A stretch of DNA of 64,000 bases from an uncultured Poribacteria bacterium (GCA_951813545.1 CATOTL010000002.1:5185-69184); one strand, 5' to 3'. Counted from the first letter of the stretch, positions 1 through 64,000 are shown. The notes: generated by a model not told the origin, from the sequence alone. A program made the numbers and translations.

Positions 1-805
1 GGATGAATAACTGCTGCCACCCGTAGCCCTCACGGGACCCGATTTTCGCGGCTTCCCACAATTCATGGAACATATCGCCATATTCTTCGGCAGTCGATTC
101 AACGAAGATGCTCGTATCCATCACGTGCATCGGTACGGTTTCAAGCATATCGTCCATAAACTTGTTGAGATTCTCAAACTTCGCGGCTTCGGAGAGATGG
201 ATAAACTTGATTGTACGGGACACAACACGTCTTTCACCTGTTACGGCGATATACGCATCGTTCATCTGTTCGCTAAACTGAATCAGTTGACCAGAGACTT
301 CGTGTGTGACTGGCAATTGTATCGGGAAATGGTCTTTATACCGGCGGTACATATCGTAGATATTTTTACCGGAATCCTGTTTCGTTTCCGTTGCAATCAA
401 CAGATTCGCACCGATATGGCAATTCATGTGCGTAAATCCGATCGCACCTACACCGGTTGAACAGCCCTGTTGTCTGCCTTTAAGCACAACAAGCCGAACA
501 GGTCGCTGTTCAGCTCGACAGTCAAAAAAAGAATTCAGCAGCATGTGCTGCGTATTGTTGCATACCCACGGTACGATTTTATCTGTTTTTCTGTCTTTTA
601 TCTTGAGAAAGGTTTCACCGAATCTAAGGAAATTCTCTTTACTCTCTACAAAATAAAGTGGGTCCGTTTTAAGTTTCTCAATCAGATTCTGACGGGGTGC
701 GTCCTCCGCTCTCTCCCGTTTCGCTAACTCCTCCGCCAGCATCTCCTGTAACGTTTTCTGACTCAGATTCTGATGGGATGTCGATGACGTTGCCTGATTC
801 AGCAT
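1..805 (-). CDS. terL: Terminase large subunit, N-terminal ATPase part (ORF continues past the left window edge)
   Basis: Hand translation of the minus strand is open from ATG 805 (alternative ATG 742) to base 1 with no stop. It contains Walker-A-like VVLKGRQQGCSTG and Walker-B-like KFIHLSE. It is absent from the ORF track because there is no in-window stop. The + ORF 65..460 is its antisense shadow. Confidence 0.75.
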   Translation of the reverse strand, partial: MLNQATSSTSHQNLSQKTLQEMLAEELAKRERAEDAPRQNLIEKLKTDPLYFVESKENFLRFGETFLKIKDRKTDKIVPWVCNNTQHMLLNSFFDCRAEQRPVRLVVLKGRQQGCSTGVGAIGFTHMNCHIGANLLIATETKQDSGKNIYDMYRRYKDHFPIQLPVTHEVSGQLIQFSEQMNDAYIAVTGERRVVSRTIKFIHLSEAAKFENLNKFMDDMLETVPMHVMDTSIFVESTAEEYGDMFHELWEAAKIGSREGYGWQQLFI

Positions 806-1364
806 TTTTTAGTAAAGCCCTAATTTGTTCGTTTGATAAACCTTGGATATCGCGTTTCGCGAGTATCCGTGCCTGCCCTTCTTCTATACTCGCCTCAACA
901 GTTATTTTGGCGGTATCCATCTCAGCGCGTGCTTCTTTGATTAAGTCTTTCGCCGTTGAGATGCCTTGTCGAAACTGTGACGGGTCTTCCTCTGCTTCTA
1001 ACCGAAGAAGCAAATGCTCGTAGAGTTTATCCAACTCTCGCATACGGTTTCGCCGGTGTGAGAGATACGAATTATCAAGGTTTTGGAGATACGCTTCCCT
1101 AAATTCGTTATACGGACCCTGATATTTCTGTGGGAAACTCTTACGCCCCGGACTTAACGCATTCACGCGCCCGCGGAGCAGATATGTCAAAAACTCATTC
1201 TCGCCGAATGCCTCTACATCCTTCTCACAATACTCCCAAAACATCTCTACCACATTTTTACAGATATTCATGGGATTAACGAACTCAGCATACTGGCGCA
1301 CAATGAATAAATCGACTTCGGGCGTAAACTTAAACTTCAGTTGTTTCTTGTCTAATGCTTGCAT
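678..1364 (-). CDS. Hypothetical protein; candidate small terminase subunit by position only
   Basis: 228-aa ORF directly upstream of and overlapping the terL start. Central helical/coiled region and an acidic S/G/E-rich tail. No diagnostic motif. Confidence 0.35.
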   Translation of the reverse strand: MQALDKKQLKFKFTPEVDLFIVRQYAEFVNPMNICKNVVEMFWEYCEKDVEAFGENEFLTYLLRGRVNALSPGRKSFPQKYQGPYNEFREAYLQNLDNSYLSHRRNRMRELDKLYEHLLLRLEAEEDPSQFRQGISTAKDLIKEARAEMDTAKITVEASIEEGQARILAKRDIQGLSNEQIRALLKNAESGNVIDIPSESESENVTGDAGGGVSETGESGGRTPSESD

Positions 1365-1641
1365 TTTTTAATTCTTGGACAAATCCTTGAATTTCTTTCA
1401 ACGCCGCTTGGATAACCTTGTCCCGTTCAGCCGGGATCGTGCTTTTCCCAACTTCAACTTTAATCTCAGTGGAAGATATTGTATGATGCAAAGTTTGAAA
1501 GATATGAAAAGTATAGAGCGGACGTTCCGTCACGGCATCAATCGTGGCGAGACGTACTTCAATAGAAAATTGGGAAGTCTCTCCTAATTTTACTTGGTTT
1601 TCATTGGTATTTTGAGGTTTAGGCTTTCTTTTTCTTTTCAA
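1330..1641 (-). CDS. Hypothetical protein
   Basis: 103-aa ORF tightly packed in a co-directional operon. Confidence 0.5.
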   Translation of the reverse strand: MKRKRKPKPQNTNENQVKLGETSQFSIEVRLATIDAVTERPLYTFHIFQTLHHTISSTEIKVEVGKSTIPAERDKVIQAALKEIQGFVQELKNASIRQETTEV

Positions 1642-1642
1642 T

Positions 1643-1987
1643 TTAACCCTCCAATCCCATCTTGTCTATGGCTTCTGCGGCAAGCGAGTTATCCGTTGGC
1701 GGTGTCGCACCGACGCGGAGATACACGCCTTCGACTTCACCAACGTTGTTTTTAGAATCTCGGACACGGAAATGAAGGTCAGGGAATTTCTCGCGCATTG
1801 CCTCGACACCATCTTCTATGGTTTCCCGTGTGCATGCGTCAGAAAGCGTAATGAAATAGGTGTGTGACATATCGCCAATAATGCGTTTGTCTGTTTTCTC
1901 ATTCGTTGTGAGTCCAGTAATAGGCAAATACCGAAGGATTTTGATTTCAACGTTTCCAAAGGCTGGTGTATCGTGTGCGTCGTACAT
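1643..1987 (-). CDS. Hypothetical protein
   Basis: 114-aa ORF, 1-nt spacing to the next gene, plausible globular composition. Confidence 0.55.
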   Translation of the reverse strand: MYDAHDTPAFGNVEIKILRYLPITGLTTNEKTDKRIIGDMSHTYFITLSDACTRETIEDGVEAMREKFPDLHFRVRDSKNNVGEVEGVYLRVGATPPTDNSLAAEAIDKMGLEG

Positions 1988-1998
1988 GGATTACCTCA

Positions 1999-2235
1999 TT
2001 AAAAATCAGATTCTTTGACTGTTATTTTAGAAACCTCACATTTACGGAAACGGATCGTCCGCTGAAACCTTTTCAACGCGATCGCCTCAAGTTCATCGGC
2101 ACTCTCAAAACACTCACAGGCATCAAGATATTCCGCGGGGGGTAAATCAACATTAATCGCCCAGCCGAACCGAGACGCATATTCGTGGTCTGACATGCCT
2201 GTGTTCTTACGCTTCTTTGTATTCAAAAACGGCAT
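1999..2235 (-). CDS. Hypothetical protein
   Basis: 78-aa ORF in the operon. Confidence 0.5.
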   Translation of the reverse strand: MPFLNTKKRKNTGMSDHEYASRFGWAINVDLPPAEYLDACECFESADELEAIALKRFQRTIRFRKCEVSKITVKESDF

Positions 2236-2282
2236 CTAACAGCAGTCCTCTCTGTTATTGGTTCGGTATACCACCATAAATA

Positions 2283-3608
2283 TCAGAACAAGTCAAACGG
2301 AGAAGGTCCGGAGTGACCGTAGTTCCCAGGGAAATTCCAACTCCGTCCACGATTTCTTCCTGTCAAACTGTGGGGTCCACGTTCATCTAACTTGAATTTG
2401 TAGGATTTGATATTCTCGACTTCCATCCGAAACTCCGCCATGAGTCCAGCGTCCGCATTCGGATTTCGAGACATCTTTTTCTGTGCAAGGATATGCCCAT
2501 AGGCATAGACAGCGTTTAACGCCCAACTCGGTATCTCGCAATAATCCGTTCTCTTAGTCATCGGACGCGGTAGACAAGCGTTACGCACTTCCACTGACGG
2601 CGCGGCATCACGTGCAATGAGTGAAACTTTGCTTGTAGGGATTTCGTCATCACTATCTGCACGGAACACGCGCACCCTATAGGCAACGTCCTCTCGCAAT
2701 TGTACCATATCCGGGAATGAAGGAAACGAAAAATCGTTTGTCCCCACAGCAAGTCCTTTCCGCGCACCTTCGGCTACCTCTGCGTCATCTTCATCGTAAA
2801 CTTTCAGCGTGAATCGCTCATCTTCTTCAAACCCTGACGGCAGTGTGAGTATAGACGCTTCGGCTTGGAACAACACATTATCTTCTTGAAGGATAATGTT
2901 CTGCGGAAGCCCCGTGTAGACTGTTGTAAAGTTATCGACATCCACCTCGGGCCAGAAATCTATGGCATCGCGTGTTTTTTCTGCCATGTCGATTTGGAAA
3001 ATATCGCCTTTTTGGAAAATGTTGGTTTTCCCGCCTGCGAGTTCTTCAACAGAAATAGCATTAATCCCGGGGAATGTCGCGTTGACAACGCCTTGCGATT
3101 CGTCTGTCAGATTATGCACGGTATCCCCTACACGGACCGCGCTTAACCCTGAAGCTGTAATACGGGTTTCGCTTTCTTCGGAGATAATACCGCGCGGTGC
3201 AGCCATGATAGGAACTTGTTCTCGGATTTCGTAGTACCTGAAAACAAAATCCGAGTATTGTGAACGGGTTTGCGCGCGGATTTCGAGCAAATTTGCTCTC
3301 TGTACTTCATATTCTTGTCCATAAGAATGATGAAACACCGCGACGGGTCCAAGGAACAACTCCGGCAAAGTGTATCGCGTGACATTCGACAACACCTCGA
3401 TATAAAACGTATCCTCTAACAAAGAATGATTCGCTGAATAGCAAATCCACGTCACATGGCGTGCTGATTCGTTGAGTATCCGTAATAATTCGTCGAGGTT
3501 GGAGTTGATGCCGTCGTAGTAGACTTTACGGAACGTCCCTTCTCTCGGCTCACCGAGACGTAACCGGAAATTCGTGATGACTTCATCTGCACGGAGTAAT
3601 TCGCTCAT
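2283..3608 (-). CDS. Hypothetical virion-module protein (441 aa)
   Basis: Long ORF in the morphogenesis block. No motif recognised. Confidence 0.6.
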   Translation of the reverse strand: MSELLRADEVITNFRLRLGEPREGTFRKVYYDGINSNLDELLRILNESARHVTWICYSANHSLLEDTFYIEVLSNVTRYTLPELFLGPVAVFHHSYGQEYEVQRANLLEIRAQTRSQYSDFVFRYYEIREQVPIMAAPRGIISEESETRITASGLSAVRVGDTVHNLTDESQGVVNATFPGINAISVEELAGGKTNIFQKGDIFQIDMAEKTRDAIDFWPEVDVDNFTTVYTGLPQNIILQEDNVLFQAEASILTLPSGFEEDERFTLKVYDEDDAEVAEGARKGLAVGTNDFSFPSFPDMVQLREDVAYRVRVFRADSDDEIPTSKVSLIARDAAPSVEVRNACLPRPMTKRTDYCEIPSWALNAVYAYGHILAQKKMSRNPNADAGLMAEFRMEVENIKSYKFKLDERGPHSLTGRNRGRSWNFPGNYGHSGPSPFDLF

Positions 3609-3672
3609 TTGATTTTATCCTTGCCAAACGTCTTATGGGTAACACATATCATGGAACTTGCTGTGTGGCAAC

Positions 3673-3879
3673 CTATGATTGCGTATGCGATTCGTGAGTT
3701 AAATCTTTGTCTAAAACTGCTGGAAACACGGTCCGACCACAATGTGGACAAGATTGCTTTAAATTCAATAAAGTCCGTAGCGCAGAAATCGCTTCAAGTG
3801 TCCGATTCCTTATGTCGAGTTCTCTATCTTCACGACGAATACGAGCAATTAATTCAGATTTTCCGCGATCAATCTTCAT
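3673..3879 (-). CDS. Small hypothetical protein (one CxxC)
   Basis: 68-aa ORF with AGAAGG 7 nt upstream of the ATG. Confidence 0.35.
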   Translation of the reverse strand: MKIDRGKSELIARIRREDRELDIRNRTLEAISALRTLLNLKQSCPHCGRTVFPAVLDKDLTHESHTQS

Positions 3880-3973
3880 AAAAAACCTTCTCTATCAATT
3901 TCGCGAAGATATTATCGTCGCGATAGTTGTATTTATGGGAATTAGTCGTTTTGGACTTGTAAAAATTTAGAAT

Positions 3974-4002
3974 TTGACAAAAAACACAAAAAAATGTATA
4001 AT
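3974..4002 (+). promoter_or_regulatory. Consensus sigma70-type promoter TTGACA-17nt-TATAAT
   Basis: TTGACA at 3974-3979, a 17-nt spacer, TATAAT at 3997-4002. It faces opposite to all neighbouring genes. Confidence 0.7.
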
Positions 4003-4008
4003 ATTCTA

Positions 4009-4260
4009 AGCATTGTTTGGTAGGGATTGTTAGCTGCCTCGCTTGAGGCAGTCCCTACCTAACCGCCTTCCTTTTCAAAACGGAAGTGTTATTTGGTCTC
4101 CTAAATAAGCGTAACAACCTTTTCCATATAGAAGGTCTATAGTTAGGATTATAAACGTAAATACTTCCCGGTTTCATTTAAAAACTCCTTCTAAGTGTTG
4201 AACCAGAAAAGCAACCCGCTTTTTGGGTTCAAATAGGGGGCTACCAACCTCCTATTTTCT
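4009..4260 (+). ncRNA. Candidate ~250-nt non-coding RNA (promoter to terminator, no ATG)
   Basis: No ATG between the predicted start (~4009) and the terminator. Bipartite hairpin at 4019-4059 (GGTAGGGA..CTGCCTC gctt GAGGCAG TCCCTACC) plus several further hairpins. Confidence 0.4.
4232..4260 (+). terminator. Intrinsic terminator-like hairpin
   Basis: AATAGGGGG ctaccaa CCTCCTATT followed by TTCTT. One G-T pair works only in plus-strand RNA. Confidence 0.5.
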
Positions 4261-4357
4261 TATCTATATTGTATCACATAAACCCTTTATTTACAAGGGT
4301 TTAACGCACTTTTTTAACAACTTTCTGCAAGTCCAAAACGACTAATTCCGTTCACAC

Positions 4358-4717
4358 TTACTTCGGCAACTCGCCTATCCAATCGGACACTGGGATTGTC
4401 GCTGTGTTGATACCTGTTACCATAGACCAAGGGTCGAAAGATTGCACCGAGTTCAACCACCAGCGTTCCGCAACCGCTTTACCAAACCCTTTCGTCTGCA
4501 TGAATTCAACAATTTTACGGATACTGCCTCTCTTTACAGATAGATAGACGACATGCTGTTTATCGTTTAGTGGATTTACTTCAACGGTCCTAGAATACCC
4601 GAATTCAGCGTGAAGTTGCTCTGCGAATGCCGAAGCCTCCGCGCTATCCAGCACTGCATCCTTGCCTCGTGGAATAAAAGCCAATTGGTACGTCGTCAGC
4701 GGTGTGCTTTTTTTCAT
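4358..4717 (-). CDS. Hypothetical protein
   Basis: ORF track start is 4744. The ATG at 4717 (MKKSTPL) has GGAGA 9 nt upstream and is preferred. Confidence 0.6.
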   Translation of the reverse strand: MKKSTPLTTYQLAFIPRGKDAVLDSAEASAFAEQLHAEFGYSRTVEVNPLNDKQHVVYLSVKRGSIRKIVEFMQTKGFGKAVAERWWLNSVQSFDPWSMVTGINTATIPVSDWIGELPK

Positions 4718-4739
4718 AGCAGTTTCTCCAGTGATAGCA

Positions 4740-4760
4740 CCCACTACCTAAAGGTAGGGG
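4740..4760 (+). repeat. CTAAAG-loop hairpin, copy 1
   Basis: CCACTACC TAAA GGTAGGGG, flanked by GTGATAGCA on the 5' side and CTTC on the 3' side. Confidence 0.6.
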
Positions 4761-5061
4761 CTTCGGCTTCGTAGCGACTGCGGTTTTCTCTGAGAGTAGA
4801 CCGTCTTATTTTCGCTCCACCCGTAGGCGATTCCCTATCAGGTGAAAAATCCCGATAGGCATATCAAGGCAAACATTCTTGGCTATCCCCGCCTACCTCT
4901 ATCCAAAATGGATAGAAAAGTTGAAAAGTGGACAGCAATACAACGTGCAGACTTTCACCTCTGCTCCGATCCAAGCTTTCGCTCAATTACGCGTTAGCTG
5001 CCCGATACATGTTTTTAGAGTGGTATCACACTCAGCACTTTTTACCACCTCTCACAGTGGC

Positions 5062-5105
5062 GGACAACGCCTGCACAAGGTATGTGCAGGGTGAGAGTGT
5101 TGTCC
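5062..5105 (-). promoter_or_regulatory. Promoter-proximal bipartite leader hairpin
   Basis: Minus-strand RNA GGACAAC actctcac CCTGCACA tacct TGTGCAGG c GTTGTCC, starting about +8 from the predicted start. Confidence 0.5.
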
Positions 5106-5119
5106 AGAGTGTTAGGTTA

Positions 5120-5148
5120 ATTATACCACAAATTTAGCACAATGTCAA
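5120..5148 (-). promoter_or_regulatory. Consensus sigma70-type promoter TTGACA-17nt-TATAAT
   Basis: Reverse complement of 5143-5148 is TTGACA and of 5120-5125 is TATAAT. Spacer is 17 nt. Confidence 0.7.
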
Positions 5149-5187
5149 ATCTTTCTTGGAAAGATTAAGGTGTTTGCGGTCTTATAT

Positions 5188-5207
5188 CCCAAAGCTAAAG
5201 CATTGGG
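5188..5207 (+). repeat. CTAAAG-loop hairpin, copy 2
   Basis: CCCAAAGC TAAA GCATTGGG, followed by CTTT. Confidence 0.55.
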
Positions 5208-5290
5208 CTTTACGACCGAATGCCCGTAAAGTGGGGAGGTCTCACGCTAACCTTTATTCCCCTCGGCAAACGGCGTGACCCATCTATTAA

Positions 5291-5983
5291 CTATTCTTCT
5301 TCGGATGTTTCTTCCGAAGGCATATTCTGAAGTGAGAGTTTTGTTTCTATCGCAGTGAGACGTGCTTCAAAGGTTTCAACCTTCTGCCACACCCACTTCA
5401 CCAACCGTAATGCTATACCAGCGATAGTCATTGGAGACAATGATTCACCATTGCCCCAACCGGTAATTTTCTTAAACTCAGTTGCTTCAGGCGAGACATG
5501 CACTCTGTTTGGCGATCTCTTGTAGTTAAAGCGATACACAGGCAGTTTTTCAAGAATCGTTTTCATCTGATGTTCTGTCAGATCCTTCATATTCTCTTTG
5601 TATTCTGCCAGTGATGTCGCTTGGTAGACACCATCTTCATCAAAGCGTCCTGTAATAACTGCCGCACCTGATGAATCGTAGTCTAAGAATTGAATAAAGT
5701 CGCCATCGTTATTATCATCAGCATCGTATGCTTTACTGAGTTTGAGATTGACAATACCATCTCGCAAATCATCAATCTTGATGTGGAGTCCCGTCTGCGA
5801 AGCAACAGTTGCTTCTGCGTGGTACTTATCTTCGAGTATAGTAATCGGTTGCCGAATTATCATGAATTCTTCATCGGGCCCGATGACAAACCCACCAAAC
5901 TCGAACCGTTCTTTATACTGCTGAAGCATGTGTTTTTGGGTGTTGCCCCAAAACTGCTCTTTGTAAGGATCGTTTCTATTCAC
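5291..5983 (-). CDS. Hypothetical virion protein; C-terminal third resembles a fibre intramolecular-chaperone module
   Basis: 230-aa ORF after the capsid genes. The C-terminus (LPVYRFNYK..ITGWGNG..IAGIALRLV..FEARLTAIETKL) looks peptidase-S74-like by eye only. Confidence 0.4.
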   Translation of the reverse strand: MNRNDPYKEQFWGNTQKHMLQQYKERFEFGGFVIGPDEEFMIIRQPITILEDKYHAEATVASQTGLHIKIDDLRDGIVNLKLSKAYDADDNNDGDFIQFLDYDSSGAAVITGRFDEDGVYQATSLAEYKENMKDLTEHQMKTILEKLPVYRFNYKRSPNRVHVSPEATEFKKITGWGNGESLSPMTIAGIALRLVKWVWQKVETFEARLTAIETKLSLQNMPSEETSEEE

Positions 5984-5994
5984 CTGTTACCTCC

Positions 5995-6759
5995 TTACCC
6001 TGTTAGGAATACCTGAAAGTATTCATTATTAGCAGCAGCTTCGATCGAATACGCAACAATCTGCTGTCCGGCGGTTGCCGTGGCAAGTCCACCAGCGGTT
6101 GTGGATGTTAATGCCGCACCTGTGGTAACTGCAGAACTAGCTACCGCTACAGCGGGACCCTTTTTCTGCAACCAGAAATACGCATCTGCCGACACTTCGT
6201 CGGGCGGAAGACCGCCAAAACCCACGGCTCCGCTTGAAATCGCCATGTTCCGAAACGGCGATGAGACAAGCGTAACGTCAGACGTTGTATCCAACTCCAC
6301 AAATATCTCGCCGTCAATCGTGATGGTGACATTCGTTGCCGATGCGGGTGAAGCTGGAATCGCCTCACTTCTGGCAACTGGGAAATTGAGTCCTTGCCCT
6401 GTACCACTTTTGACGTAGAGATACCCGTCTTGGAAATAATCCTCCGCATACGCGGTCGCATGCGTCGTTGGAATATCTATGACCACTTTTCCCGACAATA
6501 AATCGGGGGCTTCCGGTAAATCGGTAATATCAATAACAGCGATAGCCGGCTTCACACAGATTCCACGCGCCAATGCCGTGCTACCGTTTTTAGCGACAAC
6601 GAATTCTTGCCCGTTATTGAGTACCTTTGGGAAACCGGGTTTATGTGGGAATTTGATTTCCTCACGTTCTTCCCAAACTGACCATTTATACTGGTGAAGC
6701 GGTCTCCATGGTTGACCGAGTTCAGGTATATCTGTGACGTACAAACCTTGCTTAGCCAT
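5995..6759 (-). CDS. Putative capsid decoration/accessory protein
   Basis: 254-aa ORF immediately downstream of the capsid candidate. A/G/T/S-rich beta-type composition. Call is by position only. Confidence 0.4.
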   Translation of the reverse strand: MAKQGLYVTDIPELGQPWRPLHQYKWSVWEEREEIKFPHKPGFPKVLNNGQEFVVAKNGSTALARGICVKPAIAVIDITDLPEAPDLLSGKVVIDIPTTHATAYAEDYFQDGYLYVKSGTGQGLNFPVARSEAIPASPASATNVTITIDGEIFVELDTTSDVTLVSSPFRNMAISSGAVGFGGLPPDEVSADAYFWLQKKGPAVAVASSAVTTGAALTSTTAGGLATATAGQQIVAYSIEAAANNEYFQVFLTG

Positions 6760-6769
6760 CCTCAGCCTC

Positions 6770-7843
6770 CTATGGATTTATGTTGTAGAACTTGATGGTT
6801 CGTGCGCGTTCAGTGCAACGCAAGCACAATGTGATTGTCACACGGAAAATGATGGTAAACTGGTTGTCTGGTATCACAGCCTGATGGAACGTCATATTGT
6901 CCGCAGAATGGATAACCATTTTCAAATCGCGCGGACGGAAGCCGTAAACGACATTTTCATTACCATCGGGGCCTTGGCAATAGTCGTCGGGGAAGAACGT
7001 AGCATTGAAGTGCAGTGCTTTGACGTGATCCTCGAACCCGAGTTCTTCTGCCATCTTGTTACGCGTCTTTGCACCTTCGAGCATGAGGGTCATATTATCG
7101 TAGTGTCCTGACGGCATAAACCACCAGATTTCACCGGAACGTCGCCCTCTATGCACATCGTGCATCGCCGAGTAGTAGTGATTCCAACGTGCAGACTTGT
7201 TTTGGAAATCGAAAGAAATCGGATTCCAAACAAAGTTCTGCGTCTGCGAGAGTTTCCCTTTCCGTTTGAAACGTCCGTAATCTCGATACCCGACTCCAGC
7301 GTAGGGTGTATTCGGTTCAATGATTGCACCGAAGCCTTCAAGCATATCAGGCTCACCCCGTCTGGGTGTTCCGTCTCGGTAGACATCTTCGGAGAGTCTA
7401 TCTGTCAAATCTTCGAGATGCAGTACCAATTCCGTGCCGAGTAAATCAATGAGTTTATCGCGAGCATCGGAACGCAAATCGCTCCACGAACTCATGTTCG
7501 CGATATCTTTGACTGTGAGATTACAATTCTGTAGCAATGTGCGTTGGTCGATGGTGACGGCTGCGTAGTATTCCTTCCATTCGATTGCCCCGCCAGCGAG
7601 CATCTCAACGCGTTCCGTGTTGATGGGACTTGCGCCGCGAAATGCGCCGACATTCCCACGTTTCACACGGTTTTTTATTTCAAGATTCCATCCTGTCTCA
7701 TCTACCGACATCGCTTTGAGCATACCGAACGCGCTGGATTCTCTGTCGAGCGTCGCTGTGGCAATCTCATCGCGAAATGCCGAAAGTGTAGTGAGTTGGA
7801 GTTGATCCAAAACAGGGTAGGAAATAGAGCCAAACTGACCCAT
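6770..7843 (-). CDS. Major capsid protein candidate
   Basis: 357 aa from the ATG at 7843 (AGGAG 8 nt upstream; track start is 7879). It sits directly after the scaffold-like gene, with size and position typical of an HK97-fold capsid protein. Confidence 0.55.
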   Translation of the reverse strand: MGQFGSISYPVLDQLQLTTLSAFRDEIATATLDRESSAFGMLKAMSVDETGWNLEIKNRVKRGNVGAFRGASPINTERVEMLAGGAIEWKEYYAAVTIDQRTLLQNCNLTVKDIANMSSWSDLRSDARDKLIDLLGTELVLHLEDLTDRLSEDVYRDGTPRRGEPDMLEGFGAIIEPNTPYAGVGYRDYGRFKRKGKLSQTQNFVWNPISFDFQNKSARWNHYYSAMHDVHRGRRSGEIWWFMPSGHYDNMTLMLEGAKTRNKMAEELGFEDHVKALHFNATFFPDDYCQGPDGNENVVYGFRPRDLKMVIHSADNMTFHQAVIPDNQFTIIFRVTITLCLRCTERARTIKFYNINP

Positions 7844-7931
7844 GATTTTTGCTCCTACATGTTTTGGATAGTAGCACATCCCTATAAATAGGGAACGGCA
7901 GACAGACGTGCTACCGCCTGCCTGCTATCCG

Positions 7932-8915
7932 TTAAAGATTGAATCCCGTCTGTTCTGCAATCCCATTCCTGAGAAATTCAAACATACCGGGGTCATTATC
8001 CAATGCCTTCTCAATCGCTTGTCGTCGGGACTTCGGGCTGCGTATATTCATGATGCGCGAGGCTTCAGCTTCGCGTGTGGCATCATCGCTATCATTCGTT
8101 GGCGTATAGGTAGAATTCGGGACTCCGGGATGTCCCACCGCCGCGGCTGAACGTCTGCGTTGTCTTTCCTCTTTGAGGGTTTCTCGCGCCTCTCGTGGCA
8201 GTGATGCCATCTCAAAGGCTTGTGCGAACGCGACGACATTGCCTAAATCAAACGCTTCTATCATCGTTTGTGCAGCGTCCCTGTTAACACCAAACTGGTC
8301 CTGTAGTGCAGCTACGTCGTTTTCATAAGTCTGTTCTTCTTCAAAAGTATCGAACCGTTGTTTTACGTCATCGACGTTGCTCATATATTTAGAGACAACG
8401 TTACGTAACATCTGTACTTCTGTAAGATCAGCGTCACCAGCGTCTCCGTTAGGATCGCTCCCGCCAAATGGGTCAGACGAGCGTCCTGTGTTTTCACCCG
8501 CAAGGAGACTTGCGACTTGCGATTTAAGAATGCTTACTTCATTCTGAAGGCTCGAATTCGTTTCGGTGAGTGATTTATTCTCGTTGCCTTTCTCCGTAAT
8601 TTTACGTTGGGCATCTTGCCTACGTTTTCTTTCGGTAGCAAGGCTTTGTTGGAGTTTCTCCCACTCGTTGTTATCTTCAGAATCAGCATTAGAACGTGAT
8701 GAATCACGATTAGAGAGTTCTTCTGCGGAGGAATCCGAACCATTCCTTGTATTTTCGTTGCCAGTGGATTCCTGTTTCCCGCTATCAGAGGTCTGAGCGT
8801 TTTCATCATCGGATGCAGAATCGTCCGCAGTGTCAGGAGTTCTATCATCGGGGGGTGTACCGAAATCAGAGTCTGACGGTCTGCGTGTCCGAGCTCCGCG
8901 TCTACGATTGTTCAT
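7932..8915 (-). CDS. Scaffolding protein candidate
   Basis: 327 aa, highly acidic and S/D/E/Q/R-rich with coiled-coil segments, directly upstream of the capsid candidate. Confidence 0.5.
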   Translation of the reverse strand: MNNRRRGARTRRPSDSDFGTPPDDRTPDTADDSASDDENAQTSDSGKQESTGNENTRNGSDSSAEELSNRDSSRSNADSEDNNEWEKLQQSLATERKRRQDAQRKITEKGNENKSLTETNSSLQNEVSILKSQVASLLAGENTGRSSDPFGGSDPNGDAGDADLTEVQMLRNVVSKYMSNVDDVKQRFDTFEEEQTYENDVAALQDQFGVNRDAAQTMIEAFDLGNVVAFAQAFEMASLPREARETLKEERQRRRSAAAVGHPGVPNSTYTPTNDSDDATREAEASRIMNIRSPKSRRQAIEKALDNDPGMFEFLRNGIAEQTGFNL

Positions 8916-8990
8916 GAGTTTCTCCTATATTGAATTGAGATTAATACAATAATAACAAAATTCACAAAAAAATTACAAGTCTTTTTTTTC

Positions 8991-9037
8991 AAAAAAAAAA
9001 TGCCCCCACAAAATTGTGAAGGCATTTTCCCAAAACT
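8991..9037 (-). terminator. Intrinsic terminator (bidirectional shape)
   Basis: Minus strand reads ATGCCTTCACAA tt TTGTGGGGGCAT followed by T10. An A-run on the other side suggests bidirectional function. Confidence 0.6.
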
Positions 9038-9040
9038 TTT

Positions 9041-9859
9041 CTAACTTTTCCGTCTAAAAAGACGTTTGATGCGTTCCCAAAACGACACTGTTTCCGGTGG
9101 CATCTCGGATGAATTATCCTCGTCCAAACATAACAGTCTACCAAATGCCACGTCGAAATCATTTAAGCTATAGAGCTTACTCGAATCCAACGCCAACCCT
9201 TTGCAAAGCAATTGGAAATACTCGTTTTGCGTCCGGCGTGCATAGTTATACCGTGCAAAAATGTTTTCAAGACGCAATCCAATTCGCAAGTGAGCATCCT
9301 GCTCATCTTCAAGTATAGCAAACAGTTTTTCAAACTCACTTGTAAAATGTTTCTCATCATAAACTTCATTGTTTCTCAACCCGAGCTCATGGCACAGAAA
9401 ATCGTAGGCTGGACGGTATTTGTCGCGTTCGGTTTTGATTTCCTCAAATTCAAGTCGAAGCGCAACAACCACAGCGACTTCCTGCTCGTATGCCTCTATT
9501 TTCTCACGCAACAATTTTTCGGCTTCTTCTGCTCGTTCCTGAAATACTCGCATGCCTCCGCTATACAGCTCAAATTTTTCATCAAAAAGCCGTTCCCATT
9601 TCTCACTGTCTCGCTTATGCAGTTCTACTGTATTATCAGCAGTCTTTATCTTCTCGCGAAGCGATGTATTCACCCTATTAAGATTAGCTATACGAGTTTC
9701 ATAATCGAGGACTTGATCGGCTAAATTAACATCTATCTTCTCAAGCGCGAAGCGAAATAACTGTGGCAACGTTTTCACCCCAACTTTTCCTAACTGGTAT
9801 TGTGCCGCGTTCATCTCTGAACGATTGAGGTATACCCGACAACTGAATTCACGTTTCAC
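9041..9859 (-). CDS. Hypothetical coiled-coil protein
   Basis: 272-aa ORF, heptad-rich E/K/L composition. Confidence 0.6.
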   Translation of the reverse strand: MKREFSCRVYLNRSEMNAAQYQLGKVGVKTLPQLFRFALEKIDVNLADQVLDYETRIANLNRVNTSLREKIKTADNTVELHKRDSEKWERLFDEKFELYSGGMRVFQERAEEAEKLLREKIEAYEQEVAVVVALRLEFEEIKTERDKYRPAYDFLCHELGLRNNEVYDEKHFTSEFEKLFAILEDEQDAHLRIGLRLENIFARYNYARRTQNEYFQLLCKGLALDSSKLYSLNDFDVAFGRLLCLDEDNSSEMPPETVSFWERIKRLFRRKS

Positions 9860-9868
9860 GATACCCTC

Positions 9869-10180
9869 CTATAAACCGGGATGTGAGATTTCGTAGTCCT
9901 CCAATAAATCAATCACCACAGTCCCGATTTTGACGATGAGGGCGCATTCCTTACACGGAAGCGTTTCAACGTCATAATGGATTTTCTTCGAGCGTACAAA
10001 CTTACGCTTAATCTCGACGGTTGTACCTTCCGGGACAGTCCCGAAATTTCGTTTGATGGGGACGAGGGTGACGCAGAGGTCACCTTCGTCGAAATCCGGG
10101 GGCGGTGCTTCTTCGACAACTTCTTCAACTTCTTCAACTTCGTCATCAACGATGTAGCGATTCCTGTCAGCTGCGTTCAT
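9869..10180 (-). CDS. Hypothetical protein (acidic N-terminus)
   Basis: 103-aa ORF in the operon. Confidence 0.5.
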   Translation of the reverse strand: MNAADRNRYIVDDEVEEVEEVVEEAPPPDFDEGDLCVTLVPIKRNFGTVPEGTTVEIKRKFVRSKKIHYDVETLPCKECALIVKIGTVVIDLLEDYEISHPGL

Positions 10181-10520
10181 TTCGTTTCACCTCCCCCTTG
10201 AATTCACCATCGACTGTCCTTTTGAAAGGTTCGCCGAACCGAATGGACGGCAATACACGTTCACTGACAGTGATAGATTCACCGGTTTGCGGGTTGCGTG
10301 CCGGGTATTCCGGTGAATAGCGTGCAGAGAACGTTGCAAAACCTTTGATTTGCACTGGGTGGTTCGCCGCAACATTCTCAATAACAGTTGTATTGTACAC
10401 GTTGATAACCTTCTTGACAACATTGAGAGGAACATCTAAATTATCAGCAATACTCTCACATATATGAGATTTCGTGATAGTTTCCCCTTTCGCTTCGACG
10501 ACTTCTTTCAACTTGCTCAC
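10167..10520 (-). CDS. HU/IHF-family DNA-binding protein
   Basis: Sequence ARNPQTGESITVSERVLPSIRFGEPFKRTV matches the HU/IHF beta-arm signature. The GTG at 10520 has AAGGAG 8 nt upstream (track start is 10544). Confidence 0.8.
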   Translation of the reverse strand: MSKLKEVVEAKGETITKSHICESIADNLDVPLNVVKKVINVYNTTVIENVAANHPVQIKGFATFSARYSPEYPARNPQTGESITVSERVLPSIRFGEPFKRTVDGEFKGEVKRNERS

Positions 10521-10645
10521 GTGTTCATCTCCTTTTAACAGCAAAGTAAGCTTCTATTTTCACTTCACCGTCTTTATCAGACTTCGGGCTTATAAAGAAT
10601 CTGCTTAATTTCACCATACCTCCGTAGGTATAGTGTCTATATCTA

Positions 10646-10674
10646 TATTATACAACAACTACAAAAAAGTAACA
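10646..10674 (-). promoter_or_regulatory. sigma70-type promoter TTGTTA-17nt-TATAAT
   Basis: Read on the reverse complement, upstream of the HU gene. Confidence 0.45.
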
Positions 10675-10677
10675 ACA

Positions 10678-11181
10678 TTAATTTTCATCTATGGGTAATT
10701 CACCGGTTTCTCGCCAGTGTTGTAGAAAATTCGACACGCTTTGTGATGTCTCAATATCCGGGGGTTTTGACAATGCGCGCTGTTCTTCGCGTTCTTGCTT
10801 GAATTTGGCTTGTTTCTCAGCGCGCTGTTCTTGTTCTATATCCCACGCATCTTCAGGATTAGAAATTTCAGGCAAGGGTAAAGGGTTTCCCAACAGGAAT
10901 CTATCCGCGTGTTTGAAAGCCCGCATGCCGATAGACGATTCCTTCACGTAGCAGTTTGGGTGTTTCGCGCCTAAGCGGTACATGACGCGGAGCGCGAGTA
11001 TGACGGCTTCCCTAATTTTTTCGGGTGTCGCGTCCTCGTGAAAGAACCGCAAATCCTCTTGTAGACTATTCACCATCGACGAAAACTGACGTTCCAAGCC
11101 TTTCACGTGCGAGGGGCCGATGCGGTGTCCGAAAAACGCTTCATAGAAAGGCAGCTGCTGTTGAAATTTGTCTCTGTTCAC
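10678..11181 (-). CDS. Hypothetical protein
   Basis: 167-aa ORF, GTG start with AGGAG upstream. Confidence 0.6.
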   Translation of the reverse strand: MNRDKFQQQLPFYEAFFGHRIGPSHVKGLERQFSSMVNSLQEDLRFFHEDATPEKIREAVILALRVMYRLGAKHPNCYVKESSIGMRAFKHADRFLLGNPLPLPEISNPEDAWDIEQEQRAEKQAKFKQEREEQRALSKPPDIETSQSVSNFLQHWRETGELPIDEN

Positions 11182-11206
11182 AATAAATCTCCTATCGTAA
11201 GTTGTT

Positions 11207-11230
11207 GGGATTGTTAGACAATGCCCTTCA
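11207..11230 (-). repeat. Conserved 24-nt intergenic hairpin element, copy 1
   Basis: GGGATTGTTAGACAATGCCCTTCA matches 13271-13294 at 23 of 24 positions and overlaps a stop codon. Confidence 0.6.
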
Positions 11231-11692
11231 TTCTTGCACTCCCAACGTCAACCGCCGACATTCGACACTAACGGTATTCTTACAACAACCGATAGGGTGT
11301 TTCTCATAATTCTGTGGAAACTTACACGTCGCGAAATGCCCACCGGTGTACTTCTTATCGAAGGGACAAAAGGGGTTGAAGTTGAAGTTTTTGTCAAGCA
11401 ATCGCGGCATACCTTTAGCCTCCTCTATCAGTTGCCAGCCGATATTTGTGCGTCGGTATTTATGCGTAAATTCATTGTATTTCCACGCGTAAAAAAACTT
11501 TGGAAAAAACCAGATACAGACTGTATCCGGGTGTACAATCTCATCTACATAAAACAACGCAGTTTCATGTCCTGCTGTCCACGCAATACACTGGTAATGT
11601 ACAATAGGTGATGCACCTATATCACTTTTCTTCTCAATCCCAATAATGTCTCTATATCTCATGTCTCTATATCTCATGTCTCTATATCTCAT
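11228..11692 (-). CDS. Hypothetical Cys/His-rich protein
   Basis: 154-aa ORF. The N-terminus is MRYRD x3, encoded by a 15-bp tandem repeat. Confidence 0.55.
   Translation of the reverse strand: MRYRDMRYRDMRYRDIIGIEKKSDIGASPIVHYQCIAWTAGHETALFYVDEIVHPDTVCIWFFPKFFYAWKYNEFTHKYRRTNIGWQLIEEAKGMPRLLDKNFNFNPFCPFDKKYTGGHFATCKFPQNYEKHPIGCCKNTVSVECRRLTLGVQE
11646..11690. repeat. Perfect 15-bp tandem repeat x3 (ATGTCTCTATATCTC)
   Basis: Read directly. Each unit carries an in-frame ATG on the minus strand. The first unit also holds the TAG stop of the upstream gene. Confidence 0.95.
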
Positions 11693-12148
11693 GGTAACCT
11701 TCCTTTATTTCTACATCTTCTGAACGTAAATAGTACCTTCCACGGACCTTACTTGTAACCAACTTACCCCACTTATTTGTGTATCTCGTCACTGTTATAG
11801 GAAAATGCTTTTGACTCTTAATCGTAAGACACTGCCTTTCTTTAAAAATTGGAGCGTCATTGTCTCTAAATACAACAACAACACGGGTCAATTTTCTAAC
11901 GACACACAACTCATTACAATCCGAGTATTCCACTTCACCTGTAAACTTTTTCACAGTAACCTCCGTCTGACTACAGTTTTCAAACCCTTCAAAACACGCA
12001 CAGTCCACGTCCCACAGTCGCGACACACTATATTTTCTACAATCTTCTTTTCAGCATTCGGTTCGATTTTCGCATTATCGTAGAAATTGTGCAAATGGTC
12101 TACCCAGTCATTGCATCGGGGACAATAAAATTTCGGATAGTTCTTCAC
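11682..12148 (-). pseudogene. Frameshifted paralog of the 12229..12687 zinc-ribbon gene
   Basis: ORFs 11951..12205 (N-terminal KNYPKFYCPRCNDW..CGTW) and 11682..12026 (C-terminal VKKFTGEV..DAPIFK..CLTIKSQ..NKWG..RGRYYL) together align with the intact neighbour but lie in different frames. Confidence 0.55.
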
Positions 12149-12228
12149 AGAAAGCACCCTCCTCCATGTTTTTCCTATGTAAAGCAACTGCCACCGCCAC
12201 CACAAAATAAATCAAGTGCTAACACGGT

Positions 12229-12687
12229 TCATCCTTCCTCTATTTCTACATCTTCTAAATACAGATAGTACCTTCCCCGGACCCTTTCTGTAATCAGCAT
12301 TCCCCATTTATTCGTGTGTGTGCTATATGTGGGTGGAAAATGCGCTTGACTCTTAATCGTGAGACACTGCCCTATTTTAAAAATCGGAGCGTCCCTGTTT
12401 TTATAGTAAACATAAACACGCGTCAAATTTTTAGCGACGACTAAGTTATCAGGTTCCGAGCATACCACTTCACCTGTAAACTTTTTCACGGTAGCCTCCG
12501 TTATTTCTACATCTTCTGGATACAGACGTGTGACTACATTTTTCCAACCCTTCGAAACACGCTCAGTCCACGTCCCACACTCACAACACAATGTATTTTC
12601 TACAATCTTCCTATTATTGTAGAAATCGTAAAAATGGTGTACCCAGTCATTGCATCGGGGACAATAAAATTTCGGATAATTCTTCAC
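12229..12687 (-). CDS. Hypothetical zinc-ribbon protein (intact paralog)
   Basis: CPRC...CCEC motif. The GTG at 12687 has AAGGAGG 9 nt upstream (track start is 12696). Confidence 0.65.
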   Translation of the reverse strand: MKNYPKFYCPRCNDWVHHFYDFYNNRKIVENTLCCECGTWTERVSKGWKNVVTRLYPEDVEITEATVKKFTGEVVCSEPDNLVVAKNLTRVYVYYKNRDAPIFKIGQCLTIKSQAHFPPTYSTHTNKWGMLITERVRGRYYLYLEDVEIEEG

Positions 12688-12790
12688 AGGAAGCACCCTC
12701 CTTTACTTATTTTCCTCTCGCCATCGTTTCCATCGTCTTTTTTGTCCTTGTGTTCTTCTGCGGACATTCGCTTTTTCTTTGTGATGCACT

Positions 12791-12810
12791 CCCACAGCTA
12801 AAGCAGTGGG
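12791..12810 (+). repeat. CTAAAG-loop hairpin, copy 3
   Basis: CCCACAGC TAAA GCAGTGGG, flanked by GTGATGCAC on the 5' side and CTTC on the 3' side. Confidence 0.6.
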
Positions 12811-13131
12811 CTTCTTGAAGAAGGTCCGCTTCCCAGCAAGCATACGGACAGCGTTTTGCCTCTCATCTGGAGGCTCCAACGGTATAAGTTCCGCAATGGT
12901 AACCCAAACACCGAAGTTACGTGACTTATGCAAGGAGTCACGGCACGCACCACAAATGCGACTACAGGGAACAGATTAGCTTGGGTAGCTCCCTGATACG
13001 TAACCCGAATCAGTTTCGGCATTACTTTGATTGTTTTACATTCCTGCACCGTCAAAGTTCGCTTATAGCACCTTGACGGAAGTTAAAAAGCGGAATAACC
13101 CATAACCTAATCCCATTATGCTTTTAGGGAG

Positions 13132-13171
13132 GGCGAGAGACGTGACAAGCGTCACGAAGCATATTCTCGCC
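13132..13171 (-). promoter_or_regulatory. Promoter-proximal bipartite leader hairpin
   Basis: Minus-strand RNA GGCGAGA atatgctt CGTGAC gctt GTCACG TCTCGCC, starting about +10. Confidence 0.5.
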
Positions 13172-13186
13172 ACAGGTTATGAGTAT

Positions 13187-13216
13187 ATTATATCACAATC
13201 CTTTATCTTGTGTCAA
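13187..13216 (-). promoter_or_regulatory. sigma70-type promoter TTGACA-18nt-TATAAT
   Basis: Read on the reverse complement. Confidence 0.6.
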
Positions 13217-13270
13217 CTCTTTTTTGACTCCAGCACGAGTTAGCTGGGTTGGACCCAAACCTGAAGGATT

Positions 13271-13294
13271 GGGATTGTTAGACAAGGCCCTTCA
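13271..13294 (-). repeat. Conserved 24-nt intergenic hairpin element, copy 2
   Basis: GGGATTGTTAGACAAGGCCCTTCA, 14 nt past the stop of 13308..13631. Confidence 0.6.
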
Positions 13295-13307
13295 CGTTAT
13301 TTCTCCT

Positions 13308-13631
13308 TTATTGTCGTGGGTCAGACAAAAATTTAACAAAAAACAGATTCCCACGTTTTTTGTTCTTAATTTTTACACGCTTGATAAAAAACTCTGATTC
13401 GAGATCACTAAACAATTCATACACCATAGATTTTTTATATGGCAATACCTTAATAACCGCTGGCATAAACATGTTTTTGGTGACAATCGGTGTCTTTTCC
13501 CAATTTTTCACTTGTAGCCAGAGATAATTAAATAGATAGACATGGTGCGCAGTGATTGGTGATGATTTATCAACAACACATCGCAATAATCTAAAAGGTG
13601 TAATCGCATAACCAGCGTATAATGTATTCAA
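13308..13631 (-). CDS. Hypothetical protein
   Basis: 107-aa ORF downstream of a promoter and leader hairpin. Confidence 0.5.
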   Translation of the reverse strand: MNTLYAGYAITPFRLLRCVVDKSSPITAHHVYLFNYLWLQVKNWEKTPIVTKNMFMPAVIKVLPYKKSMVYELFSDLESEFFIKRVKIKNKKRGNLFFVKFLSDPRQ

Positions 13632-13676
13632 TAATAGATCCTCGCGTTATCGCATTATAACCTTTCCTACAGGTTT

Positions 13677-13719
13677 GGTAGACACCTCCCTATGGAGAAG
13701 GGAGGTTAGGAAGTCTACC
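13677..13719 (-). promoter_or_regulatory. Promoter-proximal bipartite leader hairpin
   Basis: Minus-strand RNA GGTAGAC ttcctaa CCTCCCT tctccat AGGGAGG t GTCTACC, starting about +10. Confidence 0.5.
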
Positions 13720-13734
13720 AACGCGATTACCTAT

Positions 13735-13763
13735 AGTATACCACGAATAAAAACAAATGTCAA
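13735..13763 (-). promoter_or_regulatory. sigma70-type promoter TTGACA-17nt-TATACT
   Basis: Read on the reverse complement. Confidence 0.65.
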
Positions 13764-13778
13764 GTTAAAAATAAAAAA

Positions 13779-13822
13779 ATAAGTCCATGTGTATGGAATA
13801 ATAAGTCCATGTGTATGGAATA
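13779..13822. repeat. Perfect 22-bp tandem repeat x2 (ATAAGTCCATGTGTATGGAATA)
   Basis: Read directly. A third, palindromic version lies at 13884-13907. The repeats sit about 40-90 bp upstream of the 13735-13763 promoter start. Confidence 0.9.
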
Positions 13823-13877
13823 ATAAACGCCTAAAAAACCGCCTTGAACCCTTACCACAACTAACTTAGACGCAATT

Positions 13878-13912
13878 TTAAAAATAAGTCCATGTGTATG
13901 GACTTATTTTAG
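13878..13912. terminator. Bidirectional intrinsic terminator (palindrome of the 22-bp repeat core)
   Basis: ATAAGTCCAT gtgt ATGGACTTAT, flanked by A-run and T-run on both sides. Confidence 0.6.
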
Positions 13913-14016
13913 GGTGTTTTTGTGATGTTCAGCCCAGTGGTTATCAGTGTTTAGAGCGTTTCACTTTTGCGCCCGTTACATATATAAGAGACAAAGTAAG
14001 AGTACACAGTAAGAGG
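13878..14016 (-). ncRNA. Candidate ~135-nt sRNA unit (promoter to terminator)
   Basis: Lies between the 14023-14051 promoter and the 13884-13907 terminator. No plausible ORF. Confidence 0.35.
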
Positions 14017-14022
14017 TATCTG

Positions 14023-14051
14023 ATAATAACAACGTTTTTGGGGAATGTCAA
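14023..14051 (-). promoter_or_regulatory. sigma70-type promoter TTGACA-17nt-TATTAT
   Basis: Read on the reverse complement. Confidence 0.6.
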
Positions 14052-14132
14052 GCGTTTTAGGAAGGTGTTGTTGTTGATGTCGCGGTTGTAAAATTTTAAA
14101 TTTAAAATTCTACATCATCAACATCATCATCA

Positions 14133-14221
14133 ACTTAAAACAAAGAGACGTACAAGGTGATGGAACTTGCACGCCTCTTTGCCGAAGGTTACCGTGTACG
14201 ATTTTTCAGTTTTCCTCAATT
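14133..14221 (-). ncRNA. Candidate ~85-nt sRNA unit (promoter to terminator)
   Basis: Lies between the 14228-14256 promoter and the 14137-14180 terminator. No ATG. Confidence 0.35.
14137..14180 (-). terminator. Intrinsic terminator
   Basis: Minus-strand RNA AGAGGCGTGCAAG ttccatcac CTTGTACGTCTCT followed by TTGTTTT. Two G-U pairs make it minus-strand specific. Confidence 0.55.
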
Positions 14222-14227
14222 ACATAT

Positions 14228-14256
14228 AGGATACCACTTTCAATGTTTTCTGTCAA
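14228..14256 (-). promoter_or_regulatory. sigma70-type promoter TTGACA-17nt-TATCCT
   Basis: Read on the reverse complement. It overlaps the stop of the small ORF 14253..14408. Confidence 0.5.
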
Positions 14257-14408
14257 GAACTATCATCATCTGATTTTTTCATTTCTATATCCCTCACCTT
14301 GATGCCAACATTGAAACCCCACCACGCAATCCGCATGAAAAACTTATGCCATCTGACTCGCCATCGGTGTGGTATACGTAAAGTGTTTCTCCAAATATAG
14401 TCTTTCAT
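14253..14408 (-). CDS. Small basic/aromatic protein (51 aa), not in the ORF track
   Basis: Hand translation gives MKDYIWRNTLRIPHRWRVRWHKFFMRIAWWGFNVGIKVRDIEMKKSDDDSS. GGAG lies 5 nt upstream, and the ORF starts 10 nt after the portal stop. Confidence 0.4.
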   Translation of the reverse strand: MKDYIWRNTLRIPHRWRVRWHKFFMRIAWWGFNVGIKVRDIEMKKSDDDSS

Positions 14409-14418
14409 AAAAACTCCT

Positions 14419-16365
14419 TTATACCGGACGCTGGTTCGGGTCCCCGGCTATCCCTTCAGACGCAAAATCGCCACCCGTATCGCCCGCAATCTGGCGTTGG
14501 GGACCGCCACGCAACTGTTCGACTTGTCCTTCACCTTGTGCGACTTGCTGCTGCGCCGCGATCTCGGCTGCCATCAACTGTAACCGGAACTCACGCGGGA
14601 CACCCGGCATATAGTTTTCCAAGCTGCCACGCCGCGCCGCTTCCCGTAACGCCGGACGCATCGGGGGCTGCACCAACAATAAGTACTGCTCGAAATCTAT
14701 GACACCTTCGTTATACTGATTCCAAAAGTAGTTGTGCCGGGCGATCGGGTTGTGGGGCAATTCCGCACGGCTTTCGTAAATCGTTTTGAAAAAAAGATCA
14801 TGCACCGCATCACCCATCATCGGATGATACTTATCCATGTCATGAGTCAACTGGTAATACGGCTCACGCCAATCGACATATTGTTGCATCAACTCCAACT
14901 CCAACATCGAACGCCTGTGATGCCCTGCATCCAAATTCTGGATCTTGAACGTCGGTCCCGTCATCGACGCAGCTTGCTCGGATTCATATAACTTACCCGA
15001 CGACCCAGCAAACGGCTCTTTGCCCTGGATGCTCGGCGTTACACCGGCTACGTCCTCTTTCGCATGATACTCGGTATCCTTCAACAGATTATAGGCAGCC
15101 CGGTCCGCAACTTGCGGTTGGAACCAGTCCATCATTCTCCCGGAAATCGCACCTTTGCCGACACGCACGAAACCGCCCGCACCCTGTTGCCAGTCATTCG
15201 GGTTGAACGCACCGTCCTCATACAGCAATTTCGGATTCATCGACAACATCGCGGTCCCTATCAACGCATTAAATAATAAATTCACACCGCGCTGCGAGTC
15301 CTTCAACTTCCCCATCTCCGACAACGCACGTCCCATGAACGGAATCGGCATCGACTGTAGACATGAAAGCGGATATTGACCATGCTCAAACGGATTCGGT
15401 TGGTCCACAACGATTTTCTGCTCGTTTATCATCACTAATTGACGACCGAACGGATAATTCGCTTTCTTCGGGGCCCCATGATACGCATGCAATTCCGATG
15501 CATATTCGTCGAAATACCCCGTATGCACCTTGTAAACACGCCTTTCGTAACTTTGTTCTCGCAACATGTCTTTCCCGAAACGCTTGAACTCCGTCAAACT
15601 TCGAAAAAAACCACGCTCCTGAAAATCGTAAGCACGCTCATCAGACGCTTTCTCCTCGTTGACGTAATCGCGCTCCCGGATACCGTAGTTGTGGTATATT
15701 TCCGCAGCATCCATCTCATCCTCGAAGGCGATGTATTTGAAATCCTTGAAATCTGTGAGACGCGTACCACGCGGGTCCAAGTAAACCCGCGCACGCGGAT
15801 ATAACTTCGGCTCCAATATCGTACCAAAACCTTCGCGATACACCGGAATCGTCGTTTCAAACGCATAGCCGGCAATCATCACCTCTAACGTCGCTTCCGC
15901 TATACGGATCTCCTCATACCGTTTCTGGTGTTCAACTGCTTGCGCTTCTGTCAAAAACGCCGCGACATCGGAATTAAATAAACCCGGCACACGGTAATCG
16001 CCACGCGGACTCTCTATCACCGCTTCTATATCAGGATACGTCGCTAACGCCAATACCATCGGCGACATCTTCACCATAATCGGGCGTAACGCATCTATCG
16101 ACAACTGGATAATATCACGCTGCAACCGCAATCGCTCGCCACCCGATGTGTCCGGGACCCACCGATTGCCAATCTTCCTCAAGTAGTGACGACCCCAATA
16201 GTATTGCCAGTTACGATCTATCTCCGAAATCTCAGAGGCTGAAGCCTCACGTGACTCGGAAATCGCTTGACGAAACAGACGCACCGTCATATCCACATCA
16301 CGCACCCGGTCCATCGTCTGATTCTGAATTCTTTCGGGCATAATTTGTAAATTGCTTCCACGCAT
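14419..16365 (-). CDS. Portal protein candidate
   Basis: 648 aa, the largest head-module ORF. AGGAG lies 6 nt upstream of the ATG. The C-terminal tail is Q/G/A-rich. Called by size and context. Confidence 0.6.
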   Translation of the reverse strand: MRGSNLQIMPERIQNQTMDRVRDVDMTVRLFRQAISESREASASEISEIDRNWQYYWGRHYLRKIGNRWVPDTSGGERLRLQRDIIQLSIDALRPIMVKMSPMVLALATYPDIEAVIESPRGDYRVPGLFNSDVAAFLTEAQAVEHQKRYEEIRIAEATLEVMIAGYAFETTIPVYREGFGTILEPKLYPRARVYLDPRGTRLTDFKDFKYIAFEDEMDAAEIYHNYGIRERDYVNEEKASDERAYDFQERGFFRSLTEFKRFGKDMLREQSYERRVYKVHTGYFDEYASELHAYHGAPKKANYPFGRQLVMINEQKIVVDQPNPFEHGQYPLSCLQSMPIPFMGRALSEMGKLKDSQRGVNLLFNALIGTAMLSMNPKLLYEDGAFNPNDWQQGAGGFVRVGKGAISGRMMDWFQPQVADRAAYNLLKDTEYHAKEDVAGVTPSIQGKEPFAGSSGKLYESEQAASMTGPTFKIQNLDAGHHRRSMLELELMQQYVDWREPYYQLTHDMDKYHPMMGDAVHDLFFKTIYESRAELPHNPIARHNYFWNQYNEGVIDFEQYLLLVQPPMRPALREAARRGSLENYMPGVPREFRLQLMAAEIAAQQQVAQGEGQVEQLRGGPQRQIAGDTGGDFASEGIAGDPNQRPV

Positions 16366-16374
16366 TGGACACTC

Positions 16375-16581
16375 CTATAGGTATTCCGTAGCTACTTCCG
16401 AGATATTTGGGTTACCTTCAATCAACCTTACCAACAATTCCTTCGTGCTATGGGTGATATTATACACTGGGAAAGAATGAGATGTCGGCATTCCGTTCTC
16501 GTCCTTCTCGGTAATCGAAAAGCGATAATCCGTCTTGGCTGTTAGGCGTGTTCCACACGACCAAACTGCTATTGTATTCAC
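16375..16581 (-). CDS. Hypothetical protein
   Basis: The GTG at 16581 has GGAGG 8 nt upstream (track start is 16617). Confidence 0.5.
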   Translation of the reverse strand: MNTIAVWSCGTRLTAKTDYRFSITEKDENGMPTSHSFPVYNITHSTKELLVRLIEGNPNISEVATEYL

Positions 16582-16582
16582 G

Positions 16583-16777
16583 TTAATCACCTCCCTCTGC
16601 TTCCACGCGTTTGACACTCATATCGCTTATGAGAATGTTTCGCAAGTTTCCGGTATTTTTTTTACACCGGTTACATATTGGGTATAGAATACCGTGTTTC
16701 AGAAACTGTTCATCCGTCTCTTTTGAAACCTTATACTCTTTCTGGCAATTGCCACATTGCCAATATATCCAAGACAT
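16583..16777 (-). CDS. Small zinc-ribbon protein
   Basis: CGNC...CNRC motif, AAGGAGG upstream. First gene of the leftward block. Confidence 0.5.
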   Translation of the reverse strand: MSWIYWQCGNCQKEYKVSKETDEQFLKHGILYPICNRCKKNTGNLRNILISDMSVKRVEAEGGD

Positions 16778-16798
16778 TCAATCACCTCCTTTGTAGAA

Positions 16799-16827
16799 AG
16801 TATAGCAACTTAAAAAAAAAATTGCAA
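16799..16827 (-). promoter_or_regulatory. sigma70-type promoter TTGCAA-17nt-TATACT
   Basis: Read on the reverse complement. Divergent from the 17351 promoter. Confidence 0.55.
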
Positions 16828-17267
16828 ATTCTATGTGTACACCTACTTATGGGGCCCTTGAAAATGTTAAAGGGGACCCAAATTGGGGGTGCGATTTTCA
16901 GGCGGTGGGTTGAGGCGTGATAAGGTGGTGGTGTGTAGTGATGGCGTGGCATTTCTCACGCGTCAAGCTGTGGTAAGTGGTGCGAACTTAACATAATAGG
17001 TAAAACGTTAAGTTGGGATTGTGGCAACATGGCAAGCATCAAACGCTTTTGGGCAAAATACTTGCGTCAAGGGTATCACGAGGGGTAAACCACAGGGTTA
17101 TCACTTCAAACGTGTTTTAGGGGCAATTCTGAACGTTTTACGAAAGGCGGGCTTCAGTGTGCAGGGTAAATCTATCCTACTCGGTTTTGCTCATATTTTA
17201 CCAGTTCAGTGACGTATGGCGTAGGTTTCAAGCGTGCTTTTTGCTGCTCTCTGTCACGGTTTCACGT

Positions 17268-17300
17268 CTTTTTTGGTGTTTTTTTGGTGCTTTTTTGGTG
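17268..17300 (+). repeat. 11-bp tandem repeat x3 (YTTTTTTGGTG), phased T-tracts
   Basis: Read directly. Further T5-6 tracts occur at 17324, 17335 and 17343, immediately upstream of the -35 box. Confidence 0.85.
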
Positions 17301-17350
17301 CTACTCGTTGTGGTGCTTGTGGGTTTTTGTAAGGTTTTTGCGTTTTTTCC

Positions 17351-17379
17351 TTGACTTTTTCTGTGTTTTGTGTTATCAT
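17351..17379 (+). promoter_or_regulatory. Early promoter TTGACT-17nt-TATCAT
   Basis: Read directly. The first rightward gene starts at 17435. Confidence 0.6.
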
Positions 17380-17434
17380 ACTATCACAATCAAAATCATA
17401 GTCGTTGTATATCAATGACTTTCGGAGGTTTAGC

Positions 17435-17635
17435 ATGGATGACTTAATTCACGTGGTAAGGGTGGAAGATAGGTATTACACGAAGCAAGGCTTTAATCGG
17501 ATACGTGGGCGTGTTGCCGAATTACCTCTAACAATCGATTACTTCAACGAAGTAGCAAACTCGGATAATCCGAAGATCTATGAAACGCACGGCGTTATCA
17601 TTGATGACACGGATAAAACTAACTCGGAGGTTTAG
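17435..17635 (+). CDS. Early hypothetical protein
   Basis: The ATG at 17435 is preceded by GGAGG (track start is 17405). Confidence 0.55.
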   Translation: MDDLIHVVRVEDRYYTKQGFNRIRGRVAELPLTIDYFNEVANSDNPKIYETHGVIIDDTDKTNSEV

Positions 17636-17790
17636 ACATGGAAAGGGTTTATAGTGGATTTTGGCAGGTATTAGAAGGTTACAAGGGCTGGAGTTTCGAC
17701 AGAACACTTGACTTTTATTGTATTGTTGGTTGAAGGGTTAGCAATCGGCACGCGTCTTATGGCGCGTGCTTTCACGGAGGTTTTATCATA

Positions 17791-18333
17791 ATGATAACTA
17801 TATTTGAGAACTTTCAATTCCATGTCTACTTTGACAGAGAAAAACACACAATCAGATATTGCGTGGGTGATAAGTCTCTATCACTGACTTGTGTTAATAT
17901 AGACATTCATGAACAGGTTGTTGATGAAGACGATGTTGGCACACTTGCAATTATAGCTGATTATCATGATAATCTTCAGTTCTGCTTTGACAAAGCAGAT
18001 GATTATGATGAATTTAAGCAAATGCTGCGTGAAGACGTAGTTGCGAAAGCTACTGAACTCTTTGATTTCTCTTTCAAAATGAAAGAGAGTCACGAGAGTG
18101 AAGCAGCGTACTATAAGAGATTATACGAAGCATGCTTTGATTCGGTGTCGTGTCTCGATATTGTCAAACAAGTTGCTAAATTCTCTCATGACTTATCAGA
18201 TAAACATGTAAGCGTTTACATGTTTGATGATGAAAGTATCTATGAATGCTCAGATTGTTCTGATTTCTTTTATAATAGCATAGAAGCATATCATAAAGAT
18301 TTAGAACAACGAAAAGAAGATGCATTTAACTAA
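17791..18333 (+). CDS. Early hypothetical acidic protein
   Basis: 180-aa ORF with GGAGG upstream. Confidence 0.6.
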   Translation: MITIFENFQFHVYFDREKHTIRYCVGDKSLSLTCVNIDIHEQVVDEDDVGTLAIIADYHDNLQFCFDKADDYDEFKQMLREDVVAKATELFDFSFKMKESHESEAAYYKRLYEACFDSVSCLDIVKQVAKFSHDLSDKHVSVYMFDDESIYECSDCSDFFYNSIEAYHKDLEQRKEDAFN

Positions 18334-18340
18334 CCAATGC

Positions 18341-18440
18341 GGGGCGCGTCCTTCGGGGTGCGTCAAATCCTGCAAGGTGCTTGGTGCTGGGGGTGCAGGG
18401 TAAGACTTGAGGGTATCAAGTCAGGCATCAAGCAAAACTT
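18341..18440 (+). ncRNA. Conserved three-hairpin RNA element, copy A
   Basis: Aligns with 22127-22240. Stems CCTGCA/TGCAGG and GACTTGA/TCAAGTC are replaced there by CCCACA/TGTGGG and TCCCTAA/TTAGGGG. Confidence 0.5.
18343..18364 (+). promoter_or_regulatory. GGCGCG-stem intercistronic hairpin
   Basis: GGCGCGTCC ttcg GGGTGCGTC (G-U pairs, plus-strand specific). Confidence 0.55.
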
Positions 18441-18457
18441 ACGGAGGTTTTACGATA

Positions 18458-18796
18458 ATGAGAAATGAAACGTTAGAACACTTGCAAAACAGTGTTAATG
18501 CAGTAGTACAAGAACCTGCAGGGTATTTTTGCTACGAAGATGAATATGAGTCGGATGATGGCGATGTCCTTTTTGGATCCGTGCTTGATATTGAGTACAT
18601 AATCGGATCGGATGGCGGATTTATCGGCGTGACGGTTTGCGTTGGAACGGGCGGCCCCCATCTTGAACTATCTACGAAAGAAAATCAAGTTATCGGTTAT
18701 TGGTCCGGTTGTGAACCGGTCCGAAAGTATTATCCGAATTCTCAAGAGGTTGCAGAGTTTTGGCAAGAGATGTACGAAAGCTTGCGAACCTACTAA
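18458..18796 (+). CDS. Early hypothetical protein
   Basis: The ATG at 18458 has GGAGG upstream (track start is 18407). Confidence 0.6.
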   Translation: MRNETLEHLQNSVNAVVQEPAGYFCYEDEYESDDGDVLFGSVLDIEYIIGSDGGFIGVTVCVGTGGPHLELSTKENQVIGYWSGCEPVRKYYPNSQEVAEFWQEMYESLRTY

Positions 18797-18803
18797 CCTA
18801 ACC

Positions 18804-18830
18804 GGCGCGTCTCCATCTCGGAGGCGTGCC
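18804..18830 (+). promoter_or_regulatory. GGCGCG-stem intercistronic hairpin
   Basis: GGCGCGTCTCC atct CGGAGGCGTGCC. Confidence 0.55.
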
Positions 18831-18851
18831 TAACTAATGGAGGTTTACCCA

Positions 18852-19067
18852 GTGGACGAACACACGAGAGAATTAGCAGAGCAAGCGATTGCTCTGCACA
18901 TGTACGGACACGGATTTTTTAGATGGGATATTAAGCGGGCAATTCTTCAGATCGTCAACGAACAGGACATGCCGGATCTCGTTTCTGTCGGTCAAGTTTC
19001 CGACTATCGGGAGGCTTTGATTGATGAAGTCACGGCAGAAGTTGAAGCACTACAAGGAGATGAATAG
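18852..19067 (+). CDS. Early hypothetical protein
   Basis: The GTG at 18852 has GGAGG 8 nt upstream (track ATG is 18837). Confidence 0.55.
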   Translation: MDEHTRELAEQAIALHMYGHGFFRWDIKRAILQIVNEQDMPDLVSVGQVSDYREALIDEVTAEVEALQGDE

Positions 19068-19175
19068 ATGAGCGGCAATACGGCTTTTATATGTCTCGGT
19101 TACATGTCAAAATCAGATATTGAGGAATTACCGAATTATAATCCTGATTATGATGTGTCTGATTATAGATATTAA
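19068..19175 (+). CDS. Small early protein (35 aa), not in the ORF track
   Basis: AAGGAG lies 8 nt upstream. The ATG directly follows the previous stop. Confidence 0.4.
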   Translation: MSGNTAFICLGYMSKSDIEELPNYNPDYDVSDYRY

Positions 19176-19200
19176 CGGATACATGAAAGCATAACCACAA

Positions 19201-19222
19201 GGCGCGTCCAGTCGGGCGCGTC
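19201..19222 (+). promoter_or_regulatory. GGCGCG-stem intercistronic hairpin
   Basis: GGCGCGTCC agtc GGGCGCGTC. Confidence 0.55.
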
Positions 19223-19355
19223 GGGGCGGGGGCGTGGTAATTCAGATGGCGGACCGCCTAACAAAGCACCGTCACAACAGTCGGACGCACCGACACAAAC
19301 GATTGAAACTGTGAAAGATGTCGGAGTATACGTAACGCTAAACGGAGGCGAACAG

Positions 19356-19514
19356 ATGAGCAAACGCTTTACAAGACTGCATGAAATAATGGAATATGCA
19401 CGCAAATTGCCGTGGTCCACCAAACATCTCGGCGTGGCGTTGGAAGGCATAGACGAGGACACACACGTTAACGTACCTTCTCCTGATGATGACGGAGAAG
19501 GGGGGCGGAAGTAA
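19356..19514 (+). CDS. Early hypothetical protein
   Basis: The ATG at 19356 has GGAGG 7 nt upstream (track start is 19311). Confidence 0.5.
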   Translation: MSKRFTRLHEIMEYARKLPWSTKHLGVALEGIDEDTHVNVPSPDDDGEGGRK

Positions 19515-19594
19515 AGACTTAACATAACCGACTTGGCAACCGTCTAACAAAGTCACCAAGTCTCAACACGAAGGTACAACCGCGGTACAACTGC

Positions 19595-19620
19595 TGACGC
19601 TTGATAAAGTCAAAGCGTCA
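19595..19620 (+). promoter_or_regulatory. Intercistronic hairpin (GACGC stem)
   Basis: TGACGCTT ... AAGCGTCA. Confidence 0.45.
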
Positions 19621-19634
19621 CTGGAGGCGACTAC

Positions 19635-19838
19635 GTGAACACGATAGGAAACGACCAGGATCGCATTATTCCGACTCGTAGACTCAAAACATCGCTAAAG
19701 AAAGACGGACAAATTTTTGAGTTTTATTTTGTGACGGAAGTCGGGCGTGACGTTATCATCGGTCACGAAGATAGCACAGGCAATGATATTTATGAAAAAG
19801 TCCGTGCATTAGAAGCGGACGGCTGGACATACCGATAA
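19635..19838 (+). CDS. Early hypothetical protein
   Basis: GTG start with GGAGG 7 nt upstream. Confidence 0.55.
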   Translation: MNTIGNDQDRIIPTRRLKTSLKKDGQIFEFYFVTEVGRDVIIGHEDSTGNDIYEKVRALEADGWTYR

Positions 19839-19992
19839 AGGAGGCGACTAATTGAATTCACCACCGACCACATCAGCATTGATTTGTTGGACCCCGTCAA
19901 CTGGGCAACTATCAAATCAATGAAATTGGATATTGACGGCTAATACACCGCGACGCATGGAGGCGGCGCGTCTACCACTGGAGACTTACACA

Positions 19993-20115
19993 ATGTTAAT
20001 CATTTTTGTGTGTTTATGTGTCGTGACGGTATTCTATACTGTCGATGAGATAGGGAAAGTAATCGGACGGCGCAGAATGAAAAGGCGAGTCAACCAAGTT
20101 TTTAGGAGGTTTTAA
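19993..20115 (+). CDS. Small single-pass membrane protein (40 aa)
   Basis: MLIIFVCLCVVTVFYTV followed by a basic tail. Start preferred over the track start 19933. Confidence 0.45.
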   Translation: MLIIFVCLCVVTVFYTVDEIGKVIGRRRMKRRVNQVFRRF

Positions 20116-20116
20116 C

Positions 20117-20701
20117 ATGGCAAGGTTAGGATGGGGAAAAAAAGCAATAACCGAGGGATGCATCAATGACTGGTATAAGGACCGTCCTATCGGTACTATG
20201 GCGAGAGATATGCGAGACAATCATCGCTTACTGGCACAGGAGTACGGCGGCGGTAAGTATAAGGATTCAATCCTTGTATACGACCGGTGCAAGTTTATGA
20301 AAATACTCAACTTGCCGGAACCGGACGTTAAGGCGGACCCCGCGCAAACGTACATTGAATTAGCTGTAGCCGTGAAATATTATCAAGGCGTGGCGAAATA
20401 TAAGGAACTCACAACCGAACGCGTCGGCGAGCCTTTTCCGGTTTGTTGGAGTTGCTACGAACCTATGCAGGTGATTTTAGCGGACAGACAACCCACGCTT
20501 GAAATGCTACTGCACGGCGATGAAGAAGTAGACGCGCCATGTGAGATATGCGGGGCGGACTATTTGAAGCATCGCGACGTGGTGATTGTCCACGTGGCTG
20601 AAGAACCAGAGATAGACGACACTGTGAGGGCAGACCAACTCAAGTCGTTTGATTGTGATGCACAATATCCTGACTCTGAACGTAGTTATGACACGGAATA
20701 A
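20117..20701 (+). CDS. Early hypothetical protein with a zinc-ribbon-like CxxC...CxxC
   Basis: 194 aa, AGGAGG upstream. Confidence 0.6.
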   Translation: MARLGWGKKAITEGCINDWYKDRPIGTMARDMRDNHRLLAQEYGGGKYKDSILVYDRCKFMKILNLPEPDVKADPAQTYIELAVAVKYYQGVAKYKELTTERVGEPFPVCWSCYEPMQVILADRQPTLEMLLHGDEEVDAPCEICGADYLKHRDVVIVHVAEEPEIDDTVRADQLKSFDCDAQYPDSERSYDTE

Positions 20702-20710
20702 CGAGGTTGG

Positions 20711-20730
20711 GGCGCGGCACCGTCCGCGTC
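20711..20730 (+). promoter_or_regulatory. GGCGCG-stem intercistronic hairpin
   Basis: GGCGCGG caccgt CCGCGTC. Confidence 0.5.
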
Positions 20731-20755
20731 CACAACTTACAATGGAGATTTACAG

Positions 20756-20935
20756 ATGAAATTGATGATTGAGATTTCAGATGACACGCTGCCCCCCCAC
20801 ACGGAAAGCCTGCTTGTTGAGAAAATCCGAGTGGCGATCGAGGATTTTGGGATTGACTGGGATGATGTGGCGTTTACAGATGGCGAAGATTCGGATCAAA
20901 TTGGGTTTGTCGATGTTTACGTCATATATTTTTGA
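20756..20935 (+). CDS. Small acidic early protein (59 aa), not in the ORF track
   Basis: GGAG lies 8 nt upstream. Preferred over the overlapping track ORF 20769..21023. Confidence 0.5.
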   Translation: MKLMIEISDDTLPPHTESLLVEKIRVAIEDFGIDWDDVAFTDGEDSDQIGFVDVYVIYF

Positions 20936-21075
20936 TGTGATGTGGACACACGACTCGGAAGTAAAAAACCTATTGGAACATGAGGCAAAGGTTTTATTCC
21001 TTGCGGCGAGTGATATTTTTTAAACCGCCACTACTACCACGAATCGTAACTGATACACGACAGGAGGATACCCTG

Positions 21076-21414
21076 ATGGGACTCACAGCACATTTTTATC
21101 GAACACGAGGCAAGGGAATATGCACACCGTTATCGGAGAAAAACGATATTCAACTTGCCTATTTCCGCAATAATCACGGGCTTCACCGTATCCTTGATAT
21201 GGATATCTGTTTACTCGATTTAGAGACGTTAGAATATATCAAAAGCAAAGCAAAAGAATCCCAAGAGCTTGTTGACGAAGGCTATTATCATGGCAGCGAC
21301 TTTGAGAATGTCAACAAAGATTGGGGCGAAGGAGATAGCGTACTCAGCGTCATTGACAAGGCTATCGAAGCCGTCAATGACGGTTATTTTGTTTATTACA
21401 CCGCCAGTTACTAA
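21076..21414 (+). CDS. Early hypothetical protein
   Basis: The ATG at 21076 has AGGAGG upstream (track start is 20980). Confidence 0.6.
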   Translation: MGLTAHFYRTRGKGICTPLSEKNDIQLAYFRNNHGLHRILDMDICLLDLETLEYIKSKAKESQELVDEGYYHGSDFENVNKDWGEGDSVLSVIDKAIEAVNDGYFVYYTASY

Positions 21415-21425
21415 CTGGCGGAGGC

Positions 21426-21442
21426 GGGGCGCGTCAAGCCCC
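21426..21442 (+). promoter_or_regulatory. GC-rich intercistronic hairpin
   Basis: GGGGC gcgtcaa GCCCC. Confidence 0.45.
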
Positions 21443-21457
21443 TAACGGAGGTATCTG

Positions 21458-21682
21458 ATGAAAGAAAAATTGCGTACATACGAAAACTTTTTGACAGAGA
21501 ACAGCAGAATTGAATTTAACAATGGCTTTGTTTTGAACAAAATAGAGCAAGTTTCTGAAAATGCATCTCTAAATGATCCTGATGTCAAAGCGATCTTCGC
21601 ATTATTCAGAAATATAATTCTGCAACATGCGAAACCTCAGCGAGCCAAGTTCTTTGCCAAGATGAAAGAAATCTTTGCTTAG
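21458..21682 (+). CDS. Early hypothetical protein
   Basis: 74 aa, GGAGG upstream. Confidence 0.6.
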   Translation: MKEKLRTYENFLTENSRIEFNNGFVLNKIEQVSENASLNDPDVKAIFALFRNIILQHAKPQRAKFFAKMKEIFA

Positions 21683-21705
21683 AACGCTATGCTATAAAAA
21701 AGTAA

Positions 21706-21762
21706 CTCCAACCGTCTGCGGGGAGCGCATCCCCGCATCTTCTAATCGCACCAGTTTGGAAT
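21706..21762 (+). repeat. ~55-nt intergenic repeat with GCGGGGA/TCCCCGC hairpin, copy A
   Basis: CTCCAACCGTCTGCGGGGAGCGCATCCCCGCATCTTCTAATCGCACCAGTTTGGAAT. Compare with 23351-23403. Confidence 0.7.
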
Positions 21763-21785
21763 CACAATAAAAGGAGGTGAGAAAC

Positions 21786-22055
21786 TTGACAGGTAAAGCT
21801 TTGAAAGATGCTATTGAATTGCGCACTCAATTGAGCTCGCTCAAGATGCATTTTTGGAGGCGCGGATGTCGCTTTGCTGAGTTACAACAGCAAGCGCGGA
21901 CGGTTCTGCATAAGGCTATTTTGGATGGAAATCCGACAGCTGAAATGCAGAATCGAGTTGACAGGCTCGATTATCTGAGGATAAGAGCCTATCAGCTGCA
22001 TCGAGTTTATGCTACAAAGCAAAGCGCGGTGCATGCAGACATCTGCGCAGCATGA
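21786..22055 (+). CDS. Early hypothetical protein
   Basis: The TTG at 21786 has AAGGAGG 8 nt upstream (track start is 21777). Confidence 0.5.
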   Translation: MTGKALKDAIELRTQLSSLKMHFWRRGCRFAELQQQARTVLHKAILDGNPTAEMQNRVDRLDYLRIRAYQLHRVYATKQSAVHADICAA

Positions 22056-22126
22056 GTAAGCCTCCGCGCTTTACTGGTTGAGCGTGTGAACAGAATCAAT
22101 CAGCTCTTGAAGCTGTAAAACGCTTA

Positions 22127-22240
22127 GGGCGCGTCCAAGAGGCGTGCCAAATCCCACAACATGCAAGCGAGTGCATGACTTGGTGCTGGAGGTGTGGGGT
22201 AAGTCCCTAAAGGTTAGGGGCAGGCATCAGGTAAAACTAC
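22127..22240 (+). ncRNA. Conserved three-hairpin RNA element, copy B
   Basis: See copy A. It carries an extra inserted hairpin ATGCA agcgag TGCAT. Confidence 0.5.
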
Positions 22241-22276
22241 AATGAGGCGGGAGTCGGTGACGGCTTTCGTAGATTA

Positions 22277-22540
22277 ATGGAAACGGATGCAATCCGTTCC
22301 GTCCGGTGCGGAAATACCACAATCAACCTGACGCATTACGAGACGATACGCTCGGTCAAAAGCACATCACGCGCAGACGGCAAAGACGTGTATCTCGTGT
22401 GCATCCAATTCGTTAGCGGGAAGGTGCTGGAGTTGGAACACAACACGCCCGAAAATGCCGACGCGACGCGGGTGTTCATTGAGGCGGCGATTGGACCCGT
22501 CCCAGTGATGCCACTCATAGAAAAGGAGGCGGACAAGTGA
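22277..22540 (+). CDS. Early hypothetical protein
   Basis: 87-aa ORF. Confidence 0.5.
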   Translation: METDAIRSVRCGNTTINLTHYETIRSVKSTSRADGKDVYLVCIQFVSGKVLELEHNTPENADATRVFIEAAIGPVPVMPLIEKEADK

Positions 22541-23019
22541 GCCAATCAATCATGCGCAAGGAAATTATAGCACGCATCGAAAATTCAAGCCTGAAAGGGC
22601 TTATCCCGCATGACTTTCAAATAGACGATGCGGAGCAGATTACTTTTATCCCGCGCCAACCATTTTGGAGTAAATGGCGCGGTGGCTGGCAGAACTGGAT
22701 GACCTCTGTCGGTTGCTCGGTCTACCCAATAAATCATCTCTCACCGCTCTCCCAGCAAACACGACAGAAAAAGGACTGGCGATGCACACTCACGCTCGCT
22801 ATGCTGGATGAAGGGACCGGCGCAACGCTGGTCAGGCTCGGGTTCTGGAGTGTGAAGCAATCTACGGTCGCCAAGACTGTAGAGGAAATCCAGCGGCAAT
22901 TGGGCAATCTCAAATGCCGCAATCGTGATGCTGAGTTCAAAAAGGAGCTGTGGGAATCAGGTCTCACAGAATCGGAATGGATATGCGAGACGGCTGAAAA
23001 GCTACACAACAAGTATTAA
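22537..23019 (+). CDS. Early hypothetical protein
   Basis: GTG start with AAGGAGG 7 nt upstream. Overlaps the previous stop by 4 nt. Confidence 0.6.
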   Translation: MSQSIMRKEIIARIENSSLKGLIPHDFQIDDAEQITFIPRQPFWSKWRGGWQNWMTSVGCSVYPINHLSPLSQQTRQKKDWRCTLTLAMLDEGTGATLVRLGFWSVKQSTVAKTVEEIQRQLGNLKCRNRDAEFKKELWESGLTESEWICETAEKLHNKY

Positions 23020-23075
23020 CTCACAACCGCTCGCGGGAGCGTTTAATCCCGCAGCAACCCTAAAGGATATTTTAA

Positions 23076-23348
23076 ATGGCAGTCTATTATGCAGTCATGA
23101 AATATTGGTCCTCCCCTCCAAAAGAGATTGTAATCCTCGCGTTTCCAGACGAGGAAACGATGGAAGAAGCTATCACAATTTGGCACGAGGAAAGAGAAAG
23201 TCGAGCGGCAAATGCAAACCTCGACCACCGGATCGAGATGTTCCAGAGCAGCTTTGCAGCTTGCACAGCTCCGCCGCCAATTTATGCGCGTCCCGCGGTA
23301 GGCGAGCAGCGGAGGTTAAAACACAGAGATGAGCATTTAGTATCTTGA
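23076..23348 (+). CDS. Early hypothetical protein
   Basis: 90-aa ORF with AAGGA upstream. Confidence 0.5.
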   Translation: MAVYYAVMKYWSSPPKEIVILAFPDEETMEEAITIWHEERESRAANANLDHRIEMFQSSFAACTAPPPIYARPAVGEQRRLKHRDEHLVS

Positions 23349-23350
23349 AA

Positions 23351-23403
23351 TCCAACCGCTCGCGGGGAGCGTATCCCCGCTTCTAATCGAACCATTCTGG
23401 AAT
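23351..23403 (+). repeat. ~55-nt intergenic repeat, copy B (partial copy C at 23024-23052)
   Basis: TCCAACCGCTCGCGGGGAGCGTATCCCCGCTTCTAATCGAACCATTCTGGAAT. Confidence 0.7.
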
Positions 23404-23406
23404 TTT

Positions 23407-23871
23407 ATGGCTGGCGAGCCGAAAACGCGTGGGGAAAATATGAAAATAGATGATCCTAAATCCGAGAAAGCGACCATAGAGAACTTCTCCTTTTTAGATA
23501 AAGACGGAGAATACATCGGGAAGGTTTCCCGGACAGTATCCAAGAACTATCCCAATCCCAAGTGGACAGCGTTTTTGGGGATATTCGGGATCAAAAGTTT
23601 TGAAAACATAGAGGACGCAATAGAATGCGTCAAAGAGACAGCAAAGCATCCTGAAAACATTCAGGAACGCTATGCTATAAAAAAGATGCAACCTGACCCA
23701 AAACCTGAAATGCAAGTGTTTATAGATGAAGGCAAGTCGGAAATTGAGGCGACTGTCGCAGTCGTGAATTTGGACACTGGACAACGCTCGTATGGCACAG
23801 CCGTTCAGGACAAGTCCAAGAAATCGGACGTGTGCGCGAAGCAGAAGGCTATCTCAAAACCGCACAGATAA
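23407..23871 (+). CDS. Hypothetical protein with a truncated Rad52-like annealing motif at the C-terminus
   Basis: LDTGQRSYGTAVQ..DVCAKQKAISK parallels the motif in 24251..25258. Alternative start at 23440. Confidence 0.45.
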   Translation: MAGEPKTRGENMKIDDPKSEKATIENFSFLDKDGEYIGKVSRTVSKNYPNPKWTAFLGIFGIKSFENIEDAIECVKETAKHPENIQERYAIKKMQPDPKPEMQVFIDEGKSEIEATVAVVNLDTGQRSYGTAVQDKSKKSDVCAKQKAISKPHR

Positions 23872-23963
23872 GGAGGCGGGGTCGGTGATGTCCCCGTTCA
23901 AACAGATGGCTACAGGCAACCGCAACCGGTGGGTACTACCCGCCACAATGAAGGAGACCCCTC

Positions 23964-24242
23964 GTGATTTCAGCCAACGAGTTAAATGCCCGACTTGACG
24001 ACCAGCTCCGCGACGATTTAGATACCTACGCGGAACGGTTTTTCAAGAAGCCGAACAATCGGGGCGACCGCTCAAAAGCGGCTCGCCACTTGCTCGCTTC
24101 AATTTTTGACCTGGAGAGAATGCCACAAGTCGCCAGCATTCTTGACGGTGATATGATAATCAACGGCGACATCACCATCCTTATCCGAACCGCGATGGCA
24201 GAATACATCGCGTCACTGGATAAGGAACACGAATTACAATAG
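23964..24242 (+). CDS. Putative ribbon-helix-helix (Arc/CopG-like) regulator
   Basis: N-terminal beta-strand plus helix pattern ANELNARLDDQLRDDLDTYAE ... RSKAARHLL. GTG start with AAGGAG upstream. Confidence 0.4.
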   Translation: MISANELNARLDDQLRDDLDTYAERFFKKPNNRGDRSKAARHLLASIFDLERMPQVASILDGDMIINGDITILIRTAMAEYIASLDKEHELQ

Positions 24243-24250
24243 GAGACATA

Positions 24251-25258
24251 ATGTCTGACGAAAAAAATGTTGAGGAAACTCAACAACCGGAAGAACAAGC
24301 AGAACAATTACCTGTTGCTACTGAAGGTGAGGCGTGGGAAGTTGTCGAGACAATTGACGACCTGGTAGCATCGGGACAGTCTAACGAGTTCATGAAAAAT
24401 CAGTTCTATTTTGAATTCAAGCAAGGGGACCGCATCGTGCGCGGACTCACCGTCGCGGCTTATGCGCATCTCGCACTTGTAGAAAACGTCTCTATCGAGG
24501 ACTTGGAAGTTGTTGGGCTCAAGACGGGGTATGAAGCCAATGCCATTGCCGTGAAGTTGGACACCGGACAGCGTGCGCATGGTACAGCCTTTCAGCCCTA
24601 TATGGACTCGTACGGAAAATTGGACGTGTTCGCGAAGCAGAAGGCGATATCGAAGGCGTGCAGGAACGCTCGCAAGCAACTATTGCCTTACCAGTTAGTG
24701 GTAGAGGCTATCAGCAATCTCGCTGGCTTGCCGAATGCACTACCACCCGCACCCACCAAAGACGCTAATGGCAAGACGCTCAAGGAACGTAAGCAAGGCG
24801 AAATGTTTGCTGTATTCGCGGAGCGCGAAAAAGAATTAGCGGACATGGGTATCGACAAATTCACTTTTTGGGCTGCTGTCAAGGTCAGAAGCGGAATCTT
24901 GTCAAGAGCGGAGATGACCGAAGTCCAAATGGTTAGCGTCATTGAATCTCTGCGTACCAAACCTCTGCCGAAATGGATTGCGGACTTGAAAGAACCAAAT
25001 CATAAGGTTCGCTTATTCGCGATTACAGAGGAATATAAGAGCGAATTACCCGAAGACATTTGGGACAAAATCAAGCAAAAGACGGGTGTCAAGGACATTA
25101 AGCGTCTCACGTTAGCGCATGCCAAAATCTGTTACGATGAGATACGTGCTGAACTCGGCATGGACGTGGATACCGATGAGCCGCCTGAAGGAGACGCTGC
25201 TGAAGAAAAGCAAGAGGCTTCAGAACCCGAAACGTCGGAGAGCAATATCCCATTTTAA
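24251..25258 (+). CDS. Putative Rad52-like single-strand annealing protein with an SSB-like acidic IPF C-terminus
   Basis: The motif HGTAFQP..GKLDVFAKQKAISKACRNARKQL resembles Rad52/Sak-type SSAPs. The C-terminus is EPETSESNIPF. Confidence 0.45.
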   Translation: MSDEKNVEETQQPEEQAEQLPVATEGEAWEVVETIDDLVASGQSNEFMKNQFYFEFKQGDRIVRGLTVAAYAHLALVENVSIEDLEVVGLKTGYEANAIAVKLDTGQRAHGTAFQPYMDSYGKLDVFAKQKAISKACRNARKQLLPYQLVVEAISNLAGLPNALPPAPTKDANGKTLKERKQGEMFAVFAEREKELADMGIDKFTFWAAVKVRSGILSRAEMTEVQMVSVIESLRTKPLPKWIADLKEPNHKVRLFAITEEYKSELPEDIWDKIKQKTGVKDIKRLTLAHAKICYDEIRAELGMDVDTDEPPEGDAAEEKQEASEPETSESNIPF

Positions 25259-25275
25259 CCAACAACGAGGTAGAG
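24785..25275 (+). repeat. ~490-bp direct repeat, copy 1
   Basis: Encodes a 165-aa C-terminal module about 95 percent identical to that of 25301..25933. Confidence 0.9.
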
Positions 25276-25293
25276 ACGCGGCAACGCGTCTCT
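25272..25293 (+). promoter_or_regulatory. GCGCG-stem intercistronic hairpin
   Basis: AGAGACGCG gcaa CGCGTCTCT. Confidence 0.55.
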
Positions 25294-25300
25294 GTTAACA

Positions 25301-25933
25301 ATGCCAGAAAATCTTGAGCGTCGAGGCAACAAACGATACCATATCTATGACTGCGAACGCTGCGGTATACATGTTGAAGAGTGGGTAGATGTCCAAATCC
25401 CACCCGGATTCAAGTATTGTGACGTATGTGCAATAATCTTTATAGATGAATTACTTACGGAACTTAAGCAAGGCGAAATGTTTGTTGTGTTCGAGGAGCA
25501 CGAAAAAGAATTAGCGGACATGGGTATCGACAAATTCACTTTTTGGGCTGCTGTCAAAGTCAGAAGCGGAATCTTGTCAAGAGCGGAGATGACCGAAGTC
25601 CAAATGGTTAGCGTCATTGAATCTCTGCGTACCAAACCTCTGCCGAAATGGATTGCGGACTTGAAAGAACCAAATCATAAGGTTCGCTTATTCGCAATTA
25701 CAGAGGAATATAAGAGCGAATTACCGGAAGAGATTTGGGACAAAATCAAGCAAAAGACGGGTGTCAAGGACCTTAGACGGCTGACGTTAGCGCATGCGAA
25801 AACATGTTACGATGAGATACGCGCTGAACTCGGCATGGACGTGGATACCGATGAGCCGCCTGAAGGAGACACTGCTGAAGAAAAGCAAGAGGCTTCAGAA
25901 CCCGAAACGTCGGAGAGCAATATCCCATTTTAA
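25301..25933 (+). CDS. Zinc-ribbon protein sharing the C-terminal module and IPF tail of the SSAP-like gene
   Basis: N-terminal CERC...CDVC motif. The C-terminal 165 aa are near-identical to 24251..25258. Confidence 0.6.
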   Translation: MPENLERRGNKRYHIYDCERCGIHVEEWVDVQIPPGFKYCDVCAIIFIDELLTELKQGEMFVVFEEHEKELADMGIDKFTFWAAVKVRSGILSRAEMTEVQMVSVIESLRTKPLPKWIADLKEPNHKVRLFAITEEYKSELPEEIWDKIKQKTGVKDLRRLTLAHAKTCYDEIRAELGMDVDTDEPPEGDTAEEKQEASEPETSESNIPF

Positions 25934-25945
25934 CCAACGAGGCAG
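25460..25945 (+). repeat. ~490-bp direct repeat, copy 2
   Basis: See copy 1. Confidence 0.9.
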
Positions 25946-25964
25946 GGGCGCGGTGACGTGTCCC
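25943..25964 (+). promoter_or_regulatory. GGCGCG-stem intercistronic hairpin
   Basis: AGGGGCGCG gtga CGTGTCCCT. Confidence 0.5.
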
Positions 25965-25992
25965 TGTATCTCAAGAGATTGGAGGATAAATC

Positions 25993-26217
25993 ATGAAAGA
26001 CGCAAAATTTAAAGTTGGGGACGTTGTGAGCTATGACGGCAACACAGCCAAGATACGGGGCATGCGTTTCGTCTGCTCCGATCTCGGGACCGAAGGTTGG
26101 GAATACTATTGCAAAGAAACCGCGATGATGCGCCCTGACAAAACTGGCGCAACACACGGAACAATCACCCGATACTACTGGGTACAGGAGGATAAAATCA
26201 GTGGCATATCCACGTGA
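25993..26217 (+). CDS. Early hypothetical protein
   Basis: 74 aa, GGAGG upstream. Confidence 0.6.
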   Translation: MKDAKFKVGDVVSYDGNTAKIRGMRFVCSDLGTEGWEYYCKETAMMRPDKTGATHGTITRYYWVQEDKISGIST

Positions 26218-26395
26218 TACAGGTGTTTGTAAATTCTGTGGTAAGACTATCTATTGGATACGCACCGCAAAGAACGATAAGCCTACACCGATTGAAATCA
26301 AACTCACCACCATCTACAACAAGGATAGGGAGATTGTGCAAGGACACGAACCCCATCATGCGCATTGCCCCAATTATCCGGGAAATAAGAGGTGA
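26201..26395 (+). CDS. Small zinc-binding-like protein
   Basis: CKFC ... HHAHC motif. GTG start with AGGAGG upstream. Confidence 0.5.
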   Translation: MAYPRDTGVCKFCGKTIYWIRTAKNDKPTPIEIKLTTIYNKDREIVQGHEPHHAHCPNYPGNKR

Positions 26396-26760
26396 AATTC
26401 ATGAACGTCGTCTTGGCAGAGTTTCTACACGCAAACGAAGCCATCAAACTGATTCGAGAAAAACATTCTGATGTCGTTGACGCTGAAGCTGTAGAGATTT
26501 TACAACAGAACGTCGATATGTATTACCAGCGATGTCTCTATTGCTCAGAAAATGAGCAGACAGAACTCATAGGACAGATGAAGGTGATGTTTGTTCAGTT
26601 TCAGGAACGGTTTCTCGCATTCCTACCGGTTGAGAAACGCCCGATTGTGTACGCACCCGAAGTGCCAGCCGGCGCGTTGGCGAAAGCGGAAGGTGAAGTG
26701 TCTGATGATGAAATCGATGCACTGCTTGAAGAAATAGATGCTTTACTCGAAGATGTGTAG
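26392..26760 (+). CDS. Early hypothetical protein with an acidic C-terminal repeat (DDEIDALLEEIDALLEDV)
   Basis: 122-aa ORF. Alternative ATG at 26401. Confidence 0.55.
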   Translation: MKFMNVVLAEFLHANEAIKLIREKHSDVVDAEAVEILQQNVDMYYQRCLYCSENEQTELIGQMKVMFVQFQERFLAFLPVEKRPIVYAPEVPAGALAKAEGEVSDDEIDALLEEIDALLEDV

Positions 26761-26803
26761 TGGGGTATCCTATGCGACAGGAGGTTCTAATCGGTCAGAA
26801 AAG

Positions 26804-26830
26804 CCGTCAATAGACTTGACGGTTTTTTTT
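26804..26830 (+). terminator. Intrinsic terminator CCGTCAA tagac TTGACGG plus T8
   Basis: Read directly. Its twin lies at 27110-27136. Confidence 0.8.
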
Positions 26831-26899
26831 GTTTTTTTTTTCTGGACACAAAATGTTATACTTGTTAGTATATCTACTATATTTTCTAAAAAGGACAAA

Positions 26900-27049
26900 A
26901 TGATGAAAATAGTGATATGTTTTCTAATTGCTTTATTTTTCTGCGGGGTTGTCCCTTACTTTTTGGTGTGGTATGATGAAAAAAATTGGTATCAGGAAGG
27001 AGAGCGTTTAAGAAAACTATACTGGTTTGATAAGGAATATTGGAGGTAA
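26900..27049 (+). CDS. Small membrane protein (49 aa), moron-like
   Basis: MMKIVICFLIALFFCGVVPYFLVWY..., with AAGGA upstream. Bracketed by duplicated terminators. AT-rich. Confidence 0.5.
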   Translation: MMKIVICFLIALFFCGVVPYFLVWYDEKNWYQEGERLRKLYWFDKEYWR

Positions 27050-27109
27050 ATTAATGCTTATCCAAGTATTTGACATTGGCAATTCGCACTTGAAAATCGG
27101 TAAGAAAAA

Positions 27110-27136
27110 CCGTCAATAGATTTGACGGTTTTTTTT
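27110..27136 (+). terminator. Intrinsic terminator CCGTCAA tagat TTGACGG plus T8
   Basis: Read directly. Confidence 0.8.
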
Positions 27137-27157
27137 ATGTGTGGTATTATATTAAAC

Positions 27158-27478
27158 ATGAGAGACAATACACTTCGAGAACCCCTTAATTTCTCTGTTA
27201 TTGAGAAAATTAATACTGATGCGACAGCGGAGCCGATATGGTCAGAATTACCAACACTCACAGTTGCACCCGGTGAAGTTGTTCGTTTTCTGTTCCGAGA
27301 TTATATCTACAATGTGGGGGATCTCGAATATATCGTTGATGGTGATGAAAATGAGACAGGTGAGTTGCTTTACGTTGTCCCTAATGCGGCTGGTACATTT
27401 ATAAGTTTGGTGATCCGAGCCATAGATGCCGAAACGCGGGTTTACAAAGAGGCAACACTCACGTTAATGGTTGAATAA
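27158..27478 (+). CDS. Hypothetical protein, beta-rich (Ig-like?)
   Basis: ATG at 27158 (track start 27122 lies inside the terminator). TGGTATTAT, an extended -10-like box, ends 7 nt upstream. Confidence 0.5.
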   Translation: MRDNTLREPLNFSVIEKINTDATAEPIWSELPTLTVAPGEVVRFLFRDYIYNVGDLEYIVDGDENETGELLYVVPNAAGTFISLVIRAIDAETRVYKEATLTLMVE

Positions 27479-27480
27479 CT

Positions 27481-27891
27481 ATGAATTATCAGAAACGTCC
27501 AGCCCCACGTGCAGCTGTCCGATTGATGACACGGGTGGTACAACGATTCACACCAGAGCCGCCAGTTTTTGAAGGTGTGCCAGCGTCTATCGACATTGAC
27601 GAACCGGTTGAATTGTATCCGGGCTTTGAAAAATTTGTCAAGATGCGCTATTTCACTGGTACACCTGTAGCAGATGGACCCTTCACGATAGATTATTATC
27701 TATCGGAAGGCGAAGCAGAAAATAATATCAACCGACTCATAGCGGATAAACCCTTGCATAAGATCAACCCGACTAAACCCTTTGGGTTTCCAAATTCACA
27801 TTTTGATGGCACAGTCAAGTTTTATGTGCCAGAGGATTGGGTGTATATTGGTAGGACATTATGGGGAGTAATCACGATTTATCAAGGGTAA
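27481..27891 (+). CDS. Hypothetical protein
   Basis: 136-aa ORF, 2 nt after the previous stop. Confidence 0.55.
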   Translation: MNYQKRPAPRAAVRLMTRVVQRFTPEPPVFEGVPASIDIDEPVELYPGFEKFVKMRYFTGTPVADGPFTIDYYLSEGEAENNINRLIADKPLHKINPTKPFGFPNSHFDGTVKFYVPEDWVYIGRTLWGVITIYQG

Positions 27892-27896
27892 GGGTG

Positions 27897-28913
27897 TTAT
27901 TCGATTTCCAACAATTCGCGCAACTCCTTTTCAAATGCCAAGTTGATGACCCCGTGCAGGATGTTGCCCGGCGGATTAGACCGAAAATAATAGGACAGAT
28001 CGTTTGTAAGGATACCTGCTGCCTTGTATAAATTCGTTACATCCAACCCGAATTTCTGTGTCCAATAGCCTGCGATAATTTCATCGTTGCCCCAATAAGG
28101 TGCGTATGTGCGCATCCACTCTATAAAATCTTTGTGATGCGTGTGGTAATGTTTCGCCGGATACGTCCATAGCGAACATGCGGGTTTTAGGATCGTTGTC
28201 CGTTGCGTCGATACGCCTGACATCTCCAGCAATGCATCGACAGATATTCCGCTTTTCTCTATATCCAACGCGAGTTTATGGAGAAGATGCGCCTCTAAAT
28301 CTTTATTATCGGTAATCGAAATATGGAGATACCCTGCCTGTTTCGGCAAGTTAGGCGTATGCGTGAACATCTTGTTCGGTAGAAGTTCCTCTGGGTTGTT
28401 TAAATCCCGTGTGCTTTCGTTGGGCATGAACAATATATCCGCATCCCAAACCCAAAGCCATTCATACCCCGCAAACCGTTCGTCCCAGTAAGCAACCATC
28501 TGTCTACCAAGATACCCCCAACTCCCGTCTTTGCTTTTTTCAAGCGGCTCCGTGGTGAACCAAATCACATCGTTGTCTATGTCCACAAAGTTTTTTTCAA
28601 AAGTCGGAATGACACGATCTGCGAGGATGTCCTCTACAAAAAATTTGATTTCAACCGCGCGCAATATAGCATCTGTGTACTTCAGACACGACCACCGAGA
28701 ATAAATTGCATACCGAACCCACGCCTCGATGTTCGCAACACGGGTATAGTCATCCCGAAAAAGCGGGATCAGGCACAATATATCTGGATTGACGAAAGGG
28801 GGAACATCAATCGGTGCTTGTAAGTCAGGCAACCGCCATGCCCCCCGATACATCGGATCAATCCAATCAGAGGTTGTCCCATGTGCTGGAAACGGCTTAT
28901 TGTTAATTCGCAT
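27897..28913 (-). CDS. Putative GT-A-type glycosyltransferase (DxD)
   Basis: 338 aa. WLWVWDADILF is DxD-like. Sits in the glycan island. Confidence 0.35.
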   Translation of the reverse strand: MRINNKPFPAHGTTSDWIDPMYRGAWRLPDLQAPIDVPPFVNPDILCLIPLFRDDYTRVANIEAWVRYAIYSRWSCLKYTDAILRAVEIKFFVEDILADRVIPTFEKNFVDIDNDVIWFTTEPLEKSKDGSWGYLGRQMVAYWDERFAGYEWLWVWDADILFMPNESTRDLNNPEELLPNKMFTHTPNLPKQAGYLHISITDNKDLEAHLLHKLALDIEKSGISVDALLEMSGVSTQRTTILKPACSLWTYPAKHYHTHHKDFIEWMRTYAPYWGNDEIIAGYWTQKFGLDVTNLYKAAGILTNDLSYYFRSNPPGNILHGVINLAFEKELRELLEIE

Positions 28914-28916
28914 ACT

Positions 28917-29336
28917 TTAGTTGTTTAGTGCCGCTTGACGGATCGCAACAAGCCCATAATAGGATTTATTCGCCGCAAGATTTGAAGGTACAGTGCCGTC
29001 CACCTGCCCTGCATGTTCCCCCCGAGTGACATTCATCTCAGCTGCACCACTCGGTGTCATGGTCGCTGCAAGCACATTAGTTCCAGAACCGAAAGACCAA
29101 TTCGAGTCTGCTGTGCCAGCCAAGATATTGTTTTGGACTGTCTGTCGCGCAGCAGCAGTCTCATAGATCGCGAAACCAATATCTGTCGCCGCAGGATCAA
29201 ATCCAGGGTTATATTTAATCGGCACAGTAAAACTCTCACTTGCACCCACAGTAGAATCATAACTTTCCACACGTATTGAAGCTGTTTCAGACTCTACTCT
29301 TGCATTAATCAAAAATACATCAACATCATTTGGCAT
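28917..29336 (-). CDS. Hypothetical S/T/A/N-rich beta protein
   Basis: 139-aa ORF. A possible substrate or structural protein. Confidence 0.5.
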   Translation of the reverse strand: MPNDVDVFLINARVESETASIRVESYDSTVGASESFTVPIKYNPGFDPAATDIGFAIYETAAARQTVQNNILAGTADSNWSFGSGTNVLAATMTPSGAAEMNVTRGEHAGQVDGTVPSNLAANKSYYGLVAIRQAALNN

Positions 29337-29352
29337 GATATGCCTCCTTTTT

Positions 29353-29634
29353 TTAGTCGTTTAAGTTTTCTGTTTCGCCCATATTTTTGAGTTCGTTCAG
29401 GCTGGTGTCGTAATAATTAACATCTTCGACACGGACACGGTAATACTCGAGGAGAATGGCTTTATACATTTCTCCTTCATGTTCCACTTCCACGATATAG
29501 TATGTGCGTTCTAACGCGTTTATCGCGTGAAGCGGCACATCCGGGTTAAGAAGCAAACAGGGAAACGGGTCTGTGATCGATTTTTCAAACATCACACTTT
29601 CTTCTATAAAATCTCCGTTAAGATCAAAAGGCAT
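29353..29634 (-). CDS. Hypothetical protein
   Basis: 93-aa ORF. Confidence 0.5.
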   Translation of the reverse strand: MPFDLNGDFIEESVMFEKSITDPFPCLLLNPDVPLHAINALERTYYIVEVEHEGEMYKAILLEYYRVRVEDVNYYDTSLNELKNMGETENLND

Positions 29635-29643
29635 TTTTATTCC

Positions 29644-30216
29644 TCATAGATTGAGTTTGACCAAAGCAATGTTATCCGTTTGTGGGTGGTGCGCGGGGAC
29701 CTGCACAACTAACAGCCGCGGGTCTCCAATCGCCTGAAGTCGGGTATAAAGCCGAGAGATGCGCACGTCCTCACAAACCATGATAGATGGCTCTGCACAA
29801 AGTGCTGAATACAAAGTAAAGAAAACATTTTGTTGTTCGTCATGGTGGTCGCCATCGTCAATAATCAGATGATAAGGACCGTGTTCTTTCGCTGCAGCGA
29901 CCCCCTCGGCTGTATAAGCATCCACTTGGAGAAACGTCCCTTTCTCGCCGAATTCAGATGTTAGGGGCAGAATATCCAACCCTACAAACTTTTCAACAAA
30001 CGGCATCTGTGAAAAAGCGTGTCCACTCCCTTCACCGAAACGGCTTACCCCTATCTCTAAAATCCGTATAGGCACTTCAACGATCGCTAACAATGCAATA
30101 AAGATAAAATCGTAGAGATCGCTATAATCGTGCGCGGATACGGTCTTATCGGAAGCAGATGCTTTTAGATAGTTTGATGGACGGTCTTTTAAGATATTTC
30201 TAATCATCATCACCAT
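29644..30216 (-). CDS. Class I SAM-dependent methyltransferase, CmcI/rhamnosyl-O-methyltransferase-like
   Basis: ILEIGVSRFGEGSG (motif I), VGLDI, LIIDDGDHH. Confidence 0.5.
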   Translation of the reverse strand: MVMMIRNILKDRPSNYLKASASDKTVSAHDYSDLYDFIFIALLAIVEVPIRILEIGVSRFGEGSGHAFSQMPFVEKFVGLDILPLTSEFGEKGTFLQVDAYTAEGVAAAKEHGPYHLIIDDGDHHDEQQNVFFTLYSALCAEPSIMVCEDVRISRLYTRLQAIGDPRLLVVQVPAHHPQTDNIALVKLNL

Positions 30217-30317
30217 TGCCGCTGTAAACTGCGTTTATGATAAACGTGCTTGTGGCGTTGGGCATCCCGAACACCGATACAAAAACCGGTAATACTGTCA
30301 ATAAAAGATTCCGACGT

Positions 30318-30740
30318 TTACGAAACATCTCCCACCTCTATTCCAACAACAATCAACCCGTGTTTCCTATTCAGTGCTTCTAAGGATGTAAAGATATTGC
30401 CCATCAATCCGGATGTGCCTTCCAAAATCTCTAAAGCCTTATCAGACACAAGAAACGGATCATCAGAGACCGCATATTCCAGATCCTTGTAGTTTGATAC
30501 TGGAATATGATATAGAGACGGGGTGTATGGAGAACTGTTAAATAACGGAGCAGAACATAATTCCATTTCTTTCATCTGAAAAATGATAACAGGATTCCTA
30601 ATCATATGTGCCAGTTGAAACTTTCTATATATCTCTATCAATTTTGTATCTGTTCCCTCATGTGAAACGATAGCAAACGCAAGCGGTTCTTCTCGAGATT
30701 TATAGACATCTAACGTGAAATGGTCTAAGTTTAGGTTCAT
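30318..30740 (-). CDS. Hypothetical protein
   Basis: 140-aa ORF abutting the GT gene. Confidence 0.5.
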   Translation of the reverse strand: MNLNLDHFTLDVYKSREEPLAFAIVSHEGTDTKLIEIYRKFQLAHMIRNPVIIFQMKEMELCSAPLFNSSPYTPSLYHIPVSNYKDLEYAVSDDPFLVSDKALEILEGTSGLMGNIFTSLEALNRKHGLIVVGIEVGDVS

Positions 30741-31688
30741 CTATAACACCCTCCGTATGATGTCGTTCAGTTGACCCAGCGATGCATCATAAGACCAATT
30801 CTCTTTCGCAAATTCCACATTATCTGCCGATGTTGCATCCGCGTCATCAAAATTATTAAGGATGGCGAGGCACTCTTGTAGTGTCGTGAACCGATGCGCG
30901 TTCGGCCACTCGTCAAAACACAGATGCGGACCCGCGACAATCTCTAAACCGGCAGCGTGTGCCTCCATGCCCATACGGTTACAGGTTTCGTAATGTGAGT
31001 TGACGACAAAAAATCGGGCTTCACCCATAATGGTGGCAACCTTGTTAGCGGGCTGTTGTCCGTGAAATACGTCTACAGACGCTTTAAGCGATCTTTCTAA
31101 CATAAGAGATTTGTAATCCGGGTTCCCCCACCCTGATGCCGATCCTATATAGCCTGTCTCAACCGTTTTTAGATTATTGAAAAGCTCGATAAAAAATTCA
31201 GAGTTCTTAGCGGTGGATATATTGCCACCAGATAACACGGTATCCCCCCGTGTTCTGCTGGGACGGAACAGGTCGCAATCAATAGGTTCGCGCACGATAC
31301 CCAAGACAGGGAGTTGGAAGTCCTGCATATAGTTGAGTTGCCATTTGCAGTTAGCAATCCAGCCATCAACGCATTTCTTTAGTTCTTCAATCGCAAAGCC
31401 GGGCCATCTCAACAATTCGCTATCTGAACCATATACAAAAACAAAAGCATCGTGTGCTTTGAGGTCTTTTGAAAGTTGTTCTATCCGCTCAAAATCGTTG
31501 ATAGCAAGAAGCTCACAGATGATTACATCAACTTCGGCATTTCTAAAAGTGTCCTGCGTTGCGATCTCGATGGTGTGGATACCGCTGTCTTCCCACGCCT
31601 TTGTGACCGCACTTGTTTTTGTGCCCATTCCCCCGGCACTTCTGTTGTTGATGAAGTGGGGGTTTGAGATATAGCAGATTCGGGACAT
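30741..31688 (-). CDS. GT-B (GT4-like) glycosyltransferase
   Basis: N-terminal ICYISNP..SAGGMG and C-terminal FVVNSHYETCNRMGMEAHAAGLEIVAG (E-x7-E-like). GAGGAGG lies 7 nt upstream. Confidence 0.6.
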   Translation of the reverse strand: MSRICYISNPHFINNRSAGGMGTKTSAVTKAWEDSGIHTIEIATQDTFRNAEVDVIICELLAINDFERIEQLSKDLKAHDAFVFVYGSDSELLRWPGFAIEELKKCVDGWIANCKWQLNYMQDFQLPVLGIVREPIDCDLFRPSRTRGDTVLSGGNISTAKNSEFFIELFNNLKTVETGYIGSASGWGNPDYKSLMLERSLKASVDVFHGQQPANKVATIMGEARFFVVNSHYETCNRMGMEAHAAGLEIVAGPHLCFDEWPNAHRFTTLQECLAILNNFDDADATSADNVEFAKENWSYDASLGQLNDIIRRVL

Positions 31689-32308
31689 TTACCTTCCTCC
31701 TCGATCTTCGTTACTATAGCAGAAAATACGTCGTTTATGGGTAGATGGGCTTCAATAACATGGAAGCAAGGAATATGTCTGCCTGCCCACTGACAGAAAT
31801 CGCCCGCTCTTTTGTCTATCAGTTCGGCTTCTTCAGGCTGTATCTCAGAAGTTTTGTCGCGTGCGACGCAGCGCTGCATCGCACGCCTACAACTTAGTTT
31901 TAAGAAAATAGACATGTCAGGGGCCCTGACAAACTCGCAAAGCACTTTGAAATATCTATGCCAGTAGTCTTCTTCAAGATTCCAAATCTCGCTCCAGAAG
32001 GTATCTATAAACACAGGGATATTTTCAAAAGACGCATTTGACTGGATAACTTTCTGACGTATCAGGTTTTCCAAAAACATAACGTTGCTTCGACCGCTAT
32101 TTTTGTAGGTCCCTTCATCGAACAAAGACCTGAGATATGCTCTATATTCCGACATCGTTTTTATAGCATCTCGAAAATCAGACGCTTTCTCCTCCCCATC
32201 CCAAGGGTGCGGATCCACACGGGCTATCTCACCATTATACCTATTAGCGAGCAACGCACACAGTTCAGTTTTACCGCTGCCGCTGATACCGTCTAAAGAA
32301 ATCAGCAT
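31523..32308 (-). CDS. P-loop nucleoside/nucleotide-kinase-like protein
   Basis: ISLDGISGSGKTEL is a Walker A motif. The last ~55 aa overlap the GT gene out of frame. Confidence 0.5.
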   Translation of the reverse strand: MLISLDGISGSGKTELCALLANRYNGEIARVDPHPWDGEEKASDFRDAIKTMSEYRAYLRSLFDEGTYKNSGRSNVMFLENLIRQKVIQSNASFENIPVFIDTFWSEIWNLEEDYWHRYFKVLCEFVRAPDMSIFLKLSCRRAMQRCVARDKTSEIQPEEAELIDKRAGDFCQWAGRHIPCFHVIEAHLPINDVFSAIVTKIEEEGKCPESAISQTPTSSTTEVPGEWAQKQVRSQRRGKTAVSTPSRSQRRTLLEMPKLM

Positions 32309-32309
32309 G

Positions 32310-32993
32310 TTATTCCTCTCTCAAAAGTCGCGATAAATTACCTAAACATCTATTATACCATTTCTCAACGACTTCATGTGTGGTGAGCGCGTCATCAAAA
32401 ATACTTGCATCTAATTTGATTTCTGACGGATATTCCATACCGAGCCATTGATATAAACCCTTACACACCGCGTTAGGGTCGGTCTGAAAATCTTCACTGC
32501 GTATACGATAAGGTGCTATATCGTGCTTTGTGAAATAGTCGTCCCATGCCTGATAGCCTATGATGATCTGGGCGACGCGCCGCTTGATTTTTTTGACAGG
32601 CACTTTATCCGGGGCATCTTGTAGCGAAGATTCTATCGCCTGTCGCCACGGGTCACGTTCAACATAGATATATCGCGTATCCGGTAAGCAGGTATCCGTG
32701 AATTCTTTTATGCCGATACTTAGACATTCATGCATTGCACGGACATGACTCCAGACCATACGCATACCCAATATGCCATTTGATCTTCGCGCTTCTAAGG
32801 CATCTTTGACGCTGTCAATGGTTGCGTTCTCGTTGAGCACATCAAATCGAGCCACTTCAAAAAACTCATTGGGTTCACCGCATCCGAGAGTGCTTAGATG
32901 TGCCGCTAATACGCCTGACCGAGAACGACCTGTAGAAACTATCAAATAATTCAAAAGAGTTTTGTGTACGATGCCATGACGGAGTTGTACCAC
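32310..32993 (-). CDS. Stf0-family sulfotransferase-like protein 2
   Basis: LIVSTGRSRSGVLAAHL (5'-PSB-like loop), MRMVWSH, YIYVERDPWRQAIES. Alternative TTG start at 32954, overlapping the upstream stop as TTGA. Confidence 0.55.
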   Translation of the reverse strand: MVQLRHGIVHKTLLNYLIVSTGRSRSGVLAAHLSTLGCGEPNEFFEVARFDVLNENATIDSVKDALEARRSNGILGMRMVWSHVRAMHECLSIGIKEFTDTCLPDTRYIYVERDPWRQAIESSLQDAPDKVPVKKIKRRVAQIIIGYQAWDDYFTKHDIAPYRIRSEDFQTDPNAVCKGLYQWLGMEYPSEIKLDASIFDDALTTHEVVEKWYNRCLGNLSRLLREE

Positions 32994-33613
32994 TCCTTGT
33001 TAGTGTTTGTGAAAGTCCGCAATATGTTGTCAGTGATGTTTCTGCTTTTAGCACGAATCCCTAAAAACCTACAAATAGTTGCGAGCGTCCCTGTTTTATC
33101 CGCTATAAAATCTTCAAATTCTATGGTGAGTGGCGTGATACCGTATTTATCAAAAAAACGCAACCATGCTATATTCTCGATAGAATTTAGATGTATGCGA
33201 TCCCATATAGCGTCTTCTGGCACTTCCTGTGCTGCTAATTCCGCATCAGCGGCACGATATTTTTCCATTTCTACTGGGTCATGCACATGCTGTGAGTCAA
33301 GCCGTAAATGCTTTTCTCGTGAGAGCGCCTGCATCACTCTGTTTCTGCGCGTTAGATGTATCCATTTCGGGTCAGGCAAAACTTTCGTGAGAAACTTAAA
33401 TGCATCTTCACAATGGTATTGCAAAGCGTCCCAAGATACTTTTGCACCGACTGCATTGCCTACCTTCTCATTATCCAAATAGGCTCGGTATGCTTCTATG
33501 TTATCAAACCTTTTATTGAAGATAGCATCGGGGGAGCCTGCACCAATCTGCTTCAAATAATCGCAGAGTAGCGTACTACCTGTCCTGCCTTCTGTGACTA
33601 TGTAGTAGTTCAT
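32951..33613 (-). CDS. Stf0-family sulfotransferase-like protein 1
   Basis: YYIVTEGRTGSTLLCDYL, GAKVSW, WIHLTRRNRVMQALS. ATGA overlap with the upstream kinase gene. Confidence 0.65.
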   Translation of the reverse strand: MNYYIVTEGRTGSTLLCDYLKQIGAGSPDAIFNKRFDNIEAYRAYLDNEKVGNAVGAKVSWDALQYHCEDAFKFLTKVLPDPKWIHLTRRNRVMQALSREKHLRLDSQHVHDPVEMEKYRAADAELAAQEVPEDAIWDRIHLNSIENIAWLRFFDKYGITPLTIEFEDFIADKTGTLATICRFLGIRAKSRNITDNILRTFTNTNKEWYNSVMASYTKLF

Positions 33614-34203
33614 AAATTATCAATACGCTGAACAGCGGCATCAAAAACATCATCCGCACTTTTGTTGCCGTCTATGGTGATAATAGGATACGGCAATGTT
33701 TGTGATAGGAGCCTGAATGTTTTTCGGTTTTCAGGGGTGGAATCATGTGTTTTATAAGGCAGGGTTCGCGCTTCTACATGTTCCATGTTCTCATTTTCCC
33801 TGCGAAGTAAACGTTCCATTTGGGTATCATACGACACATCTAAAAATATAGAAGCGGTTGGCAACATATCTGCTGCGTAAGTTAGATAATCGGAGAAAGC
33901 CTGTGCTTCTTCTATATCAAAAAAAATACATCTTGTTAGAAATAAATCAACGATGATATTATCTTCCCAAAGTTGCATAGCTGTTTTTGCGACTAAAAGC
34001 CTTTCTATATTTCGTGTGACGCTATCGCCTTTGAAAATATCGCAGAAGATGAACGCGGCATTTTGAAGATTAATCGGCAATTTTGTTATAGGCAGCGGGT
34101 AGAACCCGTATGGCTGATACGACACTAACCTATAATGTTCTGATAGTCGTTCCTTAAGCGTGGATTTACCGGACCCAGAACAGCCCTCAATTGTGATAAT
34201 CAT
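33610..34203 (-). CDS. P-loop nucleoside/nucleotide-kinase-like protein
   Basis: IITIEGCSGSGKSTL is a Walker A motif. About 197 aa, dNK/dNMP-kinase-like length. Confidence 0.5.
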   Translation of the reverse strand: MIITIEGCSGSGKSTLKERLSEHYRLVSYQPYGFYPLPITKLPINLQNAAFIFCDIFKGDSVTRNIERLLVAKTAMQLWEDNIIVDLFLTRCIFFDIEEAQAFSDYLTYAADMLPTASIFLDVSYDTQMERLLRRENENMEHVEARTLPYKTHDSTPENRKTFRLLSQTLPYPIITIDGNKSADDVFDAAVQRIDNL

Positions 34204-34211
34204 AATGAAAA

Positions 34212-35036
34212 CTACCTTTCAAACGGTATTTTTAAGTCTTCCATTAATTTATATGAATAATCTCTTGTCTCAACAGCACGCTCTCTATTTGCGGTTATTA
34301 GCGGGTTGGTATCTATTAGCACAGACAAGCTATTGCCGTTCATCGCCATCATATAACGAACCAATCCTCTCTGCACGATAGTATACATCCAGTCCTCTTT
34401 GTACCAATATAAAGGCGGCATCACCTCAAGGGTGGTAAGACGGGGTGGATTTCTCAAAAACGCTAACACCTTTTCTGCGCCGTATGGCGTAACAAAGAGA
34501 GCACTTACGCTTTGACCTAAAACGCCCTGAAAAAACTCTGAGGGGCCAGGCACTACATTATGTGCGTAAGAACGGGCTTTGCTGTAAGCACCGTGAGGAT
34601 CCACGCCATAATCCAACTGACAAATACCTACACGGTTTGGTGTGTCTCGCGTGGCGTTAACCAAACTATTCAATATATTGTATAAGTCGTGATATGTTTT
34701 AGTGAAACGAACATCGTCTGAAATTAATAATACATTCTTCTGCACATCCACACATCTTAGAAGTCCGCGTATTTGCACTTCTAACAATGATAAATCCCAG
34801 TATTTCATGATGTTTGCGTCATCAAGATTAAGGACTTCTTTCCACGCATCAAAGCCAAGTTCTTCAAAAGAGACCAACAATTCTTCTGTGCTATATTCTC
34901 CGTAGGGTTTCACCCATACAACTTCATAAATATCTTCATGCACAGGGAATTCTAAAGCCTCTAATGCACCTATCTGCGAAGCACGCCTATACCATTGATC
35001 CTCGCATGATGTCGCTAACACCTTTTCAAATGCCAT
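34212..35036 (-). CDS. GT25-like glycosyltransferase candidate
   Basis: NVLLISDDVRF and SALFVTPYGAEKVL resemble GT25 (LPS glycosyltransferase) motifs by eye. Confidence 0.35.
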   Translation of the reverse strand: MAFEKVLATSCEDQWYRRASQIGALEALEFPVHEDIYEVVWVKPYGEYSTEELLVSFEELGFDAWKEVLNLDDANIMKYWDLSLLEVQIRGLLRCVDVQKNVLLISDDVRFTKTYHDLYNILNSLVNATRDTPNRVGICQLDYGVDPHGAYSKARSYAHNVVPGPSEFFQGVLGQSVSALFVTPYGAEKVLAFLRNPPRLTTLEVMPPLYWYKEDWMYTIVQRGLVRYMMAMNGNSLSVLIDTNPLITANRERAVETRDYSYKLMEDLKIPFER

Positions 35037-35043
35037 AAATTTC

Positions 35044-36111
35044 CTATATGAAGTTGAGATGCTGCGTAGGCTCTATAAGTTGTTTTATTAGGTCATTGTT
35101 AGGCTTCAAATGACAACGAACGCATTCTTTACTTATATCAAAAGCCTCATAGAACGAATCTAACGCACCTGAACGCCAAGCATCTGCGAGTCGCACTTCG
35201 TTAAGGTCAGCAATCACCGCTTTCGGACGGTATTTCATTATGCAGCATGGATAGAGTTTGCCATCAGCACCTATCGTTGGCGCGATATTTGAATAGTAGC
35301 AAATATCGCCAGAGGTGTATTTCGGAAAATCTTCAAGGGATCTATCTGAAAAATGGTTGACGATCTGGACATCCGAAGTCGTTTCTGCTATATCTTTGAT
35401 AATAGCATCGGCTTCAATATGTTGTTCAGGGGTGAGTTCTATATCAGGGATATAGTCGCCCTCAAAAACGACACCGCCATACCGGACATAATCCGCACCT
35501 AACTTCGCACCTAACTTCGCAATCTCTCGGAGTTCGTGCTGGTTGCCTTGCTGGACAATAAAGGATATGCCAATAGTGGCTTTAGCATCGGATAATGCTT
35601 TTATTGCTTTGCACGCTTTCTCAAAATCATTCTCCCGAGAGACATGCACCTTGCAATGCGTTTCGGGCGTTGCTGAATCTAAAGAAACTCTCATCCATGT
35701 TGCTTCGCGCATTAAATTTGCAATGTCGTCAAAGTGTTTATCTCTCCATGCACCATTTGTTACCATCCCGTAATCAAACCCACGCGCTTTGATGGATTCT
35801 AACACAACCGGGATTTCAGGATGGAGTGTCGGCTCGCCACCACCTGTAAGTTCTATGGCTTTAACGCCTAAATCTGCTGAGTCATCAAGTATTTCTATGA
35901 TGGTTTCAAGCGATAGCCAATCTTTGAGTTCAAAGTTCGCATTGATGTTGTCGTCTTTCGTGTACCGATACATACAGAACGGGCAGTCGTGATTACAGAA
36001 CGCTACAGGATCAAACTGGACTTTTCGCGGAAATACCCTCTCGCCTTTTTTGAATTGCTCTATTTCTTTATAGTATTTTGTTATTTTTACCAACGAACTT
36101 TGCATAATCAC
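35044..36111 (-). CDS. Radical SAM enzyme with a C-terminal SPASM/twitch-like Cys cluster
   Basis: CNHDCPFCMY (CxxxCxxC), ELTGGGEPT, and C-terminal CYYS..CC..CVRC. Confidence 0.75.
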   Translation of the reverse strand: MIMQSSLVKITKYYKEIEQFKKGERVFPRKVQFDPVAFCNHDCPFCMYRYTKDDNINANFELKDWLSLETIIEILDDSADLGVKAIELTGGGEPTLHPEIPVVLESIKARGFDYGMVTNGAWRDKHFDDIANLMREATWMRVSLDSATPETHCKVHVSRENDFEKACKAIKALSDAKATIGISFIVQQGNQHELREIAKLGAKLGADYVRYGGVVFEGDYIPDIELTPEQHIEADAIIKDIAETTSDVQIVNHFSDRSLEDFPKYTSGDICYYSNIAPTIGADGKLYPCCIMKYRPKAVIADLNEVRLADAWRSGALDSFYEAFDISKECVRCHLKPNNDLIKQLIEPTQHLNFI

Positions 36112-36239
36112 ACCAACTTGTATTTTTCCAACGCTCTCTTTGTTCTTGCATGGGTTTTAGGATCTATCTGAGATCTTATAGATTTGCCCAGCGCGTCTGT
36201 AAGGCTGATAGTCCATCGTTAGTATTATAATTTTATCAA

Positions 36240-36953
36240 TCATACGTCCTCTTTATTTATCTGAATTCTGTCCTGATCGTCCTTATAGCGTTCGTGGCCA
36301 AACCAACGAGTGTCCACAACATTAGTGCCTTCCGCATCTTTTGATCTGCTATAGATACCGGGAACCCCCCACATACCAGCTATCAAATCTTCAAAGGCAT
36401 CTGGCTCTTTAAGGAACTCAGTAATAATATAATCTGCACCCGATTTTGACATAAGCAGCCCACTATCGCCCCTTCCCAGAGCACCCTTCATAATTTTCAA
36501 ATCGGGGCATACCCATATTTCTTCATGATCAACATCGTTAAATCGAGACCACCTCAACTGTAAAAATAAAAAGTCTTCGTTAAAATCATGGGTTAAAGTC
36601 ATGCAAATTTCATAGAGTTCATGCGCTTTTAAGAGTAATACATTATCGTCTTGATTGTAATACCCATAAGAATATTCTTGGCAATCTCTGATAGACTCAA
36701 GAATCCTTAAAGTTCCCCACAAATATCCTATATCACCCCGTGGCTGCTTACGCAGGTAATCACAATCAAAGATCGGGTATCCGTCTTTTATCGCAGCATC
36801 ACCCATCGTAGCTGATGTTTCATAATCCAGACCGTGAGGGGCTTTATGGATAATGACATCTTCAATACTAATACCGAGCGTTTGATAGTTGCCAAACAAC
36901 ATATATTTCCGATCTGTGCGATGTTCAAGATTTAAGTTGTTGAAAGAGATCAT
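36240..36953 (-). CDS. GT25-like glycosyltransferase candidate
   Basis: N-terminal ISFNNLNLEHRTDR, GDIGYLWG, and GLLMSKSGADYI. Confidence 0.35.
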   Translation of the reverse strand: MISFNNLNLEHRTDRKYMLFGNYQTLGISIEDVIIHKAPHGLDYETSATMGDAAIKDGYPIFDCDYLRKQPRGDIGYLWGTLRILESIRDCQEYSYGYYNQDDNVLLLKAHELYEICMTLTHDFNEDFLFLQLRWSRFNDVDHEEIWVCPDLKIMKGALGRGDSGLLMSKSGADYIITEFLKEPDAFEDLIAGMWGVPGIYSRSKDAEGTNVVDTRWFGHERYKDDQDRIQINKEDV

Positions 36954-37204
36954 CAGTCAAGACATCCTTGTAGCACGGAATGGGTATGATGGCATTTAAA
37001 GCAGTAAGGAACGGTCGCAGTCTCAAGAAACGCAGCATCTAAATCCTGTTGCGGCTGCGCACCTTTTTCGGGGTTACGTGAAACCACTTCGCCTGCGAGG
37101 TGTTCGGAGACTTCTTCAGGGCATCCAATTTCGGGGTTTAAGGACGCTCGCCCGGCTTCAAGCGAGTTTTGAATTGTAATATACTCGTCACTCCATACTT
37201 CCAT
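36953..37204 (-). CDS. Hypothetical protein
   Basis: 83-aa ORF with a 1-nt overlap to the next gene. Confidence 0.45.
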   Translation of the reverse strand: MEVWSDEYITIQNSLEAGRASLNPEIGCPEEVSEHLAGEVVSRNPEKGAQPQQDLDAAFLETATVPYCFKCHHTHSVLQGCLD

Positions 37205-37342
37205 CTGATACTCCTTTCGCTAATTTGAAAAGTGGGTACACGACCACCGCTTCATTAGTGTCACCGCCACTGTGAAAGACATCCGGTAAAGCTATCTCCT
37301 CAAAATAACTTTTATTCATCATCAAAATCTTCAGTGTGGAAA

Positions 37343-37362
37343 CCCCTGTCTTTAGGCAGGGG
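37343..37362 (-). repeat. CTAAAG-loop hairpin, copy 5
   Basis: Plus strand reads CCCCTGTC TTTA GGCAGGGG. Confidence 0.6.
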
Positions 37363-37748
37363 AGGAAACACTGCTCCTTTTTTAGTTTAGATTCCCCGAA
37401 GTGGGGTGCGAGTTGTTTTTTCACCACAAACTCGTAGGTGATTTTCTCCGAGTGGGATGCTTCTTTTCGGAAGTGCTGTCACCATCTCCAATCCGACCTG
37501 ACCCGGTGTCTTTGAAAAAACAGGTAATAGGCTTTCGCCCTCCCTTTCGGGTTGTATGTTGCCCCGTCGAGATCGCAATGCTCACGGTTACCTGAGACTT
37601 GGGGAGCATCCTTAAGTAAATACCTACCACAGATACCTACTGTTTCACAGACATGTTGAAGCTGCCACACTCCAGCATTGCGATATATTACTCTATTCAG
37701 CAAATTTACAATCATTCAACCTATAGGACGGCTACCGTATTGAACAAT

Positions 37749-37768
37749 CTCCTGCCTTTAGGCAGGAG
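37749..37768 (-). repeat. CTAAAG-loop hairpin, copy 6
   Basis: Plus strand reads CTCCTGCC TTTA GGCAGGAG, a perfect 8-bp stem. Confidence 0.6.
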
Positions 37769-37848
37769 TCACTGAACTCCATAAGGCAAAACGTTGACTG
37801 TAAGACAACGTACTTTTTAGTTTAACAGTTTTTTGCGTTTCCTGTCAA

Positions 37849-38568
37849 TCAAAATTTGAAAACGATAGCACCCATCGGCGTAAATGAAATTTCCGCTCCA
37901 TCATTATGGATATAGGTTCGAGTGTCTACGACTAACGATAAACCAAGTCCTTCTGTAACATCAATACCCATTTGAGAACGACCTATCAAAACTACAGGAA
38001 CAACCTCTCGCTCAGTTATGGGAACGTATGCAGTTACGGAATTCTCAACCTTCCACCTCTCAAAAGCGGTCCGAACTACACCGTTGACGTTATCTACATC
38101 AGGAAGGGTGTATGTGTTAGAAGGGTCATCGGTAAAGTATTTGATTGGGTTGCCGTCAGCATCAAAGCCATCAAGCCCCCCGTCTGTGACAGGATCACTA
38201 CCGCGAAATGAAGCCCCCGCGGAAATGTCCAACGCCCCGATGCTGAAGTTGACAACTCCACCTACATCAACGACACCCCCTAATTCGTCTTTGTTGTAAG
38301 ATCCGAAAGGTTGGAAACCTACCGTATCGTTAAAGTTATACTGTAAGGACACATTGCCTATCAGCGAAGTCGTGTCGGATTTCTGTGCCTGTGCATCAAC
38401 AGCGAATTCAATATCCTCTACAGATTTTTCATAATCACCCAACACGCCGATAGTATTTTCGGTGAAATTCACACCCACCTGATTCGCAAAGACATTGGAT
38501 ACAAAAAGTATCATCAGTACAAACAACACAAAGACAAAAATCGGAATTCCAAAACGTACGTATTTCAA
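37849..38568 (-). CDS. Outer-membrane beta-barrel protein (signal peptide, C-terminal Phe)
   Basis: TTG start with AAGGAG 6 nt upstream. The N-terminus ...VSNVFA looks like a signal peptide. Alternating beta pattern, ending VFKF. Confidence 0.6.
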   Translation of the reverse strand: MKYVRFGIPIFVFVLFVLMILFVSNVFANQVGVNFTENTIGVLGDYEKSVEDIEFAVDAQAQKSDTTSLIGNVSLQYNFNDTVGFQPFGSYNKDELGGVVDVGGVVNFSIGALDISAGASFRGSDPVTDGGLDGFDADGNPIKYFTDDPSNTYTLPDVDNVNGVVRTAFERWKVENSVTAYVPITEREVVPVVLIGRSQMGIDVTEGLGLSLVVDTRTYIHNDGAEISFTPMGAIVFKF

Positions 38569-38819
38569 AACAGTCTCCTTTATACGTCAGATATAGGCTC
38601 AACAGCCACGAAATAGCAAGCGAAAGATACGTCATCTCTTATTCACCTTCACGGCTTCTCTCGCTTTCTTTTGTAGTGATTGTTTTTGTTTTTCGCGTTC
38701 CTGTCTCCGTGTCAGAAACGGAATTGAGAAACCTTTTTTGGGTTTACTACGTTTATCCTGCATACACAATCGGGTGTCCTTATCCTTTGGCGAGACGCGG
38801 GACACCCGCCTCCTTCTAC

Positions 38820-39272
38820 TTACTTGATGCCGAAATCGGCTTTTTTGTCAAAAACGTCTACCACAAGACGATTGTGATAAGGTTCATGTTCTAACATAGT
38901 GCTATCAAGTGTAAAATCACCTTTATCAGCAATCTTTATTTTACGAGTATCGTCCTTGCTCGTAATATAGAGGTATTTATCATGGATAGAGATATTGAAA
39001 TATCTCTGTTTTGGTCGTACATGAGGTGGTAATGCTATCCAGTCAATAAGTAGTGTATAGCCGTATCTTCCCCTATTACTATCGAACACTGATAACACTG
39101 TTACCTCTAAATCAGCGAGAGAAGGCAGTTTTTGGATAGGAACAACCGGCAGTTTAGCAGCTTCCAATTTTCCAATTTTATTGCTTTGAATACCCAAATT
39201 AATACCAACAACAACAAACAACACCAGCAATGATATAAAAATAATGGTAGTTATTTTTTGTGTATAAATCAT
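38820..39272 (-). CDS. Membrane-anchored hypothetical protein
   Basis: The ATG at 39272 overlaps the upstream stop (ATGA). N-terminal TM segment IIFISLLVLFVVVGINLGI. Confidence 0.5.
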   Translation of the reverse strand: MIYTQKITTIIFISLLVLFVVVGINLGIQSNKIGKLEAAKLPVVPIQKLPSLADLEVTVLSVFDSNRGRYGYTLLIDWIALPPHVRPKQRYFNISIHDKYLYITSKDDTRKIKIADKGDFTLDSTMLEHEPYHNRLVVDVFDKKADFGIK

Positions 39273-39856
39273 CGCATTGCGCCTTCGGATAATTTTTCCC
39301 AATCGAGTTCGACCTTCCGCCCACCGTCATACGGCAATGCGTGTCCGTTCTCGATGAGGTATTGTGCGGCATCCATGCCGTCAACTTTGACGATAGCGAC
39401 GATCCTACCGGCGTATTTGCCGATTGTTGGGTTTAAAACAGTTAAGTTGAGTTCGTTGTCTTTCAGTAAGTTCAGGAGCGCGAGTCTGGATTGCGCCGCG
39501 GCGTATTTCTCGTTAGCACGGCTTTCGGCGGAACGGAGCGTCCCATCTCGCTTCTTTTTGAGAGGTCGTTTCTCCGGTGTGTCAATGCCGTTGAGACGGA
39601 TGTCTGTCTCAATTTCAATCGTGTCCTGTGGTGTCAGAAAGACACCGGGCCAGATCTCGCCAGCCGCTGCTTTCTGATTAATATCAAGGATTTGGATGCG
39701 GACATCTTTGAGCGTGTCGCCATCGTAAACCTGTTTCTCTGATGTTAGTTTTGAGGGATACGACAGCAAGTCCGCAGATTTCCCAAATAGAAACGCGATG
39801 CCGTAAATCAGTAACATTGCCATCAATATCCCGTATATGATAATAATTCGTCTCAT
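39269..39856 (-). CDS. Staphylococcal-nuclease (SNase/thermonuclease)-like nuclease with an N-terminal membrane anchor
   Basis: YDGDT, RLNGIDTPE, and KYAGRIVAIVKVDGMDAAQYLIENGHA. N-terminal TM segment IIIIYGILMAMLLIYGIAFLF. Confidence 0.75.
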   Translation of the reverse strand: MRRIIIIYGILMAMLLIYGIAFLFGKSADLLSYPSKLTSEKQVYDGDTLKDVRIQILDINQKAAAGEIWPGVFLTPQDTIEIETDIRLNGIDTPEKRPLKKKRDGTLRSAESRANEKYAAAQSRLALLNLLKDNELNLTVLNPTIGKYAGRIVAIVKVDGMDAAQYLIENGHALPYDGGRKVELDWEKLSEGAMR

Positions 39857-40495
39857 TTACGTAGTTACTCCTGTTTGTACAGGGGGTTTAAATCCTTTTG
39901 GATACCGGTAACCAACAGGTATTCCAAATCCGTATCTTGTTGGATATTCACATATTTTATCAGATTGATTACCACCAAGAATTTTGATTTCGGGTTCAAT
40001 AGCAGTAACAAATGCAACGTGCGATGGAAACACTGCAATAGCACCGATAATTTTTTCACAATCTTGTCCCCAATTCAGAAAATTCAAACTATTACCACTT
40101 GGCAATTCACTTATACCCACTTTGTTCAAGATACCTCTAACAAACCATGTACACCAAGCGTTCTGTGTTCCACTTAAACTGGTAAGTGTACATCCGGCAA
40201 GTCGTAACATCGCAAGGATTTCCTCTTTATCTCCATCTTCGTGTTTACCAACCCATTTCCATGCTTCGTCCATCCACGGTTGTGTCTGTTCTACATTAGG
40301 AACCATCTGCGGTTGCATCACTTCTGCATGAGACTGAATAAGGGAAGGTGTCGGTTCTGTAAAACTTTCTTCAACAACTTCAACATCTTCAAGAATTTTT
40401 AAGATTTTATCCGCTTTTCCGTCTAAAGCGGAGAGAACGCTTTCTATTCGGCTCAGGCGTTGGGGAATCTCTTGGTATCTCTGTTCCTGATTCAT
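39857..40495 (-). CDS. Endolysin, TIGR02594/NlpC-P60 (CHAP-like) type
   Basis: WCTWFV, LNFLNWG, GAIAVFPSHVAFV, and LGGNQSDKI..GYRYP. AAGGAG lies 6 nt upstream. Confidence 0.75.
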   Translation of the reverse strand: MNQEQRYQEIPQRLSRIESVLSALDGKADKILKILEDVEVVEESFTEPTPSLIQSHAEVMQPQMVPNVEQTQPWMDEAWKWVGKHEDGDKEEILAMLRLAGCTLTSLSGTQNAWCTWFVRGILNKVGISELPSGNSLNFLNWGQDCEKIIGAIAVFPSHVAFVTAIEPEIKILGGNQSDKICEYPTRYGFGIPVGYRYPKGFKPPVQTGVTT

Positions 40496-40793
40496 CGGAT
40501 TCTCCTTCTGGTTCGGTTATAGCTTCTGGTTCGGTTGTAGGTGGTGTAGGTGGTGTCGGTGGTGTCGGTGTAATGTTTTGTTGGTGATTCCGTGCTTGTG
40601 TATGGTCTTCTGTTGTATGATAAGCGACATAGGCAGCGGGCCATGTCAATGCACTCCCTACTATCATACCAAGTATACCCTCGGTCATAAGGTCAGTAGT
40701 AGAAAATATCCAATCTGTTAAGAAAATCCCTATCATCAACAGCGCAGCGAATGCGAAAACTAAATACATGAGTCGCCGACGTTCTTGTTGCAT
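40407..40793 (-). CDS. Holin-like two-TM protein with a Pro/Thr/Glu-rich tail
   Basis: Two hydrophobic helices, followed by (TPPTPP)n. The 3' end overlaps the endolysin start by 89 nt. Confidence 0.4.
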   Translation of the reverse strand: MQQERRRLMYLVFAFAALLMIGIFLTDWIFSTTDLMTEGILGMIVGSALTWPAAYVAYHTTEDHTQARNHQQNITPTPPTPPTPPTTEPEAITEPEGESDESGTEIPRDSPTPEPNRKRSLRFRRKSG

Positions 40794-40848
40794 AATTTTC
40801 CTTTGTTATTTACAATTTTGACAGTGAAGAACGATTTTTTTTGGGATA

Positions 40849-41127
40849 TTACTTAAAAAATATAGTAAGGAGGGTAACAATAACGATGGCGACAGATAGA
40901 ATAATTTGTCCAAGATTGTTGGACCCCATAGATTTGCCTCGCATTTCAGCAACTTCTTCTTTAAGGTTAGCTATCTGTTCGCCATGTTTTTTTAGATTTT
41001 CAGCATCAGACTCGATATTCTTCTCTACCATTTCTTTGATAGATGAAATATCGCTCTTCATAACCTCTATGTTGGTTTGAATGGTATGAAGACATTGACT
41101 ATGCTGATCATCTTTGTTTATGTTCAT
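40849..41127 (-). CDS. Coiled-coil protein with a C-terminal TM anchor
   Basis: 92 aa with ...LGQIILSVAIVIVTLLTIFFK at the C-terminus. Confidence 0.5.
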   Translation of the reverse strand: MNINKDDQHSQCLHTIQTNIEVMKSDISSIKEMVEKNIESDAENLKKHGEQIANLKEEVAEMRGKSMGSNNLGQIILSVAIVIVTLLTIFFK

Positions 41128-41130
41128 CTC

Positions 41131-41904
41131 TTATTTTAAACCAAGTTTACCGAACTCATACGCAATTACCTGATCAATTTGATCAGCTGTGTAGGTGGGA
41201 CCGTTGCCAAAAACTGTGACCTCGAAACTCGTTGGTGCTAATGCGAGTATCATTGCTTCTATCTGCTTCGCACCTTTAGGTGGGTTTTTAGCATAACCCT
41301 TTATTATTGGCAACCGTTCATTGACTTCATCTATTTCTGCTTTAAAACCAACGTTCAAAAACTCGAATCCTACAGTATAAATTGCCGGCAAGATAGGTAA
41401 TTTTTCAAGCTCGGTAATAGAAGTCTTAAGACATTTACCAATCAGTCCGCTCTCAACAGCTTTGACAAACAGACCCTGAAAATCTTGGAGTTCGTCTAAT
41501 ACTTTGTCAACGGCTTCTTCCACTTCATTTTTCACCGTGTTAGCAGCATGTTCTATTGCTTTAACATCGTGGTTTAGCTCGTCTTTCGCTGCGTTAACGA
41601 TATGGTTTATCTCGTCTTTTGCAGCTTTAGCAGTATGCTTGATTGTATTAACATCATGCTCCAGCTCGTCTTTTGCAACGTCAGCAGTATGCTTGATTGT
41701 ATCAACATCATGCTTCAGATCCTCTTTTGCAGCTTTAGCAGTATGCTTGATTGTATTAACATCATGCTCCAGCTCCTTTTTTGCCCCCTTAACAAACTGA
41801 TTCAAATCGTTTTTTGCTGAGTTTGCAAGATGATTCACCTCGTTTTTGATTTTATCAAAAGGGTTACTTATTTTCAGTTCTGCTGATTGAACAACATTAT
41901 CCAT
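41131..41904 (-). CDS. Hypothetical protein with ~5 tandem 18-aa amphipathic repeats (HDVNTIKHTAKAAKDELx)
   Basis: Repeats are encoded at about 41515-41847 and are also visible as 54-bp DNA repeats. Confidence 0.6.
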   Translation of the reverse strand: MDNVVQSAELKISNPFDKIKNEVNHLANSAKNDLNQFVKGAKKELEHDVNTIKHTAKAAKEDLKHDVDTIKHTADVAKDELEHDVNTIKHTAKAAKDEINHIVNAAKDELNHDVKAIEHAANTVKNEVEEAVDKVLDELQDFQGLFVKAVESGLIGKCLKTSITELEKLPILPAIYTVGFEFLNVGFKAEIDEVNERLPIIKGYAKNPPKGAKQIEAMILALAPTSFEVTVFGNGPTYTADQIDQVIAYEFGKLGLK

Positions 41905-41949
41905 TTTTTCTCCTTTTTTATTTGTAAAAAGCGCATTTCGCTTTTTATA

Positions 41950-43116
41950 TTACTCAGCAGCAGTGACTGCTGAGGTTTCTTCACTTGTTACTGTGTTATC
42001 GTCTGCTGCGTTGTCGGTATAGGTCGCTGTTACGCGCAGTATTTTGTCAACATCGGCAGCGACAGGCGTGTAACTTGATGTTGTTGAGGTTGAGGTGACA
42101 GTACCAGTAGCATCTGTCCAATCACCATCTGTTGCTTTGGTTTCCCAACTCCACGTGGTATCACTTGTGATACCGCCATCAGGGTCGGAAAGCGTTGCTG
42201 CTAAAGCAGTACCCGAAACAGGTGTTGTTGAGTCAAGGCTTACACTCCCCTCCTGATTGATAACGAGCCACGAGTCGTCAAAAGTATTGAAACCGTCTGG
42301 CAAAGTGCCTTCACCTAACTGCACAGCATCTGTGAGATTGGTACGCGTAACGTTACCTTCAGCATCTATAGAAACCCACCCATACGCCTGTGTGGGACCT
42401 GTTGGCAATAAGGCTTTGAAAGTCCGGATATTTTCAGCAAATTTATCGACTGTCGTAATATCTGCTGCACCTTGCGCCATCTCTTTGATGACATTTTCGG
42501 TAGTGGTTGGCGTAATATCGGGGTCCTGAAACCTGTTTTTGATAAACGCACACGCCGCGCGCATGTAGTAACCGACCTGCTCCACAATATCAGGGACACC
42601 ATCGGAATACTCGGGTGCTTCTCCTAACCATGCACGTTTCTGTGGTTGCCAAATATCTCTGTAAGCATCGATAACCGCTGTCTGTTTCTCGGCATACGTT
42701 AGATCATCAACACTCATCGGTAGCCAAGAAACTACGGTCGCTGTATCAGTCTCTTCTGTTTCCGTTTCACCTTCTGCGGTATAAATATAACGCGGATAGG
42801 TCACAGTGCCTTCATACGAATCAGTGTGTCGTTCTGTACGTGGGACATCCATATAACCGCGGATGTTAGCAGCGACAAAATCATTTTCTGATTTCGCAAT
42901 ATAGACACCATTATCAAAAACCTCATTTCCCTCCGAGTCCGTATGTGTGTATTCACCTTCAGGCGTATTGTTTAAATCTACCTTGTATAGTTCTGTTGCA
43001 TCTGTATCCGCATTCTGCAACTTGATAATCCATGTTTTTGTGCTGGGTTGGTAGATTTTTGATATTGTGGGGCGACCGGTATGTTTTGAAAAAGCGTAAC
43101 CTGTAATCTGTTGCAC
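41950..43116 (-). CDS. Tail fibre/receptor-binding candidate with a C-terminal Ig/cadherin-like repeat
   Basis: 388 aa. C-terminus TWSWETKATDGDWTDATG..YTPVAADVDKILRVTATYTD. Confidence 0.45.
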   Translation of the reverse strand: MQQITGYAFSKHTGRPTISKIYQPSTKTWIIKLQNADTDATELYKVDLNNTPEGEYTHTDSEGNEVFDNGVYIAKSENDFVAANIRGYMDVPRTERHTDSYEGTVTYPRYIYTAEGETETEETDTATVVSWLPMSVDDLTYAEKQTAVIDAYRDIWQPQKRAWLGEAPEYSDGVPDIVEQVGYYMRAACAFIKNRFQDPDITPTTTENVIKEMAQGAADITTVDKFAENIRTFKALLPTGPTQAYGWVSIDAEGNVTRTNLTDAVQLGEGTLPDGFNTFDDSWLVINQEGSVSLDSTTPVSGTALAATLSDPDGGITSDTTWSWETKATDGDWTDATGTVTSTSTTSSYTPVAADVDKILRVTATYTDNAADDNTVTSEETSAVTAAE

Positions 43117-43134
43117 TAAAAAAACTCTCCTTTT

Positions 43135-44670
43135 TTATAATCCGTAAATCGTGTAAAGTCTCATTCCTGATGCGCCAGAATAAAACCTGAATGTTGTATT
43201 ACTGACCCGATAAAGTGTAAAATAATCATCTTGATACGAACCGCCAATACGTCTGTTATTCGTTGTGTTTGTCCAAATTTCTAATGGTACAAATGGTGTG
43301 ACAACTCTAGCATTATTTAAACGCATATCAAAAATGATAGCACTAAAATTGTCAAAGCCTTCATCTACGGTTCTATTCGCTCCCGTCGATGGTGATACTC
43401 CACTATCATCGCTAAAAATTTCTGTAAATGCTTTCAAGTTAAGTATCGTTTCAATAGTTTCTCTTCTGACTGAATTGCTTGTCTTATCAATGAAAATTAA
43501 TTCGTCATCAGCCTCTGGGTCTATCTTCGGTATATTATTGAGTAGGTCAAATATATCACTAATACTTTCCTGTTTAATTACATTTTCTGTAGCATCAGAA
43601 AAGACTAATTTGTCACTAAGAACCGCGGTGCCATCTTCCTTACTATCGAGCAAGTCAAGCATGGTGTCAAAAGTTACCTGTCTAATGACATTCTCATCAC
43701 CAGATGTATCAACAAAAAACATCTTGTTAGTAAGAGCAGGTGTATCATCTGCTTTGTTAACGAGCAAGTCAAACATGGTGCTAATAGTCACCTGTTTAAT
43801 AATACTATCTGTAGCATCAACAAAGACTAATTTGTCACCATCAACTGCAGTCCCATCTTCCTTGCTACCAAGCAAGTCAAGCATGGTGCTAATAGTAGAC
43901 TGTTTAACGACATTATCTGTAGCATCAACGAAAGCTATTGAGTCACCAGCAACCGCGGTGCCATCTGCTTTGCTACCAAGTAAGTCAAGGATAGCGTCAA
44001 TTTCTACTTGTCTAACGACACTATCTGTAGCATCAGTAAAGACTATTTTATCACCAACAACCGCAGTGCCATCTTCCTTGCTACCGAGCAAGTCAAAGAG
44101 AACCTTAATAGTCGACCTTTTACTCCCATTGTCCGTTTGGTCAATGAAGACCAATTGGTCATCAAGCACCGCAGTGCCGTCAGCATTTTTAAAGAAAGTG
44201 TCTGATGTATGTTTTATTTCTATAACAGCATCGTCATCAGCTACAAATGTGGTCGTTTCTGACACGTCACACGTAAGTCGAACAAACGACGATGGGGATG
44301 AAACACGAGTTATCTGTTTCAGTACACCTTTCCATGTTTCTCCATCAAAAGTTGTTATAATAATTTCTGTATCAAGCGGGATATTATCTAAAAACGCATA
44401 CGGAAAATCAGCGTCATTCAGACCTATACTACGCTGCTCATTCGCTTGTTGGGCTTCAGTAAATTCACCAGCCTCAGGCGGAAATATTGTAAAAGTTAGT
44501 GTTGCACGCGTATACTCAAAAAAGAGTTCATAAAGATTTCGTGCGAGTAAACGATATGCCAGAGCCTTACCGTCATACCCTGTACCTGTTTTTTTCGTAA
44601 AAAACGGTAATAACGCTTCTCGTAATTCATCTTCTGTGGTTTCCGTAAGATCTCTTGCAAGTATACCCAT
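43135..44670 (-). CDS. Tail fibre-like protein with seven ~36-aa tandem repeats
   Basis: Repeats read (E/A)DGTAVxxDKLVFxDATDxVxKQxTIxxxxDLLxSK. Confidence 0.55.
   Translation of the reverse strand: MGILARDLTETTEDELREALLPFFTKKTGTGYDGKALAYRLLARNLYELFFEYTRATLTFTIFPPEAGEFTEAQQANEQRSIGLNDADFPYAFLDNIPLDTEIIITTFDGETWKGVLKQITRVSSPSSFVRLTCDVSETTTFVADDDAVIEIKHTSDTFFKNADGTAVLDDQLVFIDQTDNGSKRSTIKVLFDLLGSKEDGTAVVGDKIVFTDATDSVVRQVEIDAILDLLGSKADGTAVAGDSIAFVDATDNVVKQSTISTMLDLLGSKEDGTAVDGDKLVFVDATDSIIKQVTISTMFDLLVNKADDTPALTNKMFFVDTSGDENVIRQVTFDTMLDLLDSKEDGTAVLSDKLVFSDATENVIKQESISDIFDLLNNIPKIDPEADDELIFIDKTSNSVRRETIETILNLKAFTEIFSDDSGVSPSTGANRTVDEGFDNFSAIIFDMRLNNARVVTPFVPLEIWTNTTNNRRIGGSYQDDYFTLYRVSNTTFRFYSGASGMRLYTIYGL
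43435..44187 (-). repeat. ~108-bp coding tandem repeats x7
   Basis: Derived from the protein periodicity at aa 162-412. Confidence 0.8.
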
Positions 44671-44689
44671 TTGCTATTTCTCCAAAGTC

Positions 44690-44875
44690 TTATTCATCAA
44701 TTTCTAATTCAAAGTATTCTTCATTACCATCGTCATCTTCCCATACAAACCACTCCCGTTTGCCGATAGCGTTCTCCCATGAAAAGACATTAAGTGTGGC
44801 AGGTGTGGTAGGTGGTGTTGTCAGTGGATATTGCAGTCGGACATCTGATACGAACCGATTGATTTCACGTGTCAT
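44690..44875 (-). CDS. Small hypothetical protein
   Basis: 61-aa ORF in the operon. Confidence 0.45.
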   Translation of the reverse strand: MTREINRFVSDVRLQYPLTTPPTTPATLNVFSWENAIGKREWFVWEDDDGNEEYFELEIDE

Positions 44876-44877
44876 GA

Positions 44878-45288
44878 TTAACTTCCCGGAAATTCCATAA
44901 TCTCAATCTCAGTGTCCGCTGTCTCACTGGTGAAATACCACCGCTGTTCGAGTTGTGTGCCATCTTCTACATCAACAGGATTACCATCACTGTCAGGTGC
45001 AGGTGCATCCTCTACCATCATCCGCATCCCTAAGAAACCCTCGTAATGTTCATCTGCAGGGACTGTCCAAAATAGAGGTTTCGGATCCGCTGAGATCGCT
45101 TTCGAGACTTCGCCTTTGATATTAGATATACGCAACACTGCCGACGTAACGCTCGCTCCCGATCTCACCTGTATTCTGAAACCACGACTGCCAATCCCTA
45201 AATCAATGTGGTGTTCATCAAGTGCTGTATCAACAGTGATGATGGGGTGGAAGATAACAGGTCCACGTCCTAATTCATAACCGCGCAT
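44878..45288 (-). CDS. Hypothetical virion-module protein
   Basis: The ATG at 45288 has AAGGAG 5 nt upstream (track start is 45303). Confidence 0.55.
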   Translation of the reverse strand: MRGYELGRGPVIFHPIITVDTALDEHHIDLGIGSRGFRIQVRSGASVTSAVLRISNIKGEVSKAISADPKPLFWTVPADEHYEGFLGMRMMVEDAPAPDSDGNPVDVEDGTQLEQRWYFTSETADTEIEIMEFPGS

Positions 45289-45374
45289 ATTAACTCCTTT
45301 CAAATGGCAATCGCTGAGTAAACATAATTCCTTCTTTTAGGATATTATACAATTAACATGGTTTTTTGTCTACA

Positions 45375-48300
45375 TTATTTACGCAGATCTCTGCGTTCTA
45401 AAGTACGGCGTTTCGGTGTCCGCCTGTTCCTACGCGTTGTTGTAGGTGCGGGTGGCATTGTTGATTCTCCAAAGGATTCAAGGAATTGGTACGCACTTGG
45501 ACCATAACCGGGCGGGCGTATCAATCGTAACGGTGTACGCAGACCTCGCTTCAAATTTTGCTGACGGACACCTTGTACAACATCTGTCGTCAAATCTGCC
45601 ATTGTCCCGAATGCGGGACCTAAAAACGCTTCCTCTGCACCTTGCGCCCAATGCGTCAACTGGTAAAGTATCTCGCCAAAGGTTGTTGCACCGCCTGCCT
45701 GCACGACACCAGCAAAGAAACTTAAATCTTCTTCATCGGGTTCTTGAAATCGGCTAATCCGTCCCAGCAGATTTGTTGCTGTTCCCCACATCCCCGTCGC
45801 TAATAGAATATGCGGAATCAAAACGAACCCGGTTTTGCCGACAGCCAATGCCTTCGTTACAGCTTTGTTTTGAATGCCCATGTCCTCATTCATCCAAGTA
45901 TGCATCACCTTCCACTCCATCTTCAGTCTATCCTTCAACATCTTCGTCTGTGCGAATGAAAACGAACGGAACAACGCTGCAGTCATCAGTACCGGATTAT
46001 CGCGCATCCACTTAAACCTATCCAAGGATTCAACGCGGTGCTGCGTAAAATCCGCCATTTCTTTTGCGTACTCCGCTAAGAAATCATAGACAGGATATAA
46101 GTGTGGCATTTGCTCGCGCACCTCTTTCTCTGTAAGATTCCGAATCGTGTTCATATCCTTCACTGATAAATTCGGGACAGATAGCGCTGCGTTTAACTTC
46201 GGTTTAAGCGTGTGGGCATGCGGAATCGAAAGCAACCGTTCACGTGCTGCGTTTGAACGTTCAGGGTTACGTATCATTTTCTTTATCTTCGCGATCGCAT
46301 GATGTTTGCCTGCACGTGCTGAAATACCCCTATTTAATCTTTCTACTTGGAAAAACGGTGACCATGGCACTGTTTTTATACTCGGATCTTCCCAGTGTTT
46401 TGCAAACGGTGAAAGTGATTTCGGTCCGAATTTCCCGACTTGGTAGCGCGGGGTTGCACCTAACTGCTGATGTAGGGCGCGACTCAAGAAACTGCCAACA
46501 CCCCCGAATTCATGCATCACATCTATTGCAAATGCCCCGACATCCTGTGCTTCGCCGCGTGCTTTATCACTTGTGATAAAGTCAAAGAACCCGCGTATCA
46601 TATTCCGCCAACCTGTTGTCAGCCCAACGTTCACTGTCTGCGACAAGTTCGGAATGAACGCTCTGCCGAGATATGTTAATCCAAAGAAGTTACGCACATT
46701 CCTCGCGACGTTTTTACCGACTTCATCGAATCTATCGCCTTTCCGCCAACCTAACTGCCCGATAATGATGTCCTCCGCAATATGAATGCGTTCTATACCT
46801 TTCGCAAATACCCCTTTAAGCAATATCGGGTTTTCAAGGAAAGGAATACCTTTCGGTGTAAATTGCATGTTCCCATTATCCAACACCTCGATAAACTCAG
46901 CCTCTATCAACGCTTGCCAATCTGCGGGCGACATCGGTGTGATGTTCAACGCACCTACAGGTCTGTTGAAGGTATCCGGCGTAAATTCGAGACGCGTACC
47001 GCTTTCGTTTCTAAACGGTAACCCCGCTTGCGGTTTCCCGCCTTTCTCGAAATCGGAATATCCCGCGGCATACCGCAATTTCGCAACTGCCAATTCTGTC
47101 GGTGACATTGTTGACAATGTTTCATCGTCCGAAAGGAACTCTAACAACTTCGCTTCCAACAAATCGTTACGCTGTCCAAACTCTTTTATCGCCTGCAACC
47201 GATGTCCAGCACGGATGATGTAATAGTCCAACACATTGAAAAAATCCTTACGATAATTTGGAAACACATATTGCCGGGTCTGTTCCAAATTCCCATACTT
47301 CTTTGTTTTCGCTTCTTCTATCCGCGTCGATAAAATATCCAACGCCTCTACAAGCGGTATCTGGTTCGCGTCCGCAACCTCTTGTGCATACGCCTCAAAC
47401 CCCGCACGATTGCGTTCAGGGTCGAGTGCGTTCCAATCAACAATATGTGGGAAATAGTTTTCAACTGGAGTCCACACTTTATGCGGGACTTTGCCTTTGA
47501 ATAGGAAAATCGGATCTCGCGCTTCTCCTGCTTTATAGACAAGCAACTTCTGTGTAAAGTCCGCATACGCATCATGCACACCGCTATAGGTTTTGAAACT
47601 GCCAAACGGTGTCGGTTGGACGGCTTCTTCGGCAGGCACAATCCGCTTGATAATATACAACGGATGCCCGTCCTTCACAATCTCCCACTGTTGGATATTC
47701 GCTATTTTGGAATAAATGATATTCGCACCATCAGGATATTCTAACCCGTTATCAGCAAACGCATCGCGAAGTGGATCCGGCATACCGTCTCGCACCGCAT
47801 CGTCCCATATCGTTCGCGCAGCGTTCCTATCCCCTGTCCATCGTTGGCGACCAGGGTCTCGGTATGCCAGTAATGTGTAATCCGGGTGGTTGCCTAACAA
47901 CGGATTGATAGCCTTCGTTTCGCCTAACAAATCTTGAGAGGCTTCCGTTGCTTCAATCTTAACCTTGTTTCCAAAGGGGTCCTCAAGCATATAGGTTTCC
48001 GAACCCTCTATAATTTCGCTCTGTTGGGTATCTCTATTGTAAAACGTTTTTGATTGCACAAAAACGGCATACACATTGCCAGATGCCTTATCTTGCACGA
48101 AACCTTGCACAACACCCTTTTCACGCGCCTGTTGTCCCATGCTACGCATAAATTTGTCGAACAAAGGACGATCCTGTTCAACTTCGTTTCGGTGTTCTTG
48201 CTTCAAGTACCCTTTATCTACAAAGTCTTCGTTTATATCAAACAACAAGCCCTGACGGAATATATTGTTATTTTCTGATAGGATACGAACTTCAAAGTTT

Positions 48301-51300
48301 TCTTTGAGATACCCGCTCGTCGCTTTTACTATTTTATCAACAATATCCGGGACTTCCGTGTTGCTATCACCTTGCATGTGACGCACCAACATCTCATTCA
48401 ATTCTTCATAAACCTCTTTGAAAGTTCTATTATCTGCTTTTGCCCGTTCTCTCACAAAGTCTTTCCATTCCGGGTGCAGTCTATCTAAAAGATGCGTACC
48501 ACTCCCAGAGGTATTATCTCCAAAATTCCGTATCCGTTTCAGACTTGTCACCAAGTCTTGACCCGTTTTCCCCATCATGTCCAATACCTGTTTCCCCGTC
48601 TGCGGTAAAACCGCATACGCTCCCGCTGTTGTTAGCAAACTGCGTAATCGAGAAGGTATCTGTGTCGGTGTGTTCTCTGGCACATCGTCGGCATCGCGCT
48701 CAACAGATCGCGTCACTGGGATACCTAACTCGGTATCTTGCCTAACGCTACCTGTCTGATAGCCACCGATTCCTGAAACAGACAACAGAGTTCCATCTTC
48801 AACAGATGTCTGTCCGCTCGCAATACGCGTTCGCGCGCCGCGCGCCCCTGCCGAAACTTGTCCTTCCTGTAAAGGCATTTGCCCGGCGGTTGGTTCAGCT
48901 GCCATTTCGGGATCCACATCTGCTCCGCTTCCAACGCTGCCTGCACCGAGTCCACCGAGTTCGGATCCACTTCCTCCCATTGGTGTTGTTGTGGGTGTAG
49001 CGGACATACCAGAAAGTGCATCAGTTTGTGTTGGAACGTCTGATACTTCGCTTCCGCGTTCAGCGTCAGATACTCCATCGCCAACACCAGGTCGAGATGG
49101 TATTGCGGGGCGTGCAACGCCTTGACTCTCTCCCGGACCGCCTCTATCAGTAGGGGGTAAAGATAGAGACTGCCCTCCGGCAAGTCGTAGTCCTGCGGGC
49201 AGATCTGGGTTGCTAATTGGTTGAGTAAATGTCTGTTCGCTTGGACCAACTCCTGTGAACTCCGCGCCAATAGCTTCTTCCGTAAGTGGATATCTTTCAT
49301 GTCGTAACTCCTCTATTTTCGCAAATAATTCGTCAGTGTCTTTTGCAGTGTCTAACATCAGTGAGGATAACTTCCCGCGTTTATCTATCACATAAGCAGT
49401 CCTATTACCGCCAATATCCAAACGTCTCATATAGTAGCGGTCGCTAATTGTATTCCAATACGTGTCCATGCGTTGACGACCCATCGTTATGAATTCTATC
49501 GAAGTGATTGGCATAAGAAAGACAACCCGACCCTTCGGTGCAAGTATCTTCATCGCCTCGTCTAACTTTTGCGCTATATCTTCAACGACATTCAGCAATA
49601 TCACTGTCGGACGTGGCCCCACCCATTCACGAGCGATATTATCCGGGTCTATGTTGTGAACGGCATCAGCAACACCGGGTAGCACTTGATGAAACAAATC
49701 TCGCACATAGCCGTCTGTGTTCGTCGTCTCAACGGTTGCCGCGCCTGCAGCACGCGCGAAAGTTGCGAGTTCACCGTTGTCATCATTTATCGTAAGTACA
49801 CGGTCCTTGTCGGTAATCGCAGCTAAACGCGTACCTAGATAAGATTCCGCATGCGTTAGTGTAGTTCTCACGGTTCTGAATTCATCATAAGTCGATACTG
49901 CGTCTGTTGGGGACTTTACATTCGGGTCGAAGTTTTTAGACAATATCCACTGGTTGGTAACGAAGTGTATGAACTTATTTATTAAAGCGTCATGTCTGCT
50001 TCCCATCGCGACTGATTCGTTGAAATGAATCCTGTAGAGATCATAAGGATTTATGTTATCACCATTTTCAAGGTCTGTGATAACATCTTCGATAAAAGCA
50101 TCGCGTTCTTTTGATGGCGTTGTTAAACCGTGTTCAACGCCATAATCGGAGTCAATCGTCGTCTCATGTAAACGTCCTGAAATACCGAGTGCAGCTTCAA
50201 ATTCATAGGTCGGTATCATCTGTTGGTATGCATCTTTGTAGCGATTATCTTCTTTTAAACCGTCAAACCATGCAAATTGGATACCAGCATCTGTACCTCC
50301 CCTACCTGGATGTTTGTGTTGGGTATTCAGCACCTGATTCCAACTTGATTTCGCAATATCCGCTTTCGTTTTATACCAATCACCTTCACCGACAAATACA
50401 TCAACATACAGACCGCCCCGAGATCGCGCTTCACCTTCAATGAAACTCCATAACTGTGCAGGTTCAAGAAGATGCAAATCCTTGTATTCTTGGACATCCA
50501 AAATTTCACCATGACGTCCCTTGAAAAATATCGTTGTCCAATTTAACTCTGTTTGCAGATATTTTGCTAATTTTGCGATACCTTTTAGATAGGATTCTTC
50601 TCTTTTAACATTCGTTCTTGGCAGCCCCGCGGATTCATTATACAATTTCAAAAGTTTTCCTGTCTCAGAATTGACATCATATTGGTAAAGTGGATCCCCC
50701 GGACGGATACTCGTATTACGTCTAAAAAAGCCTTTTTGTTGGGTTTTCTCCCACCCTAATTCCGCTTCACTTAACCCTATATTGTCGCGGTTACGGATTT
50801 TCCAATTACCCCTCTCATCTTGGTACGGTTTGGCTTCCGCATATTCGAGCGAGTTGACAACAATCTGTCCGAGATACTGTTCGCCATACTGCGTTAGGTC
50901 CGCTTTCGCACTCAATTTATCGCCATCTGAGAACATCGCGGGACCACCGGGATGGTTGTGCATCTGAATGAAATACTTTGCATTTAACCGGCGCATGTGG
51001 TAGTTGACGCGGGGGTAGTTGGGGGGGACAGCTTGACCGGGTACACCGAAAGATACCACCTCGTGTCCAACGATATTGTAATTCTCGTCTAAATAGAAAT
51101 CGACAAACCTTTCGAGTCCGGGATGTCTGAACAACTGTCCCATCACGGCTAACTCTTTGTGTGACGTGATTTTGTAGCCGCGTAAGTCGATATGCAACCC
51201 TTTACGGAGGTTCGTAAACACACCGCGTACACGTCTTTCTATTGCTGGCGTTGTCGCAAATTGACGACGATTGATTGCGTTCTGTACCGAGTCGATTTCG

Positions 51301-54300
51301 GTGTAGATACCGCCTTTGTAGAGCGGTTTCCATTTATAGTCCTTACCTTCAATGTCCTTGAGTACTTCGTTGACAGCACCTTTCGCAGTTTTCGCATAAG
51401 AGATACCCTCTGCAGCATTGTATCGAGGATACCGTATCTCCACAGCCCACATCGGATCGTCTTTTGTGCCTAACCGTCTTACCGTCACCTGTGGTGTTTC
51501 TTTGTGTCCGTCAAACATATAGATTTGCGTGTCACCGCTTTTACTGTATTTCTCACGTTCCATTGCAACCCTATCGACGCGCAACTCACCAAACGGTCTC
51601 TCTGTCGATTTCACTGGCGGTGGCAAACTCTCAAGCAAGGTATCGTTTGTCGATTGATAAGGTTCGCCACTCGGTGAGCCTAACCCACCTTTCCCTATCT
51701 CAAACTGACGGAGATTCGCAATTGCTGCGATCGCGGCTTCTTCAGGGCTGTTTCCTGCTGCCATCTCCATAATAGCGTCAATATTCTTGTGATTCGGGAA
51801 TCGGACAGTGACTTCCATTGTACCGTCATCAAGTCCGTGTGGGTCTGGGTCCACAGTGATGGAATAGTCAGGGTTCTCGTTACCCGCTGCGTCCGCGATT
51901 TTCAACCATACCAACCCGTCTGTCGTTTGCTTGGGTTTCAAGTGGATTTCGGATGGCAGTGGACTCGGCATGTTCCCTGCCACGCCTTGTGCATCCAACG
52001 CATCATCAACGGGGTCCGGATCCTCGTTCAATCCGTCCCATACACTGTCGTCAAAGTAATCAGCAAGAAACCGCTGAACCGCATCTAACGGGCTTTCAGC
52101 GAAATTTCTAACAATGACAAAACCTGTTTCCGACTGTACCATCTCCGATTCCACATAAATATAGTACTCGTTATCACCCAAAAAATCTACCTTGATACGC
52201 ATCGCGGGGTCAAGTCCGGGAATTGCGTACGCCATGCCCGCGCGGCTACCAGTATCTTTATCCTTGAACGCCTTTTCTTCTGCAATCGGGGGCATTTTGT
52301 CGATACGACGCTGTTGAACTTCTGTCAGCGCTGGGGCATAGGTGCGGGGGTTGTCGCCGTAGGTGAATTTGATGTCTAAATTAGAGAGAGCAGCATTAAT
52401 CGCGCCACGTGCCTGTTTATCTGTAAACCGTCCGAAAATTCTTTCTTCTACTGTGTTCTTTGCATAACCCGGTATATCAAACGTGATTTCTACCTTTCCT
52501 TCTTCCGGGTCACGGACAACAGAGATGAAAATATCACCATTCTCGCCTGCACTATAGATACGCTTTGCCGGTGTATCCTTCGTTTTCGGGGCATAGTGAA
52601 TCAATGTTGGCGTAGAGAAACTCACCTCATTGTGCGCGCGTTCACTAACCGCACGGTCATATTGCTGAAGCACATGCGCACCGAATTGCGTTTGAACATC
52701 TTCGCGCAACCTCGCTTCATCTATAATCTCGCCACGATACTGACTTATCGTTTTTTGGATCTCAACCAAGTCGTTTATCACATCTTCGGGCATGTGACGC
52801 GGCAGTGTATATTTTTCAGCGAATTCGACTTTATTCGGTAAACGTTTCGCACCCTTGAAATCGCCTTGAAGGATACCTCTGAAATACTGTTGGGCAAGCG
52901 CACGGATATTCTGACGGTATGCCCTATCTGCTTGCTCATATTCCTCGTCTGTAACGGCTTCGGGTTCAGGCTCAGCATCTTCAGGTTCTGTTTCTGTATC
53001 TTTTCCTTCCTGTTTTTGTTCAGACTTTACATAAAATTTACCATCTTCTACAACACCTAAAATATATTTATTCAGATCAATTTCATTTTCAACAAGAACT
53101 TCATGAACATTACCCTCTTGTAATAAAGTGATAGCCTCTTCACCTGAAAACCTATATTGCGATTTTAGTTTATCAACTTGTTCTTGAAAATTTTGGTAAA
53201 GTTTTTCTTCAATTTCAGGTGCAACTTCTACTCCAAATCCATCACCTCTAAAAGACTTTAACTCAAAAACACCTGTTTCTCTTGCAGCTGCCATAAATGA
53301 TTTTGAAAGAGCTTCAGTAGCAACTATAGCCCCGTCTCGAACCAACGACTCTATATCTAAAATAACTCCATACCTTTTAATATTTTGATAAACATCTCCT
53401 TTTTTTGTTGCCAAAAACACATATTTTTGATCTCCTGCAGCAACATCTGCCAAACTTAATATGCCTGTACCAAGAGTTTGTTCTTCAGTAGATTGCTTTA
53501 ACATGTCTGAGGAAAAGATTTTGCCACTTTCCAGAATTTTATCATATACTTGTTGTGCTTCTATTGTATCCAAAATAAGATGTATAGCTGCATTTTCGGG
53601 CAATGTTTCCGTCTCAACCATTCCATAATTAACACCTGAAACAGATATGGTTTTTACTGCTGGTGTGGGTTCTTCGCCTTCTTCTTCATCAACTTTATCT
53701 TCATGTTCTTCCTCCTCAATAGGTTCAGGTTGGGGTTCTGGCGGTGTCGGTTCTACGCTACGCTGATTCGCTTGCCGACGTATCTGTTCCATCAGGTTAT
53801 CAACGTAGGCACGCGTGATGTCCTTCGCCCTCGCAATGTCACCCGCTTCCAACTGCTTCTGTAGAATTTCTGTAGGATTCGCCCATAGCAAATCGTATAA
53901 CTGCTGTTCAAAAAACACTTCTTTCGTAAACGGGTCTGCGAACAATTCTTCCTTCGCGGGGTCCAATTCCAACACTTCATTGACATACCGCATAAATATC
54001 GACGCGAGTTGTTGGTACGCACCTATCCGATGATCCATGATATAGAGCATCTGCAACGTCGGCACATTCAAATCACCGATGTTCGTTTTCGGTTGAAACA
54101 ATAAATCTTGCTTGAAAAAATCGCCAACGATGTCACCGTTCTCTTTGAGTGTGTTCAGCATGCCGACGGCGCGCGCTAATTCCTCTGCGATAGAATGATG
54201 TGCTTCGCGTCGGTTGCTACGGAAATAGGATTCAAGTAATGCTAACTGGGGGACAATAACATCGAGCATGTTATTGATATTTTGGATTTCGCCAAATTTA

Positions 54301-57300
54301 CTTTCAATCAGAATTTTGGACATGTGGAGTCCATATTCACCATTGAAAACGTACCGAAGCATCATTGCCCGGACACGTTCACCACCACGCGATGAAAAAC
54401 TTTCACCATCGCTTTGTAGGAACGCATTCCGCATACGCGCCGGTATGTTTTTTAGCAATTTTTGACGGAATTCTAAATTGTCTTTATGGTTAAGTGCCTC
54501 CGCGAAAGTCAAGCCCGCCTTGCCTTTCCACTCTAACATAATATCATCTCTGAGGTAAGATGCGTCGCTACTTGCTTGCTCGGAAGAAGTATCCTCTAAT
54601 CCCGCGAATTGGTTTGCATCTTTGGCAAGTTGCACTTCATCGACATCATCAACAATCCGACGAATCAAAATGGACTCCGGGTCTCCGTCCACATCTGCTG
54701 CGTCTTTGCCATAGCGATGCACATTCTTTCGCAGATAATCTCGATACTTTTCCCACTGCTCCGGGTAGTCCTGAAGCATCTTTTTCAATATATATAGCCG
54801 TCCTGAACCAGATACGGATGCGTCAGGATACTCTTTAGACAATGCTGGTGCGCCATCAGATAATTGCGCAAAATGGTCAATAAGGAATTCGGGGGCAACG
54901 TCTCTCGCTTTTTCATCAAGGAATTCTAAATCGACTGTGCTACCGCGCTGATCTCGGGGTTGAAGTCCGGCTGGATAGTTTTCGTTCTCGCTGCCATCAA
55001 GGTTATGCGATCCTTGCACTTCGTTGATATTGACCAAATCGTACTCGACACGATACCGCCCTTTCCGCGCTGAATCGCGCACAAACCTGTCCGGTGTGCC
55101 TTCAAGGGTCCCACCCAAGCGTTTATCCGTTTCTTTCTCCATGTAGTCTATCATGTCGGAAAGTGAATCAAACGTCGGATAAAAGGCTTCGGCTTCCTCA
55201 TGGTCTGTCCATTTGTGCTTTGTTGTCTGGTAAATCGTATCACTGCCGGATACGTTCATCGCTTCAGCTTCGGTGCGTTTCGGGTCGTTGGCGAAATAAA
55301 GAACACGCCCACCGCCGCGCACTGCACCGCCAACGTTTTTCATATCTTGGTAGACATTGAAATGGCTACCCTCCTCGGTAGACATCGCAGCGTCGATGCT
55401 GATACGGTCGGGGTCGTCGATTGCTGATACCTGTTCGTCAGAGAATTCTTCGCCATACTGTTCTTGCGCCTGTCCGAGCGTCAACCGTTCGCGCGGTTCG
55501 GTATCCTCAGCAGTTTCTTCAGGCTCCACGGCTCCTTCGGTATCTTCCGGTGCTGCTTCCTGTGTTTCTTCTTCAGCAGCTGCTTCTTCGGGTTCAACCG
55601 GAGATTCGCCTTCAGCGTCCTCGTCAGTAGGTTTGGCTTCATCTTTCGTCTCCCATGCTTCTCTTTTTGCATCAAACGCAATACTGTGCCACACATTCGG
55701 ATTCTTTAAATTATCAGGTAAATTTGTACCATTAATCAAAGCATCCATCATACCAAGATACAATAAATCAACCTGTTGTCCTACTAAACGCGTAGCATGC
55801 ATAAAATCATCCTGTGATAAATTCGGATTCATTGTAGTCAAAACCTCTATTTCATGTTTATAGAATTCTATAAGCATGGATTTCAATGTGGCTTCATCTA
55901 CAACATTTGCAGGATTGAGTTTTTCTGCTATTTGTTTATCATGAATTGGAATACTCTCTAATTTATTCTCTGGTTTGGTATAAACAACCTTATCCTGTAC
56001 AATACCAATCAAATACTCATGAAGATCTAACTTTTGTGGAGCAATCAACTCAAAATGATTACCTGCTACTGAAAACCTTCTAATAAATTCAAGTGTTTTA
56101 TTTACATCTGCGTTTGGATACCTTAATAAACGCAGTCCACCTTCTTTTACCGCTTTTTCAAGATTTAGTATAAATCCGTAGTTATGGCGATCTGTATTTT
56201 TTCGGTAATAAGCACCATGTGAAGCATATACATACTGCGTACGATAGTTTGGATTATCCGGGTCAAAATTTGCAGCATCAGGAGCCCATATTGCCTCCTG
56301 ATTTAAGATGTTTGAAAAAGCAACAAGTTCGTCCTCACCTGATTCAGCAATCTCTGAAACCATGTGGTCTGCATCATTTGCATCACTATATCCAGCAGAA
56401 CGTACATCGTCCCTTACATACTCATGCGGAGTATTACCAATATTAAAAGTAATACTTTCAGGTCCAGGAGCAGGTTGAATTTCATCAGCAACTTCTTCAT
56501 CGCCTTCAGGGGCTGCGTCCTGTGTGGGTTCGGCATCACCAGCAGTTTCATCATCGGGTATAGGTACATCATCATCGGGTTCGACGGCTTCCTGCTGATC
56601 CTCGATAGGAATAATAGCATCTTCTTCTGGCGGTGTCCAACCCGGTGCTTGCTCATACTCTTTCGCGAAGTCTTGCGCTGCTAAATCTAAAGCGTCCTCG
56701 AAAGAGATACCCTTACGTTTGATATTCAACATTCCATCAAACAGTATTTTTTGACCGACATATCCTAACAGCTCCAACAACAGTTCATCGTTCTGGATAT
56801 ACAGATTTAAAGTCTCTATTCCATATTCCACAAATTTACTGATTTTGCCTGACTTTTTTAATTCGTGAAATTTCTTTTGGAGTGCTGGACCATAAAATTC
56901 ATCGTTCATCATATCTCGTAGAAGTTTTTTCGAGATATGTACCCGCTTTTTATCTTTTAAGAGTGCTTTCTCAACCTGATCGCGCACAAGGTCGTGGACC
57001 TTGTTCATTTTCTGCATCCGAAGTGCTTTGTGTGCTATCCCCAAATCGCTTGCAGCTTTACGCAACCCACTCCTGAGCGATGCTGCCCGTGTCGCACCGG
57101 AGATAATCGTTAACACGTCCAAAAGATCGCCTATGTCGCTTCCTGTTGTCGTCAATGCTTTCGCTGAATAAAACGTACCGACAAAAGATTTCGGCAGCTC
57201 AATAACCGCAACCGTTCCTTGTCCAATCGCTTCATTCCCCGTAATTTCACCGAGAAACCGCCCCGTCGCTCCTTGCGCTTTCTCAATAGCACCCATTGCA

Positions 57301-57716
57301 CCTTCGGCTAATTCTTCACCTTCATAAACACGTCCCACCTGTCCCGTAAAATCTTCTACGATTTGCTCCGGGTTATTCATTCTACGTCTAAATTCTCCAT
57401 GCGCCATAAACGCGCTTTCACCAAACCGTAAGTACGTACCGGGCCACCATGACCGCCGTTTTTGTGCAAAGTCTAAAGTATACCCTTTATCCATTTCTTC
57501 AAGGATCACAAGCGCACGCTTTTCGTTCAATGCACCACTTTCCACCATTTGTTTGAATTTCTGACCATCAGGCGTTTTTTCAAATTCCGACCATTCATGA
57601 GACCGAAATTGTGGGTTTGCTGATGCATCCGATTCTTCGGAAAGGGGTTCTTCTGTTTCAACTTCAGGTTGAATTTTTTCTTCTTGCATGTCAGCCAACC
57701 TTTTCATGCTTCTCAT
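45375..57716 (-). CDS. Giant (4113 aa) multidomain polyvalent virion/ejection-type protein
   Basis: Uninterrupted 12.3-kb ORF. It contains a RadC/JAB motif, a duplicated ~160-210-aa module, a ParB-like GLQPRDQR motif, a Rossmann MTase-like segment, acidic and G/S/P linkers, C-terminal hydrophobic helices and an Arg-rich tail. Confidence 0.8.
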   Translation of the reverse strand: MRSMKRLADMQEEKIQPEVETEEPLSEESDASANPQFRSHEWSEFEKTPDGQKFKQMVESGALNEKRALVILEEMDKGYTLDFAQKRRSWWPGTYLRFGESAFMAHGEFRRRMNNPEQIVEDFTGQVGRVYEGEELAEGAMGAIEKAQGATGRFLGEITGNEAIGQGTVAVIELPKSFVGTFYSAKALTTTGSDIGDLLDVLTIISGATRAASLRSGLRKAASDLGIAHKALRMQKMNKVHDLVRDQVEKALLKDKKRVHISKKLLRDMMNDEFYGPALQKKFHELKKSGKISKFVEYGIETLNLYIQNDELLLELLGYVGQKILFDGMLNIKRKGISFEDALDLAAQDFAKEYEQAPGWTPPEEDAIIPIEDQQEAVEPDDDVPIPDDETAGDAEPTQDAAPEGDEEVADEIQPAPGPESITFNIGNTPHEYVRDDVRSAGYSDANDADHMVSEIAESGEDELVAFSNILNQEAIWAPDAANFDPDNPNYRTQYVYASHGAYYRKNTDRHNYGFILNLEKAVKEGGLRLLRYPNADVNKTLEFIRRFSVAGNHFELIAPQKLDLHEYLIGIVQDKVVYTKPENKLESIPIHDKQIAEKLNPANVVDEATLKSMLIEFYKHEIEVLTTMNPNLSQDDFMHATRLVGQQVDLLYLGMMDALINGTNLPDNLKNPNVWHSIAFDAKREAWETKDEAKPTDEDAEGESPVEPEEAAAEEETQEAAPEDTEGAVEPEETAEDTEPRERLTLGQAQEQYGEEFSDEQVSAIDDPDRISIDAAMSTEEGSHFNVYQDMKNVGGAVRGGGRVLYFANDPKRTEAEAMNVSGSDTIYQTTKHKWTDHEEAEAFYPTFDSLSDMIDYMEKETDKRLGGTLEGTPDRFVRDSARKGRYRVEYDLVNINEVQGSHNLDGSENENYPAGLQPRDQRGSTVDLEFLDEKARDVAPEFLIDHFAQLSDGAPALSKEYPDASVSGSGRLYILKKMLQDYPEQWEKYRDYLRKNVHRYGKDAADVDGDPESILIRRIVDDVDEVQLAKDANQFAGLEDTSSEQASSDASYLRDDIMLEWKGKAGLTFAEALNHKDNLEFRQKLLKNIPARMRNAFLQSDGESFSSRGGERVRAMMLRYVFNGEYGLHMSKILIESKFGEIQNINNMLDVIVPQLALLESYFRSNRREAHHSIAEELARAVGMLNTLKENGDIVGDFFKQDLLFQPKTNIGDLNVPTLQMLYIMDHRIGAYQQLASIFMRYVNEVLELDPAKEELFADPFTKEVFFEQQLYDLLWANPTEILQKQLEAGDIARAKDITRAYVDNLMEQIRRQANQRSVEPTPPEPQPEPIEEEEHEDKVDEEEGEEPTPAVKTISVSGVNYGMVETETLPENAAIHLILDTIEAQQVYDKILESGKIFSSDMLKQSTEEQTLGTGILSLADVAAGDQKYVFLATKKGDVYQNIKRYGVILDIESLVRDGAIVATEALSKSFMAAARETGVFELKSFRGDGFGVEVAPEIEEKLYQNFQEQVDKLKSQYRFSGEEAITLLQEGNVHEVLVENEIDLNKYILGVVEDGKFYVKSEQKQEGKDTETEPEDAEPEPEAVTDEEYEQADRAYRQNIRALAQQYFRGILQGDFKGAKRLPNKVEFAEKYTLPRHMPEDVINDLVEIQKTISQYRGEIIDEARLREDVQTQFGAHVLQQYDRAVSERAHNEVSFSTPTLIHYAPKTKDTPAKRIYSAGENGDIFISVVRDPEEGKVEITFDIPGYAKNTVEERIFGRFTDKQARGAINAALSNLDIKFTYGDNPRTYAPALTEVQQRRIDKMPPIAEEKAFKDKDTGSRAGMAYAIPGLDPAMRIKVDFLGDNEYYIYVESEMVQSETGFVIVRNFAESPLDAVQRFLADYFDDSVWDGLNEDPDPVDDALDAQGVAGNMPSPLPSEIHLKPKQTTDGLVWLKIADAAGNENPDYSITVDPDPHGLDDGTMEVTVRFPNHKNIDAIMEMAAGNSPEEAAIAAIANLRQFEIGKGGLGSPSGEPYQSTNDTLLESLPPPVKSTERPFGELRVDRVAMEREKYSKSGDTQIYMFDGHKETPQVTVRRLGTKDDPMWAVEIRYPRYNAAEGISYAKTAKGAVNEVLKDIEGKDYKWKPLYKGGIYTEIDSVQNAINRRQFATTPAIERRVRGVFTNLRKGLHIDLRGYKITSHKELAVMGQLFRHPGLERFVDFYLDENYNIVGHEVVSFGVPGQAVPPNYPRVNYHMRRLNAKYFIQMHNHPGGPAMFSDGDKLSAKADLTQYGEQYLGQIVVNSLEYAEAKPYQDERGNWKIRNRDNIGLSEAELGWEKTQQKGFFRRNTSIRPGDPLYQYDVNSETGKLLKLYNESAGLPRTNVKREESYLKGIAKLAKYLQTELNWTTIFFKGRHGEILDVQEYKDLHLLEPAQLWSFIEGEARSRGGLYVDVFVGEGDWYKTKADIAKSSWNQVLNTQHKHPGRGGTDAGIQFAWFDGLKEDNRYKDAYQQMIPTYEFEAALGISGRLHETTIDSDYGVEHGLTTPSKERDAFIEDVITDLENGDNINPYDLYRIHFNESVAMGSRHDALINKFIHFVTNQWILSKNFDPNVKSPTDAVSTYDEFRTVRTTLTHAESYLGTRLAAITDKDRVLTINDDNGELATFARAAGAATVETTNTDGYVRDLFHQVLPGVADAVHNIDPDNIAREWVGPRPTVILLNVVEDIAQKLDEAMKILAPKGRVVFLMPITSIEFITMGRQRMDTYWNTISDRYYMRRLDIGGNRTAYVIDKRGKLSSLMLDTAKDTDELFAKIEELRHERYPLTEEAIGAEFTGVGPSEQTFTQPISNPDLPAGLRLAGGQSLSLPPTDRGGPGESQGVARPAIPSRPGVGDGVSDAERGSEVSDVPTQTDALSGMSATPTTTPMGGSGSELGGLGAGSVGSGADVDPEMAAEPTAGQMPLQEGQVSAGARGARTRIASGQTSVEDGTLLSVSGIGGYQTGSVRQDTELGIPVTRSVERDADDVPENTPTQIPSRLRSLLTTAGAYAVLPQTGKQVLDMMGKTGQDLVTSLKRIRNFGDNTSGSGTHLLDRLHPEWKDFVRERAKADNRTFKEVYEELNEMLVRHMQGDSNTEVPDIVDKIVKATSGYLKENFEVRILSENNNIFRQGLLFDINEDFVDKGYLKQEHRNEVEQDRPLFDKFMRSMGQQAREKGVVQGFVQDKASGNVYAVFVQSKTFYNRDTQQSEIIEGSETYMLEDPFGNKVKIEATEASQDLLGETKAINPLLGNHPDYTLLAYRDPGRQRWTGDRNAARTIWDDAVRDGMPDPLRDAFADNGLEYPDGANIIYSKIANIQQWEIVKDGHPLYIIKRIVPAEEAVQPTPFGSFKTYSGVHDAYADFTQKLLVYKAGEARDPIFLFKGKVPHKVWTPVENYFPHIVDWNALDPERNRAGFEAYAQEVADANQIPLVEALDILSTRIEEAKTKKYGNLEQTRQYVFPNYRKDFFNVLDYYIIRAGHRLQAIKEFGQRNDLLEAKLLEFLSDDETLSTMSPTELAVAKLRYAAGYSDFEKGGKPQAGLPFRNESGTRLEFTPDTFNRPVGALNITPMSPADWQALIEAEFIEVLDNGNMQFTPKGIPFLENPILLKGVFAKGIERIHIAEDIIIGQLGWRKGDRFDEVGKNVARNVRNFFGLTYLGRAFIPNLSQTVNVGLTTGWRNMIRGFFDFITSDKARGEAQDVGAFAIDVMHEFGGVGSFLSRALHQQLGATPRYQVGKFGPKSLSPFAKHWEDPSIKTVPWSPFFQVERLNRGISARAGKHHAIAKIKKMIRNPERSNAARERLLSIPHAHTLKPKLNAALSVPNLSVKDMNTIRNLTEKEVREQMPHLYPVYDFLAEYAKEMADFTQHRVESLDRFKWMRDNPVLMTAALFRSFSFAQTKMLKDRLKMEWKVMHTWMNEDMGIQNKAVTKALAVGKTGFVLIPHILLATGMWGTATNLLGRISRFQEPDEEDLSFFAGVVQAGGATTFGEILYQLTHWAQGAEEAFLGPAFGTMADLTTDVVQGVRQQNLKRGLRTPLRLIRPPGYGPSAYQFLESFGESTMPPAPTTTRRNRRTPKRRTLERRDLRK
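50832..51239 (-). other. RadC-like JAB/MPN metalloprotease domain inside the giant ORF (aa ~2160-2295)
   Basis: LERFVDFYLDENYNIVGHEVVSFG ... FIQMHNHPGGPAMFSDGD, matching the E ... HxHP-x6-S-xx-D JAMM signature. Confidence 0.75.
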
Positions 57717-57942
57717 GATGGAAACATTCTAAAATGCCATCTGTGTTATACGCAAAAAGATAAGTCCCTTCGCTTAACACAACAGAAAGTGATGTTTGAG
57801 ACTTCGCTTCTTTCGCACTACACCGCTTTTCGTCCATATATAAAACAACAGCATCAAGCAAGTCTCTGTGAATAGATTCTATTTCTTCAGACGAAAACAT
57901 TTCACAAATATCTTCAAACGAAAGCGAATTGTGGGTAGACAT
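57691..57942 (-). CDS. Hypothetical protein
   Basis: 83-aa ORF overlapping the annotated giant-ORF start by 26 nt. Confidence 0.5.
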   Translation of the reverse strand: MSTHNSLSFEDICEMFSSEEIESIHRDLLDAVVLYMDEKRCSAKEAKSQTSLSVVLSEGTYLFAYNTDGILECFHHEKHEKVG

Positions 57943-57954
57943 AGGAACTCCTCG

Positions 57955-59523
57955 TTATTGCACCAAAATAAATTTATCCCACACACTCTGCGGGATCGCA
58001 ATTTTTGTTTTGCTTACCGATTGCCTTCTATTCATTGGGCTTCGATAGACAAGCACACCATCATAAGCATAGCCTTCACTTTTACTCGCAATACCTGAAA
58101 CAACCAATACAGTGTTCGGTGAAATCAACAAACTAAAAGGCTTCAATTTTAAATTTTTTTCGCCAATATATCTAATACGACTGCCGATGTCCCACCCTTG
58201 TTGCGCGATTGCATCCGACATATTTCGGATTTCAGATTGTATGCGTTCATATTCAGCCACCATCCGATCCCGACCGTATGAAGGGGAGCGTCCCGCCTTT
58301 ATGCGCTCATAGATGGATTTTCCTTTTTCAGTTTGTGTTGAATCCGGTTCTTCTGTCGATTGCGTCTGTTCTGTCTGCGTCTCTTGCTGCGTCCCTTGCT
58401 GTGATTGTTGCTGTGATTGTTCTTCCAGCGATACTGGGAGATTCAGCCAAGCCGAGCGTCCTTGCTGAAACGAGTTAGTCACAGATGCATTCACCCAATT
58501 ATAGTACTGTTTCCCGGGTTCAGATTCAAAGAAATCGTTAATTTGGATTGCTTCTTGAATACTGATAATAATACTTCTCAACGTTTCTTGATCTTTCAGT
58601 TCGCTTCCAGCATCTTGATCGTTAAAGACGATTCCTCTATCGGTTTCATCAAGATAATCAGCATACTTTTTCAAAGTCTCAGACGCACTGTCCTTTAAAT
58701 TATTAATGATACGCATCATTCTGTTCGGTGGGATTCCTTGATGCGCCGCTTGTCTCGCCTTTTTGTACAAATTGTCGGCAGCTTTCATGTAATCCGCCTC
58801 AGTCGCTTTCCGTCCTTCAACCTCATCTTTACCCCCGAATATATCAGGCACTCTATTTATATCCGTTATCTTCACTGGTATTTCATACAACGGTGCAAGT
58901 GCTGCTAATCCAACATCCGTAGATTCAAGTTGCCCAAGCGACGGTGGCTCCCAGTCGTTGGTTTTCTTGGAATCATCAATCTTGTTGTAGGCACGCCAGA
59001 AATCGCGTCCTCTATCACCGTCCCGGATTGTCGCTTCATAGATAGCAACCGCTTCCTGTTGTGGGTCTGTATTCCCCAACGCTCGGATAATATCCGTTTG
59101 CGTCTGTTTCGAGAGTCTGTGCTTCTCTGCCAACTCTAATGCCCGGTTGGTTCTGTAGTCCAACATCTCTTTGTCGTAAGTTTGCTCTTGCTGTAACACA
59201 GCAAGTTTGGTTTTCCGATCCTGTCGTCCCTTGACTTGCTCCTGTTCGACATCGAAACGCCCTTCAGTTTCCGCAACAGCAACATCAGAGGAATACTTAA
59301 ACGCAGCAATGTTCGACTCTGCTGTACGCAAATCGGTGTATGCTTTCTTCAACTCACTGCTTACAGTGTTGTACTGTTTTTCATATTGCGCTGCTTCCAT
59401 TTGCGCGATTTTCGCCTTAAAACTCTCGCGCGCGATGTCCTCGCCAACCTTATCACCTTCTGCACGGGCGAGTTTTATTTTCTGTAAATCTGTTGCAATT
59501 GCGGGGACTGTTCTGCCTGCCAT
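57955..59523 (-). CDS. Coiled-coil/Q-rich internal virion protein candidate
   Basis: 522 aa with GGAG upstream. Contains the low-complexity stretch QQSQQGTQQETQTEQTQ. Confidence 0.5.
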   Translation of the reverse strand: MAGRTVPAIATDLQKIKLARAEGDKVGEDIARESFKAKIAQMEAAQYEKQYNTVSSELKKAYTDLRTAESNIAAFKYSSDVAVAETEGRFDVEQEQVKGRQDRKTKLAVLQQEQTYDKEMLDYRTNRALELAEKHRLSKQTQTDIIRALGNTDPQQEAVAIYEATIRDGDRGRDFWRAYNKIDDSKKTNDWEPPSLGQLESTDVGLAALAPLYEIPVKITDINRVPDIFGGKDEVEGRKATEADYMKAADNLYKKARQAAHQGIPPNRMMRIINNLKDSASETLKKYADYLDETDRGIVFNDQDAGSELKDQETLRSIIISIQEAIQINDFFESEPGKQYYNWVNASVTNSFQQGRSAWLNLPVSLEEQSQQQSQQGTQQETQTEQTQSTEEPDSTQTEKGKSIYERIKAGRSPSYGRDRMVAEYERIQSEIRNMSDAIAQQGWDIGSRIRYIGEKNLKLKPFSLLISPNTVLVVSGIASKSEGYAYDGVLVYRSPMNRRQSVSKTKIAIPQSVWDKFILVQ

Positions 59524-59640
59524 AATTTACTCCATATTGAAATGCGAACGTCTGCGCGAATTTCGTTGGGTATTCTGTGGCATTACCGGTTTCCGATACC
59601 CCAAGAAATTCGTCTTTTTATCCAAATCTTCGGTTCTAAA

Positions 59641-59662
59641 ACCCCCAGTCTTTAGACGGGGG
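59641..59662 (-). repeat. CTAAAG-loop hairpin, copy 7
   Basis: Plus strand reads ACCCCCAGTC TTTA GACGGGGG. On the minus strand it is followed by TTTT. Confidence 0.6.
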
Positions 59663-59699
59663 ATACAGAACCGCTCCTGTATTGTGGCAAAAAAAACCT

Positions 59700-59728
59700 T
59701 TGACTTTTGACGAAAAATGTGATACACT
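59700..59728 (+). promoter_or_regulatory. Possible antisense promoter TTGACT-17nt-TACACT
   Basis: Read directly. It faces opposite to the flanking genes. Confidence 0.35.
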
Positions 59729-60057
59729 TTTCTTTGTATTCGGCATTGGTTGCAGTTGATGCACTGGTATATTGCTTGGTATTTGAGACAACTGTGTAAA
59801 AGCCTCATACGCCTCAAGAAATATCTAAAATATGCTCGTCACGTGTTCGGGAAATCCGAGTCATGTCGTATCCCACGAGAATGTAAAGAGGTTAATAGCC
59901 TCTCGCAGCACGTCAAAATGTTCATAAGGCACTTCGGTGCGGGGGCGGGGTAGCGTCCCTTGTGCTTAGGCATCGTGAGACTTTCGTTTTTGACATTCTC
60001 AAAATGAAAGCAATGTCGTTTGAAGCCACAAATGCTTTCGCATAAAGTTTGCGGAAG

Positions 60058-60078
60058 CCCCCATGCTTTAGCTGGGGG
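60058..60078 (-). repeat. CTAAAG-loop hairpin, copy 8
   Basis: Minus strand reads GTGATAGA CCCCCAGC TAAA GCATGGGGG CTTC, with the same flanks as copies 1 and 3. Confidence 0.6.
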
Positions 60079-60136
60079 TCTATCACCTACAATCGTAACC
60101 CCGTCTTTCTGGTTACCATCAAGTATTTTCATCCTC

Positions 60137-61594
60137 TTACCGAAATCGACGCATCGAGGTATCCGCACGCTGTTGACGCGACGGCAACGGATTCGGTTTC
60201 CCGCGCCTTTCCGCACTCGGAGGCTCAACTGGTGTTTGTCTGCGTCTATCCCTAAAGTTCACTATCGTTGTATCTGATGGTGGGTTTTTAATATTTTGCC
60301 ATGCTTGTGTAAGATTTACGTCCGCACCAGATGTACCTGCATCTGCGCCACCGGGCCACATACGATTCTGTATCTCTTGACCAATAAGGGCTATCTGTTG
60401 TTGCGCTCGTTGTTTAAAAGCATCTGTCTGGTTAGGATTTGCGATTTCGGTTTCCATAGCATCTAACATATCCAACAACTTTTCATCTGTCTGTTGACTC
60501 AAAAAATCAGAATGCCATAACGGCTCATCGGCTGGCATGGATTCAACAGGTGTTTCGGTGCGGGTATCCCGCGTATCTTGCCACGATGTAGTCAAGTTCG
60601 GTTTGACATCCGCAGGCGTATCACCCGTAAGTAAACTCCTCAAATCGGGTTCGAGGGCTTCGAGTACCTCAAAGTCGTCTTTCGGAATTGTTCGTTTCAC
60701 CATTCTCACAATTTCGCTATCACCCGGCTCAATCGGCATAATCGGTTTGCCTTCGATATTCACGGATTCGCCACTTTCACCCTGTTCACCGCCTTCAGTA
60801 GTTTTCCCTCCGCCTAACCGCTTTATCGCAGCGTGCATTCCGCTCCATGACCTTGCCCGTTCACCTGTCGGTAGATTGGCTTCCGGGACTGGACCTTGCC
60901 CCGCGCCTACATTGTTCTCTAAATCAGAGAAACGTCTTTGCATCGTTCCGGGTTCGCCATGCAACTTTCCATAACGCGTGTAGATACCAACTAAATCCTC
61001 GTCCGACAACGTACCACTTAACCATTTATTCACTTCGTCTGGATGGCTTGCGCGTAAAGAGGCAAGCATGCCTTCAGACACTTGCGTATTTGAAAACTCA
61101 CCAGAGATTGCCATCAAGCCTAACTGTCCAGCGAGGTCTAACCACCCTTGACGCGTCAACTCATCGTCCGCCATCTCCGCTTGCTGTTCGGCTTGCGCGA
61201 TCCGTAAGTTGATGTCCGCAGCGAAGGTCGCAATATCAGTTTCAGCGTCTCGCATAAAGCGTCCACGATTCGCTGAAATTGCACCCGCCGCGAGTTCAGA
61301 TGTATTTAATCCACGACGCTGAAAAGCAGCACCGCTTTGCGCACCGTGTTCGTCCGCGGCAACACGTGCGCGCCGCCGTCTTAACTGCGAAAACTCGCCA
61401 ATCGCTCTATCATACGGCGCACGGTCTATCGACGTATCTCGTCCTGTCAAGCCACCGGTAACACCACCGGTAAAAGCACCAACAACTGCACCTTTGGGGC
61501 CAGCAACTGACCCGCCAGTAGCAGCTCCTGAAACAGCACCCTGAATTGCTCTCTCCCAATTAAACCTTGATTTACGACGATTGTAACGGGGCAA
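60137..61594 (-). CDS. Gly-rich internal virion/ejection protein candidate
   Basis: The TTG at 61594 has AAGGAG 6 nt upstream (track start is 61612). N-terminus GAVSGAATGGSVAGPKGAVVGAFTGGVTGGLTG. Confidence 0.5.
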   Translation of the reverse strand: MPRYNRRKSRFNWERAIQGAVSGAATGGSVAGPKGAVVGAFTGGVTGGLTGRDTSIDRAPYDRAIGEFSQLRRRRARVAADEHGAQSGAAFQRRGLNTSELAAGAISANRGRFMRDAETDIATFAADINLRIAQAEQQAEMADDELTRQGWLDLAGQLGLMAISGEFSNTQVSEGMLASLRASHPDEVNKWLSGTLSDEDLVGIYTRYGKLHGEPGTMQRRFSDLENNVGAGQGPVPEANLPTGERARSWSGMHAAIKRLGGGKTTEGGEQGESGESVNIEGKPIMPIEPGDSEIVRMVKRTIPKDDFEVLEALEPDLRSLLTGDTPADVKPNLTTSWQDTRDTRTETPVESMPADEPLWHSDFLSQQTDEKLLDMLDAMETEIANPNQTDAFKQRAQQQIALIGQEIQNRMWPGGADAGTSGADVNLTQAWQNIKNPPSDTTIVNFRDRRRQTPVEPPSAERRGKPNPLPSRQQRADTSMRRFR

Positions 61595-61604
61595 AATAAA
61601 CTCC

Positions 61605-62117
61605 TTAATCAAATAATGTCAGTTGTAAGGGATTTCGCTTTTTTTCTCGCCAACTCCGTTTAGTAGACTCAGACATTTTTTGCTTAGATTCAGCAGTATG
61701 TCTTTTGCCATAAAAATGGTTCTTTTTCCCAAGTGATGCAGCAGATAAATTCCTTCGTGCTTGTTCAGTAGGTGGTGGACGTTTCTTGCCAATTTTTCCT
61801 TTAGATATTTTTTGCTTTGATAATTCCGAGTGTCTACCTCTGGCTCCCCCTGAACGCAAATTATATCCATTTGGGTGCATGCAATCCAACACTGCTATCC
61901 AATGGCATTCGCGACTATCAAGGTTTTCCTCAGAACACAACTCAAGGTATTCAAAAACAAACGCTTCTCTGCCATATTTACGAATGGCATTTCCTAAATA
62001 AAATCCTACTTGATATTCAAAGTGTTCTTTAATTCGCTTTTGAATATCAACTGACTGTCCAACATAACATTTACCACTGCTGATGTGGCGGATGCAGTAG
62101 ATGCCTGTAAGTTTCAT
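61605..62117 (-). CDS. GIY-YIG homing endonuclease with NUMOD3-like repeats
   Basis: GIYCIRH..GKCYVGQS, R..EH, and NGYN. C-terminal SxxxKxKIS-type repeats. The ATG at 62117 has GAGG 6 nt upstream. Confidence 0.8.
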   Translation of the reverse strand: MKLTGIYCIRHISSGKCYVGQSVDIQKRIKEHFEYQVGFYLGNAIRKYGREAFVFEYLELCSEENLDSRECHWIAVLDCMHPNGYNLRSGGARGRHSELSKQKISKGKIGKKRPPPTEQARRNLSAASLGKKNHFYGKRHTAESKQKMSESTKRSWREKKRNPLQLTLFD

Positions 62118-62162
62118 GGTATACCTCATGCTTGGTAAAATTCTCATGCCCGTTGTCGCGGT

Positions 62163-62188
62163 GTAGTGGGTGCAACAACACCCACTAC
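62163..62188 (-). promoter_or_regulatory. Perfect 10-bp hairpin in the endonuclease 5' leader, downstream of an extended -10 (TGGTATAAT, 62203-62211)
   Basis: GTAGTGGGTG caacaa CACCCACTAC. Confidence 0.5.
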
Positions 62189-62227
62189 TGCATGAGACCT
62201 ATATTATACCATAATCTGCTTTTTTAT

Positions 62228-62277
62228 ACCTCAAAGAATATGTCGCGAATCCGTTTCGGTGGCACTTCGTAGTGGTT
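62228..62277 (-). repeat. 50-bp direct repeat, copy R2
   Basis: Identical to 62944-62993 at 48 of 50 positions. Confidence 0.9.
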
Positions 62278-62440
62278 GCTCAACTTGTGACGCGGCATAT
62301 TCTTCTACCTCAGTCTGTTGTAAAGCCTTTGCTGTAACATACACCAACTTCTCAAAGATAGTAGCATCTTCGGAAGGTTTCTCTAACGGTTCACACCTAT
62401 CATCAGGGTCAGGAAATCCCCAATTCTCATCCCAAACCAT
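62231..62440 (-). CDS. Small hypothetical protein
   Basis: 69-aa ORF with GAGGTG upstream. Its 3' end reads the R2 repeat in a different frame from gene 62940..63308. Confidence 0.45.
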   Translation of the reverse strand: MVWDENWGFPDPDDRCEPLEKPSEDATIFEKLVYVTAKALQQTEVEEYAASQVEQPLRSATETDSRHIL

Positions 62441-62442
62441 AT

Positions 62443-62937
62443 CTACACCTCAAAGAAATAGCGAATTTTCCTAAATAGTAATCTTACTTTAAATTTAAAA
62501 CTATTTGCTCTCCCGGCATTTCTGAACATCTCTTGTGATAACTCCAAGTATTCCAATAAAGGTTCATCATCATACCGCTGAATCCATCTATTAATAGATC
62601 TATTGCGTTCCCTTACTTTTGGCATCTGAAGTATCTTCGTCAATTCTTTACTTCTTGCCTTTATTACCTCGCGGTAACAAGCAAGGCACTTATATTTGAA
62701 AACAGGCGTAATTTGCAATTCAGAAATATCAACAGATACACTTCCGGTCAATCCCTCACAATACTTTAACGCTGCATCATGCAAAGCGGTTGCCCGTAGC
62801 AATTGATATTCGTGTTTGGTGATACCATGTTCCAAACATTTCCTAAAAATCAAGGAATCTTCCGTTATATCATTGGCTGTCACTTCAACAGAAAACAATT
62901 TCTCCATATCTTCGGGCCATATTTTAAGTAGTTGCAT
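62443..62937 (-). CDS. Hypothetical protein
   Basis: The ATG at 62937 has GAGG 7 nt upstream. Ends ...KIRYFFEV. Confidence 0.55.
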   Translation of the reverse strand: MQLLKIWPEDMEKLFSVEVTANDITEDSLIFRKCLEHGITKHEYQLLRATALHDAALKYCEGLTGSVSVDISELQITPVFKYKCLACYREVIKARSKELTKILQMPKVRERNRSINRWIQRYDDEPLLEYLELSQEMFRNAGRANSFKFKVRLLFRKIRYFFEV

Positions 62938-62939
62938 AT

Positions 62940-63308
62940 TCAAACCTCAAAAAATATGTCGCGAATCCGTTTCGGTGGCACTTCGTAATGGTTAGAGAGC
63001 AACAGATACACTGAATCTGAATTGACATGAACATGTGCTGGTGATACAGATACCATCTCGCCATCGGTATTCTTACTGCCGTCCTCGTTAACTTTTTCGA
63101 GTGCCTTGTCGAAAGAGTTGAATACCCGCTCTATTTTCCGGGATGTCGGCAACTCACGTGGCAAGTTTTTCTGTTCCCTGTCCCACCATTTGTTTAACCG
63201 TTGGGATGCTTCCTTTTTCTGATACTCATCTCCCCATATACCCCAAAATTCAGGGTCTTTCGTGTTTAAATTACGATTGACATTATGTACAGCCTCTGAT
63301 TGGTACAT
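62940..63308 (-). CDS. Hypothetical protein
   Basis: 122-aa ORF. Confidence 0.55.
   Translation of the reverse strand: MYQSEAVHNVNRNLNTKDPEFWGIWGDEYQKKEASQRLNKWWDREQKNLPRELPTSRKIERVFNSFDKALEKVNEDGSKNTDGEMVSVSPAHVHVNSDSVYLLLSNHYEVPPKRIRDIFFEV
62944..62993 (-). repeat. 50-bp direct repeat, copy R1
   Basis: Encodes the C-terminus NHYEVPPKRIRDIFFEV of 62940..63308 plus the next gene's RBS. Confidence 0.9.
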
Positions 63309-63319
63309 CAGTTACCTCC

Positions 63320-64000
63320 TTATGGCACAACAAAAATTTCTAGCTGTATACGATCACATAACGGAAAGCCTTCATCAGTTTCCAAACGGACGCTCACACG
63401 GGATCCCGAACCGTGTATACCGTAACGATAGTCGTTTGATTTATCAGGTTCAAATTCCTCTGCAACCCCTTCAACATCATCAATGTCCACTCGGACTCGG
63501 ACTGTTGGTGCGGGTGTTGTTGTATGAACACATAAAACACCTGTAATACTTGCTTCCGACGGTACGGGAATCGGAACGCTCTGCCAGATACCGCCAATCG
63601 GTTCGTCGTCGTCCGTGTCGCCTTTGAACAGCTCTACCAGTGTGTCGTCTTGGCGTACACCGTATAGGATACTTTCAGCATTGACACCGCCACGGGACCA
63701 GAATGCGTCTTTGAGCCGCCATGAAGCGGATGCCCAATACTTTCGCGTCATATCCAATATAATTACACGCTCAGGTGTAATTAAATGATAACAATTTTGA
63801 TAGAGAAAAGCAACAAGATTCTCTAATTCCGCGACTGTCAAATCATCCAAATACTGCTGAATCGGTAAGCCTACGTCGCGTACATCTACTTGACCCCGCC
63901 AATTTGTGCCATACTGATAAAACCGACTATCACTTCCCACGAAATAGACAGCACCGCCGACGGTAAGCACACTGCGCGGCGACATTGTGCCAACACCATC
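63320..64000 (-). CDS. Hypothetical virion protein, C-terminal part (frame stays open to the right window edge)
   Basis: There is no stop between 63985 and 64000 in frame. Beta-rich sequence GGAVYFVGSDSRFYQYG. Confidence 0.5.
   Translation of the reverse strand, partial: DGVGTMSPRSVLTVGGAVYFVGSDSRFYQYGTNWRGQVDVRDVGLPIQQYLDDLTVAELENLVAFLYQNCYHLITPERVIILDMTRKYWASASWRLKDAFWSRGGVNAESILYGVRQDDTLVELFKGDTDDDEPIGGIWQSVPIPVPSEASITGVLCVHTTTPAPTVRVRVDIDDVEGVAEEFEPDKSNDYRYGIHGSGSRVSVRLETDEGFPLCDRIQLEIFVVP

Follow-up and report, generated by a model that had tools for sequence, protein, structure and literature searches.

A giant cysteine-free polyvalent protein of an uncultured phage as a probable ejection protein, and a second gene embedded in its linker

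The window analysed here (the whole stretch of 64,000 nucleotides) encodes a 4113-residue protein that we read as an internal virion (ejection) protein, the biggest in a set of three, from a podovirus-like phage, combining effector-type modules with a C-terminus like that of phiKMV gp37; we put the probability of this reading at about 0.65. One of the linkers of the protein is dual-coding, as a second, embedded frame within it is under selection. The C-terminal family with its probable kinship to gp37 and the embedded +1-frame gene are new, and polyvalent proteins as such are already known. In what follows, L numbers denote loci and P numbers denote proteins of relatives; features of the window are collected in Table 1.

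RESULTS

The open reading frame and its start

The sequence-only reading had described one open reading frame (ORF) of 12.3 kb covering about 19% of the window, and this is what we find: the ORF (45375..57716, minus strand) has 4113 uninterrupted codons before its stop and takes up 19.3% of the window, and its product has a mass of ∼462 kDa, a pI of 5.0 and no cysteine. In this region, the two remaining frames of the same strand stay open for at most 195 and 94 codons, so an ORF of 4113 codons is not expected by chance. Its first ATG is at 57716, and the third (57689, Met10) has a purine-rich stretch upstream; given this context, its position right behind the stop of the upstream ORF (Table 1) and the fact that the L003 ortholog begins at the equivalent of Met10, translation probably starts at 57689 and yields 4104 aa.

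That adjacent genes were fused into an artefactual ORF by assembly or sequencing errors is very improbable. The gene is indeed split at the linker by a frame change in L001 and fragmented in L011, but such split contigs are of low coverage (as in L011) or, judging by their names, apparently come from long-read assemblies. Intact relatives (2536–3970 aa) are found in independent metagenome assemblies, among them ORFs of 3787, 3970, 3475, 3159, 3056 and 2955 aa from different samples, and their domain order is alike. The ORF is real. Among 50,697 phage records, neither megablast with the giant gene nor tblastn with the C-terminal half of its product found any match.

Table 1. Features of the giant gene and its neighbours (all on the minus strand; residues are those of the 4113-aa product)
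Feature	Residues	Coordinates	Strand	Remarks
141-aa Cys-free protein		44878..45303	−	downstream; adjoins the giant gene also in L005 and L001
C-terminal family-defining domain (∼1070 aa)	3040–4113	45378..48599	−	AlphaFold2 pLDDT 87, pTM 0.82
Arg/Lys-rich C-terminal tail, RRNRRTPKRRTLERRDLRK	4090–4113	45378..45449	−	recurs in many homologs
Hydrophobic TM-like helix	∼3953–3983 (peak 3956–3974)	45768..45860	−	hydropathy
G/S/P/T-rich main-frame 'linker'	∼2806–3030	48627..49301	−	poorly conserved
Embedded +1-frame gene (191 aa, pI 8.8, 5 Cys)		48725..49300	−	ATG 7 nt past AGAGGAG
Class-I SAM-methyltransferase (Rossmann) fold	∼2639–2790	49347..49802	−	Foldseek; LAPxGRxV conserved
Conserved alpha/beta domain, no known family	∼2371–2483	50268..50606	−	invariant KYL..N..T..F, Y.DLH.L, GDWY
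RadC-type JAB domain	∼2180–2315	50772..51179	−	Pfam, PDB profile match, Foldseek
JAMM motif, HNHPGGPAMFSDGD	2253–2266	50919–50960	−	invariant, with E2188, in seven family members
Four tandem small beta-rich-plus-helix domains	∼1699–2127	51336..52622	−	start of the core kept in all close relatives
Variable module, copy 2	∼1345–1570	53007..53684	−	divergent paralog of copy 1; present in P0006, replaced in L003
P1 DdrB-like module	871–1320	53757..55106	−	tblastn to P1, P7 and D6 DdrB; Pfam
ddrB-ParB domain proper	∼885–1020	54657–55064	−	conserved QPR(D/E)xR and GxGR motifs
Variable module, copy 1, unnamed domain	∼421–600	55917..56456	−	motif-bearing; replaced in L003
N-terminal region, probably helical	10–410	56487..57689	−	common to P0004, P0005 and P0007 at 22–33% identity
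Probable start codon	Met10	57687..57689	−	1 base past the stop of an upstream 83-aa ORF (TGAcATG)
522-aa Cys-free protein, position of second internal (tunnel) protein		57955..59523	−	upstream; ortholog in L005
491-aa Cys-free protein, position of first internal protein		60137..61612	−	upstream; N-terminal Gly-zipper membrane segment, Arg-rich C-terminal tail

A probable relationship of the C-terminal domain to gp37-type internal virion proteins

A full HMMER scan of 1.84 billion proteins with a profile of the C-terminal domain collected 325 proteins at E ≤ 1e-3, whereas a word-indexed search with this region returned two relatives only. The matched region is C-terminal in every giant listed (2536–7912 aa). 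Remote family members are shorter (800–1900 aa) and have collinear blocks in common; some of them match phrog_342 ('internal virion protein with endolysin domain'), and some match phrog_684 or phrog_6958 ('virion structural protein'). Distant members bear other effector domains, namely NADAR, RRM and DprA.

phiKMV gp37 is the functional analogue of T7 gp16. The family profile A7 aligns with gp37 in three collinear blocks at 39.4 bits, as compared with 7.0 bits for the best of 300 locally shuffled copies of gp37 and at most 6.6 bits for the other structural proteins of T7 and phiKMV (6.6 bits for T7 gp16). A profile built from close relatives only does not reach gp37, and phmmer searches with gp37 and T7 gp16 against the best 150 of the 325 family matches (giants included) returned nothing; the homology to gp37 is thus transitive.

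The AlphaFold2 model of the domain points the same way. In Foldseek it resembles models for the internal virion or core proteins from Xylella phage Cota, Ralstonia phage RSB3 and Burkholderia phage JG068, along with others annotated 'Internal virion protein D' or 'Large polyvalent protein associated domain' (Foldseek probability 0.80 to 1.0 and E 8e-7 to 6e-2, with low TM-scores of 0.15–0.35). By profile and predicted structure together, the C-terminal domain is probably related to the gp37-type internal virion proteins. No link to the structural family of T7 gp16 itself emerged: the model has no match at E ≤ 0.001 in the PDB library searched with Foldseek, which should hold the gp16-containing entry 7EYB (cited in PMC8954989), and the C-terminal profile gave only noise against PDB sequences, with T7 gp16 not matched.

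Transmembrane helices near a C-terminus that is positively charged are common to gp16-like proteins (PMC8954989), and the predicted transmembrane helix and basic tail of the giant fit this trait. The region had been proposed to end in hydrophobic helices and a basic tail; the tail and one strong helix (aa 3956–3974) are there, but the second helix, which comes after it, is weaker, Gly-rich and amphipathic.

Gene neighbourhood and absence of cysteine

The giant gene was expected to lie between tail-fibre-like and internal-protein-like genes, and it does: downstream are the genes for a 511-aa protein, which contains about seven repeats, and for a protein of 388 aa, and upstream are those for the 522- and 491-aa proteins. 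With the circular join taken from L005, the genes run portal (P22_portal), capsid protein, tail genes, 491-aa protein, 522-aa protein, giant, 141-aa protein, fibre-like repeat proteins and lysis cassette, and the arrangement is alike in L005 and L007. It mirrors gp14-15-16-17 of T7 and gp35-36-37-38 of phiKMV, with the giant as the third and largest internal-protein gene, after the tail genes and before the gene for the tail fibre. The 491- and 522-aa proteins share no sequence similarity with T7 gp14/15 or phiKMV gp35/36. As tblastn with the portal found no link to isolated phages, the podovirus morphology is read from the Pfam portal matches and the gene order.

The 4113 residues of the giant include no cysteine, which makes up 1.12% of the residues of the other ORFs (P about 8.5e-21); it is also absent from the 491-, 522- and 141-aa neighbours and from giant homologs of up to 7912 aa. 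The same pattern is seen in T7 gp15/gp16 and phiKMV gp35/36/37, which have no cysteine, whereas the tail, fibre and terminase proteins of these phages have 2–7.

A conserved core and exchangeable cassettes

The string of modules has a conserved core, which includes the RadC/JAB domain. The Pfam match of this domain (PF04002) reaches 25.7 bits, above the cutoff of 22.1, the family profile reaches the RadC structure 2qlc at E 2e-6, and the model superimposes on 2qlc with a Foldseek TM-score of 0.71; with the full JAMM pattern (E...HxHx7Sx2D) in place and the JAB fold predicted, the RadC/JAB assignment made from the sequence holds. RadC biochemistry itself is unsettled (PMC5512222). The Rossmann methyltransferase-like region named in the sequence-only reading is supported at the level of the fold by many Foldseek matches to methyltransferases (best E 7.5e-6; local pLDDT 70–90); it has no Pfam, NCBIfam or PDB sequence match. 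Its motif I is atypical, VLTxxDxDGxLAT (D-x-D/N-G) instead of GxGxG, and, lacking the canonical SAM motif, this domain may be inactive. Searched by sequence against the PDB, the whole protein gave only noise. Neither HExxH nor HxxEH occurs in it, and no peptidase family matches it; [DNS]PP[YFW], Walker A and DExH motifs are absent too, as are matches to helicase or N6A-methylase families.

Ahead of the core lie the N-terminal region and the exchangeable cassettes. The N-terminal region (aa 10–410) is only 49% identical to that of the L003 ortholog, which elsewhere is ∼88% identical; a coiled-coil-type Tektin match hints at its helical character. The motif GLQPRDQR, taken earlier as a sign of a ParB-like domain, falls inside a Pfam match to ddrB-ParB (PF18763; E 5e-11, 43.2 bits against a cutoff of 27.6). 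The duplicated module that had been noticed is real as well, but as a very divergent pair: in phmmer, copy 1 (aa 416–605) matches the end of copy 2 at an i-E of 1.4e-5 with only ∼21% identity, and also matches the same domain in P0006 and P0030. Self-BLAST at 1e-3 does not detect the duplication, and a four-sequence profile of the module found nothing among 5.8 billion proteins. The motifs of copy 1 are YG(F/V)ILD..E and ID(L/V)N(E/K)Y(L/I)xG(I/V)(V/I)E; an ADP-ribosyltransferase-like reading of the motifs of the module was considered and had no supporting match.

These cassettes turn over. For example, both copies are swapped out in L003 (a shorter unrelated segment takes the place of copy 1), the remainder being 86–88% identical. 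In another example, a DprA winged helix sits in the cassette region of P0003; aa 1570–1705 of the window protein share no similarity with it and give only a weak GntR-like hint. The modules are separated by acidic linkers, as had been suggested, in four stretches with 22–31% D+E (aa ∼301–450, 701–800, 1301–1345 and 1501–1600).

A +1-frame gene embedded in the linker

The stretch between the methyltransferase fold and the C-terminal domain had been taken for a G/S/P-rich linker. Its composition agrees (42–49% G/S/P/T in aa 2801–3000), and it is ∼100–130 aa shorter in P0003 and P0006, but it is not a mere linker, since it is dual-coding. An ORF in the +1 frame is present at the same site in L003, L005, L001, L007, L011 and L013 and absent from L012 (the P0003 locus), L006 and L008. 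The encoded protein has no Pfam or PDB match.

The +1 ORF might be no gene at all, arising as a by-product of linker composition and main-frame conservation, or it might provide an alternative C-terminus by ribosomal frameshifting. The linker has few hydrophobic codons, which lowers the frequency of +1 stops; the ORF is missing in L012; and a non-homologous Arg/Ser-rich +1 ORF in L014 also passes the ORF-length shuffle test (P = 0.003), a result like a false positive, for which reason we do not rely on this test alone. Against these points, the ORFs of six loci in five divergent lineages (window/L003, L005, L001, L007 and L013), together with the low-coverage L011, encode one protein family (E 1e-58 to 1e-97 against the family profile). 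In every pair compared, identity is higher in the embedded frame than in the main frame, and mismatches are fewest at main-frame third positions. Alignment scores of the embedded frame lie 7–20 standard scores (z) above a null that preserves both main-frame proteins. The embedded ATG is in register in all five aligned loci, with a Shine–Dalgarno (SD) sequence ahead of it in four of the five. As for frameshifting, the SD-like AGAGGAG could in principle stimulate it, but no main-frame stop or slippery site was noted. We consider either version unlikely; the embedded frame is under selection.

DISCUSSION

A model for the giant protein

In the model that we favour, the phage would be podovirus-like with a genome of about 67 kb, and the conserved part of the giant, its C-terminal ∼1070 residues, would anchor it above the portal as part of the capsid core. 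Once the protein had been ejected through the tail, its hydrophobic helices would enter the inner membrane and its basic tail would hold the DNA. The N-terminal ∼3000 residues stand where T7 gp16 has a small peptidoglycan hydrolase, and would consist of effector-type modules strung on acidic, flexible linkers: a conserved core of four small repeats, a putative RadC/JAB metalloenzyme, a domain without a known family and a methyltransferase-fold domain, with the P1 DdrB-like ParB module and the two copies of the unnamed domain as exchangeable cassettes ahead of it. These modules may enter the cell with the DNA or just before it and act on host defences based on nucleic acids or nucleotides. Being free of cysteine, the 462-kDa chain could travel unfolded along the channel and cross the oxidising periplasm with no risk of disulphide formation. 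The 191-aa embedded protein would be made separately, from its own ribosome-binding site, and is most likely a dedicated partner of the giant, as a chaperone or as an assembly or packaging factor.

The suggestion that the protein is packaged and injected gains support from the probable kinship of its C-terminus to the gp37/gp16 class, from the position of its gene, and from a cysteine-free chain with a basic tail like those of T7 and phiKMV. It could also be a polyvalent protein that is never packaged but is synthesized in the infected cell and stays active in the cytoplasm, for example against host defences or in DNA metabolism, its late-gene position being incidental. The ParB-like, RadC and methyltransferase-fold cargo might function just as well when produced inside the cell; yet a C-terminal domain probably akin to internal virion proteins, a position among structural genes that is kept in several phages, an absence of cysteine common to bona fide ejection proteins, and a hydrophobic helix followed by a basic tail speak against a cytoplasmic protein, and we regard it as improbable, with roughly one chance in eight. 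About equally doubtful is a structural core or scaffold protein that carries no effectors, in which the enzyme-like domains are decayed relics giving bulk or binding surfaces. The degenerate motif I of the methyltransferase fold fits such decay, as do the lack of a detectable enzymatic family over most of the chain and the lack of zincin peptidase, Walker A and helicase motifs. But the JAMM catalytic residues are invariant although the relatives are only 32–58% identical over the aligned core, the ParB motifs are conserved, N-terminal cassettes are swapped between near-identical phages as arms-race effectors would be, and distant family members carry the NADAR, RRM and DprA domains.

Comparison with known systems

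Polyvalent proteins of phages and conjugative elements contain two to fifteen distinct effector-type domains per polypeptide, and in phages they are encoded among late/virion genes and delivered to the recipient cell with the DNA (PMC5512222). The giant, with its ddrB-ParB, RadC/JAB and methyltransferase-fold domains and at least four unnamed conserved modules, fits the class of large polyvalent proteins to which it had been assigned (Iyer et al. 2017, PMC5512222): it shares with them the several unrelated effector-type domains on one polypeptide, the DdrB-ParB hub, the virion-gene neighbourhood and the turnover of cassettes. It differs from the usual member in having no zincin-like MPTase (HExxH), the top hub and the proposed processor of polyvalent proteins (PMC5512222), although that hub is frequent and not obligatory. 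It also joins DdrB-ParB, reported from phages only, with RadC, reported only from polyvalent proteins of conjugative elements (PMC5512222). Where a MuF, portal or N4 virion RNA polymerase (vRNAP) C-terminus targets polyvalent proteins to the virion, the giant presumably uses a gp37-like ejection domain; neither internal virion proteins nor gp16 are mentioned in PMC5512222.

With phiKMV gp37 and T7 gp16 the giant shares its place in a run of three internal-protein genes, where it is the largest and the one next to the tail-fibre gene, a cysteine-free chain, C-terminal hydrophobic helices, a basic C-terminus (its tail resembles the ..NLRERRK end of T7 gp16) and an accessory, putatively enzymatic N-terminal part; the likeness to gp37-type proteins probably extends to the C-terminal domain itself, by profile and predicted structure. 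It is, however, three times the length of the longest of the gp16-like proteins in PMC8954989 (range 609–1337 aa), and its N-terminal cargo is ∼3000 aa of modules probably directed at nucleic acids or nucleotides instead of the transglycosylase of the gp16 class. To T7 gp16 itself there is no detectable similarity, and its C-terminal fold has no PDB counterpart.

The P1 DarB-like comparison drawn in the sequence-only reading did not stand, since the link to P1 is DdrB and there are no helicase or N6A-methylase motifs. Residues ∼870–1290 align with DdrB of P1, P7 and D6 and with 'DdrB-like ParB' phage proteins at 23–33% identity. In P1, DdrB is packaged into the capsid as part of the Dar anti-restriction system. 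Only this DdrB-type module is common to the giant and the P1 Dar system: the giant has neither a methylase nor a helicase of the DarB type, and none of the genes darA, hdf, ddrA and ulx of that system was seen. The route of packaging would differ too, by fusion to an ejection protein in the giant and by the Dar assembly pathway in P1.

The N4 vRNAP is about 3500 aa long. Like this protein (gp50), the giant is a multidomain chain of more than 3000 aa and probably virion cargo, and N4 is the precedent for ejecting such a chain; at 462 kDa, the giant exceeds any ejection protein known from experiments. Unlike gp50, it has no RNA polymerase or zincin domain, and its C-terminal domain is of another family than that of the N4 enzyme, whose C-terminal part serves encapsidation (PMC5512222). 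A reading as an N4-like vRNAP was rejected, as Pfam, NCBIfam, PHROGs and PDB gave no polymerase match.

The embedded gene resembles Rz/Rz1-type genes (such as T7 18.5/18.7) in being complete, with its own start, inside a different frame of another gene. It differs from them in that its host is a 12-kb virion gene and its product is a basic, soluble-looking protein of 191 aa with no lipoprotein signal and no match to a known family.

Significance

The giant ties together two separate literatures, those on polyvalent effector proteins and on podovirus ejection proteins, and fusion to an inner-membrane ejection protein offers a testable route by which huge effector arrays may enter the host. Ejected proteins of uncultured phages might be recognized by simple signs: their gene order, a basic C-terminal tail and a lack of cysteine. 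Many unnamed domains of this family of giants, whose members reach 7912 aa, are candidates for new counter-defence activities, and this linker, disordered at first sight yet under dual-coding selection, illustrates that low-complexity 'linkers' in giant viral ORFs can conceal genes.

A wider reading, which we offer only tentatively, is that the gp37-like C-terminus serves as a general delivery platform, with the RadC/JAB domain as a widely conserved enzymatic module, perhaps processing the protein in place of the absent zincin peptidase, and the overprinted gene as a chaperone or packaging gene. It is conceivable, though we would bet against it, that a lineage of mostly uncultured phages uses it to pass swappable cysteine-free modules, totalling 1,500 to about 7,000 residues, through the tail into the host. 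In that case no virus would be known to inject larger proteins, and the embedded gene would represent a new class of accessory factors invisible to gene callers.

Integrity of the giant ORF

The giant gene is one open frame. Over the same stretch of this strand, the other two frames stay open for at most 195 and 94 codons, so a frame of this length is not expected by chance. Its product has a computed mass of ~462 kDa and a pI of 5.0. The first ATG, from which residues are numbered here, is at 57716. The third, at 57689, comes 1 base after a short upstream ORF terminates (TGAcATG), follows a purine-rich stretch and matches the start of the ortholog in L003 (one of the related metagenome contigs, designated by L numbers; related proteins have P numbers); it is therefore the likely start codon, with a predicted product of 4104 aa. 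The single 12.3-kb ORF proposed in the sequence-only reading is upheld: uninterrupted relatives of 3787, 3970, 3475, 3159, 3056 and 2955 aa are found in independent assemblies from different samples, and these six intact relatives make a frame broken by errors unlikely. The gene is in pieces on two contigs, L011 (labelled 2x coverage) and L001, where a frame change separates the linker from the C-terminal domain. As the name of L001 is typical of a long-read assembly, this split is probably an indel error, a real split gene being the less probable alternative.

Features of the window and of related loci (the window unless a locus is named)
Feature	Position	Strand	Description
Giant ORF	45375..57716	-	4113 codons + stop
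Embedded ORF	48725..49300	-	+1 frame inside the giant gene, 191 aa, over aa ~2806-2997 (the 'G/S/P linker')
Four tandem small domains	51336..52622	-	aa 1699-2127; kept in all close relatives, family unnamed
Module copies 1 and 2	55917..56456 and 53007..53684	-	compared with L003:1856-13219
Cysteine-free block	44878..61612	-	four neighbouring proteins of 491, 522, 4113 and 141 aa (5267 residues)
GIY-YIG homing endonuclease	61605..62147	-	phrog_314, E 3e-36; with a 166-aa ORF among structural genes
Fibre-like protein, 511 aa	43135..44670	-	~7 repeats of ~38 aa, DGTAV.GDK.VF.DATD..(V/I)(K/R)Q..I....DLLGSK
Antisense ORF, 422 aa	43265..44533	+	opposite the 511-aa repeat protein; probably a by-product of the repeats
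Likely lysis cassette	39269..41127	-	membrane proteins (92 and 128 aa), CHAP-domain hydrolase (212 aa), staphylococcal-nuclease-like protein (195 aa)
Group-1 glycosyltransferase, radical-SAM protein	30741..31688 and 35044..36111	-	surrounded by unknown genes; may be a module for DNA or surface modification
Genes cut at window ends	1..1367 and 63320..64000		adjoin in L005:332-5260
Split ortholog	L001:1377-1531		frame change
Giant P0008	L014:35-9205		170-codon Arg/Ser-rich +1 ORF over aa 1956-2126
Relative P0025	L006:10001-33739		7912 aa, cysteine-free; shares the C-terminal domain and also has NADAR, RRM and DprA-like domains

The C-terminal domain and internal virion proteins

A three-sequence profile of the C-terminal domain (the last ~1070 aa) has 325 matches among 1.84 billion representative proteins, and the matched region is the C-terminus in every giant listed (2536-3970 aa, plus super-giants of 6772-7912 aa). 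Four collinear blocks are common to hundreds of proteins of 800-1900 aa, some of which match the PHROGs families phrog_342 'internal virion protein with endolysin domain' or 'virion structural protein'. A profile of 75 members matches gp37, which is phiKMV's largest internal virion protein and the analogue of the T7 ejection protein gp16, at 39.4 bits in three collinear blocks (controls: best score 7.0 for 300 locally shuffled copies, and ≤6.6 for other T7 and phiKMV structural proteins). Neither the profile of close relatives alone nor pairwise searches reach gp37, so this profile-based link is transitive.

The AlphaFold2 model of the domain (pLDDT 87, pTM 0.82) has no counterpart in a structure search of the PDB. 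With high Foldseek probabilities and low TM-scores, it matches predicted structures of proteins from Xylella phage Cota, Ralstonia phage RSB3 and Burkholderia phage JG068 that are classed as internal virion or core proteins, as well as 'Internal virion protein D' entries and the C-terminal portions of proteins labelled 'Large polyvalent protein associated domain'. We conclude from profiles and predicted structures that the domain and gp37-type proteins fall in one broad superfamily; this conclusion stops short of the T7 gp16 family proper.

N-terminal and central modules

The three named domains read from the sequence alone hold up. The GLQPRDQR motif, taken as ParB-like, lies inside a match to Pfam ddrB-ParB (PF18763; 43.2 bits, cutoff 27.6); the ~400 residues around it are 23-33% identical to DdrB of P1, P7 and D6 and to other 'DdrB-like ParB' phage proteins, and the QPR(D/E)xR and GxGR motifs are kept in relatives of the giant. 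For the RadC/JAB domain the Pfam score of the giant itself is marginal (25.7 bits, cutoff 22.1), and the evidence at the family level is clear: the P0003 ortholog scores 36 bits, the family profile finds RadC in the PDB (2qlc, E 2e-6), the AlphaFold2 model superimposes on 2qlc with a TM of 0.71, and the catalytic E...HxH...S..D residues are unchanged in seven members at 32-58% identity. Of the methyltransferase-like region, the fold was recovered (class-I SAM-methyltransferase, Foldseek best E 7.5e-6) and a sequence family was not, as it has no match; motif I is D-x-D/N-G, not GxGxG. Given this atypical motif and the missing family match, the predicted fold may lack methyltransferase activity.

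The proposed duplication is real, though faint: phmmer connects two copies (aa ~421-600 and ~1345-1570, ~21% identical) at i-E 1.4e-5, and the occurrence of this domain in P0006 and P0030 links them further. The copies match no named family in Pfam or by profile search. Each of the four tandem domains is a beta-sheet plus helix of ~85-110 aa (model and hhalign), and units 1, 3 and 4 are mutually related (hhalign P ~2e-5 to 8e-5). Composition agrees with the acidic linkers and the G/S/P/T-rich stretch (aa 2801-3000) described earlier. A motif scan of the whole protein found no HExxH, Walker A, DExH or DPPY.

Comparison with six relatives and a BLAST map delimits two conserved blocks in the back half, aa ~1700-2870 (the four repeats, the JAB domain, one unknown domain and the methyltransferase fold) and aa ~3000-4113 (C-terminal domain), and the same alignments resolve the front half into cassettes. 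Although L003 is elsewhere 86-88% identical, shorter unrelated segments stand in place of the two copies of the unnamed module there, which indicates recent cassette exchange; the N-terminal 400 aa of the two orthologs are just 49% identical. In P0003 the cassette region includes a DprA winged helix. The pairing of RadC/JAB with the C-terminal domain is also common to the distant giants P0010, P0011, P0022, P0025 and P0032. Around P0025 we observed Acb2/Tad1-hairpin and Tad3 anti-defence genes and a gene for a 962-aa lysozyme-domain protein.

A gene embedded in the +1 frame

Locus comparison showed homologs of the embedded ORF in L005 and L001, in the corresponding place. The ORF is shared by six related loci (L003, L005, L001, L007, L011 and L013), and its products make up a single family (E 1e-58 to 1e-97 to the profile). 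In every pair aligned, +1-frame identity is above main-frame identity over the same bases (0.28 vs 0.18 in the most distant one), and nucleotide differences are fewest at main-frame third positions, the reverse of single-frame coding. When synonymous codons are permuted with the main-frame protein kept, 4-10 stops appear (zero stops at P≤0.0015), and in four lineages the longest ORF in the +1 frame, taken over the whole gene, is longer than in locally shuffled versions (P 0.008 to below 0.002). Alignment scores are higher in the +1 frame in all six pairs compared, at 7-20 standard deviations over a null that preserves both main-frame proteins. The ATG is kept in register, with AGAGGAG, AGAGGA or AAGGGGGA 5-7 nt before it in four of the five loci aligned. 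On these sequence comparisons, the embedded ORF is a conserved gene with its own Shine-Dalgarno sequence and ATG. Its product is basic (pI 8.8), contains cysteine and matches no known family in Pfam or the PDB.

The distant giants of L006 and L008 lack the embedded ORF, as does L012, the locus of P0003; in P0003 and P0006 the linker is ~100-130 aa shorter. The +1 ORF in P0008 passes the ORF-length shuffle test (P=0.003) and is not homologous to the embedded gene. That test alone is thus not specific, and it is the homology-based tests that carry weight.

Composition and gene order

The giant has no cysteine in 4113 residues, against a mean of 1.12% over the window's remaining ORFs (P ~8.5e-21); its 491-, 522- and 141-aa neighbours likewise lack it, as do homologs up to 7912 aa and the neighbours of orthologs. 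T7 gp15 and gp16 and phiKMV gp35, gp36 and gp37 are also cysteine-free, whereas the tail, fibre and terminase proteins of these phages have 2-7 cysteines. C-terminal transmembrane helices are common to gp16-like proteins, and T7 and its close relatives require a basic C-terminus to be infective (PMC8954989). The C-terminus of the giant has one strong hydrophobic helix, one weaker one and a 24-residue Arg/Lys-rich tail.

In L005, a 67.6-kb contig with a 3970-aa ortholog, the genes of the window start (2-1367) are directly upstream of those of the window end (63323-64000). From this contiguity, the window is ~95% of a circularly permuted genome of ~67 kb, with tail genes in the missing ~3 kb. 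Read through this join, the late order is portal (matching Pfam P22_portal and SU10_portal), putative scaffold and capsid protein; tail genes, one with a FlgD_ig domain in relatives; a 491-aa protein with a Gly-zipper membrane segment and an Arg-rich tail; the 522-aa protein; the giant; the 141-aa protein; repeat-rich fibre-like proteins; and two small membrane proteins along with a CHAP hydrolase and a nuclease. T7 and phiKMV have the same pattern of three internal proteins followed by a fibre. The GIY-YIG insertion is missing at the same spot in L005. L012, with the 3475-aa ortholog, is a 68.3-kb Tara Oceans scaffold, which suggests that the phage group is marine.

A polyvalent protein and probable ejection protein

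As had been proposed, the giant fits the polyvalent-protein concept of Iyer et al. 2017 (PMC5512222), with three differences. DdrB-ParB was reported there from phages only and RadC only from polyvalent proteins of conjugative elements, whereas the giant has both; it lacks their MPTase hub; and its conserved C-terminal module is a gp37-like ejection domain, a connection that is unmentioned in that paper and was not found in our full-text literature searches. Profile and structure searches clearly reveal unannotated relatives in the databases.

What is shown here is at the level of sequence; that the protein is packaged and ejected, its topology and its activities are inferred from it. On the reading we favour, the giant belongs to the inner-membrane class of phage ejection proteins and has gained an array of effectors at its N-terminal end. 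Its C-terminal domain would hold it first in the core of the capsid and afterwards in the inner membrane. The modules, acidic, free of cysteine and spaced by linkers, would cross the tail in unfolded form and regain their folds inside the cell, where the exchangeable cassettes, together with the ParB-like, JAB and methyltransferase-fold modules, would act against host defences. For the ParB-like module Iyer et al. hypothesized that it senses or degrades NTPs, and for RadC that it serves as a nuclease (PMC5512222). As a zincin peptidase is absent, the widely conserved JAB domain is, speculatively, a candidate processing enzyme. The embedded gene is an additional unreported feature, and its product would most simply be a dedicated partner of the giant. 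The absence of cysteine may be usable to predict ejected proteins.
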